Source: an uncultured delta proteobacterium
GTDB taxonomy: Bacteria > Myxococcota_A > Polyangia > Fen-1088
Length of the DNA: 64,000 bases
Direction of reading: 5' to 3'
NCBI GenBank assembly: GCA_963796685.1
Contig: CAWCMR010000025.1
Coordinates: 1,696,001-1,760,000, forward strand
Position 1 is the stretch's first letter. Each line of letters opens with the position of its first letter. The position numbers and the translations under genes were made by a program. The notes under the pieces are model-generated. The model did not search any database. It was not told the origin of the DNA and was given only the letters and a program-made list of their open reading frames with translations. Positions 1 to 64,000 of this stretch are shown piece by piece.

Positions 1-393
1 CCCGCCAGCGAGTCGCCCCAGGTGGTGGCCGAGCGCATCTATTTTCAGGGCGTGGCACACCTGCGCGCCCGCCGTTACCGGGACGCCGCCGAGGCCTTCC
101 GCCAGGCCACGGCCCTTGCCCCAACCCAGGCCAGCTATCGCAGCGCCCTCGGCTGGGCTCTGTACCGGCAAGCACCCGCCGATCCGCGCGCGGTGGCCGC
201 GGGGCTGGGCGAGCTTTTGCGCGCCGCCGATTCGGATCCCAAGAATCCCTGGTCGCGCGTTTCGCTCGGACGTTTCTATGCCGAGACCGGCATGCCCGAC
301 GAGGCCATCCGCATCTTCGAGGAGGTTTTGCGCATGAGCCCCGGGCTTTCTGATATCGAAGAAGAAATTCGCCGTCTCAAAGGAGCATCATGA
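1..393 (+). CDS. TPR-repeat protein, C-terminal part (5' end outside the window)
   Basis: Helical TPR patterns ([46 protein letters not shown]). Frame is open from base 1. Stop overlaps the ilvE start (ATGA). Confidence 0.8.
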
Positions 394-1307
394 TCGAGTC
401 CCAATTCGCGTGGATGAACGGGAAGCTGATTCCGTTCGCCCAAGCGACCACGCACATCTCGGCCTTCACCCTGCACTACGGGGTCGCGGCGTTCGAAGGC
501 ATCCGCTGCTACAAGCGCGCCGACGGGCGCAGCGCCGTGTTCCGCCTGCGCGAGCACATCGAACGCCTGTTCGGGTCGATGAAGGTGTGCGGGAACGATG
601 TCCCCTGGTCCATCGAGCAAGTCGAGGCCGCGTGCCTCGATGTCCTGCGGGCCAACAAGCTCGACGAGGCCTACCTGAGGCCGCTCGTGTACGCGGGCGC
701 CGGTTCGCTGGGACTCGGCGCGAAGGACGCGCCGATCGAGGCGGTGGTGATCGCGTTTCCCTGGGGCGCCTACCTCGGCGAGGAGGCGCTGACCAAGGGG
801 ATTCGCGCGCACGTGTCCACCTTCGTGCGCGGACACGTGAACAACATCATGAGCAAGGCCAAGATCTCGGGTCAGTACGTGAATTCGGTGCTGGCCAAGC
901 GCGAGGCGCAGCGCCAGGGCTTCGACGAAGCGGTCATGCTCGACGCCGACGGCCGCGTGGCCGAAGGCACGGGCGAGAACATCTTCGCGGTTCACAAGGG
1001 CCGCATCTATACCCCGCCGCTCGACATGCCCATTCTCGAAGGCATCACCCGCGACGCGGTCATCACCCTGGCCAAGGAAGCCGGCTTCGAGATCGTCGAG
1101 CAGTCGTTCACGCGCGACTTCCTTTACCAAGTCGCCGAGGTCTTCTTCACCGGCACGGCCTGCGAGGTCACCCCGGTGCGCGAGATCGACTGCCGCACCA
1201 TCGGCAGCGGGCAACCAGGTCCGGTGACACGCAAGCTGCAAGCCGCCTACACCGCCGTGGTGAAGGGCCCGGGCGAACCCAAGCCTAAGTGGCTGGCCTA
1301 CCTCTAA
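390..1307 (+). CDS. ilvE: Branched-chain amino acid aminotransferase (class IV PLP enzyme)
   Basis: [22 protein letters not shown] (PLP Lys), [24 protein letters not shown]. Confidence 0.95.
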
Positions 1308-1311
1308 GATC

Positions 1312-2259
<948 letters not shown>

Positions 2260-2277
2260 TTCCGGTTCTCCTCCGGT

Positions 2278-2322
2278 CCCCTCGCCCCGCGTCCGCGCGG
2301 GGAGAGGGCTAGGGTGAGGGGC
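2278..2322. repeat. REP-like GC-rich hairpin repeat
   Basis: CCCCTCGCCCCGCG..GCGGGGAGAGGGCTAGGGTGAGGGGC. Near-identical copy at 5276-5317; related inverted forms at 5343-5396 and 48450-48506. Confidence 0.75.
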
Positions 2323-2340
2323 GCGAGACCCCTTCTCCTC

Positions 2341-2357
2341 GTTCCCGAAATGGGACC
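2341..2357. promoter_or_regulatory. Putative HigA operator (imperfect palindrome TCCC-N5-GGGA)
   Basis: GTTCCCGAAATGGGACC, ~35 bp upstream of the HigA-like start. TA antitoxins usually autoregulate at such palindromes (inference). Confidence 0.4.
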
Positions 2358-2390
2358 ATGATGTAAGGAATTTGTGGAGGCGCTCACCCC

Positions 2391-2759
2391 ATGGAGATTC
2401 ACCCGATAAGGACTGCCCGCGACCATGCCCAAGCGCTAGGCAAAATCGAACGCCTGTGGGGCGCGCGGCGCGGGACCAGGGAAGCCGACGAGCTGGAAGT
2501 GCTCGTTACCCTAGTTGATGCTTACGAGGCGAGACACCATTCCATCGATCCGTCGGATCCCATCGACGCCATTCTCTTTCGCCTGGAGCAAATGGGTCTC
2601 GGGCGCAGTGAGCTGGTCGACATCATGGGAACCCGAGCCCGCGTCTCCGAGGTGCTCAATCGCCGCCGGCCGCTCAGCATCGCCATGATTGCGAAGCTGC
2701 GCGACAAGCTGGGGATCTCTGCCGATATTCTCATCGGCTCGCGTCGTCGAGCCGCGTAG
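2391..2759 (+). CDS. higA: HigA-family HTH antitoxin (no cognate higB upstream)
   Basis: MEIHPIRT..., DELEVLVTLVDAYE, DPIDAILFRLEQMGL, RVSEVLNRRRPLSIAMI (HTH). GGAGG upstream. Confidence 0.85.
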   Translation: MEIHPIRTARDHAQALGKIERLWGARRGTREADELEVLVTLVDAYEARHHSIDPSDPIDAILFRLEQMGLGRSELVDIMGTRARVSEVLNRRRPLSIAMIAKLRDKLGISADILIGSRRRAA

Positions 2760-3113
2760 GAAGGGGCGCTGTCCGGGCCCACCCCCATCGTGTTTTGCTG
2801 GCCGGCGATTCTTGCGTTCATGCGCATCGCCAGCCATCGCAAAGCCATGGCCAGGCCGCTTGCGGTGGGCGACGCGCGCAAGATCGTGGAGTCGTGGCTC
2901 GAGCACCCCATCTCGACCATCGTGTCACCAACAGAACGGCACTGGGCCATCCTCTCCGGTCTGCTCACCCCTGGACAGGTCAGCGGCGCGCTTGTCTCCG
3001 ACGCCCACCTCGCTGCCCTGGCCATCGAGCACGGCGCCACGCTGGTCACGAACGCCCGCGACTTCGCCAGATTTCCAGGTCTGAACGCCGCGTACCCGCT
3101 CATGGGCGGGTGA
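2760..3113 (+). pseudogene. 5'-truncated VapC/PIN toxin
   Basis: ILAFMRIASH, LVSDAHLAALAIEHGATLVTNARDFARFPGL match the PIN C-terminal two-thirds. The N-terminal strand with the first catalytic Asp is missing. Similarity starts at the codon after the higA stop. Confidence 0.75.
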
Positions 3114-3118
3114 ACCCG

Positions 3119-3493
3119 TCACAGCCGCGCAAGCAGGGCGCGAACATCCCGTGAAACCTTGGCCAGCAAGGCGGCTGTTTCTGAGTGGTCCGGCGCGATG
3201 GACTTCAAGATGAAGGCCGGCGCGAAGAGATCGTCGTCGAGCGCGGGCAGCGCGTTCGCGTACGCGACGATGGCGGGCAGGAACTTGTCACGGCTCCAGC
3301 CCATGGCGAGGACGAAGCGCTCCAGCGAGGCACGGAGGGTGGCGATGCGAACGTTATCCGTCTCATTCATGGCCGCGACCAGCGCCTCGCCGAGGACATT
3401 CACATCGTCGAGCTGGCGGGCAACGAGGTCGTGGCGCCAATCGAGCAGCACTTCAATGGGGAATGCCGGAGTGGTTGGTGGTGAAGAAGACAT
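3119..3493 (-). CDS. Hypothetical protein
   Basis: 124-aa ORF with GGAGAG RBS and GC-skewed third codon positions; no recognisable motif. Confidence 0.55.
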   Translation of the reverse strand: MSSSPPTTPAFPIEVLLDWRHDLVARQLDDVNVLGEALVAAMNETDNVRIATLRASLERFVLAMGWSRDKFLPAIVAYANALPALDDDLFAPAFILKSIAPDHSETAALLAKVSRDVRALLARL

Positions 3494-3566
3494 GACTCTC
3501 CACCGATGCTACCGCAAACCGAGGCTCATCATGTGGCCGGTGTCGCGGGCCCACCATTCGCCCATG

Positions 3567-5261
3567 TCAGAACGGACCAGCAGACGGCACCTGGCACGGA
3601 TAGCTCCCGGGCTTGTGGCGATACACGAGGATGTCGAAGAGCCCCGAGCCCGGCCCGTTCTCTGTCGGTGGGTATACCTCGGGGATCTCGTAGCACGTCA
3701 TGACGTACAAGCGGAAATACGGGCTCTGGGCGATGAACCAGGGTGAAGTGACGATGGCAGCTACATGATCGCCCTCGATTCGAGAGACGACATCCTCGTG
3801 CTTGACGGTTCCAGCTTCCAGCCAGCGGTAGTCGAAATCCGCCAGCTCACCGGCTACGCGGGAACCTCCATCCAACGCCACCGCGGAGACGATCGTTGGA
3901 TCACCGAAGATGGTTTCGTCTTTGCGCAGTGCCAGATCCCCTGCCACCCGTCCGGCCACATCTAGCCGTTGATACTGGGCCAGCTCTCCGGAACGAAGCT
4001 GTGGCAAAAAGGAATACTGGCGCTCGTCAAGCCCCTCGCGGCTGGACTGGGCGGCGGCCCACCCACCGCAAGTTACGGCGAGGGTGGCAATTGTTCCCAA
4101 GAGCATGAGTCGCGAGGCCCGTCGACGCAAAATCGGTGAACCTCTTCTGCTGTCGGCCCACCACGTAGCTACCGCGTCGAAGCCAATTCCCGCCAGAAGG
4201 GCCAACAGGGGCGCAATCAGCACCATGTAGAGAAAGGCCGTCTGGTTCATTGCCATCACGACCACAACGTGTATCCCTATCGCGAGTAAGAGCGCGAGTA
4301 CTGTCCTCGAGGGTAGCCGTGAGAGATCGCGGCTTGCTCCATCTCTTACCCATGACCGCAAGAGGGTCAAGCTCAGTCCGACTCCGACCATAAGGTACGC
4401 GTGGTCGTAGAGCCAAGGCGTAAGACGTTCCCCAAATTGAGTGTCGCCGCCACCCTGGCCCGAGCTCAAGTGATAGAGGTGGTGACCGAATAGGCTTTCC
4501 CACACGTGATGGCCACCCATGAGCCACACAGGGCAAAAAACGAGCGCACCAACGCCCAACGACCCCAACAAGAATCGAACACCATCGCGTGGTCTCCGGA
4601 CCAGCGTCCAGAGAGCTACAAGGCCGCCAATCGCGAGACCATGCTGGCCGGTCGCCAGAATGAAACCGAAACACAACCCGGATCGAAATGGCATCGACCT
4701 CAGAAAATACAGGAAGCAGGCAACCGTGGTCAGGACTGTAAGCTGGATACCCGTATAGTGGACTCTGTCGAAGACCTCCGGCGAGGTCAGGAAGAGTAGC
4801 GCCGCCAGTGCTCCGGCCCGCCACGAAATCAGGCGCCAGCCGCCCCACAACATGAATCCGGCTGTCGCAAGCTGGCTGACCAAGACCAATGCTCGACCTG
4901 CTAGCAGCGGTGAGCAGCCTAGTTTGATCAGCCAGGCGACTGGCAAGATCGCCAAGGGCGGACGCGAGCTATCGATGTCCCGGTAGAGGACTGCCCCCTC
5001 GGCCACTCGGCGCGCTACGTACAGGTGGATCTGCTCGTCGGTCCAGGACAGGAAAAAGCCCGTACGGTGTCTCCAGACCAGTGCGACAGTCGCAACCACG
5101 AATAGAGCGCACCAGATGGCGATTTCGGTCTTCGAAATTCCGCGTTGCGTTTCGCTTCGAGAGTCTGGCTCGGCAGGAAGGACGGCCCTAGGCTTACGGC
5201 GGGACCCTCTAGAGCACCGAACGGGTTGAAAGTGCAGAGAATTCAAGAAGTTGCTACGCAC
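3567..5261 (-). CDS. Polytopic GT-C glycosyltransferase (ArnT/PMT-like); 5' end remodelled by a MITE
   Basis: TM helix followed by WTDEQIHLY (acidic DE loop), YRDIDSSRPPL, many TM segments and a periplasmic C-terminal domain. Likely ancestral ATG at 5464. Confidence 0.75.
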   Translation of the reverse strand: MRSNFLNSLHFQPVRCSRGSRRKPRAVLPAEPDSRSETQRGISKTEIAIWCALFVVATVALVWRHRTGFFLSWTDEQIHLYVARRVAEGAVLYRDIDSSRPPLAILPVAWLIKLGCSPLLAGRALVLVSQLATAGFMLWGGWRLISWRAGALAALLFLTSPEVFDRVHYTGIQLTVLTTVACFLYFLRSMPFRSGLCFGFILATGQHGLAIGGLVALWTLVRRPRDGVRFLLGSLGVGALVFCPVWLMGGHHVWESLFGHHLYHLSSGQGGGDTQFGERLTPWLYDHAYLMVGVGLSLTLLRSWVRDGASRDLSRLPSRTVLALLLAIGIHVVVVMAMNQTAFLYMVLIAPLLALLAGIGFDAVATWWADSRRGSPILRRRASRLMLLGTIATLAVTCGGWAAAQSSREGLDERQYSFLPQLRSGELAQYQRLDVAGRVAGDLALRKDETIFGDPTIVSAVALDGGSRVAGELADFDYRWLEAGTVKHEDVVSRIEGDHVAAIVTSPWFIAQSPYFRLYVMTCYEIPEVYPPTENGPGSGLFDILVYRHKPGSYPCQVPSAGPF

Positions 5262-5460
5262 GTGCCCCCTCCAATCCCCTCGCCCCGCGCAGCGGGGAGA
5301 GGGTTAGGGTGAGGGGCCAGCGCACTCTCTCGCATGGCCGAACCCCTCACCCGACGCGCTTCGCGCGTCGACCTCTCCCCGCTTCGCGGGGCGAGGTGAA
5401 TTTTCCGAGCACTCGCAAGCTCTCGATCCTGCACAGCATTCAACCCGTTCGGTGCTCTAG
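5209..5460. mobile_element. MITE with 22-bp perfect inverted ends including a duplicated CTAG target
   Basis: CTAGAGCACCGAACGGGTTGAA (5209-5230) and TTCAACCCGTTCGGTGCTCTAG (5439-5460). Removing it restores ATG GCT AGA GGG TCC in frame with the glycosyltransferase. Contains two REP-like hairpins. Confidence 0.8.
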
Positions 5461-5496
5461 CCATGGTCCTGCCACAGGCCGTCCAGGGATCGTCGG

Positions 5497-7305
5497 CTAA
5501 AGCCCATTGATCACGACATCATCAACGTACATGGTCCCGGTCCAGTTGGTGGCAGGAGAGAGGGAGAGGCCTATGCGATCGACTGGAGTCGGGCTGGTGA
5601 AGCCGAGCGAAACCTCGAACCATTGGTTGATCGGAATGTTCCCGAAGAACGGGACGTTGTGATCTGCCTGGGTACCCGAGGAAGTCCACGTGTCCACGAT
5701 CAGCTGATTGCCAAAGTCTGAAAGCGGATAGCTTCCGTCGAAATACACGTAGGCCGAACCCGTGTATCCGGAGAGGTTCACCTTGCAGGGAAGCGATACC
5801 GTCACCTCCACGGCAAAGGTCGTAGAATAGTCTATCTGAACCGGCACGATCAGCGAGTGACTGCCTCCATGGTACTTCGACTGGGTCACACCGATGTTGG
5901 TCCCCCCATTGGGGCCCGGCGATCCTGGCACCATTTCGAGGTTCCATGGCGCGGGGCTCGAGCTGGATTCGAAGTCCCAGGCGAGACAGCCACCACAAGC
6001 CAAGGCACCGCTGCTACAGGCGCACGTGCCCGCGCTGCAGTATTGGTTCGAGGAACACACGGCAGTGCAGGATCCACAGTGATTTGCGTCGGAACCGGAG
6101 GTGTTGATGCACCCACTGGTTCCACAGTCGGTCGTCCCTTGCGGACAGGAACATGTCGAGCCCGAACAGTTGGCGCCGATCCTACAAGAAACCGGAGCCG
6201 GCATGTCGCAGGTGCCTGCGTTGCACGTCCCGGCGGCTTGCGTAGAAGTCGTGGTTGCACACCCCGCGGTTCCGCACGAGGTCGTCGGGAAAGTGCAAGT
6301 GCCGTCGGTCTTGCCCTGGCAGGTGCCGGCGCAGGTTCCGCTTCCGGCGCAGAGACCGTGGCGGGCGGTGCTGTTCGCCGGAAGCACGGTGCATGTGCCC
6401 GGAGATGTCGCCAGGTCGCACGCCTCGCACGTCCCGGTGCAGGCGCGATTGCAGCAGTAGCCGTCGGCACAGGTCGTTCCAGTGATGCATCCCGCGGCGA
6501 CGGCGTCGCACTTCTGTCCCGCCTTGGCTTTGCACTCGCCATTGGAATCACAGGTGCCCGCGCACCTGCTGGCGTCATCGGCGCTCTTGACCGCCACACA
6601 CGCACCGGCGCTGCAGGTCTGGCAGGCGCCAGGACAATCGCTTCGTTGCGTGCAACCGACGCACTTGTTCGTGGTCGTGTCACACACTGCCGAGGTCCCG
6701 CACTGACCGTTCTTCGTGCATTGAACGCAGGCACCTGTTGTCGCGTCACAGGCTGTCGCGGAGCGTCCCGAGCAGTCATTGTCGGAGCCGCAATTGGTGC
6801 ATTGGTTGGAGCTGCTACACACGGGCGCCGTGAGCGGACAGTCCGCGGTCGTGCAGCAGCCACCATTACACGGCAGCGGCAGGTCCACCGGCACATCGGC
6901 GGGAACGTCCGCTGCGGCGTAGGCCCCATCTGGTTGTACCTCAGGCGCGATCGGGCTCGCACCATCAGGCTGGCCAGTGGGAAGATCTTGGCCACCGATC
7001 GAGAAATCGACGGCGGCATCGGGAACGACACCTCCACTGCCCTCACTGGACATGTCGATGATTTTGCCGTCCGAGCTCGCTGTCACGTCGACACTGCCGT
7101 CGATGCCCCCAGCACTCTTCCGGCATCCACCGGGCTGTCCCTTGATCGCGCAGACGTAGCCGTCTGGGCAGTTGTTGTCTCCCTGGCAGATAATCGTGTC
7201 CACGTTGGGGCTGACGCGATGAAAGCATCCGGCGAACCCAACGGCCAAGATCACGCAAACGAGAAGGAACGAGTGGCGGAACGTGGAGAAATGGTGAAGG
7301 TGCAT
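5497..7305 (-). CDS. Cys-rich repeat lipoprotein with C-terminal beta-sandwich (CBM-like) domain
   Basis: Lipobox (GFAGC), Pro/Asp-rich linker, many CxxxxxC repeats (DGYCCNRACTGTCEAC), C-terminus AWDFES...WFEV...MYVDDVVI. Confidence 0.75.
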   Translation of the reverse strand: MHLHHFSTFRHSFLLVCVILAVGFAGCFHRVSPNVDTIICQGDNNCPDGYVCAIKGQPGGCRKSAGGIDGSVDVTASSDGKIIDMSSEGSGGVVPDAAVDFSIGGQDLPTGQPDGASPIAPEVQPDGAYAAADVPADVPVDLPLPCNGGCCTTADCPLTAPVCSSSNQCTNCGSDNDCSGRSATACDATTGACVQCTKNGQCGTSAVCDTTTNKCVGCTQRSDCPGACQTCSAGACVAVKSADDASRCAGTCDSNGECKAKAGQKCDAVAAGCITGTTCADGYCCNRACTGTCEACDLATSPGTCTVLPANSTARHGLCAGSGTCAGTCQGKTDGTCTFPTTSCGTAGCATTTSTQAAGTCNAGTCDMPAPVSCRIGANCSGSTCSCPQGTTDCGTSGCINTSGSDANHCGSCTAVCSSNQYCSAGTCACSSGALACGGCLAWDFESSSSPAPWNLEMVPGSPGPNGGTNIGVTQSKYHGGSHSLIVPVQIDYSTTFAVEVTVSLPCKVNLSGYTGSAYVYFDGSYPLSDFGNQLIVDTWTSSGTQADHNVPFFGNIPINQWFEVSLGFTSPTPVDRIGLSLSPATNWTGTMYVDDVVINGL

Positions 7306-8132
7306 CAGAAGCCTCCGCGAAACGCGACACCGGCGTGGTCGGGAGCAACAAGAGGAAGAAGCGCAACCGCACTCGAGCTTTCGGCGCTGCGGCCGAGGTA
7401 GTAGAGGATGGCTCCGCCAACGAGACAGGCGGAGCCGAGGCCGTACCCGACCCAGCTACCGGTCTCGTAGTTCGAGCGCTGCGATACTTTTCCACGGTCG
7501 TAGCCAGTCGGTGTGTTCAGGTCGTCGGCCATGCTGTTCGCCTTGATGTTCAGGACCACGGCCGTGACCAGTGACGCGACGCCCAGCGCCCCTGTGGTGA
7601 TACCGGCGATGCGAAGCCCACGTCCAGGCGGCGACGGGACGGCCTTGGACCGGGCCACGGTCTCCACAGGTCTTGGCTCCGTTGGGAAGGAGGGTTGGAC
7701 TACGATCGGCGGCGGCGGAACAGGTGGAGGCGCAACGGAGGCGCTCTTCGCGACCTTGGACTGACAGTCGGCAATGTGTTCCTCGGCATCCGCTCTGTCT
7801 TTGGCGCCTGAGCCCTTGGTGACCCTGAGGTATTCCTCGAAGCGCACGATCGCCTCCTCGTATCGCGCGTTCTGCTCAAGACACCGCCCTTGGTTGTAGA
7901 TGTAGTTCGGCGCTTCGGTCTTGACGAAAAGGTCCGAGAGTATGGCGATCCCCTTCTGGTAATCCCCGTTGAGGCAAGCCTTCCTGGCCTCGGCGACCTG
8001 GCGGTCCGAGGGGTCAGCACCCTTCGCATAGGCTGTTGAAGTCGCGACCGCAGCGAGAATTACAAGCAGCGGCGAAAGACGCGCGTTGGCTCGTGCCTTC
8101 CAGCCAGCGATGTGTCGCAGTCCACGATCCAT
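7305..8132 (-). CDS. Secreted TPR protein with C-terminal hydrophobic hairpin and terminal Phe
   Basis: Signal peptide, TPR (YIYNQGRCLEQNARYEEAIVRFEEYL), Pro linker, two Gly-rich hydrophobic segments, ends GVAFRGGF. Paralog at 60443-61282. TGATG coupling to the next gene. Confidence 0.75.
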   Translation of the reverse strand: MDRGLRHIAGWKARANARLSPLLVILAAVATSTAYAKGADPSDRQVAEARKACLNGDYQKGIAILSDLFVKTEAPNYIYNQGRCLEQNARYEEAIVRFEEYLRVTKGSGAKDRADAEEHIADCQSKVAKSASVAPPPVPPPPIVVQPSFPTEPRPVETVARSKAVPSPPGRGLRIAGITTGALGVASLVTAVVLNIKANSMADDLNTPTGYDRGKVSQRSNYETGSWVGYGLGSACLVGGAILYYLGRSAESSSAVALLPLVAPDHAGVAFRGGF

Positions 8133-8406
8133 GGAGGCATCTTCACCTAGGGTCTAACGCCGTGCCACCGAAATCTTGAGCAGGTCGGGCGCGTCGCATG
8201 CCACCGAGGGGACACCGAGTCGATGGCGTTCACCGCAAACCACAGGGCCGACGGACGGAGGCTCGTCTCGTGTCGCAGCACCTTGTCGCAGACTGGGCCA
8301 GTGGCACGAACAAGGCCTTCCATTGCGGACCACCGGGCCGCGACGACCGGCGGCATATCCTTCTTGCACCCGGGCAGAAGGCTGGTGGCTAGACAAGACA
8401 TCACGA

Positions 8407-10521
8407 CTACGAAGACGAGCTTGCGAGACATACGCCATCCAGAAACCGACGGGTACCCTCCACATCCAAGAGCTTTTCGGCCAAGAGTCTGTCCTCATCC
8501 TTCTCGGGCAAGCAGGGCTGGAATTTGCTGACCATGCCACGGGCCATGCCTCGAGCAGCGGCGGCGGCGACTTGCTCCCATTCCATTCCGGGGAGTGCCT
8601 GCACGGCCTTGCGCGCGGCAACCATGGAAAGCTCTTTGCAGCGAAGGGACAGATTGCCTGCCACCCATTTCTTGCCGGACTTCTGCTCAAGTCCCGCCGC
8701 CAGTAGGCGGTTCACAGCGCCGCCTGAGAAGGTGTGCCAGACGATGCCGTCTGGCTGTTCCTCAAGGGGCGCTTGCCCCTGCACTAACACGCCAGAGTAG
8801 GATTCACGCAGACTTGCCAGCTCCAGAGCCGCTGGCCGGGATAACCAGCCCGCCTCGCCTTCCTCGCGCAGCAGAACATCGAGCATGGTCTGGCAGATTC
8901 TGGTCGAAAGAGCGCCCGGAAAGCCAATCCAGCTCGGGACCCTACCTCGGTCGGCGGGTTTGACATGCAGCACGCCCTTCGACCACTCGCTCTGACCGAC
9001 CTCCCAGGCACGACCACCCAGCCGGAAACAGAGCGGGCCCTGGCTGTAGTCGTGCATGGCAACGAAGGTCGCCTGAATGTGTCCCACTTCCTCCTTGCCG
9101 TGCAGAACCAGCATGACGGGCGGAGCAGTGAAGACGGCATAGAGCTCGAAGAAATTCTTCCGGCCATACAGCTTCTCGCCATGTTTGCCGAGCGAAAGGA
9201 CGCCGTCCGCTTCGTAGAGGATCTCTCGCGCCACCATGGTGTCGACAAGGTTCTGTAGACGCTCGTTTCCGATGCCTGAGAACGAGTACGCAGCCTCGAT
9301 CCACGACAACAGACGATGCCGGGACAGCCCACCCTCTTGCAGCACCAGCGCCATCACCTGGTGTGCAAGGACGTGCATGGCTTGGGCGGCAGGCTTCACA
9401 TCTTCTACCCAGCCGGACTCGGCCAGGCGCAAAAGTGCGACTGACTGAAGCAGCGATTCGGGGGTGAGGCAGAAGAAGGTGCAGTTGGTTCGCGTGTTGG
9501 CGCGCCGGCCCGTGCGCCCGAGGCGCTGAAGGAAGGATGCCACGGAACCCGGCGCATCGACTTGGATCACCTGGTCCAGATCGCCCACGTCGATGCCCAA
9601 CTCCATGGTGGACGTACACACGATCGCCGTGTTTTGGCCTCGAGCGAACTGTTCCTCGGCAAGCGTCCTATCGGCCCTGCTGACGGAGCTGTGGTGGATG
9701 AACACCTCCACGCCGGATCCGCCAAGCGCCTGGGCCACACGCTCGGCCTTGGAACGACTCTCGACAAAGACCAGGCTCTTCTTGCCGCGGGCGATGTGCG
9801 AGATCCCCAATGCCGCTTGTTGGACGTCATCGCAGTAGTCGATGTGGAGCTCGCGCTGGGCCTTCGCCTTCGGCGGATCGACAAGTCGAAATGCCCGCTT
9901 GCTCGATCCCCGAAGCCACTCCCCAATGACCAACGGGTTGCCGACCGTCGCGGAAAGTCCGATGCGCTGGACGTCGCGCTTACACAACGTTACCAGACGC
10001 TCCAAGAGCGCAGCCAAGTGGGCGCCACGGTCGTCACCTGCAAAAGCGTGGACCTCATCAATGACCACGGCGGAGAGATTCTGGAACAGCGCCTTGGCGT
10101 CCGTCCGGTCGCTGATCAGCATGACCTCAAGCGACTCGGGTGTGGTCATCAAAATGTGGGCGGGCGACTCTCTGAAGCCCTGCTTCCTCGAATCGCTCAC
10201 ATCGCCGTGCCACTTGAACACGTCCAGCCCAACCATGCGCGCGTAACTGCGCAGTCGCTCTTCCTGGTTGTTTAGCAGCGCGCGGATGGGGCACACGTAG
10301 AGAACCGAGACTGGAGACAGGCCCTCGGTCAAGATGCGCGAAAGCAGCGGAAAAATGGCGGCCTCGGTCTTGCCGCCCGCAGTGGGTGCCAAGACGACAG
10401 CGTTGCAGCCGTCCAGAACGGCCTCAATGGTCAGATCCTGGACCGGCCGAAGAGAGCGCCACCCAAGGTCGTGAACGATTCCGTGCTGCAGGTGCGGGTG
10501 AAGTCGCTCAAGCCCTGGCAT
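8407..10521 (-). CDS. brxHI: BREX type 2 Lhr-like DEAD/DEAH helicase
   Basis: APTAGGKT, DEVH, SAT, TSTMELGIDVG, QRLGRTGRR. Last gene of the pglWXYZ-brxD operon. Confidence 0.88.
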   Translation of the reverse strand: MPGLERLHPHLQHGIVHDLGWRSLRPVQDLTIEAVLDGCNAVVLAPTAGGKTEAAIFPLLSRILTEGLSPVSVLYVCPIRALLNNQEERLRSYARMVGLDVFKWHGDVSDSRKQGFRESPAHILMTTPESLEVMLISDRTDAKALFQNLSAVVIDEVHAFAGDDRGAHLAALLERLVTLCKRDVQRIGLSATVGNPLVIGEWLRGSSKRAFRLVDPPKAKAQRELHIDYCDDVQQAALGISHIARGKKSLVFVESRSKAERVAQALGGSGVEVFIHHSSVSRADRTLAEEQFARGQNTAIVCTSTMELGIDVGDLDQVIQVDAPGSVASFLQRLGRTGRRANTRTNCTFFCLTPESLLQSVALLRLAESGWVEDVKPAAQAMHVLAHQVMALVLQEGGLSRHRLLSWIEAAYSFSGIGNERLQNLVDTMVAREILYEADGVLSLGKHGEKLYGRKNFFELYAVFTAPPVMLVLHGKEEVGHIQATFVAMHDYSQGPLCFRLGGRAWEVGQSEWSKGVLHVKPADRGRVPSWIGFPGALSTRICQTMLDVLLREEGEAGWLSRPAALELASLRESYSGVLVQGQAPLEEQPDGIVWHTFSGGAVNRLLAAGLEQKSGKKWVAGNLSLRCKELSMVAARKAVQALPGMEWEQVAAAAARGMARGMVSKFQPCLPEKDEDRLLAEKLLDVEGTRRFLDGVCLASSSS

Positions 10522-10524
10522 AGC

Positions 10525-11880
10525 CTACCCGTCCAGTCGCTTGGGCTTCGCCGGAGTAGGCGTTTCCCCCTCGCCTTCCTCGCTCTCGGCTTCGACCTCG
10601 ATGGGCCGTCCAAGCTTGGCGGCCAGCTCCTCAGCCGTCAGCTTCGCGTCTTCGAGCTCCAGCTTGTAGTGCTGCGCGGGCGAGTAGTCCTCGTGCAGGT
10701 CAACCCGATCCATGACATCCACCAGCTCACGAAGAAACAGCCTCGGTGCGAGTGCCACCTTGCCACCGAAACCGGCGGTGACCTGCGACACCAAGGCCGC
10801 GAGAAATTGGTCATCCACGCGGGCGGCAACTCGGTCAGCATGCTTGGCGGGGTACAGATCGCGTACACGATGGGCAACTGTCAGCAGACGATCCTCGGTG
10901 AAGGGAAGGAGCCGAACTTGGGGCGCACGCAGATTGTCGAAGCGAGGATCCTCACTGAAGCTGACCTGAACCCGCTGGTGAAGCGCCCCAGAGCCCTTCA
11001 GACCTTTGTATCCCTCGAAGAAGTCCCTGGTGCCGGTGATGACCAGATAGAGCCCGGGCAACTGGTCGTTCGCCAACATGTCCATGAACTGCCGGAGGGC
11101 AAGGAGGGACTTTTCCCTGGTCTGAGAATTCATCCTCTGAATCGTCTCGACCTCGTCGAGCACAACGACCAGCCCCTTGTAGCTGGACTGGCGCAACAAC
11201 TGGAGCAGCCCCGCCAGGAATGTTAGCGAAGCCTGCCCGTCCACCTTCCCCTTGGTACCGGCTTCCTTCAGGACCGAACGGTCGGTATGGGGCTGGCCAG
11301 CCACCCACGCCAGCAGCCCTTGCGCTGTGGCAAAATCACCATCGTGCGTGGCGCGATGGTAGGCGCGCAGGACCTGGGCGAAGGCCGGATTCCGTCGCGA
11401 CAGATCCGCCAGCTTGTCCTCCAGCCGTTGCTCAGTCGCATCCGCGAACCCGGGATCTTCCTCCGTCATGCCCTTCAGGCGAATGACCTCGTCCCCAATT
11501 TGATACAGCCATCCGTCCACGACGGCCTGAAAGGCGTTGGGACCATCGGCAGCGGTCGCAAGGTGTTCTATCAGCCGCCGGTAGACGGTCTCAAGATGGT
11601 GCAGTGGAGTGTCGTTGATCGAGATCTGCACCTCGGAAGTGGCGAAGCCTCGCTGCCGCGCCTTCGCACACAGGTAGCGGGCGGCAAAGGTCTTGCCAGT
11701 CCCGTACTCGCCACGAATCCACTTGGAAACACCCTTGCCCGTGGCGACGAAGTCTAAGTCTTGGTTCACGGCATCCAGCAACGGATCCAGCCCTGTCGCG
11801 AAGTGCTCCAGGCCCTGCGCCGGCACTAGCCCGCTCCGTAGTGCGTTGATGATGGTCGGAGATTCAGGAAACACAGCCAT
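10525..11880 (-). CDS. brxD: BREX ATP-binding protein BrxD
   Basis: INALRSGLVP, IRGEYGTGKT (Walker A), ETVYRRL, LVVVLDEVE (Walker B), APRLFLRELV. Confidence 0.9.
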   Translation of the reverse strand: MAVFPESPTIINALRSGLVPAQGLEHFATGLDPLLDAVNQDLDFVATGKGVSKWIRGEYGTGKTFAARYLCAKARQRGFATSEVQISINDTPLHHLETVYRRLIEHLATAADGPNAFQAVVDGWLYQIGDEVIRLKGMTEEDPGFADATEQRLEDKLADLSRRNPAFAQVLRAYHRATHDGDFATAQGLLAWVAGQPHTDRSVLKEAGTKGKVDGQASLTFLAGLLQLLRQSSYKGLVVVLDEVETIQRMNSQTREKSLLALRQFMDMLANDQLPGLYLVITGTRDFFEGYKGLKGSGALHQRVQVSFSEDPRFDNLRAPQVRLLPFTEDRLLTVAHRVRDLYPAKHADRVAARVDDQFLAALVSQVTAGFGGKVALAPRLFLRELVDVMDRVDLHEDYSPAQHYKLELEDAKLTAEELAAKLGRPIEVEAESEEGEGETPTPAKPKRLDG

Positions 11881-14462
11881 CAGCCCGCCTCCTTACCCTG
11901 GTAGCGATACATGGTTTCGCCGCTCGGTAGCCGCTCATCCGTAAACAGAACGTACCCTTCTACGTGCAAGGTTCGGCGCAAGGTCACCATCAGGCCGTTG
12001 AGGCGACCTGGATTCTTTTTCAAACGCTCGGCCAACTCGCTGGCACGGGCAGACCCGTTGTCGCGCAACAACACCAGAACTCCCTTTTCGTCCAGACTTA
12101 GGCGTTCGACAAGTGCCGCAGGCAGCGGTAGCGAGCCCGCCCGATCAGCCGGGTTGAACAACGAGAGTTGTGGCTTTGTCTTGGGCAACAACTTGTCCGA
12201 AGGCAGGGGCGTCCGGATCGGCGGCTCAACCGGACGCGCCTCTGGAGTAGCTTCGGCCAAGGCTCCGCGCCCAAACCACCAGGCCGGCTCGTCCGCCGGC
12301 AAACCATCTCGTTCGATCCAAGCCAGTGGCACCACCATTTCCTCCAACCCACATCCCCCGTGGAACCCCACCTGCTGTCCCCCAAGGTACACACCAGAAC
12401 GCCAAGCAAAGGCCCGTCTCTGAGGTGGCCCACCCAACCCTGCCAGATCGATCTCCATGAACCCTTCTGGCACCGGATCGTGTTTAGCCAGCACGGCATA
12501 GCGGGGCGCCTTGCCTGCTCCTTGTCGCAAAGTCTTGTCGACGAAGGGGCTGTGCCCGTGGTCGGCGGTCAGCAGAACGCGCCGATTGGCTTTGAGCGCC
12601 GCCCGCAAGGCCGGTTTGAACGCAGTGATGCTCTCGGGAGAGAGCGCCACCGTCGCGCCAGTATTCGAAGAGCCAATCTGGTCATCCACGGCGTTAAAGA
12701 CAGCCGCTACCACCTCAATGGATGGGTCTTGCAGCGCTGACAACAACGCCTGCCCGCCGTCGCCAAGATCCGACTTGAGGAACAACCGACGGGTCCGAGC
12801 GCCCAGCGCCGCATTCTGATTGAAGCGCGCTTTGTCGGTCTTGGTCTCCTCTTCATCGCGAAATACGGTCTCGGCAACAAGGGGGTCGTTCGGCAGCTCA
12901 CCCAGGAAAATCGCGCCTCGGGCGTGGCTGGTGATGGTTGGCAGTGCCGAGAGCGCAGGCAGCCCCGCCACACGACCATCGGGATCGGGTTTCACGCCGA
13001 GTGGGAAACCGCCGTCCTGTGAAAGCGCATAGAGAAGCTCCAAGAATACGGGATAGCTGCACCCATCCAGGACCACGACAAACAGCTGGGCGTCGGACTC
13101 ACGCTGCCACAGCGGCGCGACAGTCCGTTTCCAGATTCGATGAACAGGCACCAGCCCCTCGGTGTGAAGGGTCGCCTCGTAGCCCTTGGCCAGCGACTCT
13201 GCGAATTGGCGGTTCTGGCGATCGCGACGATCTCGGCAGGCAGCCAGCAGCTTCTTCGCCTCACTGTGGTAGTGCGCGCTATTGGCTAGCGCCCGGCGGA
13301 GCCGCAGCATCGCCAGATCCGCAAAGGCGCCCTGACGCTGGTATTCCTGCACCTGCTCCAGGATGTCGGTCTTCAGCGATGGCGGTTGATCGAGATAGCG
13401 GGACACCCGCGCCATCGCGTCCAGCATGGCGAGATCTTCGCGATTCATGGCGGCCGCACGGTGTCCGGTTAGCCAGGCAATATCGACTGCGCTGATGGCC
13501 TTGCCGTTTGCCGCCTGCTGCGCCAGAGCGTGGCAGCGATCTTCGAAGGCCAATGGAAGCACGCGACTGGTCTGCAACTGTGACGGCGTCAGGCACTCGC
13601 GGCCAACACGGTCGGCTGCTGCCAACAACTTGCCGGCGGCATCTCCCAAGGCGATCAACGTGTCCTCGGCCAGGCGCGACAACACCCGCCGCAGAATCCT
13701 GCGATCCATTTCCAGTGGCGCCTCGGTGGCTGCCTTCCACAGCGCTCCCCACGCTGGCTTGGGCAGCTCGGGCGCCTCCACCGTCAGCACGGCACCGTGG
13801 ACGACCAGCTCTCGCAGTCTCGACTCTGGCTCTGCCAGCGCCCAGGCCAGCAATCGGCCTTCGTCACCATGAAGCGTGGGCAAAGCCTCCCGGACCAGCT
13901 TGTTTACATTTTCTGACCATCGTGGCGGCTCTTGCACCCACGCCGCCAACAGCCGCGCCGGGGTCTGCGTTCGGACCTGCTCGCCCACACTGACATCCAC
14001 CAGCATTTCAGTCAGCAGGCGACGGTCGATCACGGTGGGAAGCGTCCGGTGGCTCATGGCCAGGCCCAACTTGTCCACGTTCTCGAGAGCAAGCTGTTGC
14101 ATGTAGGGCGCGTCGGCCCCCACCACCCGAACGCCAAGAACGACTTCCAGCACGTCGTTCACCGACAAAGCGTGGACCCGCTGGTTGCGCGCACGGCGCA
14201 GAATATCGGGCGACCTCTGGATGCGCTGGGCGATCTCCTCGGGCATGACAGCGATCAGTGGCGCGCCCTTCGCCTTCCATAGCAAGTGCCGAAGTCCCAG
14301 CTCGGTCGCAACCCTGTGCACGCGGTAGGCGCCTTTCGGCGTGGGCATCTGGTCCGGGAGGTCCTCAAGTCCCTCGCCGTCGATAACCAGCAGATAGCCA
14401 GTCTCCGTTGCACCACCGGCCTGGTCCAGCAAGCGGCGCAGAAGTAGCTGGGCTGCGCTCAC
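11880..14462 (-). CDS. pglZ: BREX type 2 PglZ (alkaline-phosphatase fold) with C-terminal wHTH-like tail
   Basis: VVVLDGCS, LPTITSHAR, NAVDD, LLTADHGH, FHGGCGLEEMVVPL. C-terminal ARASELAERLKKNPGRLNGLM. Confidence 0.9.
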   Translation of the reverse strand: MSAAQLLLRRLLDQAGGATETGYLLVIDGEGLEDLPDQMPTPKGAYRVHRVATELGLRHLLWKAKGAPLIAVMPEEIAQRIQRSPDILRRARNQRVHALSVNDVLEVVLGVRVVGADAPYMQQLALENVDKLGLAMSHRTLPTVIDRRLLTEMLVDVSVGEQVRTQTPARLLAAWVQEPPRWSENVNKLVREALPTLHGDEGRLLAWALAEPESRLRELVVHGAVLTVEAPELPKPAWGALWKAATEAPLEMDRRILRRVLSRLAEDTLIALGDAAGKLLAAADRVGRECLTPSQLQTSRVLPLAFEDRCHALAQQAANGKAISAVDIAWLTGHRAAAMNREDLAMLDAMARVSRYLDQPPSLKTDILEQVQEYQRQGAFADLAMLRLRRALANSAHYHSEAKKLLAACRDRRDRQNRQFAESLAKGYEATLHTEGLVPVHRIWKRTVAPLWQRESDAQLFVVVLDGCSYPVFLELLYALSQDGGFPLGVKPDPDGRVAGLPALSALPTITSHARGAIFLGELPNDPLVAETVFRDEEETKTDKARFNQNAALGARTRRLFLKSDLGDGGQALLSALQDPSIEVVAAVFNAVDDQIGSSNTGATVALSPESITAFKPALRAALKANRRVLLTADHGHSPFVDKTLRQGAGKAPRYAVLAKHDPVPEGFMEIDLAGLGGPPQRRAFAWRSGVYLGGQQVGFHGGCGLEEMVVPLAWIERDGLPADEPAWWFGRGALAEATPEARPVEPPIRTPLPSDKLLPKTKPQLSLFNPADRAGSLPLPAALVERLSLDEKGVLVLLRDNGSARASELAERLKKNPGRLNGLMVTLRRTLHVEGYVLFTDERLPSGETMYRYQGKEAG

Positions 14463-17400
14463 TCGCTGTCCTCCTCCTGGATCAGCTTGAGGCTGATGCT
14501 TCCGCTACCCGCTTTCGACAGGGCTTTTCCAACCTCCTTCATGAAAGCAGAGACGGCGGTGGTATCGCCTGGATTCAGGCGGGCTTTGTACAGAACGACA
14601 CGCGCTGGCAGCGGCGGTGGCAAAGGCACTGGAATTGGCGTTGGCGTCGGCTGCTCGATCAGCTTCCTGGTCAGATCCTGCGCCTTGGTGTTCCAGGATT
14701 GGACCCAAACCGTCGTCAGCGGTTGATCTGTCTGCGCGCCAGCCATGCGGCTGGCAAGCGTTCCCAGGTGCTCGCGCACTTCTGCTCCAAAGGCGCCGTG
14801 CTGGGTCCCTGCGTTCAAGTTTGCGCGCGCGTGCTCATTGAGCTCGCCCACGGCGGCGAGGATCAAGTCCGCCTCGTGGACAATGGAGCGCAAAGGGTCA
14901 GCTGTGTTGTCGGGCCAAACCGAGAGCAGCTCGGTAAGCACCTTGTGGCTGTCCGAGGTGGGCTGGCCAAGCGCGGCCAGCCGCGCGTTTGCCTCTGATA
15001 GCTCTTTCAGGCGCTCTCCGGTATCCACGCCAAGCTTGACCAGCCGCTCGTGCAACCGCTGCAGCACCGTGCGCTTCGCCTGCCCTGACTCTTTCAGCTT
15101 GGCCGCAAAGCGGTCCTGGCCCTGCAGCGAACGATGGGCCATCGGGCGCTCCAGGTTGAAGAGTTGGTTTCCCAGGTCGCGCAACCGATGCCATTCCGCC
15201 GCACCCACCAATTTGCCCCGCTGCAAACGCAAGCGCGCAGTCGGGGCCATTCCGATGCGTACCTCAACGGCCTCTCCATCGATTTCCTGCAAGGCTCGGT
15301 GGTCACGCTGGCACAGGAAGCACAGGAACAGATCGGTCACCAACGGTTGGAAACCGAAGTCCTCGCGTAGGTGGTCCGCAATGGGCACCCAAGCCACCGA
15401 ATCCTGATCCGTCCGCTGAAGGACGTCCTTGATGTAGCGCGAATCCAGACGCAACATCGCCTTGGTCTGCCCTAGATTGACCAGTTCCAGCGGTTGGCCA
15501 AGTGTCCGCAGCACCTTGCCCGTGGCTTCGTCATACGCGACCGACACATTGGTCTCGCCCGCGTCGACCATCCACTTGAGCAAGGCTTCCAGATCCTGCT
15601 TCTTGGGCTCGGCCAGGAAGGTCGGGTGCTGCGGATAACGCCGGTCCATCAGCAGCGTCGCGATGTGCTCCAGGTTCTCGCTCAAGGTCTCGCGTGGGCG
15701 GCTGCTGTCCACGTCTGAGATCAGCGCGACGAACTCGCCGTGGTGAACGTAGACCTCTTTCAGCAATTCCTCTAGCTGTCCGACCAGCGTCCTTTCGCGA
15801 ATTCCGGCCTGTTCCAGAATCTTGCCGCGATCTTGTGGCCCCAGGGTTTCGAGCAGATCCTCTTGCCCGGGCGTGGACAGCAAATACCTCACCGCTGCGA
15901 GCTCGGTCAGAACGCCAAGCTCGGCCGGGGTCATGTGACGGGGCAGCCAGCACACCGTGTGCAGCAGGCCCTTGTTCTTTCGCACGTTGGCGGCCCGCAG
16001 ACGATCTTCGTCGACCGTATGGCCTGGTTCGTCCCAGGGGTAGTCGATCAAGACCCTGAACGCGCCATCCGGTGGCACGAAATCGTCGTAGGACAGCTCG
16101 CGAATGTTGCCCAGCTTGATGCGGCCACGGCGCTTGGTGCCCCGCCAGGTCAGATCCCAGTCACCCTCGTTCACACCGCCCTCCTCGAAACCGCGACTGT
16201 TCTCAAGCTCCAGAGCCTGCTTCAGCGCCTTCCAGAAAATCTCGAACTGCTTGGCTACGCTGCCCTCGACCTTGGAACGCGCGCGCACGAGAACTGCACC
16301 TAGGCTTACTCGTCCAAGAACGTAGCGAACGATCGCGGTCTTGCCCTGCCCAGCCACCTGCAGGTCGGGAACAAGCTGGGAAAGTGCCAGTAGATCCGTC
16401 TCGGCCACGCGCACGCGACTACGGAAGGTCTCACCCTCTACGTCCACTGAGTTGAGCTGGACCAAGCGCTCGATGGTCAGTCCGCCCTGCTTCAAGCGCG
16501 GCGACACCTCGGCCAACAGCACCGTCTTCACGAGCTGATCCAGCGCACGCTGGCGTTCGGCATTGAACTCGGTCGCGCGCTCCTCGGCGATCTTCTGCAT
16601 GGCCGGCGCAAGGCGCGAATAGTACTGGTGGTGAACGTCCTGCATCACCTCCACCTTCTTGCTCGCCTCGACCCCGGATTCGGGGAAGATGGCGGCAAAG
16701 GCCGAGCCCACGGGCAGAAACTCGCCCAGCGGCAGATTCGGATAGTGCAGAACCAGCAATTCGTAGAGTAGGCGAAGCGCCGAGCGCTCGCGCTGCATGA
16801 GCGAGGTGACATCCACGAGCATTTCGATCAGGGCCGGGTGGAATGGATACACGTCACGCAGGTACTCGATGTCCCCGCCGGCCAGGAGCGCTGGGAGCAC
16901 CTTCTCGTGCCGCTTGGAAAGCGAGGCCACCGCCTCTGCCACTGCGGCCGCATCTTTGGGCCGTAGCACGCGCCCCTTCACGATGTGGCGCAACTCCACG
17001 TCCTGCAGCTTGGTCACCTCGAAGCGTTTCGAGTGATGGTCGAGGTGCTCGTGGATCTTGCTCTCGTCCACCAGATCCGGAAAAAACTCCTGCAAGTTCC
17101 GCTGGCGCGCGACGAAGGCGAAGATGGGCACCGTGCGCTGCCCGGTGTTGTGGTCGACGATGACGTTCAGGTTGTTGATCTCCTGCACGAACTCCTGCCC
17201 CGACTTTTCAGCCAGCCACAGCAAGAACTCGTCGATCATCAGCACGATGCCGCCAAAGCCCTGGGCCTTGGCGTGGGCTGCCATCCGCTTCAAACCCTCG
17301 CTCCAGTGTGGGTCGATACCCGCGTCCGCGGCGTCGCGCCCCTTGTACTTCAGCCATTCCCGGGCCAGCCGCTCGCGCTTCTGCGCCGAGCCGGTCGCCA

Positions 17401-17998
17401 GGGCCTCGAAGTCTTCCCGACTGCCCACCACGCCCGCGGCGGTCAGCCGCTTCCAGACGATGTCGCCGTACTCCTTCGACTCCCGCCGAACCTCATCGAA
17501 GATGGCCTCCACATTCAGGAACTCGAACTGCGCCTTGCCCCGGCGTTTCAGGGCGGCGTTGAACGCCTCGTAGATAGCCCGATCAAGGCCCGTGTTCTTC
17601 CCGCGCACGGACAGCATGTGGATGCGCACCACCAACAGCCCGGCCTTGCCCAGCCACGTTTCATGGTCGGCAGATTTGAAAAGCGGCCGAAACTTCTTCC
17701 ACGCCGGATCCGCTCCCTCTAGCAGCATGGAAAGCATGGTCAGGAAGTGCGACTTACCGCTGCCGAAGCTGCCGTGGATGAAACGCCCGTACTCCTCGCC
17801 TCGGTCGAAAACCTGTCTCATGTCTTCGAGGATGCGTGGCAGCTCGCTTTCAATGGCAGGCGTGATGACGTAGTCATCCACCAGTTGCCTGACCTCGTCC
17901 GAGCCAGGCTCGGCCTCGCGCAGCTTGACCACGAAGCCCATGGCCCGGATGTCCTGCGGCTTCGGCAGATCAAAGACGTCGGTGATGGTGGTGGTCAT
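14459..17998 (-). CDS. pglY: BREX type 2 ATPase PglY
   Basis: FIHGSFGSGKSHF (Walker A), VLMIDEF (Walker B), YPFHPALI, ERSALRLL, LIDYPWDEPGH. 1179 aa. Confidence 0.9.
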   Translation of the reverse strand: MTTTITDVFDLPKPQDIRAMGFVVKLREAEPGSDEVRQLVDDYVITPAIESELPRILEDMRQVFDRGEEYGRFIHGSFGSGKSHFLTMLSMLLEGADPAWKKFRPLFKSADHETWLGKAGLLVVRIHMLSVRGKNTGLDRAIYEAFNAALKRRGKAQFEFLNVEAIFDEVRRESKEYGDIVWKRLTAAGVVGSREDFEALATGSAQKRERLAREWLKYKGRDAADAGIDPHWSEGLKRMAAHAKAQGFGGIVLMIDEFLLWLAEKSGQEFVQEINNLNVIVDHNTGQRTVPIFAFVARQRNLQEFFPDLVDESKIHEHLDHHSKRFEVTKLQDVELRHIVKGRVLRPKDAAAVAEAVASLSKRHEKVLPALLAGGDIEYLRDVYPFHPALIEMLVDVTSLMQRERSALRLLYELLVLHYPNLPLGEFLPVGSAFAAIFPESGVEASKKVEVMQDVHHQYYSRLAPAMQKIAEERATEFNAERQRALDQLVKTVLLAEVSPRLKQGGLTIERLVQLNSVDVEGETFRSRVRVAETDLLALSQLVPDLQVAGQGKTAIVRYVLGRVSLGAVLVRARSKVEGSVAKQFEIFWKALKQALELENSRGFEEGGVNEGDWDLTWRGTKRRGRIKLGNIRELSYDDFVPPDGAFRVLIDYPWDEPGHTVDEDRLRAANVRKNKGLLHTVCWLPRHMTPAELGVLTELAAVRYLLSTPGQEDLLETLGPQDRGKILEQAGIRERTLVGQLEELLKEVYVHHGEFVALISDVDSSRPRETLSENLEHIATLLMDRRYPQHPTFLAEPKKQDLEALLKWMVDAGETNVSVAYDEATGKVLRTLGQPLELVNLGQTKAMLRLDSRYIKDVLQRTDQDSVAWVPIADHLREDFGFQPLVTDLFLCFLCQRDHRALQEIDGEAVEVRIGMAPTARLRLQRGKLVGAAEWHRLRDLGNQLFNLERPMAHRSLQGQDRFAAKLKESGQAKRTVLQRLHERLVKLGVDTGERLKELSEANARLAALGQPTSDSHKVLTELLSVWPDNTADPLRSIVHEADLILAAVGELNEHARANLNAGTQHGAFGAEVREHLGTLASRMAGAQTDQPLTTVWVQSWNTKAQDLTRKLIEQPTPTPIPVPLPPPLPARVVLYKARLNPGDTTAVSAFMKEVGKALSKAGSGSISLKLIQEEDSE

Positions 17999-18681
17999 TG
18001 CGCCTCTCCCAGGGCTTCCAGTTTCGCGATCCAGGCATCAAAGCGGGGACATTTCGCGCGTAGTGCCGCCAGGCCCAAAGCCTCGATCACCGAAGGCCCC
18101 ATGGTGACCTTGCGATAGCCCGGGACATGTTCCAACAGCCGCTTGGATGGTGCGGTTTCGTTGCCATCATTGACGTCCTCTGGGGAAAAATCCCCAAGCG
18201 AACGTTGGAGCGCCTCGACTCCCTCCCGGTCCACTTGTCCCGGCAGAAGGGCCGGCAGCTTGTCCAGGCCGGCCAGCACCAACGCCTCGAACTCGTGGCG
18301 TTGCAGGTAGGGAAGAAATCGATAATCGTCGATCTCTTTGGCCATGGCGAGCTCCAGCAGCCCCGCACGAACTGTTGTGTCCTGCTGCACCTCGCAACTG
18401 GACAGCTCCGGAAAATCTTCGGGCAACCCATACAGGTCGAACAGGGTTGTGATTCGAACGTCGCTGCCTGGGTTGGACTTGGACAAATTTGCAATGTCTT
18501 TGCGCCAATGCTTCCAGTGTCCGCCGCCACGGCCTAGCTTCTGGCCGGTCTTCCTATCGCGCTTCGTGGTCACTTCGATTGGCGTTGTCCATACATTCCT
18601 AGCGTCCAGGTGCGGTGCCAGCGTCGCCTTGGCGAAGGCTATCTCGGTGTCGCCCTCGACTACGACGAACAGCCGCCTCAC
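17995..18681 (-). CDS. DUF4276 family protein (TOPRIM-like)
   Basis: VVVEGDTE, TTLFDLYGLP, HEFEALVL, PEDVNDG.ETAPSKR, CPRFDAW. GTG start overlaps the ATPase stop (GTGA). Confidence 0.85.
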   Translation of the reverse strand: MRRLFVVVEGDTEIAFAKATLAPHLDARNVWTTPIEVTTKRDRKTGQKLGRGGGHWKHWRKDIANLSKSNPGSDVRITTLFDLYGLPEDFPELSSCEVQQDTTVRAGLLELAMAKEIDDYRFLPYLQRHEFEALVLAGLDKLPALLPGQVDREGVEALQRSLGDFSPEDVNDGNETAPSKRLLEHVPGYRKVTMGPSVIEALGLAALRAKCPRFDAWIAKLEALGEAQ

Positions 18682-19811
18682 GGCCGCCCCCCAAGGACGT
18701 TCTTCTCGTAGAGCTGGGAGAGGCTGTAGTCCTCGAGCCACGCGGTCAGCGCAGCAGGATCTAGCCGCTTGAAGGAAGTCTCGCCCCGGCTGCGTTCGGT
18801 GACGACCACCTCGTCAGGCTCGAACTCGTCCAGCAGGGCTGGTGACTGCGTCGTGATCAGTACCTGGCAGCGAGTCGACACCGAGTGTACGAGCGACGCG
18901 AAGATGCCGATCGCCGCTGGATGCAGTCCCAACTCGGGCTCGTCGATGACGACGAGCCCGGGCAGGCTAGTCGAGGGTTGCGCCAGGGCAGCGATCAGCG
19001 CGATGGCACGCAGGGTCCCGTCCGAGAGGTCGTGGGTATCGAAACGATGGTCTCTTTCATCGGTCCAGTACAAGCGCACTGCAGATGTCTCGGGATGGTC
19101 GGGATCTACTAAATCGGGATCCAGGGTCTTGATGAACGGTGCAATTCGCTGAATGAGAGCGCTGATGAGGTTCCACGACTGGGTCGTTCCCTCCGCATCA
19201 CTGCCCTTGAGGCGATAGAGAAACGCCGCCAGGTTGGCACCGTCTGAATGAAGAGCGCGGTTGTCGACCTGGCGCCAGTTCTGTCGCAGCGGCGCGGTCG
19301 GCGATGTGTCGGGAAAGTGGAAGAAGCCGATGCCACTGACCAGACGGCCAAGAATTCGCAGTTGATTCTCGCCGCCCGGACGGTCGGCATCGGCAAGAAT
19401 AGATTCCCTCAGCCCGGCGCTGCCTAGAAATGTGTCCAGATGTTGGTCGGACAGACGCTCGGCCGCCACGTACTCATCCCGAAAGGAGAGGACGTCGCCT
19501 GCCGCGTACCCAAGCCGGCCCGTGTAGCTGAAGCGATTCTCGCTCGATATGAATTCCAACCCGATGCTCAGCTCCTGGGTAATTTGAGCCCCGTAGTGCA
19601 GAAGCGCTGAAGCTCCGCCCTGATCACCAACGAATCGCGCCAAGGACCCGGCGCGCATCAACGGTACCAACCGGAGGGCGGAGAGTAGGTTGGACTTCCC
19701 TGATCCGTTGGGCCCGATGAGCACCGTCACTGGCCCAAGATCCAGGGTGACATCGCGCAATGAGCGAAAGCCCGCCACGTGAATTTTGTTGAGCTTGGCT
19801 TCAGTCATCAT
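18678..19811 (-). CDS. ABC-type AAA_21/AAA_15 ATPase
   Basis: GFRSL, GPNGSGKSN, LSDGT signature, VVIDEPELGLHP, ITTQS. Confidence 0.9.
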   Translation of the reverse strand: MMTEAKLNKIHVAGFRSLRDVTLDLGPVTVLIGPNGSGKSNLLSALRLVPLMRAGSLARFVGDQGGASALLHYGAQITQELSIGLEFISSENRFSYTGRLGYAAGDVLSFRDEYVAAERLSDQHLDTFLGSAGLRESILADADRPGGENQLRILGRLVSGIGFFHFPDTSPTAPLRQNWRQVDNRALHSDGANLAAFLYRLKGSDAEGTTQSWNLISALIQRIAPFIKTLDPDLVDPDHPETSAVRLYWTDERDHRFDTHDLSDGTLRAIALIAALAQPSTSLPGLVVIDEPELGLHPAAIGIFASLVHSVSTRCQVLITTQSPALLDEFEPDEVVVTERSRGETSFKRLDPAALTAWLEDYSLSQLYEKNVLGGRP

Positions 19812-22800
19812 TCGTCGTTCTCCTCGTTCTCGAGGTCTTTCTCACGGGCCTTGGCGGCGCGCTTGGCCTTGCTGGCGCGCGTGCTGGGTGGTGGGAAGCG
19901 TTTGCGCCAGTCTTCGATCAGCTCGGGGCTGGGGCCTTGGGGGCCGACCAGGGCTTGTAGCTCGGCCTTGAGGCGCGCGGCTGCTGCGGGATCTTCGCGG
20001 AACACGTCGGGCAGCAGGCGCCAGGCGCTGTCGAGAAGGCCGATGCGATCGGCCAGCGGCACGTCGGCGTCTTCCAGGTTCTCGTCGATGGCCAGGATGG
20101 CGCGCAAGCGTTGCACCGGGGTCCAACCGGCCCAGCCGTAGAGGGTTTCGACGCCGGAGCGGCCGGGGACTTCGGTGAAGGCGATGAAACGTTCTTTGGG
20201 AACGTCGAGCTTGCCGCGGAGTTGCCAGTATTCCGTTTTGAGGAAGTCGCCTGAGCCGTAGCTCGGTGGCACCTCGGGCGTGACCTTTTCGCCGGCATCC
20301 TCGCGTCGCTGGTCCTCCCAGGTGCGCTCCCAGGCGTCTCGCTTCACAAGGCCGGCGGGCTTGTAGACGTGGAAGCGGTGATTCGGCACCATATCGCCGA
20401 ACAACGCCTCGGCCACGAGCTGCGACAGATTGAAGTCGCGCCGCCCGGCTAACAATTCGCTGACGGCCAGGACATGCGGATCGTCCTGCAACGAGGCCAC
20501 AGTCTGATCGAGCGAAAACACGCCTTGCCGATCCTTGGCGGCGGCCTCGACTCGGTCGGCAAGCCAAGTCTGCATGGCCTCTTTCTCTTCTGCCTCGTAG
20601 TCCGGGCAATACCAACGCCGCTTGAAGCTTGGGTTTTCGATAAGGGCAAGAGCAGGAACAGTGCGAATCCGCTGGCGGCGCACCTCAATGCGGGCACGAA
20701 GCTCGTGTGGCACTTCAGGTGGAAGCTCGGTCAAAGGTTGCCAACGATGACGTTCGAACCAGACAGTCGGCAGTGCTCCAGGATTCCGTTCTTGCGCTAG
20801 TTCGGCGCGAGTATCAGCATCTCGGGCGGCGAAGCTCAGGCACCACGGAAGCCAGTTTGGCGAGACCGGCTCCACCTTATCGGGTGAAACGATAGTAGGG
20901 GTGTCATCAAAGCCATAGAGGCTGTAGACCAACCAGTCGAGTTCTTCCTGGAGACCGACCATGTTCAGTAGACAGCGAAAATCAGATTCTCGTCTGCGAT
21001 TAAGCAACAGCCGGAGATCGGACTGGCTCACCCAAGTTGGCTCAGAGAGCGTCCCAACAACGCTCGCAGCAGCTCGTTCGCGCGCGAGTTTGTCGATTGC
21101 AACAGCGTACTCGCGAGTGGAATTCGCCCCAGCCGGCACGGGCATGGCCGCCAACTTCGTGGAGTCTCGAACATAGCGCTCCATCCATGGCTCAGGTTCA
21201 AGCCCGCGCCCGACGCCACCGGCAGCCTTCGGTTGGAACACCTGCTTCATCCAAAATTCGGCTGAAGAGGAATTCAAGATGCCCAGAACTGCAAGGTATG
21301 AACTTTCGTCAGCTTCCGGCGGAAGCTTGATTACAGGCGCCTCGCTGTTGAAAAGATGCCGTCCTCGAACAAGCGCAAAATGATTGTGCGTTGAGACCCT
21401 TGGACTCGCGAGCTGGATTCCCTGCTGAACTAGGCTTTTCGTAAACTGCATATATTCAAACCACTCAAGACCGGCATCCGCCATAACCCCCTGAAACGTC
21501 GCCCGGTTCGCGAGAGAAGTGCGAAATCTCCACAGGCTTCTGAAGTCGCCCGACCATTCCTCCTTTGAAAGAGAAGCATCAACTCCGCCGTCGGATAGCA
21601 TGTAGGGGAACCATGCCCGCTCGGATGACATAGACGACCAGTCCCGGATGTGTCTTCCGCGAAAGTGGGCCAGGCAGTGACTAGGGTCGAATGAACGCCG
21701 AAGCACCTCGAGTTCATCGTGGCAAACGAAGACATTCTCGAGCGCTATCCGCACCCCACGCCCAATTGGCGACTCGACAGTACTAGACAGAGAATTTGCC
21801 GATGCTACTTCCATGCGCCGCTTCGTTTCGCCGGTTGTTCCACCGACAATGCTCCACGGATACCGTCGAAGTCGCAATCTATCCACGTCCTCAACGCTCA
21901 CGTACTCATTCTCGAATCCGACTTGAGTGTAGCCATAGAGAATGCTCTTCCACACCTCCCCCTGGGACGGATCTGCGAGTTTCACTAGCTCCCCCCGTTT
22001 GCTCATCACGATTCGCACGTACTTGTTTGTCGGGGGCTGGCTCCTGACGAAGAGGAGTACCGTCGCAGTTCCGTGGTGTGGTATTTGAGCCTGCGACGAA
22101 TCGACCACCAATGACAGGTCAACATTGGCGAGAACCTTCTCAATGAATGGCCGACCGTAGTCACTGCGCATAAACTGGTTATCAACTATTAGACCAACAT
22201 GACCGCCAGATACTGCACATTGGAAAGCGCGTTCAGCGAAAGGGCAACTCAAGTGATACTGTTTATGGGCAGATATATATCGCTGTTTCGAGCCCACCTT
22301 CTCCTTTTGATAGGCCTTGCGGCGAGCATCGCTCTCCACAATATACGGCGGATTCGCAACCACGGCGTGGAACTTCTTCGCAAACACCTTTCGCAATGCC
22401 GTCCGCACATCCGCTCGCGTGAGAGTGGCGCGCGGACGTTCTTCGGTCTTCTCGAAAAGGTCCGTCTGCAACGGCTGCTTGACCTCGTCGCGTTCGACCT
22501 GCTCCAGCCCGTCGGCCCAGTACACATGCGGATGGAACCGCGCCGCCTCAGCCAGAGCGCCCTTGCCGGCCAGCTCTGCGGCGGTCATCACCAACCGCGC
22601 ACGCGCCAGTCCGCAGGCGTAGTCGTTCAGATCAATGCCCACCACGCGGTCGAGGGCATGGTTGACAACAGCCTCGCGCTCCCAGTCTGGGTGCTTCGCG
22701 GCGGTGGCGGCAACGAGGCGCTTCAGTCCGTCGATCAGGAAGTGCCCTGAGCCGCAGGCCGGATCCAGCAGTCGAACGTCGTCGGCACCGAAGGTTTCGA

Positions 22801-23425
22801 TGGCGGGTGTCAGCGTGCGATCCAGGATGAACCCGCGCACGAAGTCGGGCGTCTGGCACAGAGCAAAGCGATCCTTCACCACCGGATCCAGCTCTTGGTA
22901 CAAATCGCCCATCAGCTCGCCTTCGAAGTGCTCGTCGGCAAAGCTCCAGGTAGCGCCCGTGTCCGCGTCGCGCTCGCGCCAGAAGCGAATCAAGGCGCGC
23001 GACAGCTCGTCCGAGGGCAGAGCGACCTCAGCGGGCTGCGGGCTGAACAGCTCGGGTAGGCCACCCTTTACGCTGGCCAGGTCGCGGTACACCCAACGCA
23101 GGAAGGCGGTCTCGCCCAGGTGTGGGGCCAGGCGCTCGAAAAGCTGCTGCGCCTCGGGATCCAGCAGGCGCCCAGGCGAGAGCAGTCCGCGATCTTCCAG
23201 CACGCGCAGGTAGACCGACTTCAGCACCCACAGCACGGCGGCCCGGCGCGAAAGTAGATCGGTCCAGACGTCGAAATCCTCGGCCACCTGCTCGTCGGCG
23301 TGAAGCCGCTGTGCCCGCTCGCGCGTGGGCCCGGGCGCGCGCATCTTGCCGCGCAGGTCAGCCGCGATCTTGGCGACTTGATCGCGCAGGGCTGAGGTCA
23401 GTCGGGCTCGCTCGGTCGGCTTCAT
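19808..23425 (-). CDS. pglX: BREX type 2 adenine-specific DNA methyltransferase PglX
   Basis: QTPDFV, LLDPACGSGHFL (motif I), VVANPPY (motif IV), LQEELDWLVY, RGKLDVPKERFI, YGWAGW. Confidence 0.93.
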   Translation of the reverse strand: MKPTERARLTSALRDQVAKIAADLRGKMRAPGPTRERAQRLHADEQVAEDFDVWTDLLSRRAAVLWVLKSVYLRVLEDRGLLSPGRLLDPEAQQLFERLAPHLGETAFLRWVYRDLASVKGGLPELFSPQPAEVALPSDELSRALIRFWRERDADTGATWSFADEHFEGELMGDLYQELDPVVKDRFALCQTPDFVRGFILDRTLTPAIETFGADDVRLLDPACGSGHFLIDGLKRLVAATAAKHPDWEREAVVNHALDRVVGIDLNDYACGLARARLVMTAAELAGKGALAEAARFHPHVYWADGLEQVERDEVKQPLQTDLFEKTEERPRATLTRADVRTALRKVFAKKFHAVVANPPYIVESDARRKAYQKEKVGSKQRYISAHKQYHLSCPFAERAFQCAVSGGHVGLIVDNQFMRSDYGRPFIEKVLANVDLSLVVDSSQAQIPHHGTATVLLFVRSQPPTNKYVRIVMSKRGELVKLADPSQGEVWKSILYGYTQVGFENEYVSVEDVDRLRLRRYPWSIVGGTTGETKRRMEVASANSLSSTVESPIGRGVRIALENVFVCHDELEVLRRSFDPSHCLAHFRGRHIRDWSSMSSERAWFPYMLSDGGVDASLSKEEWSGDFRSLWRFRTSLANRATFQGVMADAGLEWFEYMQFTKSLVQQGIQLASPRVSTHNHFALVRGRHLFNSEAPVIKLPPEADESSYLAVLGILNSSSAEFWMKQVFQPKAAGGVGRGLEPEPWMERYVRDSTKLAAMPVPAGANSTREYAVAIDKLARERAAASVVGTLSEPTWVSQSDLRLLLNRRRESDFRCLLNMVGLQEELDWLVYSLYGFDDTPTIVSPDKVEPVSPNWLPWCLSFAARDADTRAELAQERNPGALPTVWFERHRWQPLTELPPEVPHELRARIEVRRQRIRTVPALALIENPSFKRRWYCPDYEAEEKEAMQTWLADRVEAAAKDRQGVFSLDQTVASLQDDPHVLAVSELLAGRRDFNLSQLVAEALFGDMVPNHRFHVYKPAGLVKRDAWERTWEDQRREDAGEKVTPEVPPSYGSGDFLKTEYWQLRGKLDVPKERFIAFTEVPGRSGVETLYGWAGWTPVQRLRAILAIDENLEDADVPLADRIGLLDSAWRLLPDVFREDPAAAARLKAELQALVGPQGPSPELIEDWRKRFPPPSTRASKAKRAAKAREKDLENEENDE

Positions 23426-25293
23426 GGTTCTTTCTTCGCTGTGCGATAGGCTTGAAAGGGATGCTGCGGGTTGTCCGGATGGCGTCGCTCCAGCTCGCCG
23501 CGCTCGATCAGCGGGCGCAGATACATGGTACGGACGGTGCTCTCACGCCGGCCGATGGCCTCGGCAATTTCTGGCAATGTGCGCCAAGCCCCGGTGCAGA
23601 ATTGCAGGACTGCGCCAAGCTGCTCCTGCATGGGCTTCCAGCCACGTCTTTCCTCGGAGCTTTCCTCGGAGGTTTCCTCGGAGGTTTCCTCGGAGCCTGG
23701 CGAACTTTCCTCGGAGCTTTGCTCGGAGCTGGCCCCACTTTGCCCGGAGCTTTGCCCGATGGTTTGCCCGGAGCTTTCCTCGATGCCGGGCAGACGGACT
23801 TGGGCCGGGACCAGCAGGGTATAGGTCTTGCTTCGTGACGGCCCCGAGGACGCGAGCAGCTTCTTGCGCAGCAGCTCCTGCAACTTCAGTGTGACGTCGC
23901 GCGTGTGGGCGTCGGTCAAGGTGGCCAAGCGGGCGTGGGTAATCCCGCCTTCGGCATGGGCAGTCACCAGGGCCAGGCGGCCCAGCTCGTTTTGGGCGTC
24001 GAACTGCGGCCCCAGAAGCTGCTGCAGCGCCACGATGGACGCCTCGGGCAGCAGGCTGAGCTGGCGCAGGCGTAGATGGGCCTCGGAATGCTCGACGTCT
24101 TCGGTCAGCGCTGGGGGCTGCCAGTGCTGGTGGGCCCATGCCTGCCGGATAGCCGGACCGCCCGATCCCTCGTGCTCGCCAAGCTGAATCAAGCCAAAGA
24201 GGTGCTGCAAGACGGGGTTGCGACATTCGCTGATGCCGCCCTTCCACACCTGTTGCGGGGAGACGAGCAGCAGGCCCGGGTTGATGAACTCGTACCCCGA
24301 AAGGTCGCGGAGAGCGCGAACGCCCGACCGCCCCTCGTAGTCGGCGTGGATGATGGTGTTCACCAGTGCCTCGCGCACTGCCTTGTGGGCAGGGGTCTCG
24401 TCGCGCCGGAACTGCCCTGCTTCAAGTGCGAACGGAACCTTCAGGCCCTGGTAAAGCTTGCTGATGACCCTGCTGTAGAACTGGAAGGCATTGGCGTTCC
24501 ACGTGCCGTCGCAGGCGATGCGGTCCACCCAGCGCTCCCCGCTCGACGGATCCGGCGGAAGCTCGCGGTAACTCAGGTGCCAGTGCGGAAAGCGCTCGCG
24601 CAGTGCCTGCTCGCGTCCGAGCATCAACAGGCCACCAAGGGTCAGGCCATCGACGTCGTTAACACGGTCGCGGGCGATCACGCCGGATTGGCGAAGAAAG
24701 CCTGCGTCGTCCTCGCTGACGAAGGGGTGATCGGGCCGCTTGGCGGCGAAGACGTTCCGGTAGGCGCGCACACTGTCCGGATCGAGGTCGGCGTCGCCAT
24801 AGCCCTCCAGCACCGAGCCGTCTCGTTCCGGCAGAGCGTCCGCCATCATCCGTCGCGCGACATCGCGATCAGCCAAGCGGTCGCCCTCGTGCACTCGCAG
24901 ATAGGTTCCGCGCTCCCACGATCCGTTGAGAAAGACCGGGCGCTGGCCGCGTGGGGCTTTGGGGACTCGGACCACGAGCAAGAGGTGCCCATCGACTGGT
25001 TCGCGAGTCACGCCCTGGCGCACAAGGATGTTGGCGCTGACCTTCTGCGGGTTCTGCAGGCAATTCCAAAGATCGCGTTCGACCTTGTCGATGTCGGGAA
25101 TGCCACGAAGATCGAACGATCCGTCGGCGCGCTCTTTGGCACCAAGGACGATCATCCCGCCTTCGGTGTTCGCCATGGCGCTGTAGGTTTCCCAGAACGA
25201 TTCCGGCAACTCGCCCTGCCCGTCCCGGCCAAGGGCAAGCTTGGCCTCGAAGTCCCAGCCTTCGCGCAAGACCTCGAATTCGTCGCGGGTCAT
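23422..25293 (-). CDS. Schlafen/AlbA_2 + HATPase_c_4 (RecG C-terminal-like) + wHTH protein
   Basis: LREGWDFEAK, ETYSAMANTEGGMIVLG (AlbA_2), AVREALVNTIIHADY, INPG, CRNPVL, GEHEGSG, C-terminal HTH. Confidence 0.85.
   Translation of the reverse strand: MTRDEFEVLREGWDFEAKLALGRDGQGELPESFWETYSAMANTEGGMIVLGAKERADGSFDLRGIPDIDKVERDLWNCLQNPQKVSANILVRQGVTREPVDGHLLLVVRVPKAPRGQRPVFLNGSWERGTYLRVHEGDRLADRDVARRMMADALPERDGSVLEGYGDADLDPDSVRAYRNVFAAKRPDHPFVSEDDAGFLRQSGVIARDRVNDVDGLTLGGLLMLGREQALRERFPHWHLSYRELPPDPSSGERWVDRIACDGTWNANAFQFYSRVISKLYQGLKVPFALEAGQFRRDETPAHKAVREALVNTIIHADYEGRSGVRALRDLSGYEFINPGLLLVSPQQVWKGGISECRNPVLQHLFGLIQLGEHEGSGGPAIRQAWAHQHWQPPALTEDVEHSEAHLRLRQLSLLPEASIVALQQLLGPQFDAQNELGRLALVTAHAEGGITHARLATLTDAHTRDVTLKLQELLRKKLLASSGPSRSKTYTLLVPAQVRLPGIEESSGQTIGQSSGQSGASSEQSSEESSPGSEETSEETSEESSEERRGWKPMQEQLGAVLQFCTGAWRTLPEIAEAIGRRESTVRTMYLRPLIERGELERRHPDNPQHPFQAYRTAKKEP
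23648..23782. repeat. Degenerate 12-bp tandem repeat encoding SSEE/TSEE/SSGQ tetrapeptides
   Basis: GGAGCTTTCCTC / GGAGGTTTCCTC / GGAGCTTTGCCC units in the linker of the AlbA_2 gene. Confidence 0.8.
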
Positions 25294-28200
25294 GCGCCCT
25301 GGCCTCCCACGCGCTTGGCATCAATGCAAAGCGGGTTGGCAAGGGGCAGCGTGGCGCCATCCAGGTGCCACATGGGTGAGCCTTCGTTGAATAGCGGCTG
25401 CTGTTTGTGGATCACGCCGGGAACAACCAGGATCCAGAAGCCATGGCTGCCAGATAAGGTTTCGTCGTAGAGCCGCCGCGGCAAATCGAGGGCGTCGCAA
25501 AGGGCAAACAGCGCTGTGTCGCCAACAACAATGGTCTTGCCCACGCCGCCGTGTTCCTCCAGCAGACGGAAGAGCGTGGCCTCGGCGGCCTCGGTCAAGG
25601 CGTCTCGCTGGGCAACGAATTTCTCTGCCCGTTCGAGTGAAAGCATGTCGGCGGCATGATCGGAGAAGAAGGCGTCTTCGAACGAGACCCAGGTGCCGCC
25701 GAGGCAGGCGGCGACCGAGCGACCGATCTCGGGATGGCGCTCGGGCGGCGTGACGAGCATGCGAAACCCACGCGTACCGGCAGCGTCGCGCAGCATGTCC
25801 CGAACTGCATCCTCGGGGCTGCGTTCGCTGCGGAAGGTGGACGGCAACTCGTCAGGGGCGAGTGCTGGTGTGGCGATGATCGATCCGGTTCGTCCGGGCA
25901 GGACGGTATCGCCCTGCACGCGACATTCGAGCTCGCGAAGGATCTCGAGCAGGTGGTCAGGCGCGGGATAGGGGGTGTCTTCGCCAAAAGCGCGACGGAC
26001 ACGACGCTCTAGCTCGTCCAGCGACATGGGGTCGCGCGCCAGCTCGAGTACAAACCCGATGCTCTGCTTGGGTTCAAGGGGCCCAACGAAAAGGTGGCCT
26101 GACTCAGTAGTCAGGACGTCGTCACAAAGGCGCACCCCCAGCGCGAGAGCGTCACCTTCAAAATGCGGCAAGAGTGCGGCGAGGGTCTTGCGGGCGGTCT
26201 CGGGTTCGACGGGGGGCCACTGGCTGGCCAGGCGTACGGTCTCGGCGGCGAAGTCATAGAGGGTCTTTCGATCGTAAATCGGACGCGCCACCAGGGGCTG
26301 GTCTGCGCCATCCACCTCGATCAGATGAGCCCGGCCCGAGGAGGTACGGACCAGAAGACGAACGATGCCGGAGCCGGTCACGACCGCCGCCGGCCACTCT
26401 TCTTCGAAGCGCGCGCCGATGTCGTCCAGACGAGCGATGCCACTGAACCCGTCGAGCACGTTGTCGAGGGCCTGCATCAGGTCGGCCAGCGCGCCCTGGT
26501 CGAACCGTTCGAGGCCGATGGAAAGGTCGATGCTGATCTGGGACTGGCTCTTGTGAAGATCCTCGGCGATCTCGCCCTGCTGCTCAGGTTCTCCCGTGAT
26601 GCCGATGGTGCGCTCGACCGCGATTCGCTGACCATCGCTCAGCGGACGAGATGCAAGCTCCCAAATTCGATCGAGCGTGTAGGCGCCTTCGGCGGATTCC
26701 GGGCTGTGCGACTGAAAACGATGAAGTGCCTCCACGACCTGGGCCAGTCGGGTCCGACCGATTCCATCGACTTCGAGCAGCTCGTCGCGTGACAGGGCGG
26801 CCACGGCACCGACGGTCGGAAGATCGGCGGCGACCAATGCCGCCCTTAGCGTGGCGGGAAGGGGCAGCTTCTCGACGGGCTCGGGGCAGTCGACGAGATC
26901 GGGCATGAGGGAAGTCTCGATCGGCTGCCCGGGCACCGGCGCAGTCGGGGCAACGCCCTGAGCGCGCATGGACTCTTGGAATCTGATGATATCGGAGGCT
27001 GTCTTGCTGCCGATGGCGTGAATCGTCCGAATCTGGGTCGGCTGCAAGGCCAGAAGCTGGCCAACCGTGTGTACGTGGCTGCGAACGAGCGCGTTGATTG
27101 CCCTTCGAGAGAGTCCGGCGGTTCGAAGAGAGGCCGTGGGCTCAAGGCGCGGCGGTGGCTGGCCAGAGGACGCTGCAGCGGAGTCATCTCCGAGAGCGAC
27201 CAGCAGTGCGTCTCGCATCGAGCGTGCAGAGGGGAAGCGTTTTTCGGGAACGGGATCGAGCGCCTTGCGAAAGAAGGAGGCAAGGCCGGACGGCGAGATA
27301 TCGTCCTCGCGAACGGAGGGTGCCTGGCCCGGTTCGGGCACGTGCCCATCAAAGGCGTGTCGTCCGGCGTAGAGCTCGAACAGGCAAAGCGCGGCGGCGA
27401 AACGGTCCGTAGCGTGCGTCCACATGGCGCTGGCCGGGTCGCGGTACAGGGCTGTCCCGCCGTAGGGCGCATCCACGGGAATTCCCGCCAGGCTGAAGTC
27501 GATGATGGTGAGGCGGCCGTCGCTGACCAGCAGGTTGTCAGGCTTGAGATCTTTGTGCGTGACCGCCTTCTGTTCGAGGTAATCCAGGCCCGCCAGCAAA
27601 TCCTCGGCGAGCCGTCGTTGGGCGGTTGGTTCTGGTGTCGGGTGCTTTGCCAACCACTCGCGCAAGCTCTCGTCACCCACGCGCTCCATCACCAAGGTCA
27701 AGCGACCTTCGACCATCTTGGTCAGGTCGATCACCCGCACGATGTTGGGGTGGTCTAACGATGAGAGGGCGTGGTACTCGCCCTGCAGTGCCTCTTCGGC
27801 GGCATTTTCTGAACGGGCGATCTTGAGTGCGCGGGTGCGTCCGCTGAGCAGGTGGCGAGCGGCGTAGACCACCGCCATCCCACCCTGGCCAAGGCGGCCC
27901 GTGATCTCGTAGTCGGTGCCGACGAGCGTGCGGGGCTGAAGATTGTCGGCGTCGAGCGGCACGCGCCTGTCTGGGGGAATTCCCGGAAGCGCGGGCGACT
28001 CGGGCTCACGCGCCAGGCGAACGGCGGTGATGGCCTCCGGCAGCGACGAGAAGCGGTCGGTCGGCCGCAATTCGAGCATGCGCGCGACGGCCTCATCGAG
28101 TCGCAACGGAACCCGCGGGGCCACGTCGCGAACCCTCCGCATGAGCCGGCGCGCGGCCATCAACTGCCGGGTGCTGTCGAAGAGCGGCTTGCCCGTCAGC

Positions 28201-29402
28201 AAGAAGGCCAAGATGACGCCCAGGCTGAACTGGTCGGAGGCCGGCTCGGCGCTGCTGAACGCCGTCACCACCTCAGGTGCCGAGAAAATCAGCCGGTCAT
28301 CGGCGATGGTCGTCAGCGAAATGGTGGTGTCGACGGCGAGCTGTTTGGCGAGATCGAAGCCCGTCACGCGGATCTGCTCCGGATCGGGCTTGTCCTCGAC
28401 AAGGAGCACCTCCGGCCGCAGCAGCCGATGCACGACACCCTGACGGTGGGCCTCGTCCAGCGTCTGGGCAATGCGCATCCAGAGATCGGTGCGCGTCCGC
28501 AGATCCGCCTTCGACTTGCCACGCGCATCGGAGCCATAACGCTCGATCCACGTCGTGAGCGTGATGCCTTTGAAGTACTCGAAGGGCAGGACGATGCCTG
28601 CTTCGTCCGAGAAGGGCTGGTCGGCCTTGCGGATGCCCTCGCTGCGGCCCAAGCGTCCGAGCACCTGCGCTTCCCAGCGTGCGCGCTCTTCGATGCGCGC
28701 CCTTTGCGCATCCGTCGCAAGCTGAGGCACGCTGTAGATGCGCAGGATGCGTTCGGCTGATGAAAGTGTGTTGCGCCCGAGTAGCTCGGTGTAGGTGTCG
28801 TGGTGGCTCAGGGTTTCGACGATCTCGTATTCGCGCACGCGCCGTACGGGCTTGGTTCCCGCGGGCACACCGGTCAGAACGCGCAGAAGGTCCTGTTCGG
28901 CGGCGGAAGTCGGGGCAAGCGAGGTCCGGCTGCTGAGCCTCTCTACAAGAGCACGATCCTGCAGAGCGGTGAGGATTGTCTTCCTGGTGTGAATTCGGTC
29001 CTTGCTGGCCGGACCGCGGACGCCAACGTCGTTCGTGGCCGATAGGAAGACGAGTCCCTCGACCCAGAGCTGACCGGCCCGGAAGCTTTCGCGCTTGAGC
29101 TGGCTCTTCAGGACCTGCGCGGTCACGCGATTCAACCGGAGCGGACTGGGAACAGGGTGCGGTACGTACCAGTCGTGGTCGGTGCCCTCGATCCTCCCAC
29201 GGTAGGACTTGATCTCGACGACGAATACGGCGTGCGGTGCAACGACCACGGCATCCAGCTCGTAAATGACGCCCGTGCGTTCGACAAGCCAGGTGTTGCC
29301 GTAGACGGTGTAGTCGGACGAGAGCCCTTCGACGAGGTAGCGCAGTGCCTGCCTCTCGGCATCGTGCGCGGATTCGCCGACCGGGATGAAGTTCGCGGGC
29401 AT
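25290..29402 (-). CDS. pglW: BREX type 2 PglW: NERD nuclease + pseudokinase + Ser/Thr kinase + RNAP alpha-CTD-like repeats
   Basis: Start MPANFIP at 29402. NERD YELDAVVV..FVVEIKSY. Kinase 1 is degenerate (HRLLRPE, VTGFDLA); kinase 2 has LGQGGMAVVY, RALKI, HKDLKPDN, DFSLA. Also AGLSRRAINAL and EVDGIGRTRL. Confidence 0.9.
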   Translation of the reverse strand: MPANFIPVGESAHDAERQALRYLVEGLSSDYTVYGNTWLVERTGVIYELDAVVVAPHAVFVVEIKSYRGRIEGTDHDWYVPHPVPSPLRLNRVTAQVLKSQLKRESFRAGQLWVEGLVFLSATNDVGVRGPASKDRIHTRKTILTALQDRALVERLSSRTSLAPTSAAEQDLLRVLTGVPAGTKPVRRVREYEIVETLSHHDTYTELLGRNTLSSAERILRIYSVPQLATDAQRARIEERARWEAQVLGRLGRSEGIRKADQPFSDEAGIVLPFEYFKGITLTTWIERYGSDARGKSKADLRTRTDLWMRIAQTLDEAHRQGVVHRLLRPEVLLVEDKPDPEQIRVTGFDLAKQLAVDTTISLTTIADDRLIFSAPEVVTAFSSAEPASDQFSLGVILAFLLTGKPLFDSTRQLMAARRLMRRVRDVAPRVPLRLDEAVARMLELRPTDRFSSLPEAITAVRLAREPESPALPGIPPDRRVPLDADNLQPRTLVGTDYEITGRLGQGGMAVVYAARHLLSGRTRALKIARSENAAEEALQGEYHALSSLDHPNIVRVIDLTKMVEGRLTLVMERVGDESLREWLAKHPTPEPTAQRRLAEDLLAGLDYLEQKAVTHKDLKPDNLLVSDGRLTIIDFSLAGIPVDAPYGGTALYRDPASAMWTHATDRFAAALCLFELYAGRHAFDGHVPEPGQAPSVREDDISPSGLASFFRKALDPVPEKRFPSARSMRDALLVALGDDSAAASSGQPPPRLEPTASLRTAGLSRRAINALVRSHVHTVGQLLALQPTQIRTIHAIGSKTASDIIRFQESMRAQGVAPTAPVPGQPIETSLMPDLVDCPEPVEKLPLPATLRAALVAADLPTVGAVAALSRDELLEVDGIGRTRLAQVVEALHRFQSHSPESAEGAYTLDRIWELASRPLSDGQRIAVERTIGITGEPEQQGEIAEDLHKSQSQISIDLSIGLERFDQGALADLMQALDNVLDGFSGIARLDDIGARFEEEWPAAVVTGSGIVRLLVRTSSGRAHLIEVDGADQPLVARPIYDRKTLYDFAAETVRLASQWPPVEPETARKTLAALLPHFEGDALALGVRLCDDVLTTESGHLFVGPLEPKQSIGFVLELARDPMSLDELERRVRRAFGEDTPYPAPDHLLEILRELECRVQGDTVLPGRTGSIIATPALAPDELPSTFRSERSPEDAVRDMLRDAAGTRGFRMLVTPPERHPEIGRSVAACLGGTWVSFEDAFFSDHAADMLSLERAEKFVAQRDALTEAAEATLFRLLEEHGGVGKTIVVGDTALFALCDALDLPRRLYDETLSGSHGFWILVVPGVIHKQQPLFNEGSPMWHLDGATLPLANPLCIDAKRVGGQGA

Positions 29403-29404
29403 CG

Positions 29405-30154
29405 TTACACCAGCAGAACCTTCGCCGTGGGGAACCAGATGGCCAGCTGGTCCTGGACACGGTACGTGCCGCCCTTGTCCGGGTGGACCCCGATCACGAA
29501 ATCGAAGCTGCGCTGACGAAGCGGATGGTTCTGGTCGCGAAGACCGTCGGGCTGGATGCGGGTGATGAAGTCGGGATGGGGCGCGCCGAGGTCGAGAGCA
29601 ATCACGCCAGCAAGGGTCAGTTCTTGCCACGTGCCGCAGGCGATGGCGAAGTTGTCCTGCAGGGTAAGGTCGCGCTGGCTCGACACCAGATGGTGTGCGA
29701 GCTGGCCGCCGGTGCCGGGAAGCTCAAGCACCCTCTGGTGGGCCTTGACCACGTGCAAGTCCGAGCGGGCGAGCTTGGTTGAAACGCCCAGCAGCCGGGA
29801 CTGTTCGCCCACGTAGTCCGGTCCCGCGGTCTTGAGATCGAGGGACGCAAGGGCACCAAGCCAGTCGTTGGCCAGCCCGTCAGAAAGTCGATTGAGCTCT
29901 AGGTGGTCGTCGACGACCGCGGCGTCGAATGGGATCCGATGAAGCACGGCCGCGTCTTCGAACAGCAGCTCGATGAGGTCAGCGGCCGATAGACGGCCAC
30001 GGAAACGGGACCACGTGGCAAGGTCGGGCTCGGTAAGCCGCGGGGGCCGCCGACCGGCGGCTTCGTCGCGGGCGAGGGAGTGCAGCAGTACTGCCGTCCA
30101 GGTGCCGGTAGGAAGCTGGTGCGACTCAAGGCGAGAAATGTCGAGCCCTGCCAT
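29405..30154 (-). CDS. Uncharacterised first gene of the BREX operon; degenerate class I methyltransferase-like fold
   Basis: Ends 2 bp before pglW. RVLELPGTGGQLAHHL resembles SAM motif I and SFDFVIG resembles strand 4. No NPPY-type motif. Confidence 0.7.
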   Translation of the reverse strand: MAGLDISRLESHQLPTGTWTAVLLHSLARDEAAGRRPPRLTEPDLATWSRFRGRLSAADLIELLFEDAAVLHRIPFDAAVVDDHLELNRLSDGLANDWLGALASLDLKTAGPDYVGEQSRLLGVSTKLARSDLHVVKAHQRVLELPGTGGQLAHHLVSSQRDLTLQDNFAIACGTWQELTLAGVIALDLGAPHPDFITRIQPDGLRDQNHPLRQRSFDFVIGVHPDKGGTYRVQDQLAIWFPTAKVLLV

Positions 30155-30364
30155 CAGAGAGCCTCGCTTGCCATGCTGCCGGCCCGCGTCTGCGGATCGT
30201 CAGGGATGAATCTGTTCAATGATAATGAGGGGTTACGCATGGTCCAGCTCGGGAGGCTGTCGAGTCATCGCCACAGCAGGTCAAAGGACTCGGCGCCCAA
30301 CGACGGTACCACGTGCGACCTACGGGCAGAAGGGCCACCCGAAGGGCTGTGCCGCATCGCCGGC

Positions 30365-30496
30365 AAGTCAGATAGAGCGCTCCACTTTGCGGGTCCTCAC
30401 CGAGATGCTCGCGTACAACCAGCGCCAACCAGTCGAACGACCGCCGCATGTCCTGCGGCTCGAGACATACAAAATGCGCACCGATGCTGGAATCAT
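30365..30496 (-). pseudogene. tnpB: IS66 TnpB, frameshifted and truncated
   Basis: MIPASVRI / FVCLEPQDMRRSFDWLALVVREHLGEDPQSGALY needs a 1-nt correction in the ATTTTG run. Similarity stops after SGALY. ATGA overlap with tnpA. Confidence 0.8.
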
Positions 30497-30843
30497 CGTC
30501 GTGTCTCCAGCGCATCGACCACTCTGCAAAACGCCCCAGCGTCGAAGCCGGACGAAACCATCACGCGAGCGCCACTGGCCAGCACAACCTCGATTCTATC
30601 GCCGGCGTCCGAGCCGTCAGCGGGCACCACAACGCCCGTGCGCACCTCGACGAAGCCAACCTCAGTCTTCGACCGCGGTCGCCTTGTCACTGAACCCCTT
30701 GAATCTCGGCCAATCAGCCACTTGTAGTACTGCAGGGTCCCCGCGTTGATCCTCGCCTCGGCTGCGAACTTGTTTGCCGTCAGCCCGCTACGCGCCCACC
30801 GTGCAACCAGCTCCACCCGCTTCTTGCGTGTCTCTCGTACCAT
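30493..30843 (-). mobile_element. tnpA: IS66 accessory protein TnpA; IS66 remnant lacking the TnpC transposase
   Basis: VARWARSGLTANKFA..INAGTLQYYK, GFVEV, IEVVLASGARVMV..GFD..VVDALE. Confidence 0.82.
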
Positions 30844-30994
30844 CGCCGCATCTGAACCGCCTCCACCCGGGCGTTGTCAGCACGCGGATCGATGAACGGA
30901 TACAGTTTGTCACCTGCTCTGCCGCAATTCGCCGAGAGCATGGGGAATAGAGGGGGACGGCGAACGCCGAACCACACCATGGTATGGTGCGCGA

Positions 30995-32302
30995 ATGCGA
31001 ACGAACCTGCGCTTGCTGTCCATTGCACGAGTGACGCTGACGGTGACCCTATTACTGTCGTGGGGCGCATGTGCCCACCGTGGTGAGGCGACCGCGACGC
31101 CTGCCGTCTCAGCGCAGTCCATCGATGGTGAGTGGGTGCTGGTGGGAAGAACGCCAATTGTCTCGGCCAAGCTGACCGTCGCCCAGGGAAACGCGCGGCT
31201 CGTCGCTTCCGAAGGCCGCGAAAGCGAGACTGAGGACTATCGGATCGTTGGGACGGCCGGCCGGCGCACTGACTTCGCGCGCGTGAGAAATGGCCAAGTG
31301 GAGCCGAAGGACATCACGCCGTTCGTCGTGTTGTCTGCCGGCCACGCCCTTTGGCTCAGTCACGGCCCGCTCGCAGCAGCCAGAGCCTATCGATTCACGC
31401 CGATTCCTGACACCTTCTTCGGCACGCATCCCATGGATCCCAACCCAGATCAGTGCTCGACGGTTGCTGTCAGCGACCGTTCGATCCTGTTGACCTTTGG
31501 CAACGGCAAGACAGAGGAATTCTTGGCGCGGACCGTAACCAATCAAGATGCCACGACCGTTCGGGTGGCGACCAACCTGGGCACGCTCGTTCTCACGCGC
31601 GAGGGCGAGCGGTTGCGACTGGAGGTCGAGCCTTCTCTCGTCAACTCTCGAATCCAATACACGGGCCATTTCCAAGGAAACGCCAAGGCGAAGGGAACCC
31701 CGGCCGCGCTATCCTCGCAGGTGGTCCCGGACGGTCGATACGCGGTCGCATGCCTGCGTGGCATATCAGATCTCCGCGGTCAGTTCGACGTCAGGGGGAA
31801 CACATGGACACGGGTCGGATCCAATGCGAAGCCGTCGCAGGTCACACTTAGACCTGTGAAGGCCATTGGCGACAACTGGCAGCTCGTCGAAGCGACCCTC
31901 ACCGGGGTGCGGGACCCTCGAGAACTGATCGTCGAACGGTTCTCCGAAGGATACATCATCCAAAGCCGTGAGGACGTAGTGGTGTCCTATCCCACGACGA
32001 AGCCGCCGAATTGGAGCCCGATCGTCGAGCTCGACGCGTACCTCAGGATCGTTTTCGCCAGACTGGCCGAGCAAGATGTGCTGACCTTCATGCAGATGAA
32101 GGAGAGCTTCGTGAAGCTTGCGACCAACAAGCAGCTGGCTTCGACTTGGTTCTCGTTTCTGACGGTGGCTCTCGACTATTCACGCCCCTGCCAGAGACTG
32201 GAAGAGATGGTGGCCAATCTCGGCGCGACCTTGCCGCAAGGCCCGGGCATGGACAAGCTTCAAGCCCTGTGTCGCACGATGCCACCAACCGATGACGATT
32301 AG
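30995..32302 (+). CDS. Hypothetical lipoprotein
   Basis: Hydrophobic N-terminus with lipobox-like SWGAC, then IDGEWVLV and beta-rich repeats. 435 aa. Confidence 0.6.
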   Translation: MRTNLRLLSIARVTLTVTLLLSWGACAHRGEATATPAVSAQSIDGEWVLVGRTPIVSAKLTVAQGNARLVASEGRESETEDYRIVGTAGRRTDFARVRNGQVEPKDITPFVVLSAGHALWLSHGPLAAARAYRFTPIPDTFFGTHPMDPNPDQCSTVAVSDRSILLTFGNGKTEEFLARTVTNQDATTVRVATNLGTLVLTREGERLRLEVEPSLVNSRIQYTGHFQGNAKAKGTPAALSSQVVPDGRYAVACLRGISDLRGQFDVRGNTWTRVGSNAKPSQVTLRPVKAIGDNWQLVEATLTGVRDPRELIVERFSEGYIIQSREDVVVSYPTTKPPNWSPIVELDAYLRIVFARLAEQDVLTFMQMKESFVKLATNKQLASTWFSFLTVALDYSRPCQRLEEMVANLGATLPQGPGMDKLQALCRTMPPTDDD

Positions 32303-32333
32303 ACGATGATGAATAGGTGAAGACGCGGAGTCT

Positions 32334-32720
32334 CTACCGTTTGTGGTGGTGCTTCGGGATCTGAGGATAGGCGATCTTCGCCTCCCACTTCGCTCCTAAG
32401 GGTCGCGTATCGACGGCGTAGACAATGCGTTCGCCGGAGTAGTCGACCAGCACGTCGATCGAGCTACCGATAGCGACCTGCGGCTCCGAATCCGTCCAGA
32501 TGGCGCCGGATTCGAGGACGCACTTGCCTCCCGAATTGGGATCGACCCATTCCGCACGAATCATCCACGGGTAGTGCAGCGGCATCCACTTGCCGGTCCG
32601 GATGGCGTAGTTTCGGTCCTGCCTGATGTCGGTAACTCGTGCCGTCGCTCGCGTTCCAGACCATGCGAGCTTCCTTCGCCGGACAAAGTCCATGAACGGC
32701 CCCGCGAGCAAGAACAAGCC
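32334..32720 (-). pseudogene. DUF3592-like membrane-anchored protein, probably 5'-truncated
   Basis: GLFLLAGPFMDFVRRRKLAWSGTRATARVTDI...PWMIRAEWVDP...IDVLVD...YAVD. No clear start upstream of the TM segment. Confidence 0.5.
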
Positions 32721-32820
32721 TACGGATTCGCGTCTCGAATCCAAACCGAGGGTAGTTTCCAGGCAACTCTTTCTGCGCACAACCGATAGTTTGGCACGAG
32801 CCGCTGTGCGACCATCAACA

Positions 32821-34386
32821 TCACGACCGAGCCTTGCCCTTTGTTGGCGATACCTCGATTTCTCCAGGTTCGCCTGCCAAGCTGACGGCACCCGATTCTG
32901 TGTTCTGTGGAACGATGGATAATCGCCCAGCATCGATGGTATTCGTGCGTGCTTGTATCTGCGCCAGAGCCACCCGCGCGGCCATTCCGAATCGTCCGCC
33001 GAACAGCCCAAGAAGCACCTCGACCGAACGTTCCGTGCCGACGCTCCCGAGGGCTTCGATGGCTGGCATGGTCGAGTCTCCCTGTCTAGATGCGATGAGA
33101 TCGAGAAGGGCGGCTTCGATGCAATCGGCCGTCGAGCTAGCAAGCCATTGCACGACGGGCTCACAGTGCTCGAAACGCCCACGCTTGATTAGGTTGCAGA
33201 CGAGCTTGACCAAGGTTTCATCGCCCGAGGTCGCCGCGGCCTTGACGGCCACGTTCTCAAGGGGCTCGCATGACGAGGCGACGGCTGCCTCAATCAGTGA
33301 CCGCACCTGAGGTACTGGAAAGTGCTGGACCAGGTAGTCGAGCGCGTTCGCGCGCAACCAGTCGGGGCCCTTTGCGTGCGCGAGGAGGGTGGACATTTCT
33401 CGAAACGCGGTCGTGCCGCCGGCAAAGGTGGACGCGATGGCTCTGACCGCTTGCTGTTCATCGTGCATGGCAGCGGCGATAATGGCGGGCAGGCCGGCAT
33501 CCTCACGACACTGCTCGATGAGCACCTGCAGGTTTCGGCAGCGGATCCAAGGGCTGGGATCCTTGCTGGCGTTGAGGCTCAGGCGCGGCAACACCTGATC
33601 GGGCGCGATGCGGAGCTTCCTGGCCAATCGGCAACACCCTGCGATGGCTTGCACCATATCTGAGGAGGGAATCGGCAAGGGCTGTTCGATGGAACAGCGA
33701 TGGGCGTCACGTAGGGAGAATCTCGGCGCGTCCGCATCGAGAAGAATGAGAGTTTTCCAACCGCACGTAGCCGCCATCACCTCGGCGCGGGTGCCGGAGT
33801 CCATGATGGCGGCCGTGTGTGTGGGGCTTCCGGCCAATCGCACCACCTTGTCGAACGGCGCATCGCCAAGGGGAGGCAATGACGGCGTCGTGAACCTATC
33901 GTCCAGCGCCGGGTTTCCGGCACGCGCCAAGGCCAGGCAATTCTTGCCGTCGCCAGAAATCGCGATGCGTACCTTTCTCTGGTCAAGGACAATGTCTTCC
34001 CGCCCGATGGTGATTTGAACGAATGCGCCATCTCGCAGTCCGGCCAGCACGATCTCATCATTTGCATGGCGAAACCGGGGCCTTGGAGCCTTATCGAAGA
34101 GGCTAGCCCCCAGTTCTCGCCATCGTCTCAGGCCGCGTCTGAAGCTGCGTTTCTTTGTTCGACGCTCTATGAGGAGCCTTCGCCCGACCACGAGTGCCAA
34201 AGACAGTAGCGCTCCGACGCCACCGCCGACGATGATGGTTCCATCGAGGACGGGGCCAAGACGGGCGTATGTGCTGTCAAGGATGGCGAACGTTGAACCG
34301 AGTGACGCCGCGAAGAAGAGCGCCACGGCAATCCACTCCCACAGGCGTACATCGGGCCAGCTGGAACGCTCGTCCTTCTTGGACAT
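32821..34386 (-). CDS. Membrane-anchored HEAT-repeat protein
   Basis: Two N-terminal TM helices. HEAT-like DPSPWIRCRNLQVL, DEQQAVRAIA, AIEALGSVGTERSVEVL. C-terminal AGRLSI..SGAVSL. Confidence 0.7.
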   Translation of the reverse strand: MSKKDERSSWPDVRLWEWIAVALFFAASLGSTFAILDSTYARLGPVLDGTIIVGGGVGALLSLALVVGRRLLIERRTKKRSFRRGLRRWRELGASLFDKAPRPRFRHANDEIVLAGLRDGAFVQITIGREDIVLDQRKVRIAISGDGKNCLALARAGNPALDDRFTTPSLPPLGDAPFDKVVRLAGSPTHTAAIMDSGTRAEVMAATCGWKTLILLDADAPRFSLRDAHRCSIEQPLPIPSSDMVQAIAGCCRLARKLRIAPDQVLPRLSLNASKDPSPWIRCRNLQVLIEQCREDAGLPAIIAAAMHDEQQAVRAIASTFAGGTTAFREMSTLLAHAKGPDWLRANALDYLVQHFPVPQVRSLIEAAVASSCEPLENVAVKAAATSGDETLVKLVCNLIKRGRFEHCEPVVQWLASSTADCIEAALLDLIASRQGDSTMPAIEALGSVGTERSVEVLLGLFGGRFGMAARVALAQIQARTNTIDAGRLSIVPQNTESGAVSLAGEPGEIEVSPTKGKARS

Positions 34387-34487
34387 GGTCGGCAAAGTCT
34401 AGGCGGTTCTCCGCCTCGCCGTCCATGTGGAATGCGCGCAACCAGATATTGCGCTCGGCGAGGCATTGGCCTCAAGATTCGGAACGC

Positions 34488-36194
34488 ATGTCCAAGCCAC
34501 GCTGGGCACTCGATCTTGGAACCACGAACACCATCCTCACCTGTTGGGACGTGGCCGCGGATCGCCCGCGCGTCTTCGAGATGCCTGCGCTCTGTCGCCA
34601 CGTCGACGAGGCCGATCCGCTGCAGGCACCGCGCGCGGTGCCGAGTGCTGTGCAAGTGACCGAGAATCCAGGATTTTGGACTCGCGTCGGCAGCCGCGGC
34701 TTTCTCACCCGGCATTTCTTCCTCGGCAAACTTGGGCTGATCGGCCGCCCAGCCTTGGAAGCCAATGTTGCGAGGGCGCGGCCGAATTTCACCGCGAGCT
34801 TCAAACGCGATCTCTCGCAAAGCCCGCTCGTGACAGTTGCGCGCGTGAATGGTTGTGCGGTTTCCGCGCGTGAAGTCAACCGCATGTTCCTGCGCGAGCT
34901 CTTCGCCGAGGTGAAGCGACTGTCCGGCGAACGCATCAGCGAGCTCGTGGTCACAACCCCCGTCGAGGCCTTCGAGACCTACCGGGCGGAGATCTCGACC
35001 GCTTGCAAGGCCCTGGGCCTTGGCAAGGTTCGCTTCCTCGACGAACCGGTGGCAGCCGCCCTCGGGTATGGACTGGGGCTCGACCGGTCACGCCTGGTGC
35101 TGGTCGTCGACATGGGCGGCGGTACCATGCATCTGGCGCTGGTGACCCTGAAACCCGCCAGGACCGACGTCAAGGAGGCGGAGGTGATCGCAAAAGCGGG
35201 CCGGCCGATGGGCGGAAACCTGGTCGACCGCTGGGTGGTCGAAGATCTGTGCGAGAAGCGCCAATACACCTTTCTCGATGACGACAGCCCGGACGGAAAG
35301 ATGTGGCGTCGCCTGATGCTCGCCGAGGCCTGCCGGGTGAAAGAGTCGCTGTTTGTCAAGGAGCGCGAGACCTTCGAACTGGAGCCTTTCGAGGAGTGTC
35401 GTCGCTTCGAAGCGCGCCTGGCCACCGGCCCTTTGCCCACGCCCGAGCTTGGCCGCGAAGAGCTCGTCCGCATTCTCACTGAACGCGGGCTTTACCGAGC
35501 CTTGGAAGAATGCATCGATGAGGTACTGGCACAGGCGCAAACGGCGGGGCTTTCTCAGGCCGCCATCGAGGACGTTCTGATGGTCGGTGGTTCGACTTTG
35601 TTACCCAACGTCTATTCCCTGTTCGAAGGCCGCTTTGGCCGTGACCGTGTGCGCGCCTTTCAACCCTTCGAGGCCGTGGCCTATGGCGCTTGCGCCTACG
35701 CCGCGAACCGCATCGCGCCCTCGGACTTCATCGTTCACGACTACGCTCTGCTGACCTACGATCGTAGAACCCAGGCGCCGGAATACAGCGTGGTCGTGCC
35801 GCGCGGAACACGTTTTCCGACGGCGATGGACTTCTGGAAGCGCTCACTCGTGCCGACCTGCTCCCTCGGCCTGCCCGAGAAGATTTTCAAGCTCGTCATT
35901 TGCGAGGTCGGCGACGCGCGCAACGGCGACGAACGACGCTTCGGCTGGGATGCGTCCGGGCGCCTACACAGCCTGGGAGGGCAAGACGCAGCCAGCGAGC
36001 CCTACGTCGTGAAACTGAATGATTCCAACCCAACCCTGGGATACCTGAGCCCGCCGCATGACCCAGGTGACCGCCGACCGCGTCTCGAGGTTTCATTCGG
36101 CGTGAATGCCGATCGCTGGCTGTGCGCCACGGTGAGCGACCTGCCGACGCGGAAGCGCCTGATGCACGAAGCGCCCGTGGTGAGGCTGCTGTAG
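34488..36194 (+). CDS. Atypical Hsp70-family protein
   Basis: ALDLGTTNT, FLDEPVAAALGY, VVDMGGGTMHL, LMVGGSTLLP, EAVAYGA. Short SBD-like region, no lid. Confidence 0.88.
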   Translation: MSKPRWALDLGTTNTILTCWDVAADRPRVFEMPALCRHVDEADPLQAPRAVPSAVQVTENPGFWTRVGSRGFLTRHFFLGKLGLIGRPALEANVARARPNFTASFKRDLSQSPLVTVARVNGCAVSAREVNRMFLRELFAEVKRLSGERISELVVTTPVEAFETYRAEISTACKALGLGKVRFLDEPVAAALGYGLGLDRSRLVLVVDMGGGTMHLALVTLKPARTDVKEAEVIAKAGRPMGGNLVDRWVVEDLCEKRQYTFLDDDSPDGKMWRRLMLAEACRVKESLFVKERETFELEPFEECRRFEARLATGPLPTPELGREELVRILTERGLYRALEECIDEVLAQAQTAGLSQAAIEDVLMVGGSTLLPNVYSLFEGRFGRDRVRAFQPFEAVAYGACAYAANRIAPSDFIVHDYALLTYDRRTQAPEYSVVVPRGTRFPTAMDFWKRSLVPTCSLGLPEKIFKLVICEVGDARNGDERRFGWDASGRLHSLGGQDAASEPYVVKLNDSNPTLGYLSPPHDPGDRRPRLEVSFGVNADRWLCATVSDLPTRKRLMHEAPVVRLL

Positions 36195-36225
36195 ATGGGC
36201 CGTGCTGGAGGCCATTCGCTCGCGA

Positions 36226-36834
36226 CTACCGCTTGCGCCGCCGACGGTGTTCGTGGTGGCCGGGGTGCTCGGGCTGGGGCCCGGTCCACGGGCGGATGCC
36301 CGGGCCTTCAGTCGGAACCTCGACCTTGCCATCGAACAGGCGGAGACCAAGGTACACGGCCATGCTGCGACTTAGCGACGCGGCCTCTTCGAGGCTCTTA
36401 CAGCCCGCGAGGCTCCAGAAGTCGTAGTACCAAGGCAGACCCGTGATGACGATCGGCCAGTAGTAGGGCTGGTACCCTCTGCCACCGCCTCGTCTCGACT
36501 GGACGATCACCTTGGCGTCGTCGCCAAGCTTGTAGCATCGGTAGCTCGTCCTTCTGGTGATCCGATTCTTGCGCCAACAGCGAGCCTCTCGCGGGGTATC
36601 CGACAGCTCGACTTTCAAATTGAGGCTCGAAAACCATGCCAGATAGAGGACCGCGATCCCAACGGCGAGACCGGCGGTTGACAATGCAAGGACCGCGACG
36701 GGCATTCTGCTCTCGATGCATGTCCAAGCCCCATAGAAGGGCGCTGCCACGAATCCCAATAGCAGCAAGGTGCCGACAACACCCCAGAAGGTGAACGTCA
36801 GCCTTCGGTCGAAATCCTTTTCGCCGAACTCCAT
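36226..36834 (-). CDS. Two-TM membrane protein; candidate immunity protein
   Basis: ATG 1 nt after the corrected toxin stop (TGACATG). Two hydrophobic helices followed by a soluble domain. Confidence 0.55.
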   Translation of the reverse strand: MEFGEKDFDRRLTFTFWGVVGTLLLLGFVAAPFYGAWTCIESRMPVAVLALSTAGLAVGIAVLYLAWFSSLNLKVELSDTPREARCWRKNRITRRTSYRCYKLGDDAKVIVQSRRGGGRGYQPYYWPIVITGLPWYYDFWSLAGCKSLEEAASLSRSMAVYLGLRLFDGKVEVPTEGPGIRPWTGPQPEHPGHHEHRRRRKR

Positions 36835-36835
36835 G

Positions 36836-39395
36836 TCACAAGCTCCCGCCGGTGCCGCCGGGGCGATTGGCATAATCCGGAGAGCCCGCTGTGGAGTACG
36901 AGAGGCCTCTCTGCACTACCCGTGAGCCGTCTTTGCTAAGCCGGAGGACGAAGCGACCCGACAAGTGAAAGGAGAATCCGGCGGCCTGTTCTTTGGTCAG
37001 AGCGCCTCCGAGGACGGTCCATGGGCTGAGGCTCGTGAGGTACGGCGTCGTCATCTCCCAGTGGGCGTGACTGCCGCACTTCTCGTGCGTGTATTCGTTG
37101 GAGATATCCATGTCGGCGAGAAAGACCGCGTCCGCGGGCAGCAGCGGGGTGGCTCGGGGCGGGCTGACGTCGACCAGGAACTGCTGCGCGCCGGTTTGTT
37201 TGTCGAGGCTCGAGCCGCACCTCGGGCTGGCCGAAGCCGTAAAGGATTTCGTCCAGCTTCTCGATCAACGACGTGACCTCGGTCGCCGGATTGCCCTTGA
37301 AGGTCACCTTCGGCCCGGTGTCCTTGCCCCAGGGGCTCGTGCGCAGGTAAACGTTCAGCTCGTCCATGTGCTCGACGACACCCGCCCCCACCCATTGCAG
37401 GACCATACCTACCAGGGCAAGCCCAACGCCGATCCCGGTTTCGGCAGCAAGGGCACCAATCAGTCCGAAGGCCGCGCCGACCGCGTTCAGGGCGTAGCCA
37501 AGGCCAGTGCCCGCCCCACGCGAGCTCGCGAGATCCTCGAGGGCAAGCACGAGATCGATGCCGCTAGCGATGCTTCCTAGGAACTTTAGCTTCGCGACAC
37601 GCACTCCGGTTTGCGAGGTCACCTTGTATGAGTACTGGGTAGTTCTTTCGACGGCCTCGCCGAGCTTCTCCCAGGGCTTGGGCATCAGGTCAAAGGTCAA
37701 CTCGAGCGCGTTCAGGCCACTCGACATGGCCTCCATCACGGCCTTGTGGTCGCCTTTCTTCTTCACCTCGCCGAACTTCTCCCAGAAGGTTGCGGCGCGC
37801 GCTAGCGCCTGCCCGACCTTGGCGGCCTTGACGATGGCCTTCGATGCGTCCGTCTCAAAGACCTCGTTCCGGCCCTTGCCGGCCGGAACCAGCTTCTTCG
37901 CTTTCTGCAGGCGCGCCTCGTAGTCGGCCCGGTATTTCGCCTTCAGACCATCGATCTTGGCCCGGTCCGCTACCACTTCCTTGACGTTGATGTCGATGCC
38001 CGACTTGCTCTTTACGAAGTCGGCCAGCGAGGCGAAGGTCATCTTGCCTTTGCGCATGTAGATGTGGGGTAGGAGATTCTGCAGCAGACCGTCCCAGGCC
38101 TGCAGGATGAAGTCGGCGGGCTTCATGGTCGCGGCCAGCGCTCCGAGCAGGCAGTCGTCTTCGATGGGCTTGAGCTCCGCTTCGCCCAGGCACTGATCGG
38201 CGGCCTTCTGCAGGAATTCCTGACCGGACTTGGTCTGGTCGAGACGGCCGATGAACAAGTTGCGAACCGCGCCCACGGCCTTCTTCCACTGGTCCGATCC
38301 GTAGCGCGCCTCGTACATCATCCCCGACAGCCAGTTGGACTTGATCTTCTGTTCTGGCCGAAGCTCGTTCTTGTACGGCTTGGGCGGCCAGCTCTGGGTG
38401 GCGTCGAAAGTGATCTGGTCGGGGTTGAAGCCTCCGGAGAACCAGGTCCAGCCCTCTGCCGCGAACCCGTAACCGCACCAACGAAGGAGCCTCCTGCACT
38501 CCTCCTCGGCCCGGAACCACAGGGCCTCAACGGGATTTTCGAATTCCTGCAGATCGAAACCCAGCTTCGGCACCATGCCGCGGAGATTCTCGTCGCCGGC
38601 AATGATGGCCTGGATGCGCTTCACCAAGACGTACCGCGGGGTCTGGCCATTCTGGATCTGCAAGCCCAATGCCGCCTGCACGAGCTCGTTGTAGGCGAGT
38701 ATGCGTGGGAGGGCCTCGCTGCAAGGATTGATGAGATAGAGAATGCGTTCACCCTTGGGGACATCCTTGTCTTCGAGAAAGTCCTTGGCTAGCGCCTTCA
38801 CCTCGTCCTGGTTCGGCGGTCTGGGCTTGGTGGCGGCCACGAAGTCACAGGCGAATGGGTCGTTGATCCACGACCCGCGCACCAACACGTGCGCGAGAAG
38901 CAGCTTGTGTTCCTTGGTGGTGGGAGTGTGTAGCGCATCCACGAAGTCCTGCGACATCGGTTCCGGCGAAAGCAGCGCGCAGTAGCGCAGGACTCGGCGG
39001 GTCTTCTTGTCGGGAACGGCAACCGCCTGTGGAAGCTCCAAGAGCGACAGCCCATCATCGTTCTTACCCACAGGCTTCGGAATCTCGGTGGGTTTGGCGA
39101 GGTCGACGTATCTAAACACACCGGCTGCGTGAAAATAGAGGATGTATTCGAGCCGGTACTGGTTGGCTGTCGCGTGGTCCGACAGAACATAGACCCATGA
39201 CTTGGCCTTGAGACGTTGGTTTCCTGGATCGCGAAGGAATGTCCGTAACACGGTCGTCCCATTGCCCGAGAAGCTACGGAACACACACGGCTTGGAAGCA
39301 GATTGGGGCTGGTGTTCCACGTCGACGATGCGCTGGACTCCGCAGAACCGAACGTGAATATCGCTGCTGGGAGGTGGGGGAGCCGGAGAGGCCAT
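36836..39395 (-). pseudogene. T6SS-type effector, VasX-like pore-forming toxin, with a +1 frameshift near 37207
   Basis: RBS and ATG at 39395 right after the PAAR gene. MIX-like FLRDPG...SWVYVL near the N-terminus. Hydrophobic Gly/Ala helices (GLGYALNAVGAAFGLIGALAAETGIGVGLALVGMVLQWVG) then YLRTSPWG. Frame continues in ORF 36836-37111 after removing one C. Confidence 0.62.
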
Positions 39396-39400
39396 TCGTC

Positions 39401-40432
39401 CTACCCTCCACTCTTTTGATCGACGATGTTGTCGAAGGGGATGCCCTCGAAGACCACGTTGCGCATCGTGGGCGTATCGAGACGCGTGAGGGTGAATTTC
39501 GCGCCCTTTGGGAGATAGTCGAAACGGATCAGGCAATCTTGTTTGTCGCGAATCAGATTGTTGCGCGCGGTCCGCTGCTGTTTGTACTTCCCGTCCGCGC
39601 TCTCCAGGACGAACTTGGGATAACTCCAGACACCCGGTTTTCGGTGGGCAAACGAAACGGTCATGGTCGCAATCTGGCAGGTCAGCTCATGCTTCTTGCC
39701 TGTCGGCAGGGAAACGGCCGCGCCATCCGGGGCAGGGGCAAAGAGCTTGGCCTTCACCTCCTTCATGGGCTTTCCTTCCCAGTCGAAGAGTGTGACCTGA
39801 CAGGAGCCTTTCTTGAGCCCACGAAGCGTGATCTCGCCGCCGGCCGGCGATGGCCGGCGGAAGGTGCGCTTGGCTGGGGTCTCGATGAGCACCTTTAGAC
39901 CTGCGACCGGGCGGTCGAGCTCGTCCTTCAGTGATAGGGTGATGAAGTCTTTCCCCTCTTTCTCCACCTTCTCCGCCCCCTTCGGCGCCGGCCCCGGACC
40001 CGCCAGCGTCGTTGCCATCCATGACGCGGGCGGGGTGTTGCCGGGCATCATGGCCATGTGGTTGTGGGTCACCAGATCCATGTGGCGGACCGCCGGTTGG
40101 CTTTCGATGAAGACGTCCATCGAGAAGGTCTGGAAGTAGGCCATGCCTTGGACCATGTGGGTGATGACGCCGCCGCCGGTGCTGGTCGCGACTTCGTTGC
40201 CGGTGGACTTGGCGATGAAGGACTTGGCGTGGGCCACAGGGTTGCCTTCGATGGTCACGGTCGCTGCACCGCCTTGCAGATCCATGGCTTGGGCGGTGTT
40301 GGGCAACGGGGTGGGAATGGGGCCCGACGGCGGCGGAGGCGGGCACAGGCAGACGTCGGGGAAGGCGATGGACTTGCCAGCCGAGCCCGCGTGGATGGCG
40401 GCGCGACCGTTGATGAAGACGTTGTCAGCCAT
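39401..40432 (-). CDS. PAAR-like DUF4150 protein with C-terminal transthyretin/Ig-like extensions
   Basis: SIAFPDVCLCP..PIPTPLPN, STGNE..GGGVIT, SMDVFIESQPAVRHMDLVTHN. Extension ITLSLKDELDRPVAG...GEITLRGLKKGSCQVTL. Confidence 0.88.
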   Translation of the reverse strand: MADNVFINGRAAIHAGSAGKSIAFPDVCLCPPPPPSGPIPTPLPNTAQAMDLQGGAATVTIEGNPVAHAKSFIAKSTGNEVATSTGGGVITHMVQGMAYFQTFSMDVFIESQPAVRHMDLVTHNHMAMMPGNTPPASWMATTLAGPGPAPKGAEKVEKEGKDFITLSLKDELDRPVAGLKVLIETPAKRTFRRPSPAGGEITLRGLKKGSCQVTLFDWEGKPMKEVKAKLFAPAPDGAAVSLPTGKKHELTCQIATMTVSFAHRKPGVWSYPKFVLESADGKYKQQRTARNNLIRDKQDCLIRFDYLPKGAKFTLTRLDTPTMRNVVFEGIPFDNIVDQKSGG

Positions 40433-40441
40433 GATGATACC

Positions 40442-41458
40442 TCACGCTCTGCCTGTCATCGGACCCAGGACGACGGCGCCGCGCTCGGGACCGTCGGAAG
40501 TCAGTGCGGCCAGGCTGGGCCGCTTGTGAACGCCCTTCGAATGCAGGAAAGCCAGCATGGCGATGGACAGAAGGCCCGCGGCGGCGCCGGTCTCGCCCAC
40601 GGATAGGGAAGGAATTTCCATGGTGCCTGTCACCGGGCCCTTGGCCATGCGCGAGCTGGCGAGAAGGAGCTCCTCGAAATAGCGCTGCTCGCCGGAAAAA
40701 TCGTGCGCCAGACAAGCCAGCGATTCGTAGGCCAGCTTGGCCTGTGCCAGCGCCTTGGTCATCGCCTCTTGCAGGCCCGCGCCGGTAACGGGACGATCGG
40801 CGCCGCGGTTAGCTTCTTCACTGGCCGCGGCGGCGCCCAACCACGCGGCCAAGGCGTCAGGGTCCGGACGATTGGTCAGCAGCAAAGAAACGCCGGCCTC
40901 GCCCGGTTTGAAGCCGTCCTTGTTCGTCCCGGTCAGGATCCGATCGTCATCCACCAGCGCAGCCACACGATCGGCGTCGATGAACGAATCCACGCCGCTG
41001 ACGAGGCAATAGGGAATCGAGGAGTCCTTCAACAAGGCCAGAGCCGTCCCCAGCGCTTCGGTCATCCCCGCGCGGCCACGCGCAACCACGCGACTACGCG
41101 TGTGGTCGACGGTGAACGCGGCCTGGGCCATCACCTCGGCCAGCAGTTGCGCGGGCCACTGCACCGCAGCCTCCGGGAAAGCTGCGGCATCAGGGCAGCA
41201 CAGGATCAGCGGCACCTTGGCATCCGGCGCGACGGCCAACGTCGCCTCGTCCATCACTGCGTGGGCCATGGCGGCCAGTCGCGCCGGCCCGGCGATCTCT
41301 TCGGCGAAGCGAATCTTCATCCCGCTCAGAGGCTCGCCGTCGTTGTCGAGCACGTCCAGATCCTCGACCAGTTGCACGTGCGTGTACAGCGCGGCCATGG
41401 TGTCCGACAGATCGAGTCCCACGGGCGTCAGCGCGCCAGCCGCCGCAACCGCGATCAT
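40442..41458 (-). CDS. Thiolase/beta-ketoacyl synthase-like protein of DUF2169-PAAR cassettes
   Basis: AAGALTPVG, CLVSGVDS, GFKPGEAGVSLLL, DFSGEQRYFEE, SVGETGAA, SDGPERGA. No catalytic Cys seen. Confidence 0.82.
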   Translation of the reverse strand: MIAVAAAGALTPVGLDLSDTMAALYTHVQLVEDLDVLDNDGEPLSGMKIRFAEEIAGPARLAAMAHAVMDEATLAVAPDAKVPLILCCPDAAAFPEAAVQWPAQLLAEVMAQAAFTVDHTRSRVVARGRAGMTEALGTALALLKDSSIPYCLVSGVDSFIDADRVAALVDDDRILTGTNKDGFKPGEAGVSLLLTNRPDPDALAAWLGAAAASEEANRGADRPVTGAGLQEAMTKALAQAKLAYESLACLAHDFSGEQRYFEELLLASSRMAKGPVTGTMEIPSLSVGETGAAAGLLSIAMLAFLHSKGVHKRPSLAALTSDGPERGAVVLGPMTGRA

Positions 41459-42516
41459 CCTGCCCTCCTCCATCGGTGCGGGACGTAGTAGACCTTGCCC
41501 GCCCCGAGCGCACGCAGGCAGGCCTGCGTGGGTGTGCCCACCACGACTTGGCCCATGGCCAGGTGATTCGGGCGCGGCGAAAACGCGGCCCGCGCCACCA
41601 GGGAAAAGCGCTGCTCGGCCGGCTCGATGATGATGGTGTCCACCTGCGCGAAGGTTTCCGACATCTTCTCGCGCGAGCTGAAGAGCACGGGCACCTCGAA
41701 TTCGGGCAGCGAAAAGAAATCCACGCCTCGCTTGCTCATGTTGAGCAGGCGCACCGGTTCGCCGGGCTGGTAGTCGGCAAGCTGCTGATCCGCGGGCGCC
41801 ACATTCCAGTATGCGGGATTGAAGTCCTTGGGCAGAAGCGGCGCGCGGGAATTCTGCCAGGCTTCGTCGTAGGTGCCGGCAAGTTGGCAACGCGGCTGCC
41901 AGTGCGCCGCCACTGGGCCGAAGCCGCGCGGGGCAGGGCGGTCATTCGCCGAGGTGATGAGACTCGCTGGATCCTCGAAGCTGGGCGCCTGCTTGCCCTG
42001 CAGCTCGGCCGGCCGCTTGGTCACGCCGGTACCCGCGGGATTGCGAGGCTCGGTGGCGCGCGTGTCCTGCAGGTCCATGCCCCCGAACGACAACTCCCAC
42101 GCGAAGGATAAGGCCTCGGTCGGATACGGTTTCGAGGGCACCATGTCCTGCACGATCCCCGGCAGCCAGTAGCGCGCACCGAACACGTGCGCGGTTTTCT
42201 GCAGGCGCGAGCCCACGCGGAAAGCGACGTCCACCTCGGTCACGGGCGCGGGAAAGGTCAGCGTGCCTTTGAAGAGAACGTCGATGCGCGGCTTGGGCGG
42301 CACTAGGTCGGCCGCCGAAAGCAGACCTGACGTAGCGGGCTCGCCGGCGAATTCGTCGGTTTCGCAAATGGGCACGGCGGCGATCTGGCGAAGGCTGCCA
42401 TCCTGCTGCCACTGCCAGGTCGCCTTCACCACGGCGACGTATAGGGGGAAGCCCTCGGCGTCCTTGCCCGCCAGCTCGCCCACGGCGTAGGGCGTGAGAT
42501 TGATGGCGTTGCCCAT
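41455..42516 (-). CDS. DUF2169 T6SS adaptor/chaperone
   Basis: NLTPY, VAVVKAT, DLVPPKPRIDV, WELSFGG, NPAGTG, GFGPVAAHWQPR..AGTYD..W, YWNVAPADQQ. Confidence 0.93.
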   Translation of the reverse strand: MGNAINLTPYAVGELAGKDAEGFPLYVAVVKATWQWQQDGSLRQIAAVPICETDEFAGEPATSGLLSAADLVPPKPRIDVLFKGTLTFPAPVTEVDVAFRVGSRLQKTAHVFGARYWLPGIVQDMVPSKPYPTEALSFAWELSFGGMDLQDTRATEPRNPAGTGVTKRPAELQGKQAPSFEDPASLITSANDRPAPRGFGPVAAHWQPRCQLAGTYDEAWQNSRAPLLPKDFNPAYWNVAPADQQLADYQPGEPVRLLNMSKRGVDFFSLPEFEVPVLFSSREKMSETFAQVDTIIIEPAEQRFSLVARAAFSPRPNHLAMGQVVVGTPTQACLRALGAGKVYYVPHRWRRAG

Positions 42517-42522
42517 TGTCGT

Positions 42523-42996
42523 CTAGTTGATCTTCACCGCGCCGCCGCGGATGCGGTTCAGGTTGCTCGCTCGCGTGGTGACGTTCTTGCCGCGCACGCT
42601 GACCTCGCCTGCGGCGGTTACCGTGACGATGGATTTGCCCGTTCGGATGTGGATGGATTCGCTGGCCGAAAGCTCAACCGTCTTGGCGTCGATGCGGAAA
42701 TGCTCGTCCAGCGCTTGGTGCTCGGGCGCGGAGAACACGCACCACAGCAGTGGCACCCGGATGCCCTCGGGTTGCACCGCGATGGCTTGCACGGGCGCCA
42801 GTGCCACGGCCGCCTCCAGCCAGCGCTTGTCCACGTGGCGGGGAACGCGAAGCTCGGTGATGTCCCCTTCCTCGTCGCGAAACCTTGCCTTGCCGTCGGC
42901 ACTCAGGCCGATCACCACGCCCTCGACGGATCGCCCCTGAACCAGCCTGGGTTCCTCGGCGAAGGACACGGATCGAAGCTTGCGAGCTACACGCAT
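42523..42996 (-). CDS. DUF6484-like small protein resembling a VgrG/gp5 C-terminal tip
   Basis: C-terminal beta-repeat IHIRTGKSIVTVTAAGEVSVRGKNVTTRASNLNRIRGGAVKIN. GGAGG RBS. First gene of the cassette. Confidence 0.75.
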   Translation of the reverse strand: MRVARKLRSVSFAEEPRLVQGRSVEGVVIGLSADGKARFRDEEGDITELRVPRHVDKRWLEAAVALAPVQAIAVQPEGIRVPLLWCVFSAPEHQALDEHFRIDAKTVELSASESIHIRTGKSIVTVTAAGEVSVRGKNVTTRASNLNRIRGGAVKIN

Positions 42997-43069
42997 GGTA
43001 TGCCTCCTGGAAGAGCCTACTTATAGCGCAACCCGGAAGGCACGTCGTGTCTTTAGGAGCGGCCTTGCA

Positions 43070-44238
43070 TCAGAACAGATTGATGTCGCCCGCTGCGATT
43101 TGCTTCCACGGGACAAGGTCAATCTCGGGGGCCAACGCGCGGGGCTCATCGCTGGTCGTGACCACCCATCCCCGTTTCAGACCAAGGTCCTTCATACACT
43201 GGCGCAGACCAGCGTAGCCGTGCCGGTCGACCGAAGCTCCAGTTTGATCTCGATAGGCAGGACTTTCCGGCCCTCGACGACAAGCAGGTCGACTTCAGCC
43301 CCGGCCTGCGTGCGCCAGAAGAAGATCTCCGGACGGACCAATCGGGTGCTGGCCAAGGCCGCAAGCTCCTCGATCACCAAGCCTTCGAAAGATGCGCCTC
43401 GACGCGACCACGTGGCTAGGTCGCGCGGCTGCCGCAGGCCGGCCAAGTGGTGCAGAAGGCCGGTGTCACGAACATAGAGCTTGGGGCTTTTGGTCAGGCG
43501 CTTCTGTACGTTGGCGAAGTAGGGCGGCAAACGTCGAATCATGAATGCGCCCTCTAGGACATCCAGATCCGCGGCAACGGTGTGTGAGGAAACGCCAAGC
43601 GAGCGTGCCAGATCCGCCACGTTGAGCAAGTTCCCGTGGACGTGGGTCAGCATGGTCCACAGCGTGCGCAATCTGCGCGGTGGCATGCCAACCCCGAGGG
43701 CAGGAAGGTCACGCTCCAGTAACGTGGACACGTACGCGCCCAGCCACTCGACCCGGGCGCGTGCATCTGCAAGTGCGTGAACCGGGGGAAATCCACCCCA
43801 GAACCACCGGTCATCGGCCCGCCGCGTGCGTGCGAGCTCGCGCATCAGGAACGGCGTCAGCTCAACTATTGCCACGCGCCCGGCCAGCGTCTCCGAGACA
43901 GAGCGCATGAGCATTGGGCTGGCGGATCCGAGGAGCAGGAATCGCCCGTGGCCGCGCCCCCTATCGATCTGGTGGCGCAGCGCCTGAAACAGCTCGGGCA
44001 TGCGCTGGGCCTCGTCGATGGCCAGCGCGCGCGGGTTGGCCAGCAGGAACCCCTCGATGTCGGCCGCAAGCGTATCGAAGTCCAGGGGGCGCTCCAGATC
44101 CAGGTGCGTCCATTCCGGCAGTGCTTGGCGGGCCAAAGTACTTTTCCCCGATTGCCGCGGACCAACCAGCAAGACCGCCGGAAACGATCGCAGCAACGTC
44201 GTGAGATGTTCTGACTGCACGCGGGGAACAAGACGCAT
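43070..44238 (-). pseudogene. AAA_14 + DUF4143 ATP-binding protein with a -1 frameshift near 43240
   Basis: GPRQSGKST, IDEAQR, LLGSAS, SETLAGR, GGFP, KSPKLYVRDTG, EVDL..PIEIK. Adding one G restores GASVDRHGYAGLRQCMKDL...VPWKQI to the stop at 43070. Confidence 0.8.
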
Positions 44239-44240
44239 AC

Positions 44241-44275
44241 CTTGTATTTTTGCACCTAGGGTTCATAAATACAAG
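44241..44275. promoter_or_regulatory. 35-bp AT-rich imperfect palindrome directly upstream of a DUF4143 gene
   Basis: CTTGTATTTTTGCACCTAGGGTTCATAAATACAAG; perfect 9-bp outer arms. Confidence 0.65.
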
Positions 44276-44463
44276 TTGTCGGAAGGTCACAACGCGCATG
44301 CGAAGCCGCACTACCAAGCCCTGAATCTGGATACCGTGCGCGAATCATCGGCTCCCATCTGGATGACCTGGCTGCATTCGCAAGTTGGTGTCTGAAAAGG
44401 TAGGCCGCTGGCGACCGCGCGTTCCTGGCGCAACCCTCAAGACACGTCGTGCCTTTCGCGGCT

Positions 44464-45628
44464 CTACCAGCGCTCTTGCTGAACCTTCGCCCAGGGGATG
44501 ACGGCAACCCCTTGTCGCTTCTGGCTTTCACTGCCGCCGTAGACCAACCGGCGAACGATGGGAGACGACTTGGGCACGCGCGTGCTGAAGGTCGTCATGC
44601 CCGCGAAGAAGGAAGCATCCACGGTGCTGCCGGACTTGGCCTCGACGGCAATCCAACCTCGTTCGCTCTGCACCAGCAGATCGACTTCCGGGCCCCGGGC
44701 TTCCCGGTAGTGGAACATGCGCAGGGGTTGCCCGGCGTGAAGCCGCGCTTTGGCCACTTCGGACACCATCCAGGATTCGAAGATCGCACCGCGCAGTGGG
44801 TGCGAAACCAGGTGTTCGGCGGTGCGGATGCCGAGCAGTTGACAGGCCAGGCCTGAATCGAGCATGTGCAGTTTGGGCGCCTTCACGACTTGCTTGCGTG
44901 TGTTAGGGTGCCAGGCCGGTAGCAGGACGATCAAGTAGCTGGCTTCCAGCACCGACAGCCAGGCTCGGATGGTGTTCACCGACACGCCGGCGTCGCCTGC
45001 AAGCGAGGATGCGTTTACCTCCTGGCCTGTCCTGCCGGCCACCAGGGTTAGAAATGCCTGGAAGGTGTGCAGATCCGTTACGCGCAGCAATTGGAGCACG
45101 TCCCGTTCCACGTAGGTGGCGACGTAGTCGGCCAGCCAGACTCCCGGATCCAGGCCGCGATCGAAGATCCGGGGGTACCCGCCCGCCACAAGGCCATCCC
45201 ACAAGTCTATGGGAGGCTTGGGAAAGGCCGCTCGCTCGTCGAGGCTCAAAGGCAGCAGTGTGAGCATCGCGGTGCGCCCGGCGAGGGACTGCGATACCGC
45301 TTCCCGCACGGCCAGATTCTGGCTTCCGGTGAGGATGAATCGACCTGGACGGGCATCCCGGTCCACCTCTTCTTGCAGATAGGAGACGAGATCCGGCGCG
45401 CGCTGGATCTCGTCGAGAATGGCACCATCACGGATGCTGGCGAGAAAGCCGCGCGGATCCTCGATGGCGAAACGGCGATGGTCCACGGATTCGAGGGATC
45501 GGTACGGCAGGTGTGGGAAGAGCCCTCGACAAAGGGTGGTCTTACCCGATTGGCGTGGTCCCGTCAGGGTCAGCACGGGATACGCGCGCGCGTTCTCGCA
45601 GCAGCCGAGTCAGGCGGCGGGGAACCAT
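44464..45628 (-). CDS. AAA_14 + DUF4143 ATP-binding protein; N-terminal frameshift near a (CG)5 tract, alternative GTG start at 45576
   Basis: GPRQSGKTT, ILDEIQR, LTGSQN, SQSLAGR, GGYP, TYVERD, KAPKLHMLDSG, EVDL..AVEAK. MVPRRLTRLLRERAR from 45628 is out of frame with YPVLTLTG. Confidence 0.82.
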
Positions 45629-45649
45629 ACCCCAACCTATCCCGCGGTA

Positions 45650-45680
45650 CATGGATTTGCAATGCGATTGAAAATCCATG
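45650..45680. promoter_or_regulatory. 31-bp palindrome upstream of the second DUF4143 gene
   Basis: CATGGATTTGCAATGCGATTGAAAATCCATG; 13 of 14 arm positions pair. Confidence 0.7.
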
Positions 45681-45842
45681 AAGCAGGCGCGGACGCCCAA
45701 GCGGCGATCGCCGTAGGCCAACCATCACGCCTTCGGCGGAGCGCCCCTCGCAGACACGCCGTGTCTATGCCACATCGCCACGACCAAGCTGAATTGATGA
45801 GCCATTTGTCGACTGGCCCGGCACATACTGGCAGGAGCATCC

Positions 45843-46778
45843 ATGAGACTTGAGGGTCAGTTCCTATCGGGTAAACTTGTCTGCGGGACAATGTTCGTGT
45901 TGGTCCTCGGCGCAAGCTGTGGCAAGGCCTCCTCGGGCGGCGGCGCGGGTCAAGGGAGCGCGACCGGGGGCGATTCGGGGCAGGGCGGCGCGGGCACGAG
46001 CACGGGCGGCTCTCCTGGCTCTGGCGGCGACGCCGTCGGAACAGGCGGTGCGACTGGATCGGGTGGCAGCCGAGCGACGAGCACGGGCGGCGTCATGGGT
46101 TCGGGCGGTGCTGCTGCTGGCTCGGGCGGATCGACTGCGGGCACGGGGGGGGCCGGCAGCGGCGGCATGCCGGGCAGCGGTGGCGCCACTTCGCCACCCG
46201 ACGCTGGACCCGACTCGGCCACCAGGGATTCCCGGAGGGGCGCGGATGCCAGCACCTCGCGGGACGCCGTGGTCGACGTGGCAGCGGTGTCGGCGGACTC
46301 TGGTTCACCGACGGGAGATGGCGGGTGTGTACCCGACTATTCTTGCAAACCGACCTCGCCCAACACGGGGGATCCCGCGGCCGATTGTGTGGCGCGCGTG
46401 AATCAATTCCGCGCCTGCGTGTGCCTGCCACCGCTCGCACGCTGGACCGCGGGCGAGGCGTGCGCCGACCAAGACTCGCAGTACGATTCCCAACAGAGCT
46501 CCGCGCACGCCGGCTTCATCGCAGGCATCTGCGCCTCGGGGAACGCGCAAGACGAGTGTCCCGACTGGGGCGGCTACACCGACGAGAAGGTGATCGATCA
46601 GTGTTTGCAGATGATGTTCGATGAAGGCCCGCCACCGACCGCGTCGTGTACCGGCACCTGCTACGAAGCCCATGGCCACTACATCAACATGACCGGCACC
46701 AGTTACAAGAGCGGCGTGGCTTGCGGCTTCTACACCACCGCCAGCGGCAGCGTGTGGGCAGCCCAGAACTTCCAGTAG
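45843..46778 (+). CDS. Lipoprotein with Gly-rich linker and CAP/SCP-like domain
   Basis: Lipobox LGASC. CVARVNQFRA..LPPLARW, AHAGF, AQDEC, HGHYINM, VACGFY..VWAAQNF. Confidence 0.75.
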   Translation: MRLEGQFLSGKLVCGTMFVLVLGASCGKASSGGGAGQGSATGGDSGQGGAGTSTGGSPGSGGDAVGTGGATGSGGSRATSTGGVMGSGGAAAGSGGSTAGTGGAGSGGMPGSGGATSPPDAGPDSATRDSRRGADASTSRDAVVDVAAVSADSGSPTGDGGCVPDYSCKPTSPNTGDPAADCVARVNQFRACVCLPPLARWTAGEACADQDSQYDSQQSSAHAGFIAGICASGNAQDECPDWGGYTDEKVIDQCLQMMFDEGPPPTASCTGTCYEAHGHYINMTGTSYKSGVACGFYTTASGSVWAAQNFQ

Positions 46779-46834
46779 CCTAGGCAGGCGCACCAGGTTC
46801 GCTCAGGCCCTCACCAGGCAGAGCGATGGGTTGG

Positions 46835-48331
46835 CTACTGAACCCAGTCGCTGGTGGCTTTGGCTGCCAGCCAGTCTTTCACCACGATGCCGAAGGGGGT
46901 CAACGCCGTGAGATCGCTGTCGGAGAACATGTTAGGCGTCCAGCCGTTGTCGGTCACCCAAGCGGTCCAACTGGCCCCGTTGCCGTCGACCAGGGCTTCG
47001 AAGTCCGTCCCCCACGTCGCGCTCGTGGTTCCGCCGACGGTGTCACTGGGGTTCTGGTCATATCCCCATTCCGTAATGAAGACCGGAGCCTTGGACACGG
47101 CGGTCGATACCTGTGTCTTGAATGTGGCATTCCAGTTCCCCGGATAGACGTGAGCCGTGAACATCAAGTTTGACTTCGGATCCGAAGGCGGATCGCTGGC
47201 GGCGTCGCCCGGGTGCTGATCGTAGCTGTGGGATGGAACGATGATGATATTGGATGCACCGGCACTTCGTATCGTGGTGATCCAGCCCTGCACGACTGGC
47301 TTGAGCGCCGCCCAATTGGACGTGGAGTCTATCGGCTCGTTGAAGGGTTCGTAGATGACATTGGTGTAGCTCGCGAATTTGGGAGCAATATCGGTCCAGA
47401 AGGTTGTTGCGTCCGTGGCTGATGTGCCCTTCGTGATGTCGTCGATTTGGTGGAAGTCGATGATCACGTACAAGTTCTTGCTGGTGGCGTAGTCGATCGC
47501 GGGCTTCAGAACTTTGCTGACGTAGTCCGCGGCATTCATGGTACCGGTGCTGGCGGGCGTGCAGTTTGCACCCGAACCGGTACCACCCACCGGGTAGGGC
47601 AAGGGAGAGCAATAGGAGCTGCCACCGTTGTAGTCGACCTTCGGGTACACGGGCAGACGCACGACGTGGCCTTGCACGCCAGCGGCAGCTATCTTGTCCA
47701 TGCGATCCGTAATGCCCTTCACGCTGTTGCCCGCATAGCTGTAGAGCGGGCCGATGTCGATTAGCGACGACCCGCGCAGGACGATGGTCTTGCCGGTCGG
47801 GTCTTGCAGCTTCGTTCCGTTGACGGTGAGTGCGGGCAAGCCGCCTGTGCTGCCGCCCGAGGCGCTGCTGCCGCCGCTCCCGGATCCGCCGGTGCCGCCG
47901 CCTCCCGAACCAGCGCCGCCAGCTCCGGACCCGCCCGAACCGCCTTTCGCCGTGGTGCCGCCCGAGCCGTTGCCGCCAGACCCGGTACCGCCGGAGCCAG
48001 CACCACCCGTGCCGCTGTTGCCGCCCATCGTGCTCGAGCCACCGCTTCCGCCCGCGCCGCCCGAGCCGTTGCCACTCGAACCTCCTTTGGCAGTCGTGCC
48101 GCCGCTTCCATTGCTGCCGCCCGACCCGGTCGTCCCGCCTGACCCGCTGCTGCCGCCGGACGCGGTCGTGCTTCCAGCCGATCCACCCTGGCCACTCGAA
48201 CCGCCCGTGCTCGCGCGCCCGCCCGACCCGCCGTGGCCCGGCGAACCGGTGCCGCTGTCCTGCGCGCAGCCGCAAGCGAACGCGACGCACAGAAACATGG
48301 TTCCCGCGGGTAGCTTGCTCTTTGTCATCAC
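46835..48331 (-). CDS. GH5 endoglucanase lipoprotein
   Basis: Lipobox FACGC, Gly/Ser linker, VVRLPVY, YVIIDFH, IYEPFNEP (acid/base), HVY, VFITEWG (nucleophile), SWTAW. Confidence 0.9.
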   Translation of the reverse strand: MMTKSKLPAGTMFLCVAFACGCAQDSGTGSPGHGGSGGRASTGGSSGQGGSAGSTTASGGSSGSGGTTGSGGSNGSGGTTAKGGSSGNGSGGAGGSGGSSTMGGNSGTGGAGSGGTGSGGNGSGGTTAKGGSGGSGAGGAGSGGGGTGGSGSGGSSASGGSTGGLPALTVNGTKLQDPTGKTIVLRGSSLIDIGPLYSYAGNSVKGITDRMDKIAAAGVQGHVVRLPVYPKVDYNGGSSYCSPLPYPVGGTGSGANCTPASTGTMNAADYVSKVLKPAIDYATSKNLYVIIDFHQIDDITKGTSATDATTFWTDIAPKFASYTNVIYEPFNEPIDSTSNWAALKPVVQGWITTIRSAGASNIIIVPSHSYDQHPGDAASDPPSDPKSNLMFTAHVYPGNWNATFKTQVSTAVSKAPVFITEWGYDQNPSDTVGGTTSATWGTDFEALVDGNGASWTAWVTDNGWTPNMFSDSDLTALTPFGIVVKDWLAAKATSDWVQ

Positions 48332-48449
48332 GACCCTTCTGCCGGAGTTTCCTGTCAGCGCCTATATGGTGCATTCGTGCTGTGAATCCGTCAACGACCG
48401 GGAGGGACGGATGTGGTTCGCGTCACCGAGGGGGGGCGCGGCTTCTCCT

Positions 48450-48534
48450 CCCCTCACCGGCCGCGCTTCGCGCGTCGGCCTCTCCCCGCGTGCCCGCGGG
48501 GCGAGGCGATAGGGCCGCGCTGCGCGGCCCCTAC
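48450..48534. repeat. REP-like hairpin copy plus a GTAG-type REP palindrome
   Basis: 48450-48506 matches 5343-5396. 48510-48534 reads GTAGGGGCCGCGCAGCGCGGCCCTA on the minus strand. Confidence 0.7.
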
Positions 48535-48681
48535 AAAACAGCGTCCGGGCTCAAAGGCGTGCTTTCAGGACCTTGAAAGGGCTGGCTTCCCAGGTCAATC
48601 GCCTGAGGTGTATAGAGTCGGCGGGCAGTATTGGCTCATCAGCCGCGCCATCGCATGGCCACCAACATACCAGAGGTTCAA

Positions 48682-51309
48682 ATGCATCAACACCAGTCGG
48701 GTCTTTCGCGCCATGCAGCGCTGGCCGTCATCCTCCTTGGTGCCTCGGCGGTTGCCTGTCGGCCAACCGCACAGGCCCGTTCAGGAGGAACCGGTGGCAG
48801 CGCGGGCAGCGGCGGCTCGGGTGGCAACGGTGGCGGCGGCGGCGCGGCGACGACCAGCTCTTTCGGCGGCAGCGGTGGCGGTTCGGCCGGAAGCAGCGGC
48901 GGCGCGAGTGGCTCGGGCGGGGCCAGCTCCGGCGGCTCCGGCGGGACGACGAACAAGGGCGGCGCTGGTGGTTCGGGCGGCGCCAGCGGCGGCGTTGGCG
49001 GAGGCGAAGGCGGCACCTCAGGCGGCGGCAGCGGTGGCACCACGGACGCGAAGCTGAGTTGCGACGGCAAGACCTTCCCGCTACCGGCGGATCCGATGAT
49101 GCCGGGCTATTCCGACCACACGACCTTCCAAACCAAGGCCACCAACACGGTTGCGAACATGTCGTCGGCGGAGATGGCCCAGCAAATGCGCGGGAACGAT
49201 CCCGGATCCTCGTCGGCGAGGAACTGGAACAACATCTTCAGTCAGCCAGATAACACCACCAAGGGAATCGATGGCTATACCTATCGGGACGGCCCCCGCG
49301 GCGTGAATCTGGACGCCCCCATCCAGGCCACCAGCACCTCGCACGGCAATTCCACCGTCTTCCCCGTGGCCGCGGCGCGCGGCGCGAGCTTCGACCTGGG
49401 TCTCGAATACCGTATCGGCGAAGCGATGGGCAACGAGATGGTAGCAGCTGGCCAGACCATGCTGCTCGCACCCACGGTGAACATCTTGCGCCACCCTCTG
49501 TGGGGCCGCGCGCAGGAAACCTACGGCGAGGACACCTTCTTGCTCGGCCGCATGGGTACGGCCAGCGTGGCCGGCATCCAGCAGTACGTCGCGGCTTGTG
49601 TGAAGCACTTCGCGGCCAACAACATCGAGAACAAGCGCGCGAGCGACAACTCGACCATGGACGAGCAGACCTTGCGCGAGGTCTATTCACGACACTTCGA
49701 GATGATCATCAAGGATGGCGGCGTTGCCTGCGTCATGGCCGCGCTCAACCTAGTGAACGGCCTCAACTGCACCCAGAACGCGCACCTGCTCAACGACATT
49801 TTGCGTAACGACTTCGGCTTCCAGGGTTTCGTGATGTCCGACTGGTGGGCCATTCCGGGCGGCAACAGCGGCACGCCCAGCGCAACCTTGGGCGCAGCAG
49901 CGGTGGCGGCCGGCCTCGACATGGAATTGCCATGGAACTGGGACTTCAATTCCATCGACAGCACGAGCTCGGGGGTGACTTCCTCGCAGCTGCAGACCGC
50001 GGCCAAGCGCATTCTCGAGCAGAAGTACCGGTTCAATGCCGACCAGGGCAAAGGGTTGAAGACGTCGACCACGACCTTCAGCGGCGGCTCGATCACCACT
50101 CCCGACACCGACCTCGCGCTGAAAGCGGCTGAAGAATCGATGGTCCTGCTCAAGAACGACAACAAGGCGCTACCTTTGAGCACCTCGGTGTCCAAGATCG
50201 CCGTCATCGGGGCAAAGCTCGACTACTGGGCGCCGGTCGACAGCTCGGGCGCGACCACGGGTCCTGGCATCAACAACCGAGCCGACGACGTGAACAACGG
50301 GACCATCGATTTTGCCAATGGCGTGCGCATCGGCGATGTGGGCTCGAGCCGCGTGCGCTTCGACTCTGCGAAGGCGGTCAGCCCTTGCCAAGGCTTCCAG
50401 AATCTCCTCGGCGCGGGCAAGGTCACGTGCAGCAACAGCGCCTCGGATGCCAAGGGCATGGACGCGGTCATCGTCGTGGCCGGCCTGACCCCGTACGACG
50501 AGGGCGAGGAGTACAACGGCAGCGGCGATCGGTCGACGTTTGCCCTTGATGGCAAGCCCAACAGCTCCGGCAGCAACACCGGCGTGCAGAACAAGCTCAT
50601 CACCGACGCGGTGTCGAGCGCGGCCGGCAAGCCGGTCATCGTGATTCTCGAAGGCGGCAGCGTCATCGACATGCCCTGGCTGTCGCAGGTTTCCGCGGTG
50701 ATCATGGCCTGGTATCCCGGCATGTCGGGCGGGACGGCCATGGCCGAGTTGGCCTTCGGCAAGAAGAACTTCAGCGGCAAGCTGCCGATCTCTTGGCCGA
50801 AAGCGCTCAGCGATTTGCCGACCTTCAACGGCGGCACCGCCACCCAGATGGACTACTACCTCGGCTATCGCTACTTCGACAACGCCGGCAAGACGCCGCT
50901 TTATCCCTTCGGCTACGGCCTCAGCTACACCACGTTCGACTACAGCAACCTGGTGGTTCCCTGCGCAACCGTCACCAAGGACGGCGTGGTGGATGTTTCG
51001 GTCGACGTGACCAACTCGGGCAGCGTGGATGGCGACGAGATCGTCCTGCTCTTCACGTCGTACCCGAACGCGACCAAGCGACGTTCGGCCAAGGAGCTGA
51101 AGGGCTTCGCGCGGATCTCCATCGCGGCCGGCGCCAAGCAGACCGTGACCATCCCGGTGCGCGTGTCGGATCTCAAGTACTGGGATCACGACAAGGACGG
51201 CACCACCAAGGATGGCAGCGGCTGGCTCATCGATTCGGGCCCGGTCAAGGTCATGGTCGGCGGCAGCTCGGACAACCTGCCGCTCTCGGATACCTTCTCG
51301 GTGAACTGA
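48682..51309 (+). CDS. GH3 beta-glucosidase lipoprotein with Fn3-like domain
   Basis: Lipobox AVAC. DGPRGV, APTVNILRHPLWGRAQETYGED, KHFAAN, VMSDW (nucleophile), VLLKN, YPFGYGLSYT, KELKGF. Confidence 0.93.
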   Translation: MHQHQSGLSRHAALAVILLGASAVACRPTAQARSGGTGGSAGSGGSGGNGGGGGAATTSSFGGSGGGSAGSSGGASGSGGASSGGSGGTTNKGGAGGSGGASGGVGGGEGGTSGGGSGGTTDAKLSCDGKTFPLPADPMMPGYSDHTTFQTKATNTVANMSSAEMAQQMRGNDPGSSSARNWNNIFSQPDNTTKGIDGYTYRDGPRGVNLDAPIQATSTSHGNSTVFPVAAARGASFDLGLEYRIGEAMGNEMVAAGQTMLLAPTVNILRHPLWGRAQETYGEDTFLLGRMGTASVAGIQQYVAACVKHFAANNIENKRASDNSTMDEQTLREVYSRHFEMIIKDGGVACVMAALNLVNGLNCTQNAHLLNDILRNDFGFQGFVMSDWWAIPGGNSGTPSATLGAAAVAAGLDMELPWNWDFNSIDSTSSGVTSSQLQTAAKRILEQKYRFNADQGKGLKTSTTTFSGGSITTPDTDLALKAAEESMVLLKNDNKALPLSTSVSKIAVIGAKLDYWAPVDSSGATTGPGINNRADDVNNGTIDFANGVRIGDVGSSRVRFDSAKAVSPCQGFQNLLGAGKVTCSNSASDAKGMDAVIVVAGLTPYDEGEEYNGSGDRSTFALDGKPNSSGSNTGVQNKLITDAVSSAAGKPVIVILEGGSVIDMPWLSQVSAVIMAWYPGMSGGTAMAELAFGKKNFSGKLPISWPKALSDLPTFNGGTATQMDYYLGYRYFDNAGKTPLYPFGYGLSYTTFDYSNLVVPCATVTKDGVVDVSVDVTNSGSVDGDEIVLLFTSYPNATKRRSAKELKGFARISIAAGAKQTVTIPVRVSDLKYWDHDKDGTTKDGSGWLIDSGPVKVMVGGSSDNLPLSDTFSVN

Positions 51310-51363
51310 ATTCTTGCAGAGTCGCTTGACCCGCCGGCGACTTTCGCTTTGGATAGGGCCGCC

Positions 51364-53070
51364 ATGAGACCACTACCCATTCGAACTGCCTGTTTTTGCG
51401 TGGCCCTCTTCCTCGTGCCGGCAGTGGCTCTGCTCGCCAGTCCGCCGTCCTTCGCGGCGAAACCAGCCACCAAGGCGGCGAAAGCGGCTGCCAAGCGAAA
51501 GGCGGCGACCAAGGCCGCGACGAAGGAGGCTCCCGCGTCGACACCCAGTACTTCCTCGGGAGCATCGTCGTCGAGCACGGCTTCGGAAGGCCACAAATAC
51601 GAGACCCCGGCGCCTGCCGAGGCGCCCGCGGTCGAGGCCCCGGCCACCCAAGCCGCGGAGCCCAAGGTGGCAGCCGAAGCGTCCACGCCGGCCGTGGCGG
51701 CGGAGAAAGAGCCGCCCAAGGTGGAGGAACCTCCCGCGGGCCAGCCGGTGTCGATCGACACCCCCACGCCGGTTACCGTGGTCGCGGAAGAGCCTGCTGC
51801 GATCACCGCGCCACAGCCCCCCTACGTCGAGCACCTGGGTCCGAGCTCCTACCCCGGCAAGTTGCGCGGCATCTACGGCGGCTCCATGTGGCTCGAACCG
51901 TCCTTCAACGGCTTGCAGTGGCCGTATATGCCGAAATCGGGTGTGGGGGTTTCCGGCGTGTTTTGGGTCGACAGCGGCTACGAGACCATCAACCGTGACA
52001 TCGCCGGGCTGGCCAACACCACCATGTGGATCCAGCAAGGGCGGGCAGTTCTTCGCGTCACCCCGACCTACACCGACGGCCGGTTCTTCATCCAGGCCCA
52101 GGTCGAGCTGGTGGGGAATCAATGCCAGCAGGCGGGGAGCGGCAGCGGCTCCTTGTGCCAAACCTTCGGAACCTTCGACACCGATGACCTTTGGATTCGC
52201 ATCGGTCAGTGGAACGTTTGGGATCTGAAGGTCGGCCGTTTCGAAGCTTGGGAGCTGTATCACACGGGTATGGGCCTCGACATGAACACCATGGAGCGTC
52301 AGGGGGCCTTCCTGGCCAAGACGCTGGCGAGCGCCAACATCCAATCGACACCAACCTTCTACGCCGTCAACTACATGCACGACCGGCCCTCCGCTGGATT
52401 GGGCATCGGGTATGTCGCGCTCCACGCCTATCCGACCAACAAGCTGCGATTCGAAATGCTCGGTGAGCTGGGCACGAGCGACTCGACGGGCCAAGGGGAC
52501 AACTACCTCGGTGGGCGTCCTGCCGGCATCCTGGACCTTGATTGGGTCAAGGTGAAGGTCGGCGCAGAATACGAGAGACAAACCCGTTCCGAGCAACAGA
52601 TCAACGGATCCACGAATACCAAGTCAGACTCTCCCTATCGAAGGACCAGGAAGGGGGTCGGGGGCTCGCTTCAGTTCGTCATGGATCCCTATGTCGAGTT
52701 TGGTTTCAACGGAGCCTATGGGTCCGTTTTGCTGGTCAATGATGGCGGCAACTCCGATGGCAAGGGCTCCTACACCACGACCAGCGTGGGCGGATTCGCG
52801 AATCTCCGACTGGCCAGGTTGTGGCTCTTGGGTGTGGGCGTGAATTGGACGGCGCAGACGGACAGCTACTACCCCAATGGGGACACATCTTCCGACTACA
52901 GCGCCCACCTGCAAGGTTTTCTTGCCCTCCAGTACCTGCTCGCAGGGCAGCTCTTCATCAAGGGAGTTTTCGGCTACGCGCGCGCGGACTTCCAGGACAC
53001 CGACCCGACCGTGCCCATCTGGAGCAACTACATGTACAGCGCTCGCGTTCGCTTGATGTACCTCTATTGA
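51364..53070 (+). CDS. Putative outer-membrane beta-barrel (porin-like) with Ala/Pro/Lys-rich N-terminal extension
   Basis: Signal peptide, low-complexity stalk, then alternating amphipathic strands (FFIQAQVELV, WDLKVGRFE, VKVKVGAEY, LFIKGVFGY) ending YSARVRLMYLY. No TonB plug seen. Confidence 0.7.
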   Translation: MRPLPIRTACFCVALFLVPAVALLASPPSFAAKPATKAAKAAAKRKAATKAATKEAPASTPSTSSGASSSSTASEGHKYETPAPAEAPAVEAPATQAAEPKVAAEASTPAVAAEKEPPKVEEPPAGQPVSIDTPTPVTVVAEEPAAITAPQPPYVEHLGPSSYPGKLRGIYGGSMWLEPSFNGLQWPYMPKSGVGVSGVFWVDSGYETINRDIAGLANTTMWIQQGRAVLRVTPTYTDGRFFIQAQVELVGNQCQQAGSGSGSLCQTFGTFDTDDLWIRIGQWNVWDLKVGRFEAWELYHTGMGLDMNTMERQGAFLAKTLASANIQSTPTFYAVNYMHDRPSAGLGIGYVALHAYPTNKLRFEMLGELGTSDSTGQGDNYLGGRPAGILDLDWVKVKVGAEYERQTRSEQQINGSTNTKSDSPYRRTRKGVGGSLQFVMDPYVEFGFNGAYGSVLLVNDGGNSDGKGSYTTTSVGGFANLRLARLWLLGVGVNWTAQTDSYYPNGDTSSDYSAHLQGFLALQYLLAGQLFIKGVFGYARADFQDTDPTVPIWSNYMYSARVRLMYLY

Positions 53071-53408
53071 CGATCACGCAATATTGCGATGCGGTAGGTG
53101 GTTTGGATCACAGTGGATGCCGCTATTTGCACCTTCATCCGGCGCGGTTGATGGAAGCGTCGGAGGGCTGGCCCAAACTGGCTTGACGGGGCGATGTCGG
53201 CCAAGCGAAAGAAAGGTTGGTTACGCGAGGCGCGCCTGGCCCAAAGGGGCGCGGTGCACTGCGTCGTCGCTTTTTTCGTTTCTCTTTTTTGGCACCAGAC
53301 CTGTTATCCTCCCGTGGATTTTTGAAAGTTACGGCGACTCGGGGTAGACGCCCGGAGGGCCGTTCATGCAGATCGACTCCGGTACCACTTCCGGAAGGAG
53401 AAATTGGA

Positions 53409-55826
53409 ATGCACCGCACAGCACGCTCTCTGTTCTTGCCACTGACTCTTGGACTCGTTTTTTCGACCCCGTTCATGGGCTGCCAGAGCGGCGGCACCAG
53501 CGGTGGCTCGGGAGGTAAAGGCGGCTCCGGCGGTAGCGCCGGCAGCGGCTCCGGTGGCAGCGGCTCGGGCGGCTCGTCGGCCAAGGGCGGCAGCGGCGGA
53601 AATGGCTCGGGCGGCAGCGGCTCGTCGGCCAAGGGCGGCAGCGGCGGAAGCGGTTCTGGCGGCAGTGGTTCGGGTGGCTCGTCCGCGAAGGGCGGCTCTG
53701 GCGGCAACGGCTCGGGCGGCAGCGGCTCGGGCGGCAGCGCCGGTGGCAACGGCTCGGGCGGCGCGGCTGGCAGCGGCAGCGGTGGCGCGGCTGGTAGCGG
53801 CAGCGGCGGCGCGGCTGGGAACGGCTCCGGCGGTGCAGCCGGGAGCGGCTCCGGCGGGAGCGACACGGGCGGCTCGGGCGGCGGAAGCACGGGCACCAGC
53901 GACATGATCTCCGACTTCGAGTCCACGCCCGGCAAGGCCGACATGGACAAGAACGGCGGCCGGACCGGGTATTGGTACGTGTACTTCCCGGGCTCGGACA
54001 CGGCCTCGGCGCCTGCAAGCGGCATGAGCATCAGCCCAGCGCTTGCCCCTGGCGCGCCCATCGCCAGCGCCGCTTCGGACAGCGGCAACGCTTTGCACGT
54101 CACCGGGTCGGGATTCAACGGCAGCAGCACCAACTACGCGGGCTTCGGAGCCGCGTTCACACCCAATACCCCCTACGACAAGAAGAGCGCCGCCTACGAC
54201 ACCAGCGCCTACACCGGTATCACTTTCAAGGTGAAGTCGGGCAGCGGCACGCTTCCGCCCACGTTCTTTGAAGTCCTGACCAAGGAGAACCAGCCCACCA
54301 CCTCGGGTGGCAACCTGAATCCAGATTCATCAAGTCCAGGCACACCGACGAGCCCGGACGCCTCTATCGGCCTCTACAACACGCGCGGCTGGATGCTCAC
54401 CACGCCGTGGGTCGGCACCAGCATCAGCAGCGCTTGGCAGACCATCACCATTCCGTTCGGCCAGCTCATCCCGCGCCACCTGTGCGATGCAACGGCCTGC
54501 GGTACGTCGGCCACCAAGTGCCAACCGCCTGCGCTCAACCCCAAGGATGTCCTCGGTATCCAGTTCTCGTACTACGCCGCAGAGAAGGGATGGCCCACCG
54601 GCATCGGAACGCCCGGAACCTTCGACATCTGGGTCGACGACGTGGCCTTCACCACGGGCCCCGTTGCCGTCCAGACTCTCTCCGGCTTCCCGGCCGCCAA
54701 GCCCTACGACATGGGGAGCTGCAAGCTTCCCACCGGTCCCTCGGCGAACCCCGCGTATCTCGTACCAGCGTACAACCAGTGGAAGAGCACCTTCGTCAAG
54801 GGCGGCAAAGTCATTCGTCCCGAGAACCAGAACGACACCGTTTCCGAGGGCATTGCCTACGGCATGCTCATCTCCGCCAACATGCACGACGAGGCCACCT
54901 TCAAGACCCTGCAGGGCACCTGGGGGTCCGGCCTGATGACCTGGTGCCTTGGCGCTGGCGGCGGCGGTACCGGTACGGCCTGCAATGCGCAGGGTGGCGG
55001 CTCCGCCACGGATGCAGACGAGGATGCTGCCTTCGCGCTCCTCCAGGCAGCCAAGATCTTCGGCAACTCCAGCTATAAGGATGCTGCCATGAGCATCATC
55101 TCGCAGATCTGGTCGCAGGACATCGACAGCGCCTCCAAGCTACCCAAGGGCGGCAGCAATTACGGCTCGGGCGATCCTACCAATCCCTCTTACTTCGCCC
55201 CGGCGTACTACGCAGCATTCAAGGCCGCTGGCGATAGCAACGACTGGGATAGCGTCATCGCGGCGGTCTACAGCTCGATCAGTAAGCTGATGACCAACAC
55301 CAACAGTAACGGTCTCTTCGCCGCATGGTGTAGCAACGGTTGCTCGCAGTCCTCCACCAACAAGGGCGGCGGGGATCCTACAGACCTGTTCTACCAGTAC
55401 GACTCGCACCGCATCCCGATGCGCATCGGTCTCGACGTTTGTTTCGGCGGAGCGCACGCGTCCGACGCCAAGGCCTACGTGGCCAAGACGACCAGCTTCT
55501 TCGCCACCAACGCCAACGCGGGAAAGAATGGGGTCAGCCGCATCTTCGACGTGTACGATCCGAAGACCAGCAACGTTCCGACCTCTGGTGTGACGGCCGG
55601 CAACAACTCGGCTTCCATCATCGGCACGGCCGCTGTCGGGGCCATGGCTGACGGAAGTAACCAACAGTTCATCGAGGACGCCTTCCAGGCTACCTTCGAT
55701 ATCGTGTCGCGCGGCAGCCTCGACACGACCGACACCTCCGCGGGCGCGAAGACAGCCTACTCCTACTTCAACGCCACCGTGGGCATGATGACCTTGCTCA
55801 TGATGACGGGTAACTTCAGCCACTAG
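53409..55826 (+). CDS. Lipoprotein: Gly/Ser linker + CBM11-like domain + GH8 catalytic domain
   Basis: AAGGAG RBS, lipobox FMGC. MISDFE..GYWYVY..YTGITF..WVDDV. GH8 motifs TVSEGIAYGM, SATDADED, NPSYFAPAYY, YQYDSHRIPMR. Confidence 0.9.
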   Translation: MHRTARSLFLPLTLGLVFSTPFMGCQSGGTSGGSGGKGGSGGSAGSGSGGSGSGGSSAKGGSGGNGSGGSGSSAKGGSGGSGSGGSGSGGSSAKGGSGGNGSGGSGSGGSAGGNGSGGAAGSGSGGAAGSGSGGAAGNGSGGAAGSGSGGSDTGGSGGGSTGTSDMISDFESTPGKADMDKNGGRTGYWYVYFPGSDTASAPASGMSISPALAPGAPIASAASDSGNALHVTGSGFNGSSTNYAGFGAAFTPNTPYDKKSAAYDTSAYTGITFKVKSGSGTLPPTFFEVLTKENQPTTSGGNLNPDSSSPGTPTSPDASIGLYNTRGWMLTTPWVGTSISSAWQTITIPFGQLIPRHLCDATACGTSATKCQPPALNPKDVLGIQFSYYAAEKGWPTGIGTPGTFDIWVDDVAFTTGPVAVQTLSGFPAAKPYDMGSCKLPTGPSANPAYLVPAYNQWKSTFVKGGKVIRPENQNDTVSEGIAYGMLISANMHDEATFKTLQGTWGSGLMTWCLGAGGGGTGTACNAQGGGSATDADEDAAFALLQAAKIFGNSSYKDAAMSIISQIWSQDIDSASKLPKGGSNYGSGDPTNPSYFAPAYYAAFKAAGDSNDWDSVIAAVYSSISKLMTNTNSNGLFAAWCSNGCSQSSTNKGGGDPTDLFYQYDSHRIPMRIGLDVCFGGAHASDAKAYVAKTTSFFATNANAGKNGVSRIFDVYDPKTSNVPTSGVTAGNNSASIIGTAAVGAMADGSNQQFIEDAFQATFDIVSRGSLDTTDTSAGAKTAYSYFNATVGMMTLLMMTGNFSH

Positions 55827-55886
55827 TCCGCCATGTAGGTCACCGTCGATTGCTCAATCATCCATCCATCAGAGTGAGGCTCGAGA

Positions 55887-57584
55887 ATGACAACACGTGA
55901 GGCATGTCGGCTGTTCGTCTTGTTGGCTGGTTCCATCGCGCTAATGGGTGGCTGCAGCAGCAGCAATGCGCCAGCCAATGGGACTGGCGGATCGGGTGGA
56001 AAAGGCGGGGCCGGGGCAGGCGGGACGAGCGGAAAAGGCGGGACAGGCGGAATGGGTGGAACATCCGGAAAGGGCGGCGCTGGCGGAACGGCCGGAATAG
56101 GTGGAGCCTCCGGCATGGGTGGCAGCAGCGCCACCCCAGACGCCGCTGTCTACACATGCCTCAAGACCTCGGACGATGGCCTGATCGCCGATTTCACGAC
56201 GGACAACAGCCTCAATCCCGTGGATGGACGTCAGGGCGGATTCTACGTGTACGGGGATGGTTCCGGCACCTTCGATCCTCCCATGGTGGTTTGCGAGTCC
56301 TATCCAATCGATACCAGTGTTGGCAACCCAACCTGCTCTGGTCCCGGGTCCTTTCACACCAAGGCAACGGGCTTTGCCAAGTGGGGCGCCGCGATGGGCG
56401 TCGATTTCGCTCCGGCCCTCGGTGCCAGCACCGGTTCGGGCGGCACCACGACGGCCGCAGACGGCGGCGGCGCTGGTGGCGAGAGCGGGAGCGGTGGCTC
56501 CAGCGCTAACAGTGGCACCGGCGGAAGCGGCGGGGCCGGGAGCGGTACCGGCGGAAGCACCACGGCTGGGAGCGGCTCCGGCGGGAGCAGCAGCGGTGGC
56601 TCTAGCGCGAGTGGCGGGAACGGCAGCGCGGGCAGCAGCGCCTCGGGCGGGAGCGGCTCAGGGGGCAGCGGCTCGGGCGGCAGCAGCTCGGGCGGGAGCG
56701 GCGCCGGTGGCGAGAGCGGCAATGGTGGCTCCAGTACAACCGGCGGCGACAGCGGCACGGGTGGTGGCTCAGGCGGCTCCAGCACGGTGTGCGCCGCGCT
56801 CACGGACGCGGCGCCGACGATCAAGGGCAACTACGATGCATCGAAGTACATCGGCGTTTCCTTCTGGGCCAAGAGCGCGGCCCCGCTCACGGGGGTCCAG
56901 GTCAGCTTCCCTGACATCTACACGGATGGCGCGGCGGATCCGACGCTCGTCGATCCAAACGCATCCAGATGCGCCTACGTCTCGGGCTCCACCATCAACT
57001 GCAGCCCGTATCTGGTGAAGTTCGGGGATGCGGCTTTCCCTGCCTACAAGGACTACCAGATCGATACGATGTGGAAGCGATTCGACGTCTACTTCGCGGA
57101 CACGAAGCAGGACCAGTACAACGTCGGAGCCCAGGGCCCTGACAACGCCCTTTCTGTGCAGCACCTGACGGCCATGGCCATCCAGGTGAACGCCATCTAC
57201 GTCAACGGCAGCCCGACGGCGAACGACTTCGAGCTCTGGGTCGACGACATCAACTTCATTCCAGCTACAGGCGGGACCGGCGGATCGGGTGGGACGGCCG
57301 GATCGAGTGGAGCCGGTGGATCCAGTGGAACAGGCGGAATGGCAGAAACAGGCGGAGCCGGCGGAGCAGGTGAAACGGGCGGAGCGAGCGGCCAAGGCGG
57401 AGCGGGGCAGACGGGCGGAATGAGCGGATCTGGTGGTGCCAGCGGAACGGCTGGCGCGGGTGCAGGTGGAACGAGTGGAACGGGTGGCCAGGGAGCCGGC
57501 GGAGCATCTGGAACGGGCGGAGCTGCTGGCCAGGGAGCCGGCGGAGCATCTGGAACGGGTGGCTCGAGCAGCGGCGGCACCTGA
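55887..57584 (+). CDS. Non-catalytic lipoprotein with a CBM11-like domain interrupted by a Gly/Ser insert
   Basis: Lipobox MGGC. LIADF..GRQGGFYVY, WGAAMGVDF, [insert], YDASKYIGVSFWAK, WKRFDVYF, FELWVDDINF. Gly-rich tail with a 33-bp direct repeat (57485-57517 / 57527-57559). Confidence 0.75.
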   Translation: MTTREACRLFVLLAGSIALMGGCSSSNAPANGTGGSGGKGGAGAGGTSGKGGTGGMGGTSGKGGAGGTAGIGGASGMGGSSATPDAAVYTCLKTSDDGLIADFTTDNSLNPVDGRQGGFYVYGDGSGTFDPPMVVCESYPIDTSVGNPTCSGPGSFHTKATGFAKWGAAMGVDFAPALGASTGSGGTTTAADGGGAGGESGSGGSSANSGTGGSGGAGSGTGGSTTAGSGSGGSSSGGSSASGGNGSAGSSASGGSGSGGSGSGGSSSGGSGAGGESGNGGSSTTGGDSGTGGGSGGSSTVCAALTDAAPTIKGNYDASKYIGVSFWAKSAAPLTGVQVSFPDIYTDGAADPTLVDPNASRCAYVSGSTINCSPYLVKFGDAAFPAYKDYQIDTMWKRFDVYFADTKQDQYNVGAQGPDNALSVQHLTAMAIQVNAIYVNGSPTANDFELWVDDINFIPATGGTGGSGGTAGSSGAGGSSGTGGMAETGGAGGAGETGGASGQGGAGQTGGMSGSGGASGTAGAGAGGTSGTGGQGAGGASGTGGAAGQGAGGASGTGGSSSGGT

Positions 57585-57922
57585 CGGCGTGACCGTCCCG
57601 ACTTCACGGGAAGCATAGTCTTCTTCAACGCGGTCCGGCTGGTGAGCACCTGCCGGGCTGTCTCGCATCAAGCCCTGGCGACCAAGCACCAAGTGGTCGA
57701 GATGCGGTGATGCTATTTCGCCGTGGTCGATGCTTTGGCACGAAGCGAGCTGGAGGCTCTGCTGTACCCGTCGAGGGCGCTTCGACCAACCTACACTTGG
57801 ATCTATCGGAAGCACCAGCGGGGCGCTTCGATGCGGCAGATCCAGCGCGCCGGGGGAATAGGTTCGTCGTCAAGGCTCGGACTCGACCCGAGCGACTATG
57901 GTTGATTGTGAAGATGCTTCGA

Positions 57923-60082
57923 CTACCAGCCAGTTACGTTTACAGCGGTCGACGAATCGGCGGAGGCCGAATTGCCAAGCTCACCATCGGAACCGAAGCC
58001 CCAGCACTTGACCGAGCCGTTGTTGATGAGGGCGCAGGCCTGGAGGTAGTTTGTAGACACAAACGTGGCACCGGCCACATTGAGGACCGAAACTGGCGCT
58101 GAGACGCCTTCACTCGCGATCACACCGTCGCCGAGCGCGCCATTCCGTTGCACGCCCCAGCAGGAAACTGTTCCGGTCGTGAGCAAAGCGCAAGTGTGAG
58201 CATAGCCCGCCGAGACTTGGGTCGCACCGCTGGCAAGCCCCTGCACGGGAACCGCCGAGGTCGCATGGTCCCCCACTGCCGTGGAGGCATTCCCCAATTG
58301 CCCGTACAGATTCCAGCCCCAACAATAGACCGAGCCGCCAGTGATGATGGCGCAAGTGTGGAAATCCCCCACTGAAAGACCCTGAGCGTTGATTGGACCG
58401 CTAAGGCCACTCACGCCGGTGGGAGTGGTGATGATTCCATTCCCTGTAATGGGCTGCCCCGCCTGGCCGTCTCCGTTTCCGCCCCAGCAGTAGACGCTCC
58501 CGGAGACAATTGCACAGTTGGTAATGCCGGCGGAAATTGCACTCGGGCTGCTAAGTCCTGTCATCTGCACTGGAGTAGCGGATAGATTTGCTGTCGCTCC
58601 CGAGCCGAGTTGTCCATAGATATTGTCGCCCCAGCAGTAGAGCGCGCTGCTCGCTCCCACGAGAGCGCAAGACGTGTTGGCCCCTGATGCGATCGCGGTG
58701 ACGGCGCTTTGCAGGCCAGACACAGCCACAGGTGTCGCCGAGAAATTGCTGCTCGGAATCGTGCCATTCCCTAGTTGCCCGCGGTCCGCTTGCCCCCAGC
58801 ACCAAACCGCGCCGCTTGTGAGGAGCGCGCAGACGTGTCCGGCACCGGCGCTAATGACCTTCGCGCTGCCGAGGCCGGTCAGCTTGATTGGCACGTTGCT
58901 GGTGGGGATGACAGAGCTGGATGTTGGCCCGGCCGGTCCAAGGGCGCCAAAATCGTTCCGGCCCCAACATTCTACCGAGCCATCAGAGATGAGCGCGCAT
59001 GCGAACGTGCCACCGACAGTTACCTGCGTCGCGGCTAAGTGGCATTTGCTTTCTTGGCAGAAATAGCCTGTCACACAGTCGCCATCTGCGGCACAACTGG
59101 CCTTGCACGCGGTACCGAGGCAGGCGAATCCCCCGGTGCACGCCGTTGCCGCGGGTGTGACGCAGGATCCGCCTGAGCAGACGGCCTGGCCGATCGAGCT
59201 ACTCCCTGAGCAGGTTGGTCCTGTACCACAGTTCTTCGTCGGATACGAACAGGTCCCATCCGCCTTGCCTTCACACGTCCCGCCGCAGGTGGCATCGGTG
59301 CCGCAGGATGCTCGGTTCCCATGTGGATTTCCGGAAGCAACGGGCGTGCACGTGCCGAGGTAACCAGCAATGTCACAGGCTTGGCACGAGCCCGTGCAGG
59401 CCGTATCACAGCAATACCCGTCGGGCGAGCAGGTAGTGCCGCTTGCGCAGCCGGCGGTTACGGTCTGGCAAGTCTGGCCCCTCTTGCTCTTGCATCCTCC
59501 CGTGGCGTCGCACGTGCCAGCGCAGCGGCCATTGGGGTCGTCTTGGCTGACCACCGCACTACACGTATGGCTGGTGTCGCAAAACTGGCAAGCGCCAGGA
59601 CAGTCGGCGTTCACGCAGCAGGCAGAAGGTGCAACGCAGATGCTCCCGCTGCTACCAGTGCAGGCCTTCTGTCCCGTCGGGCATGTTCCGCCAACGTCTG
59701 GGGCATCGCCTGAGATCTCGGATGGAGCGTCTGGGGGCGGGACGACTACCGGGACATCTGACTGCGGGAGATCCGTCGGCGCGTCCGGGGTGGACGTATC
59801 CGCGGCCAGTAAGTCAGGGCCGGCCTCCTGCGGTGTCCTCGAATCCGCGGGCGAGGCGTCGATGACGCCGCCCATTTCAACGGCGGCTACGTCAAGAGTC
59901 GCGTCGACGGCCAGCCCCGCAGCGCCGTCACCCGCGTCGAGGCTCGAAATACCAGGTCTGTCACTTGAGCCGCCCTCTCCACCAGACACCGACCCATCAA
60001 CCTGGAGGCTCTTGCGGTCCAGGCAACCTGGTGCAGCCAGAAGTACGAGCACAATTGGCAAGAGAGGATTTCTGAGCATCAT
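57923..60082 (-). CDS. Cys-rich lipoprotein with C-terminal RCC1 beta-propeller
   Basis: Lipobox APGC, Cys-rich stalk, repeated HTCA..GSVYCWG.N.YGQLG RCC1 units. Confidence 0.88.
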   Translation of the reverse strand: MMLRNPLLPIVLVLLAAPGCLDRKSLQVDGSVSGGEGGSSDRPGISSLDAGDGAAGLAVDATLDVAAVEMGGVIDASPADSRTPQEAGPDLLAADTSTPDAPTDLPQSDVPVVVPPPDAPSEISGDAPDVGGTCPTGQKACTGSSGSICVAPSACCVNADCPGACQFCDTSHTCSAVVSQDDPNGRCAGTCDATGGCKSKRGQTCQTVTAGCASGTTCSPDGYCCDTACTGSCQACDIAGYLGTCTPVASGNPHGNRASCGTDATCGGTCEGKADGTCSYPTKNCGTGPTCSGSSSIGQAVCSGGSCVTPAATACTGGFACLGTACKASCAADGDCVTGYFCQESKCHLAATQVTVGGTFACALISDGSVECWGRNDFGALGPAGPTSSSVIPTSNVPIKLTGLGSAKVISAGAGHVCALLTSGAVWCWGQADRGQLGNGTIPSSNFSATPVAVSGLQSAVTAIASGANTSCALVGASSALYCWGDNIYGQLGSGATANLSATPVQMTGLSSPSAISAGITNCAIVSGSVYCWGGNGDGQAGQPITGNGIITTPTGVSGLSGPINAQGLSVGDFHTCAIITGGSVYCWGWNLYGQLGNASTAVGDHATSAVPVQGLASGATQVSAGYAHTCALLTTGTVSCWGVQRNGALGDGVIASEGVSAPVSVLNVAGATFVSTNYLQACALINNGSVKCWGFGSDGELGNSASADSSTAVNVTGW

Positions 60083-60442
60083 GCGGGTTTCCTTCACCTT
60101 GAGCAGGCTAGGCAGATTTTGGACGGATGATCCAAGCAGCGACGCCGATGCTGATGCATTTCAGTCTTCTCGGCAAGCCTCAGTCAAGGTTGTTGGCTCG
60201 GCGTTGTTGGCTCGGCGCGCAGTCATCGTCCAGAAACGCCTTGGGGGCAAGTCCGTCGTCGTCCGGCCAGCACCACTTCCGGCTCGGCAGCAAAAGCATC
60301 CTCTTGGGGATGACGATCGCCAAACAGGCGCGGTCGGGTAAGTAGGTCCTTGCTGCCAGGAGCGATCCAAACACATTTCGCGCTCCGGGGCACCGGTGGT
60401 ACCCTGTCAGGCAAAACTTGGACCGATTCGGAAAGGTCGAGC

Positions 60443-61282
60443 ATGCGTTCATGGATGGTGTCTACGTTGCTCTTCGCCAGCTTGGTGGCGGAGCAGTCCG
60501 CTTTTGCCAAGGCTCAATCGAAGGAGCGCCTAGCCAAGAAGGCCTGCCTTTCCGGCGACTACCTCAAGGGCGTAGGCATTTTGGCGGACCTGTTCGTGGA
60601 AACCAACGACCCGACGTTTCTCTACAACCAGGGCCGTTGCTACGAGCAAAACGTTCGCTATGTGGAGGCGGCCGAGCGGTTCAGGGAATACCTGCGCAAG
60701 GCACCCAATCTCAACAGCAAGGACAAGGCCGAGGTCGATAAGCACATCGCGGATTGCGAAGCTGCGGCGGAGAAGGGCCAGTCTCGCAGCCCGACGTTGC
60801 CGGAACCGGCAGCCCAGTCCGCGGCGACCTACCAGCCTCCCCCGGCTGCCGTCTCGACTGGCTCGTATGCCGCATCGCCGACGCCTGCGCCTCAGGCAGC
60901 GATCTTGACCAGTGCGCCACAGCCCGCAGGCGCCGACCTCGAGCACCCGTGGCAACACACGGCCAAGTGGATCGCCGCTGGCGCTGCCGTGGCCTTCCTT
61001 GGCTTCGGCGTCATCGAGCACGTCACCTACTACGGCAAGAACAGCGACTACAACAAGAAGGACTGCACCACCGACCCCAGCGGTTGCAAGAGCCTGGCGA
61101 GCTCGGCCGACACGGCGCAGACCCTGGCCTTCGTGGGCTACGGCGCTGCGGCTCTCGCCACAGGGGCGGCTGTCACGTTCTGGTTGACCGATTCACCCAA
61201 GGCGAAGTTGCCCGAGCAGGCGGGGATCGGATTCTCCTGCGTGCCGGCGCTCGCCGGAGTCTCGTGCCACGGACGCTTTTAG
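60443..61282 (+). CDS. Secreted TPR protein, paralog of 7305-8132
   Basis: AKKACLSGDYLKGVGILADLF..FLYNQGRCYEQN; two hydrophobic segments; ends GVSCHGRF. Confidence 0.78.
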   Translation: MRSWMVSTLLFASLVAEQSAFAKAQSKERLAKKACLSGDYLKGVGILADLFVETNDPTFLYNQGRCYEQNVRYVEAAERFREYLRKAPNLNSKDKAEVDKHIADCEAAAEKGQSRSPTLPEPAAQSAATYQPPPAAVSTGSYAASPTPAPQAAILTSAPQPAGADLEHPWQHTAKWIAAGAAVAFLGFGVIEHVTYYGKNSDYNKKDCTTDPSGCKSLASSADTAQTLAFVGYGAAALATGAAVTFWLTDSPKAKLPEQAGIGFSCVPALAGVSCHGRF

Positions 61283-61410
61283 ACTGATGAAGACCGTCAG
61301 ACCGTCTTCAGACCGGGGCAGGCAATCAGCTCCCGATCCACTGACTATAGTCATAGTTCCTGTCGTGCTCGCGGGCCCGCCCTTTGCTACCCAAGATAGC
61401 GATTGGAGCG

Positions 61411-61992
61411 TTACTTCGCCGCTGCTGGCTCGACGTCGGCCCATAGCAGACCGAGCTCGAGCTCGATGGCATCGAAGGGCTCGGCCCGCACGTGCTCGTC
61501 GTCGGAATACGTGGCCAGGAGGGACCAGTGCGCGTCGACCAGACGATAGGCTTCCAGAGTTCGTTCCACCGGATCGACCAGCCAGGCATTGCGCACGCCC
61601 TCGTGCCCGTAGATGGGCATCTTCTTCTTGCGATCGAAGCGCGCCGAACCGGGCGACAGAACCTCGCAAATCCAGTCCGGGGCCAGGGTCAGGAAGGGCG
61701 CGTCCGGCAAGAGTGCCATGCGCTCTCGCCGCCAGCCCGCGAGATCGGGCACCACGACATTGCCTGCGAGATGCAGCTCGGGTTCGTCGACGATAATCCA
61801 GCCGCCGGGGCCGCCGCGTCCTCGCTTGAAGGGTGGCCCAAGCTCCTCGCCCAAGGTGCTGGCGGCAGCTCCATGAGAAGAGGCCGGCCTTGGCGAGAGG
61901 ACCAGATCGCCATCTACGATCTCCGCCACCATGTGCGGGGGCGTGGCAAGCACGTCATCGTAGGTGGCAACCTTTCTCGCTCCGTCGGCCAT
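61411..61992 (-). CDS. Uma2-family endonuclease (PD-(D/E)xK)
   Basis: ATYDD, AEIVDG..SPRP..H, VVPDLAGW, APDWICEVLSP, DRKKKM.IY..GV..WLVDP. Confidence 0.92.
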   Translation of the reverse strand: MADGARKVATYDDVLATPPHMVAEIVDGDLVLSPRPASSHGAAASTLGEELGPPFKRGRGGPGGWIIVDEPELHLAGNVVVPDLAGWRRERMALLPDAPFLTLAPDWICEVLSPGSARFDRKKKMPIYGHEGVRNAWLVDPVERTLEAYRLVDAHWSLLATYSDDEHVRAEPFDAIELELGLLWADVEPAAAK

Positions 61993-62094
61993 ACAGGAAG
62001 TATACGCACCAGGCCTGGCTTGGCCCAGGGTGAACGCCAGCCGAACACATTTCATGCTTCTCGGGGTTCGGCATCATCGAAGACGGCAACAGGC

Positions 62095-63255
62095 TCAGGC
62101 CGCCGCGATGGTCGACAATAGGTCCGCCAAAGACAGAACCTCCACGCCACTGGCCAAGCGCCGCCGAGGGCCCGCCGGAATGACGATTGCCATATGCGCA
62201 TTGTTGGGTAGGTAGGTCTTGGCAGCCAGCAGCGGCGTCGCATCCTGATCTGTCACCCTTTCCGTGGCCTTGGCCTCGATGGCCCAAAGCGTATGGTGGA
62301 AGCGGGCGATGAAATCGACCTCGAGACCACCGCGGGTGCGAAAGGTATGGAGCGCCAGATCCCTATCGTGGGCCGCGGCGGTGGCCCAGAGTTGGCTTGC
62401 CACCAGGTGCTCGAATAAGTTGCCCATGCGATCCGCGGAAGCCGTGAAGGAGCCGAGCAATCCGTTGAGCACGCCAGGATCGAAGAAATAGTAGCGCGGG
62501 TGCTTGACCATGTCGGCAGCCCTGGCTTCCGAAAACGGCGCCAGCCGATGCACAAGCAGCGTGTCCTCCAACGCCTCGAAATAGCGGACCGTGCCCGTCC
62601 TGGATAGCCGCGCTCGTTGGGATAGTTTGGAGAAGTCCAAAAATTGGCCTGAGCATGCCGCAGCCACGTGGAGAAAACGTGAGAATCCCTCGAGATTGCG
62701 CGATAGCGCTTCAGCCTGGATCTCTTCCCGCAGATAGGTCCCGGCGTAGCTGGCAAGAAGCTTTTCCGCCGTGGATCGGTCGGGCTCGAGATAGGGCTCG
62801 GGCAGGGTGCCGATCTCCAGCGCCTTGCGCACATCGAAATCGGGCCCAATTTCCGTGCTCGTCAACGGACCCAGTCGGTAACAAAGGACCCGGCCGGGCA
62901 AGAGGTTGGCCTGCCCTCGTCGCAGCTTGCGAGCGCTGGATCCCGTAAGGAAGAATTTCAGCGGCTTCTTTACCCGCTTGGCATCGTCGATCAAAGCCTG
63001 GACGGTGTTGAGCAGACTTGGCAAGCGCTGCACTTCGTCGATAAGGACCGTGCCCGGCGCCTGAGCCCGAATCCGTTCCTCCAGCTCGCCGGCATTGGCA
63101 GCAAAGGCAAGGAGCTCGGTCTCGCGCGCCAGATTGACCACCATCTCGGGCCGCAGGTCCAAGACAAGCGTGGATTTGCCGGTTTGCCGTGGGCCAAGCA
63201 GGAGGACGCTCTTTGGGGAGCGCGCCAGTACCCGCCCGAGCAATCTGTCTATCAT
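62095..63255 (-). CDS. AAA_14 + DUF4143 ATP-binding protein (intact)
   Basis: GPRQTGKST, LIDEVQR, LTGSSARKL, NLLPGR, TYLREEI, YFFDPG, EVDF..AIEAK. Confidence 0.9.
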   Translation of the reverse strand: MIDRLLGRVLARSPKSVLLLGPRQTGKSTLVLDLRPEMVVNLARETELLAFAANAGELEERIRAQAPGTVLIDEVQRLPSLLNTVQALIDDAKRVKKPLKFFLTGSSARKLRRGQANLLPGRVLCYRLGPLTSTEIGPDFDVRKALEIGTLPEPYLEPDRSTAEKLLASYAGTYLREEIQAEALSRNLEGFSRFLHVAAACSGQFLDFSKLSQRARLSRTGTVRYFEALEDTLLVHRLAPFSEARAADMVKHPRYYFFDPGVLNGLLGSFTASADRMGNLFEHLVASQLWATAAAHDRDLALHTFRTRGGLEVDFIARFHHTLWAIEAKATERVTDQDATPLLAAKTYLPNNAHMAIVIPAGPRRRLASGVEVLSLADLLSTIAAA

Positions 63256-63312
63256 CCGGTCATTATTACATGCAAAATGCTACCAGTGAAGTCGAATCGG
63301 GTGCGCTGGCGC

Positions 63313-64000
63313 CTACTTGACGTTGGCGCAGAACTGCTTCATCTGCAGGCCGTCGCCGCCTTGCCAGACCTCGAAGCCGGCGAAGACGATGCTCAGGTAC
63401 TGGCTGCTGGTGACGCCCCAATTGCTCTGGATTGCGTCCTGGATGAAGTCGTTGAGGTCGAATTCCAAGGAGGCGATCTTGCTGCTGCTCACGTAGGAAA
63501 CGCACGGCATGTTGTTGGTGCTGGGGTCGTACCAGACGTCCCAGCCGCCCTTGACCCCGGAGACCACGCTGCCGTTGGCCACGACGGTTCCGCGCGGCTG
63601 CTTATCGGTCGGCTTGAACAGCCAGACCATGAGGTAGGCTCCGCCGGCACCGGGGCTCGAGCCGCTGACCACGTTGCTGTTGGCGGTGAACCACACGTCG
63701 TAGGTGGCGTTGTACCCGGCCGCGCCCATGGTGTCGACGTTGGTCGAGAAGATGGTCGGGACGCTGGTGAGGCTGGAGACGGCCTTGGGCAGGTTGCTGC
63801 CAGTCGTCCTCTTGCTGCCGTAGGTGCCGATGAAAATCGATGGGAAGCCCAGCGGGTTGCTGGGATTGCTCGTGGCGACGCTGTTGTTGGGATTGGCGAT
63901 GGTGAAGCCCAAGTCTTGCACGGCCTCGGACTGATTGTTGTAGGGGCTGCCCCACCAATTGGCCTGCATGTAGTAGGACTTGCTAGAGTTGTTACTGGCC
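63313..64000 (-). CDS. GH12-like glycoside hydrolase domain (5' end outside the window)
   Basis: GFPSIFIG, LPKAVSSLTSVPT, YNATYDVWF, YLMVWL, FDLNDFI, YLSIVFAGFEVWQGG. Confidence 0.82.
   Translation of the reverse strand, partial: ASNNSSKSYYMQANWWGSPYNNQSEAVQDLGFTIANPNNSVATSNPSNPLGFPSIFIGTYGSKRTTGSNLPKAVSSLTSVPTIFSTNVDTMGAAGYNATYDVWFTANSNVVSGSSPGAGGAYLMVWLFKPTDKQPRGTVVANGSVVSGVKGGWDVWYDPSTNNMPCVSYVSSSKIASLEFDLNDFIQDAIQSNWGVTSSQYLSIVFAGFEVWQGGDGLQMKQFCANVK

What the first reader, a model, noticed from the sequence alone, without database searches (positions are those of the whole stretch)
29405..30154. Uncharacterised methyltransferase-like leader gene coupled to pglW
Seen: a 249-aa first gene ending 2 bp before pglW, with codon style like the core genes. 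A helical N-terminus is followed by a Rossmann-like pattern (RVLELPGTGGQLAHHL, NFAIAC, ITRIQPD, SFDFVIGVHP) lacking the acidic motif II residue and NPPY. It is not part of the canonical six-gene BREX-2. Inference: a dead MTase acting as a SAM sensor (for example against phage SAM lyases), a decoy for anti-MTase proteins, or a PglX/PglW partner. It is a candidate seventh core component of a new subtype.
Basis: inference. Interest (0 to 1): 0.72.

Follow-up and report, generated by a model that had tools for sequence, protein, structure and literature searches.

The report
Truncated dead methylase gene leading BREX-2
The first gene of this phage-defence operon encodes a shortened, probably inactive copy of the front half of the system's own DNA methylase, and it sits directly in front of the sensor-kinase gene pglW in most related systems, which makes it a likely undescribed seventh component.

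Summary
Window 29405-30154 (minus strand) is a 249-aa ORF whose TAA stop lies 2 bp before the pglW ATG, at the head of a complete BREX type 2 operon. It matches no Pfam, PADLOC or NCBIfam model. It has 707 homologues of about 249 aa, all unnamed, and evolves under purifying selection (dN/dS 0.11-0.21).

With a diverse alignment AlphaFold2 gives pLDDT 95.5. The best structural matches are Salmonella BREX PglX (Z 13.6), MmeI and type I HsdM subunits, each aligned over residues 1-249. The protein is therefore a helical bundle plus the first five strands of a gamma-class N6-adenine methylase. Motif I (VLELPGTGG) is kept. The motif II acid is Cys, NPPY is VHPD, and strands 6-7 and the DNA-recognition domain are missing.

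In 33 of 45 genome loci pglW starts within 8 nt after the last codon of this gene. One genome fuses the two genes.

Best reading: a non-catalytic, PglX-like subunit that works with PglW. SAM sensing, a decoy role and PglX partnering remain open. The gene is not universal: 4 of 31 full-length PglW loci in the sampled phylum lack it. Verdict: a new variant of a known system.

The parts
29405..30154 (-). Leader gene, 249 aa (P0001), including the TAA stop at 29405-29407
   Evidence: ORF list and translation; 707 homologues; dN/dS 0.11-0.21
29789..30154 (-). [quoted passage not shown] It holds the family-wide conserved R29, E31, W48, L55, D67 and A69
   Evidence: AlphaFold2 model helices 11-32, 43-51, 57-71, 92-104 and 111-122. 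Conservation. Aligns with the N-terminal helical regions of PglX, MmeI and HsdM
29408..29788 (-). Truncated Rossmann-like methylase domain, residues 123-249. It has five strands and ends after strand 5
   Evidence: Model strands 142-144, 169-173, 197-199, 219-222 and 245-248; matches to class I methylases
29705..29731 (-). Motif I, VLELPGTGG (res 142-150), the most conserved stretch of the family
   Evidence: E144, L145, P146, G147 and G150 are at least 90% conserved among 59 diverse members. Lines up with LLDPACGSG of the operon's own PglX (alignment by eye)
29468..29506 (-). Degenerate motif IV region, FDFVIGVHPDKGG (res 217-229). VHPD stands where PglX has NPPY
   Evidence: Translation compared with PglX FHAVVANPPY. 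HPDKGG is invariant or nearly so in close relatives but not in distant ones
29400..29407 (-). Coupling junction: TAA stop, 2-bp spacer, pglW ATG
   Evidence: Sequence. The spacer is 1-5 bp in 32 of 35 loci
25290..29402 (-). pglW (1370 aa): NERD nuclease, pseudokinase, kinase and C-terminal DNA-binding/sensor half
   Evidence: Pfam NERD, Pkinase and RNA_pol_A_CTD; PADLOC PglW E 2.5e-125
30219..30246 (-). Sigma-70-like promoter match (TGGACC-16-TATCAT), about 65 nt upstream of the leader ATG
   Evidence: Consensus scan: 3 sites found against 0.2 expected. This is a pattern match only
8407..25293 (-). Rest of the operon: Schlafen/AlbA_2 ATPase-like gene, pglX, HEC-01 A/B pair, pglY/brxC, pglZ, brxD, brxHI
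   Evidence: Pfam and PADLOC scans

Best explanation
The gene encodes a non-catalytic, truncated relative of the N-terminal half of a PglX/MmeI/HsdM-type (gamma-class) N6-adenine DNA methyltransferase. It has a helical bundle followed by the first five strands of the Rossmann domain and stops after motif V. It keeps the glycine-rich motif I loop. It has lost the ribose-binding acid of motif II (Cys173) and the catalytic NPPY (VHPD), and it lacks strands 6-7 and any target-recognition domain. It is the first gene of a BREX type 2 operon, and termination-reinitiation makes it together with PglW. Most likely it is a stoichiometric accessory subunit that docks on PglW, next to its N-terminal NERD domain. 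There it would regulate this sensor/effector protein or link it to the PglX methylation machinery by presenting a PglX-like surface. SHOWN: the gene is real and under purifying selection; the predicted fold and its nearest structures; the motif losses; the near-invariant position directly upstream of pglW; one natural in-frame fusion to PglW. INFERRED: physical binding to PglW; lack of methyl transfer; any regulatory or bridging role.
For: The fold comes from an AlphaFold2 model with pLDDT 95.5 and pTM 0.93. VIA-align against 48,161 chains puts Salmonella BREX PglX 8c45_A first (Z 13.6, rmsd 4.0, 243 residues aligned, model 1-249 onto chain 8-558). MmeI follows (Z 13.3), then PacII and HsdM subunits (Z 11.9-12.8). 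Fourteen of the top 15 rows are type I, IIG, IIL, ISP or BREX adenine methylases. In Salmonella PglX the helical bundle is residues 1-227, GxG is 315-317 and NPPY is 509-512 (PMC11341690, passages read), so the aligned range ends just past motif IV/V. The top eight Foldseek rows are type I or PacII methylases. The Atlas look-alikes are all methylases at score 0.86-0.87, which is only a lead. Linkage: pglW starts within 8 nt of the last leader codon in 33 of 45 loci. The stop-to-start spacer is 2 bp in 19 loci, 3 bp in 11, 1 bp in 1 and 5 bp in 1, out of 35 measured. In G125 a single 1608-aa ORF joins the leader's last strand to the start of the NERD domain without a linker. Leader identity across 23 loci tracks PglW (Spearman 0.90) a little better than PglX (0.80). 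In L001 the values are leader 83%, PglW 92% and PglX 56%; this is descriptive only, because the loci are related. Catalytic loss: C173 is invariant in 40 of 40 close members, and V/L-H-P-D replaces NPPY. No motif II, III or IV position is conserved across 59 diverse members, whereas motif I is.
Against: No binding was demonstrated. The fusion occurs in one draft genome only (300 contigs), and two other apparent fusions are frameshift artefacts. In 9 loci another ~260-aa gene lies between the leader and pglW, so direct coupling to pglW is not obligatory. In L032 (the same arrangement is seen in L071, from G294) the leader is followed by GmrSD_N and AAA genes. Four full-length PglW loci have no detectable leader within about 2.4 kb upstream, so PglW can do without it, or an undetectably diverged form exists. 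Sequence methods do not confirm the methylase relationship: Pfam finds nothing for this protein, and among 59 members only 1 hits N6_Mtase (E 0.003) and 1 hits MmeI_Mtase (E 0.031). hhalign against the operon's own PglX gives probability 0.4%. All Foldseek E-values exceed 1e-3. For half-helical models a Z near 13 is close to the tool's stated caution zone. The strong conservation of motif I fits a ligand-binding role as well as a purely structural one.
Confidence: 0.5

Rival explanations
1. It is an inactive partner subunit of PglX, in the way catalytically dead paralogues pair with active methylases. It would help PglX bind DNA or SAM, or would gate its activity. Its position before pglW would then reflect only operon order.
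For: The best structural match is PglX itself, over the whole length. Type 1 PglX does not methylate on its own and needs larger complexes (PMC11341690, abstract read). Leader identity also correlates with PglX identity (Spearman 0.80).
Against: The gene is never next to pglX in the loci examined; pglW always lies between them. In L001 PglX has diverged to 56% while the leader (83%) follows PglW (92%). The fusion partner in G125 is PglW, not PglX.
Confidence: 0.2
2. It is a SAM (or other nucleotide) sensor. The retained glycine-rich loop would bind the cofactor, and loss of SAM, for example through phage SAM lyases, would change its hold on PglW and trigger the kinase or nuclease.
For: Motif I (E144-G150) is the most conserved stretch across 59 diverse members. 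The motif X-like T126 and the P-x-K-G-G loop after strand 4 are conserved among closer members. The fold is that of SAM-binding enzymes.
Against: The ribose-binding acid at the end of strand 2 is Cys. The Asn of NPPY is V/L. No motif III residue is conserved. The binding cleft lacks strands 6-7.
Confidence: 0.15
3. It is a decoy, or guard bait. By mimicking the PglX N-terminal half it would capture phage anti-BREX proteins that target PglX (Ocr-like DNA mimics and others). Capture would be read out by the attached PglW, which then starts an abortive response.
For: The shape is PglX-like without catalysis. It is tightly coupled to PglW, which a recent survey interprets as a sensory hub with suicide effectors (PMC12839542, section 22 read). 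Ocr binds PglX directly (PMC11341690, abstract and passages read).
Against: Sequence identity to the operon's own PglX is undetectable, so surface mimicry is unproven. The family is rather strongly conserved (dN/dS 0.11-0.21), not fast-evolving as many bait surfaces are. I did not check from the paper's passages which PglX surface contacts Ocr. No phage inhibitor of BREX-2 is known to me (recalled, not searched).
Confidence: 0.1
4. It is an active, non-canonical methyltransferase (protein, RNA or small-molecule substrate) that uses the H-P-D-K loop in place of NPPY.
For: HPDKGG is invariant or nearly so in the 40 close members, at the position of the catalytic loop. Motif I is intact.
Against: The loop is not conserved in the wider family. 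The motif II acid is absent. The fold stops after strand 5, so it has no strand 6-7 hairpin or substrate domain. No methylase profile reaches threshold.
Confidence: 0.05

Closest known systems
PglX / BrxX, the BREX methyltransferase (Salmonella PglX, PDB 8C45)
   Same: It is the top structural match over the whole protein (Z 13.6, 243 of 249 residues aligned). Both have an N-terminal helical bundle followed by a gamma-class methylase core with motif order X-I-II-III-IV-V. Both occur in the same defence system.
   Different: The leader is 249 aa against about 1200 aa. It ends after strand 5. It has no NPPY, no motif II acid, no TRD, no spacer helices and no C-terminal domain. There is no detectable sequence similarity to the operon's own PglX.
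Type I R-M HsdM subunits and type IIG/IIL enzymes (MmeI, BpuSI, DrdV, PacII)
   Same: Same two-part layout (helical N-domain plus Rossmann core). Z is 10.6-13.3 over residues 1-249, and these are the top Foldseek rows. Among 59 family members, N6_Mtase is hit by 1 and MmeI_Mtase by 1, both weakly.
   Different: Catalytic and SAM-ribose motifs are lost and the sheet is truncated. The family is not linked to HsdS/HsdR or to a nuclease domain. No Pfam model reaches its cut-off.
Catalytically inactive methylase paralogues that serve as partner subunits (e.g. METTL14, DNMT3L; named from recall, not searched)
   Same: The concept is shared: a methylase fold with degenerate active-site motifs, kept for binding or scaffolding.
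   Different: Those pair with an active paralogue of the same family. Here the genomic partner is a NERD-kinase protein, and no complex has been shown.
Canonical six-gene BREX type 2 / Pgl system
   Same: The locus has all six genes: PglW, PglX, PglY/BrxC, PglZ, BrxD and BrxHI.
   Different: It has an extra conserved first gene. That gene is not listed among type 2 components in the main text of the 2026 survey (PMC12839542, section 22 read; its supplements were not visible) and has no PADLOC model. Schlafen-type and HEC-01 modules are also inserted in the operon.

Membership tests
Class I SAM-dependent methyltransferase fold | Alpha/beta Rossmann-like core that superposes on solved methyltransferases | tested here: met
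   The model (pLDDT 95.5) matches only methylases. Foldseek probability is 0.99-1.00 for the top rows, although all E-values are above 1e-3. VIA Z is 8-10 over residues 110-249 for dozens of small methylases and 10.6-13.6 for DNA adenine methylases.
Class I SAM-dependent methyltransferase fold | Seven-stranded sheet including the strand 6-7 hairpin | tested here: not met
   The predicted model has five strands and the protein ends at strand 5 (res 245-248). This rests on a prediction, not a solved structure.
Class I SAM-dependent methyltransferase fold | Glycine-rich motif I loop after strand 1 | tested here: met
   VLELPGTGG. E144, L145, P146, G147 and G150 are at least 90% conserved in 59 diverse members.
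Class I SAM-dependent methyltransferase fold | Acidic residue at the end of strand 2 (motif II) that binds the SAM ribose | tested here: not met
   Strand 2 is FAIAC (169-173). C173 is invariant in 40 of 40 close members. The operon's PglX has D at the matching place (GID; alignment by eye).
Gamma-class N6-adenine DNA methyltransferase (Pfam N6_Mtase / Eco57I / MmeI_Mtase; PglX, HsdM) | Motif IV (N/D)PP(Y/F/W) after strand 4 | tested here: not met
   FDFVIG-VHPD in the window protein. It is L/V-H-P-D/E in close members and unconserved in distant ones.
Gamma-class N6-adenine DNA methyltransferase (Pfam N6_Mtase / Eco57I / MmeI_Mtase; PglX, HsdM) | Profile match above the curated cut-off | tested here: not met
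   P0001 matches 0 Pfam, 0 NCBIfam and 0 PADLOC families. Among 59 members, N6_Mtase is hit once (E 0.003) and MmeI_Mtase once (E 0.031).
Gamma-class N6-adenine DNA methyltransferase (Pfam N6_Mtase / Eco57I / MmeI_Mtase; PglX, HsdM) | N-terminal helical domain followed by the methylase core in the order X-I-II-III-IV-V | tested here: met
   Whole-length structural alignments to PglX, MmeI and HsdM. Motif order was read from the sequence against PglX.
Gamma-class N6-adenine DNA methyltransferase (Pfam N6_Mtase / Eco57I / MmeI_Mtase; PglX, HsdM) | Target-recognition domain or a partner specificity subunit | tested here: not met
   The protein ends at residue 249. No HsdS-like gene is in the operon.
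BREX type 2 (Pgl) system (the locus) | PglW, PglX, PglY/BrxC, PglZ, BrxD and BrxHI together | tested here: met
   PADLOC: PglW 2.5e-125, PglX 3.3e-286, BrxC 7.6e-145, PglZ 2.1e-67, BrxD 1.2e-160, BrxHI 3.4e-262.
Component of BREX type 2 (the leader gene) | Conserved co-location with the system across genomes | tested here: met
   33 of 45 loci have pglW within 8 nt, 3 within 41-190 nt, and 3 after an intervening gene. In the sampled phylum, 24 of 31 genomes with full-length PglW have it directly upstream, 1 has it on another contig, 2 are unreadable and 4 lack it.
Component of BREX type 2 (the leader gene) | Required for methylation or defence | not testable with these tools
   This needs genetics.

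The most novel reading that the evidence does not exclude
The leader is an integrated bait. It would be a PglX look-alike held by PglW that captures phage proteins aimed at the BREX methylase (or reports loss of SAM), and so switches PglW's kinase and NERD nuclease to an abortive response. That would be a guard-type layer built into BREX-2.
Probability: 0.12. Interest if true: 0.8.

Novelty: new variant of a known kind. Interest (0 to 1): 0.55.

Why it matters
BREX type 2 is the least understood major BREX type. How PglW senses infection, and how it communicates with the PglX methylase, is unknown. This conserved, translationally coupled pseudo-methylase resembles the N-terminal half of PglX and gives a concrete handle on that link. 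It can be deleted, pulled down and tested for ligands. It is missing from the component lists and detection models I could check: PADLOC has no model, NCBIfam has none, and the main text of the 2026 BREX survey does not name it. Current annotation of these systems is therefore incomplete for a sizeable clade, mostly Myxococcota with scattered members elsewhere.

Tried and rejected
Sequence-only routes to a family name failed.
- Pfam, PADLOC and NCBIfam gave nothing for P0001.
- A profile search of PDB sequences gave only DinJ antitoxin at E 0.3-0.4 over residues 53-100, which I treat as chance.
- hhalign of the family profile against the operon's PglX (res 150-500) gave probability 0.4%.

The first structure prediction used 40 close relatives and was unusable (pLDDT 52.7). 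Only the diverse alignment worked.

Foldseek against viral models gave adenine methylases of giant viruses at E >= 5e-3 and nothing more specific.

Complex prediction of the leader with PglW residues 1-745 returned 'no answer' (score 0.00, controls not run). This is no evidence either way.

A search for fused forms among longer proteins found 3 hits. P0260 and P0261 are frameshift-ridden translations, not true fusions. P0262 shares only 28% of the query.

A tblastn of PglW against plasmids found two weak partial kinase hits (Azospirillum and Bacillus) and no BREX-2 locus to inspect.

I could not reach Actinomycetota genomes, where Pgl was first defined, so whether a leader exists there is untested. 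Passages of PMC4365076 mention only the pglWX and pglYZ operons.

The family tally (376 of 401 genomes) is dominated by ordinary kinases and was not used; only its table of places was used. Only 2 candidates per genome were scored there, so some PglW genes may be missed.

The mid gene P0265 has no Pfam family (YfcL at E 0.093 only) and no similarity to the leader.

ORFs upstream of the four leader-less PglW genes gave no Pfam family, apart from HTH_32 at E 0.004, below its cut-off.

Sequencing runs: all holders except X1 had small shares. In the two runs laid, parts of the stretch had no cover. Neither point is evidence.

Literature: a search for 'BREX' with 'inactive methyltransferase' returned 0 papers. 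'BREX' with 'Myxococc' returned 15 papers (12 listed), and none is about this gene judging by title or abstract. Supplementary data of PMC12839542 (gene neighbourhoods) could not be seen and may already list this gene.

Full report
THE OBSERVATION

The window has an ORF at 29405-30154 on the minus strand (249 aa, ATG start). Its TAA stop (29405-29407) is followed by two bases and then the ATG of the next gene at 29400-29402.

The next gene is PglW: Pfam NERD, two kinase-like regions and an RNA polymerase alpha-CTD-like domain, and PADLOC PglW at E 2.5e-125. The same strand then carries:
- a Schlafen/AlbA_2-HATPase gene;
- PglX;
- an HEC-01 A/B pair (AAA_21 plus DUF4276);
- PglY/BrxC, PglZ, BrxD and BrxHI.

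This is a complete BREX type 2 operon with two inserted accessory modules, and the 249-aa gene is its first cistron. A sigma-70-like match lies about 65 nt upstream (a pattern match only). GC3 is 0.78 for the leader and 0.77 for pglW.

IS IT A REAL GENE?

Yes. The gene has 707 homologues at E<=1e-3 in the 5.8-billion-protein collection. The 120 listed are 246-254 aa long and 65-100% identical. None has a Pfam domain, and the only names given are 'hypothetical protein'. An exhaustive HMMER pass over 1.84 billion representatives gives 139 clusters, 32 of them at E<=1e-30. Nei-Gojobori dN/dS against five orthologues of equal length is 0.11-0.21.

WHAT IT IS

Pfam, PADLOC and NCBIfam give nothing.

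AlphaFold2 with 40 close relatives failed (pLDDT 52.7). With 59 sequences reaching down to 21% identity it gave pLDDT 95.5 and pTM 0.93. The model has two parts:
- A helical bundle, with helices between residues 11 and 122.
- A five-stranded alpha/beta domain, with strands at 142-144, 169-173, 197-199, 219-222 and 245-248. It ends with the protein.

Foldseek against the PDB finds no match at E<=1e-3, but its top eight rows are type I HsdM or PacII methylases, and essentially all the rest are class I methylases.

The Foldseek-independent VIA-align scan of 48,161 chains gives these top rows:
- Salmonella BREX PglX 8c45_A: Z 13.6, rmsd 4.0, 243 residues aligned, model 1-249 onto chain 8-558.
- MmeI: Z 13.3.
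- PacII and several HsdM subunits: Z 11.9-12.8.
- BpuSI, DrdV, LlaBIII and BsaXI further down.

Fourteen of the top 15 rows are DNA adenine methylases aligned over the whole model. Generic small methylases reach Z 8-10 over residues 110-249 only. The tool warns that half-helical models can reach Z near 13 by arrangement alone, so I rest on the consistency of the family rather than on the score.

In Salmonella PglX the helical bundle is residues 1-227, GxG is 315-317 and NPPY is 509-512 (PMC11341690, passages read). The aligned range therefore covers the bundle and the methylase core up to just beyond motif IV/V.

I read the sequence against the operon's own PglX, aligning by eye:

| Feature | Leader | PglX |
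|---|---|---|
| Motif X region | GVSTKLARSDL | CQTPDFVRGFI |
| Motif I | VLELPGTGG | LLDPACGSG |
| End of strand 2 (motif II) | FAIAC | VVGID (acid lost in the leader) |
| Motif IV | FDFVIGVHPD | FHAVVANPPY |
| Strand 5 | AKVLLV, then the protein ends | continues |

Across the 59 diverse members the positions conserved at 90% or more are R29, E31, W48, L55, D67, A69, L122, E144-G147, G150 and G183. These lie in the helical bundle and motif I. Nothing is conserved in motifs II-IV.

Profile methods barely detect the relationship. Among 59 members, 1 hits N6_Mtase (E 0.003) and 1 hits MmeI_Mtase (E 0.031). hhalign against PglX gives nothing. The protein-language look-alikes are all methylases but score below 0.9.

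LINKAGE

A scan of one genome per species found 45 loci. Most are Myxococcota by their record titles. Others come from Ca. Schekmanbacteria, an Anaerolineales MAG, a Lamprocystis MAG, a Rhodanobacteraceae MAG and a few MAGs with doubtful labels.

By tblastn, the 45 loci divide as follows:
- 33 loci: pglW starts within 8 nt after the last leader codon.
- 3 loci: pglW starts 41-190 nt after it.
- 3 loci: pglW starts about 800-940 nt after it.
- 1 locus (L019): only a C-terminal PglW remnant follows.
- 5 loci: no PglW follows. In one the contig ends inside the leader. Three hold only leader fragments. One (L032) has an intact leader followed by GmrSD_N and AAA_15/DUF3696 genes before the contig ends.

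Measured exactly in 35 loci, the stop-to-start spacer is 2 bp in 19, 3 bp in 11, 1 bp in 1 and 5 bp in 1. The other three have 38, 64 and 187 bp.

The loci with gaps of 800-940 nt carry a second conserved gene of about 260 aa with no known family between the leader and pglW. Nine such loci were found.

In a sample of 401 genomes of the window's phylum, the leader profile hits 30. Using the place table, 31 genomes have a PglW match running from the NERD domain past the kinase. For these 31:
- 24 have the leader directly upstream (22 by the coordinates; G067 and G110 by local HMM or BLAST).
- 1 (G294) has the leader on a different contig.
- 2 have a contig end within 650 nt upstream.
- 4 (G363, G025, G196, G106) show no leader within about 2.4 kb, even with an enlarged profile.

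Other NERD-kinase proteins that match only the first half of the PglW model have different upstream genes.

One genome, G125, has a single clean 1608-aa ORF. In it the leader's last strand runs straight into the PglW N-terminus (...AKVFI-KVGEPAHDAERQ...).

In a soil metatranscriptome library, a 600-nt contig 97% identical to the window covers 28900-29440. It crosses the junction with 36 nt on the leader side. By the tool's own caveats this does not prove transcription or a single transcript.

HOW IT MOST LIKELY WORKS

Shown:
- a conserved, selected gene;
- a predicted fold like the N-terminal half of PglX, MmeI and HsdM;
- loss of the catalytic motif and the ribose-binding acid, and truncation after strand 5;
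- near-invariant tight placement before pglW;
- one natural fusion to PglW.

Inferred: the protein does not methylate. It is made in step with PglW by termination-reinitiation, and it sits on PglW near the NERD domain, because the fusion leaves no linker. There it would act as a regulatory or bridging subunit that offers a PglX-like surface. I put this at about 0.5.

The rivals overlap with this reading and are not excluded:
- an inactive partner of PglX (0.2);
- a SAM or nucleotide sensor using the conserved motif I loop (0.15);
- a bait for anti-PglX phage proteins read out by PglW (0.1);
- an unusual active methylase (0.05).

Leader identity follows PglW slightly better than PglX across 23 loci (Spearman 0.90 against 0.80). 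In L001, PglX has been exchanged (56%) while the leader (83%) stays with PglW (92%). This is descriptive only, because the loci are related.

COMPARISON WITH WHAT IS KNOWN

The locus is a member of BREX type 2. The leader works like, and probably descends from, gamma-class adenine methylases, but it fails their defining tests: no NPPY, no motif II acid, no TRD, no profile match and only five strands. I therefore do not file it as a methyltransferase.

The main text of the 2026 comparative survey of BREX lists PglW, BrxHI and BrxD as the type 2 additions to the core and does not mention an upstream gene (PMC12839542, section 22 and term searches).

The Streptomyces Pgl paper speaks of the pglWX and pglYZ operons only (passages).

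Two literature searches found nothing on such a protein.

VERDICT

This is a new variant of a known system: a BREX-2 clade with a seventh, PglX-like pseudo-methylase gene coupled to pglW. It is of moderate interest, and of higher interest if the bait or sensor reading proves true.

Noticed in passing
window 23422-25293 (-): A 623-aa gene with Schlafen AlbA_2, HATPase_c_4 and Fic-like_C matches sits between pglW and pglX. The same insertion occurs in L001 and L002 (81-84% identity). The 2026 survey describes Schlafen-kinase-wHTH genes as common BREX add-ons.
   Followed up: partly
window 17995-19811 (-): An HEC-01 A/B pair (AAA_21 ATPase plus DUF4276; PADLOC E 1e-109 and 5.8e-68) is inserted between pglX and pglY. 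It is also seen in L022, and partly in L002.
   Followed up: partly
L042:1168-1953 (+); also L041, L043, L063-L067, L069: A second conserved upstream gene (P0265, about 260 aa, no Pfam family, unrelated to the leader) lies between a divergent leader and pglW in 9 loci. This defines a two-leader-gene variant.
   Followed up: partly
L046:1238-6064 (-) (G125): A single 1608-aa ORF fuses the leader to PglW with no linker. It is seen in one draft genome only.
   Followed up: yes
L032:10822-13132 (+), same arrangement in L071 (G294): An intact leader is followed by 17 codons resembling the PglW start, then GmrSD_N (DUF262) and AAA_15/DUF3696 genes. In G294, PglW lies on another contig. This may be an accessory module inserted between the leader and pglW.
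   Followed up: partly
L055, L056, L058 (G084, G282, G019): NERD-kinase proteins that match only the first half of the PglW model are preceded by a shared gene of about 485 aa, unrelated to the leader. This is possibly a different NERD-kinase system.
   Followed up: no
window 5497-8132 (-) and 3567-5261 (-): ORFs of 275, 602 and 564 aa directly downstream of brxHI have no Pfam family. The 275-aa and 602-aa ORFs abut at 7305 and may belong to the defence island.
   Followed up: no
window 30995-32302 (+) and 32334-33182 (-): The divergently transcribed 435-aa ORF and the 282-aa ORF upstream of the operon have no Pfam or NCBIfam family.
   Followed up: no
P0001 residues 53-100: There is a weak profile resemblance to DinJ/RelB-type antitoxins (L-x-x-x-D-L-x-x-L-x-x-E-D-A-A-V-x-x-P-x-P-F-D; E 0.3-0.4). 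It is probably chance.
   Followed up: no
window 28900-29440: A 600-nt contig from a soil metatranscriptome library (run X4) is about 97% identical and bridges the leader-pglW junction by 36 nt. This is not proof of transcription.
   Followed up: partly
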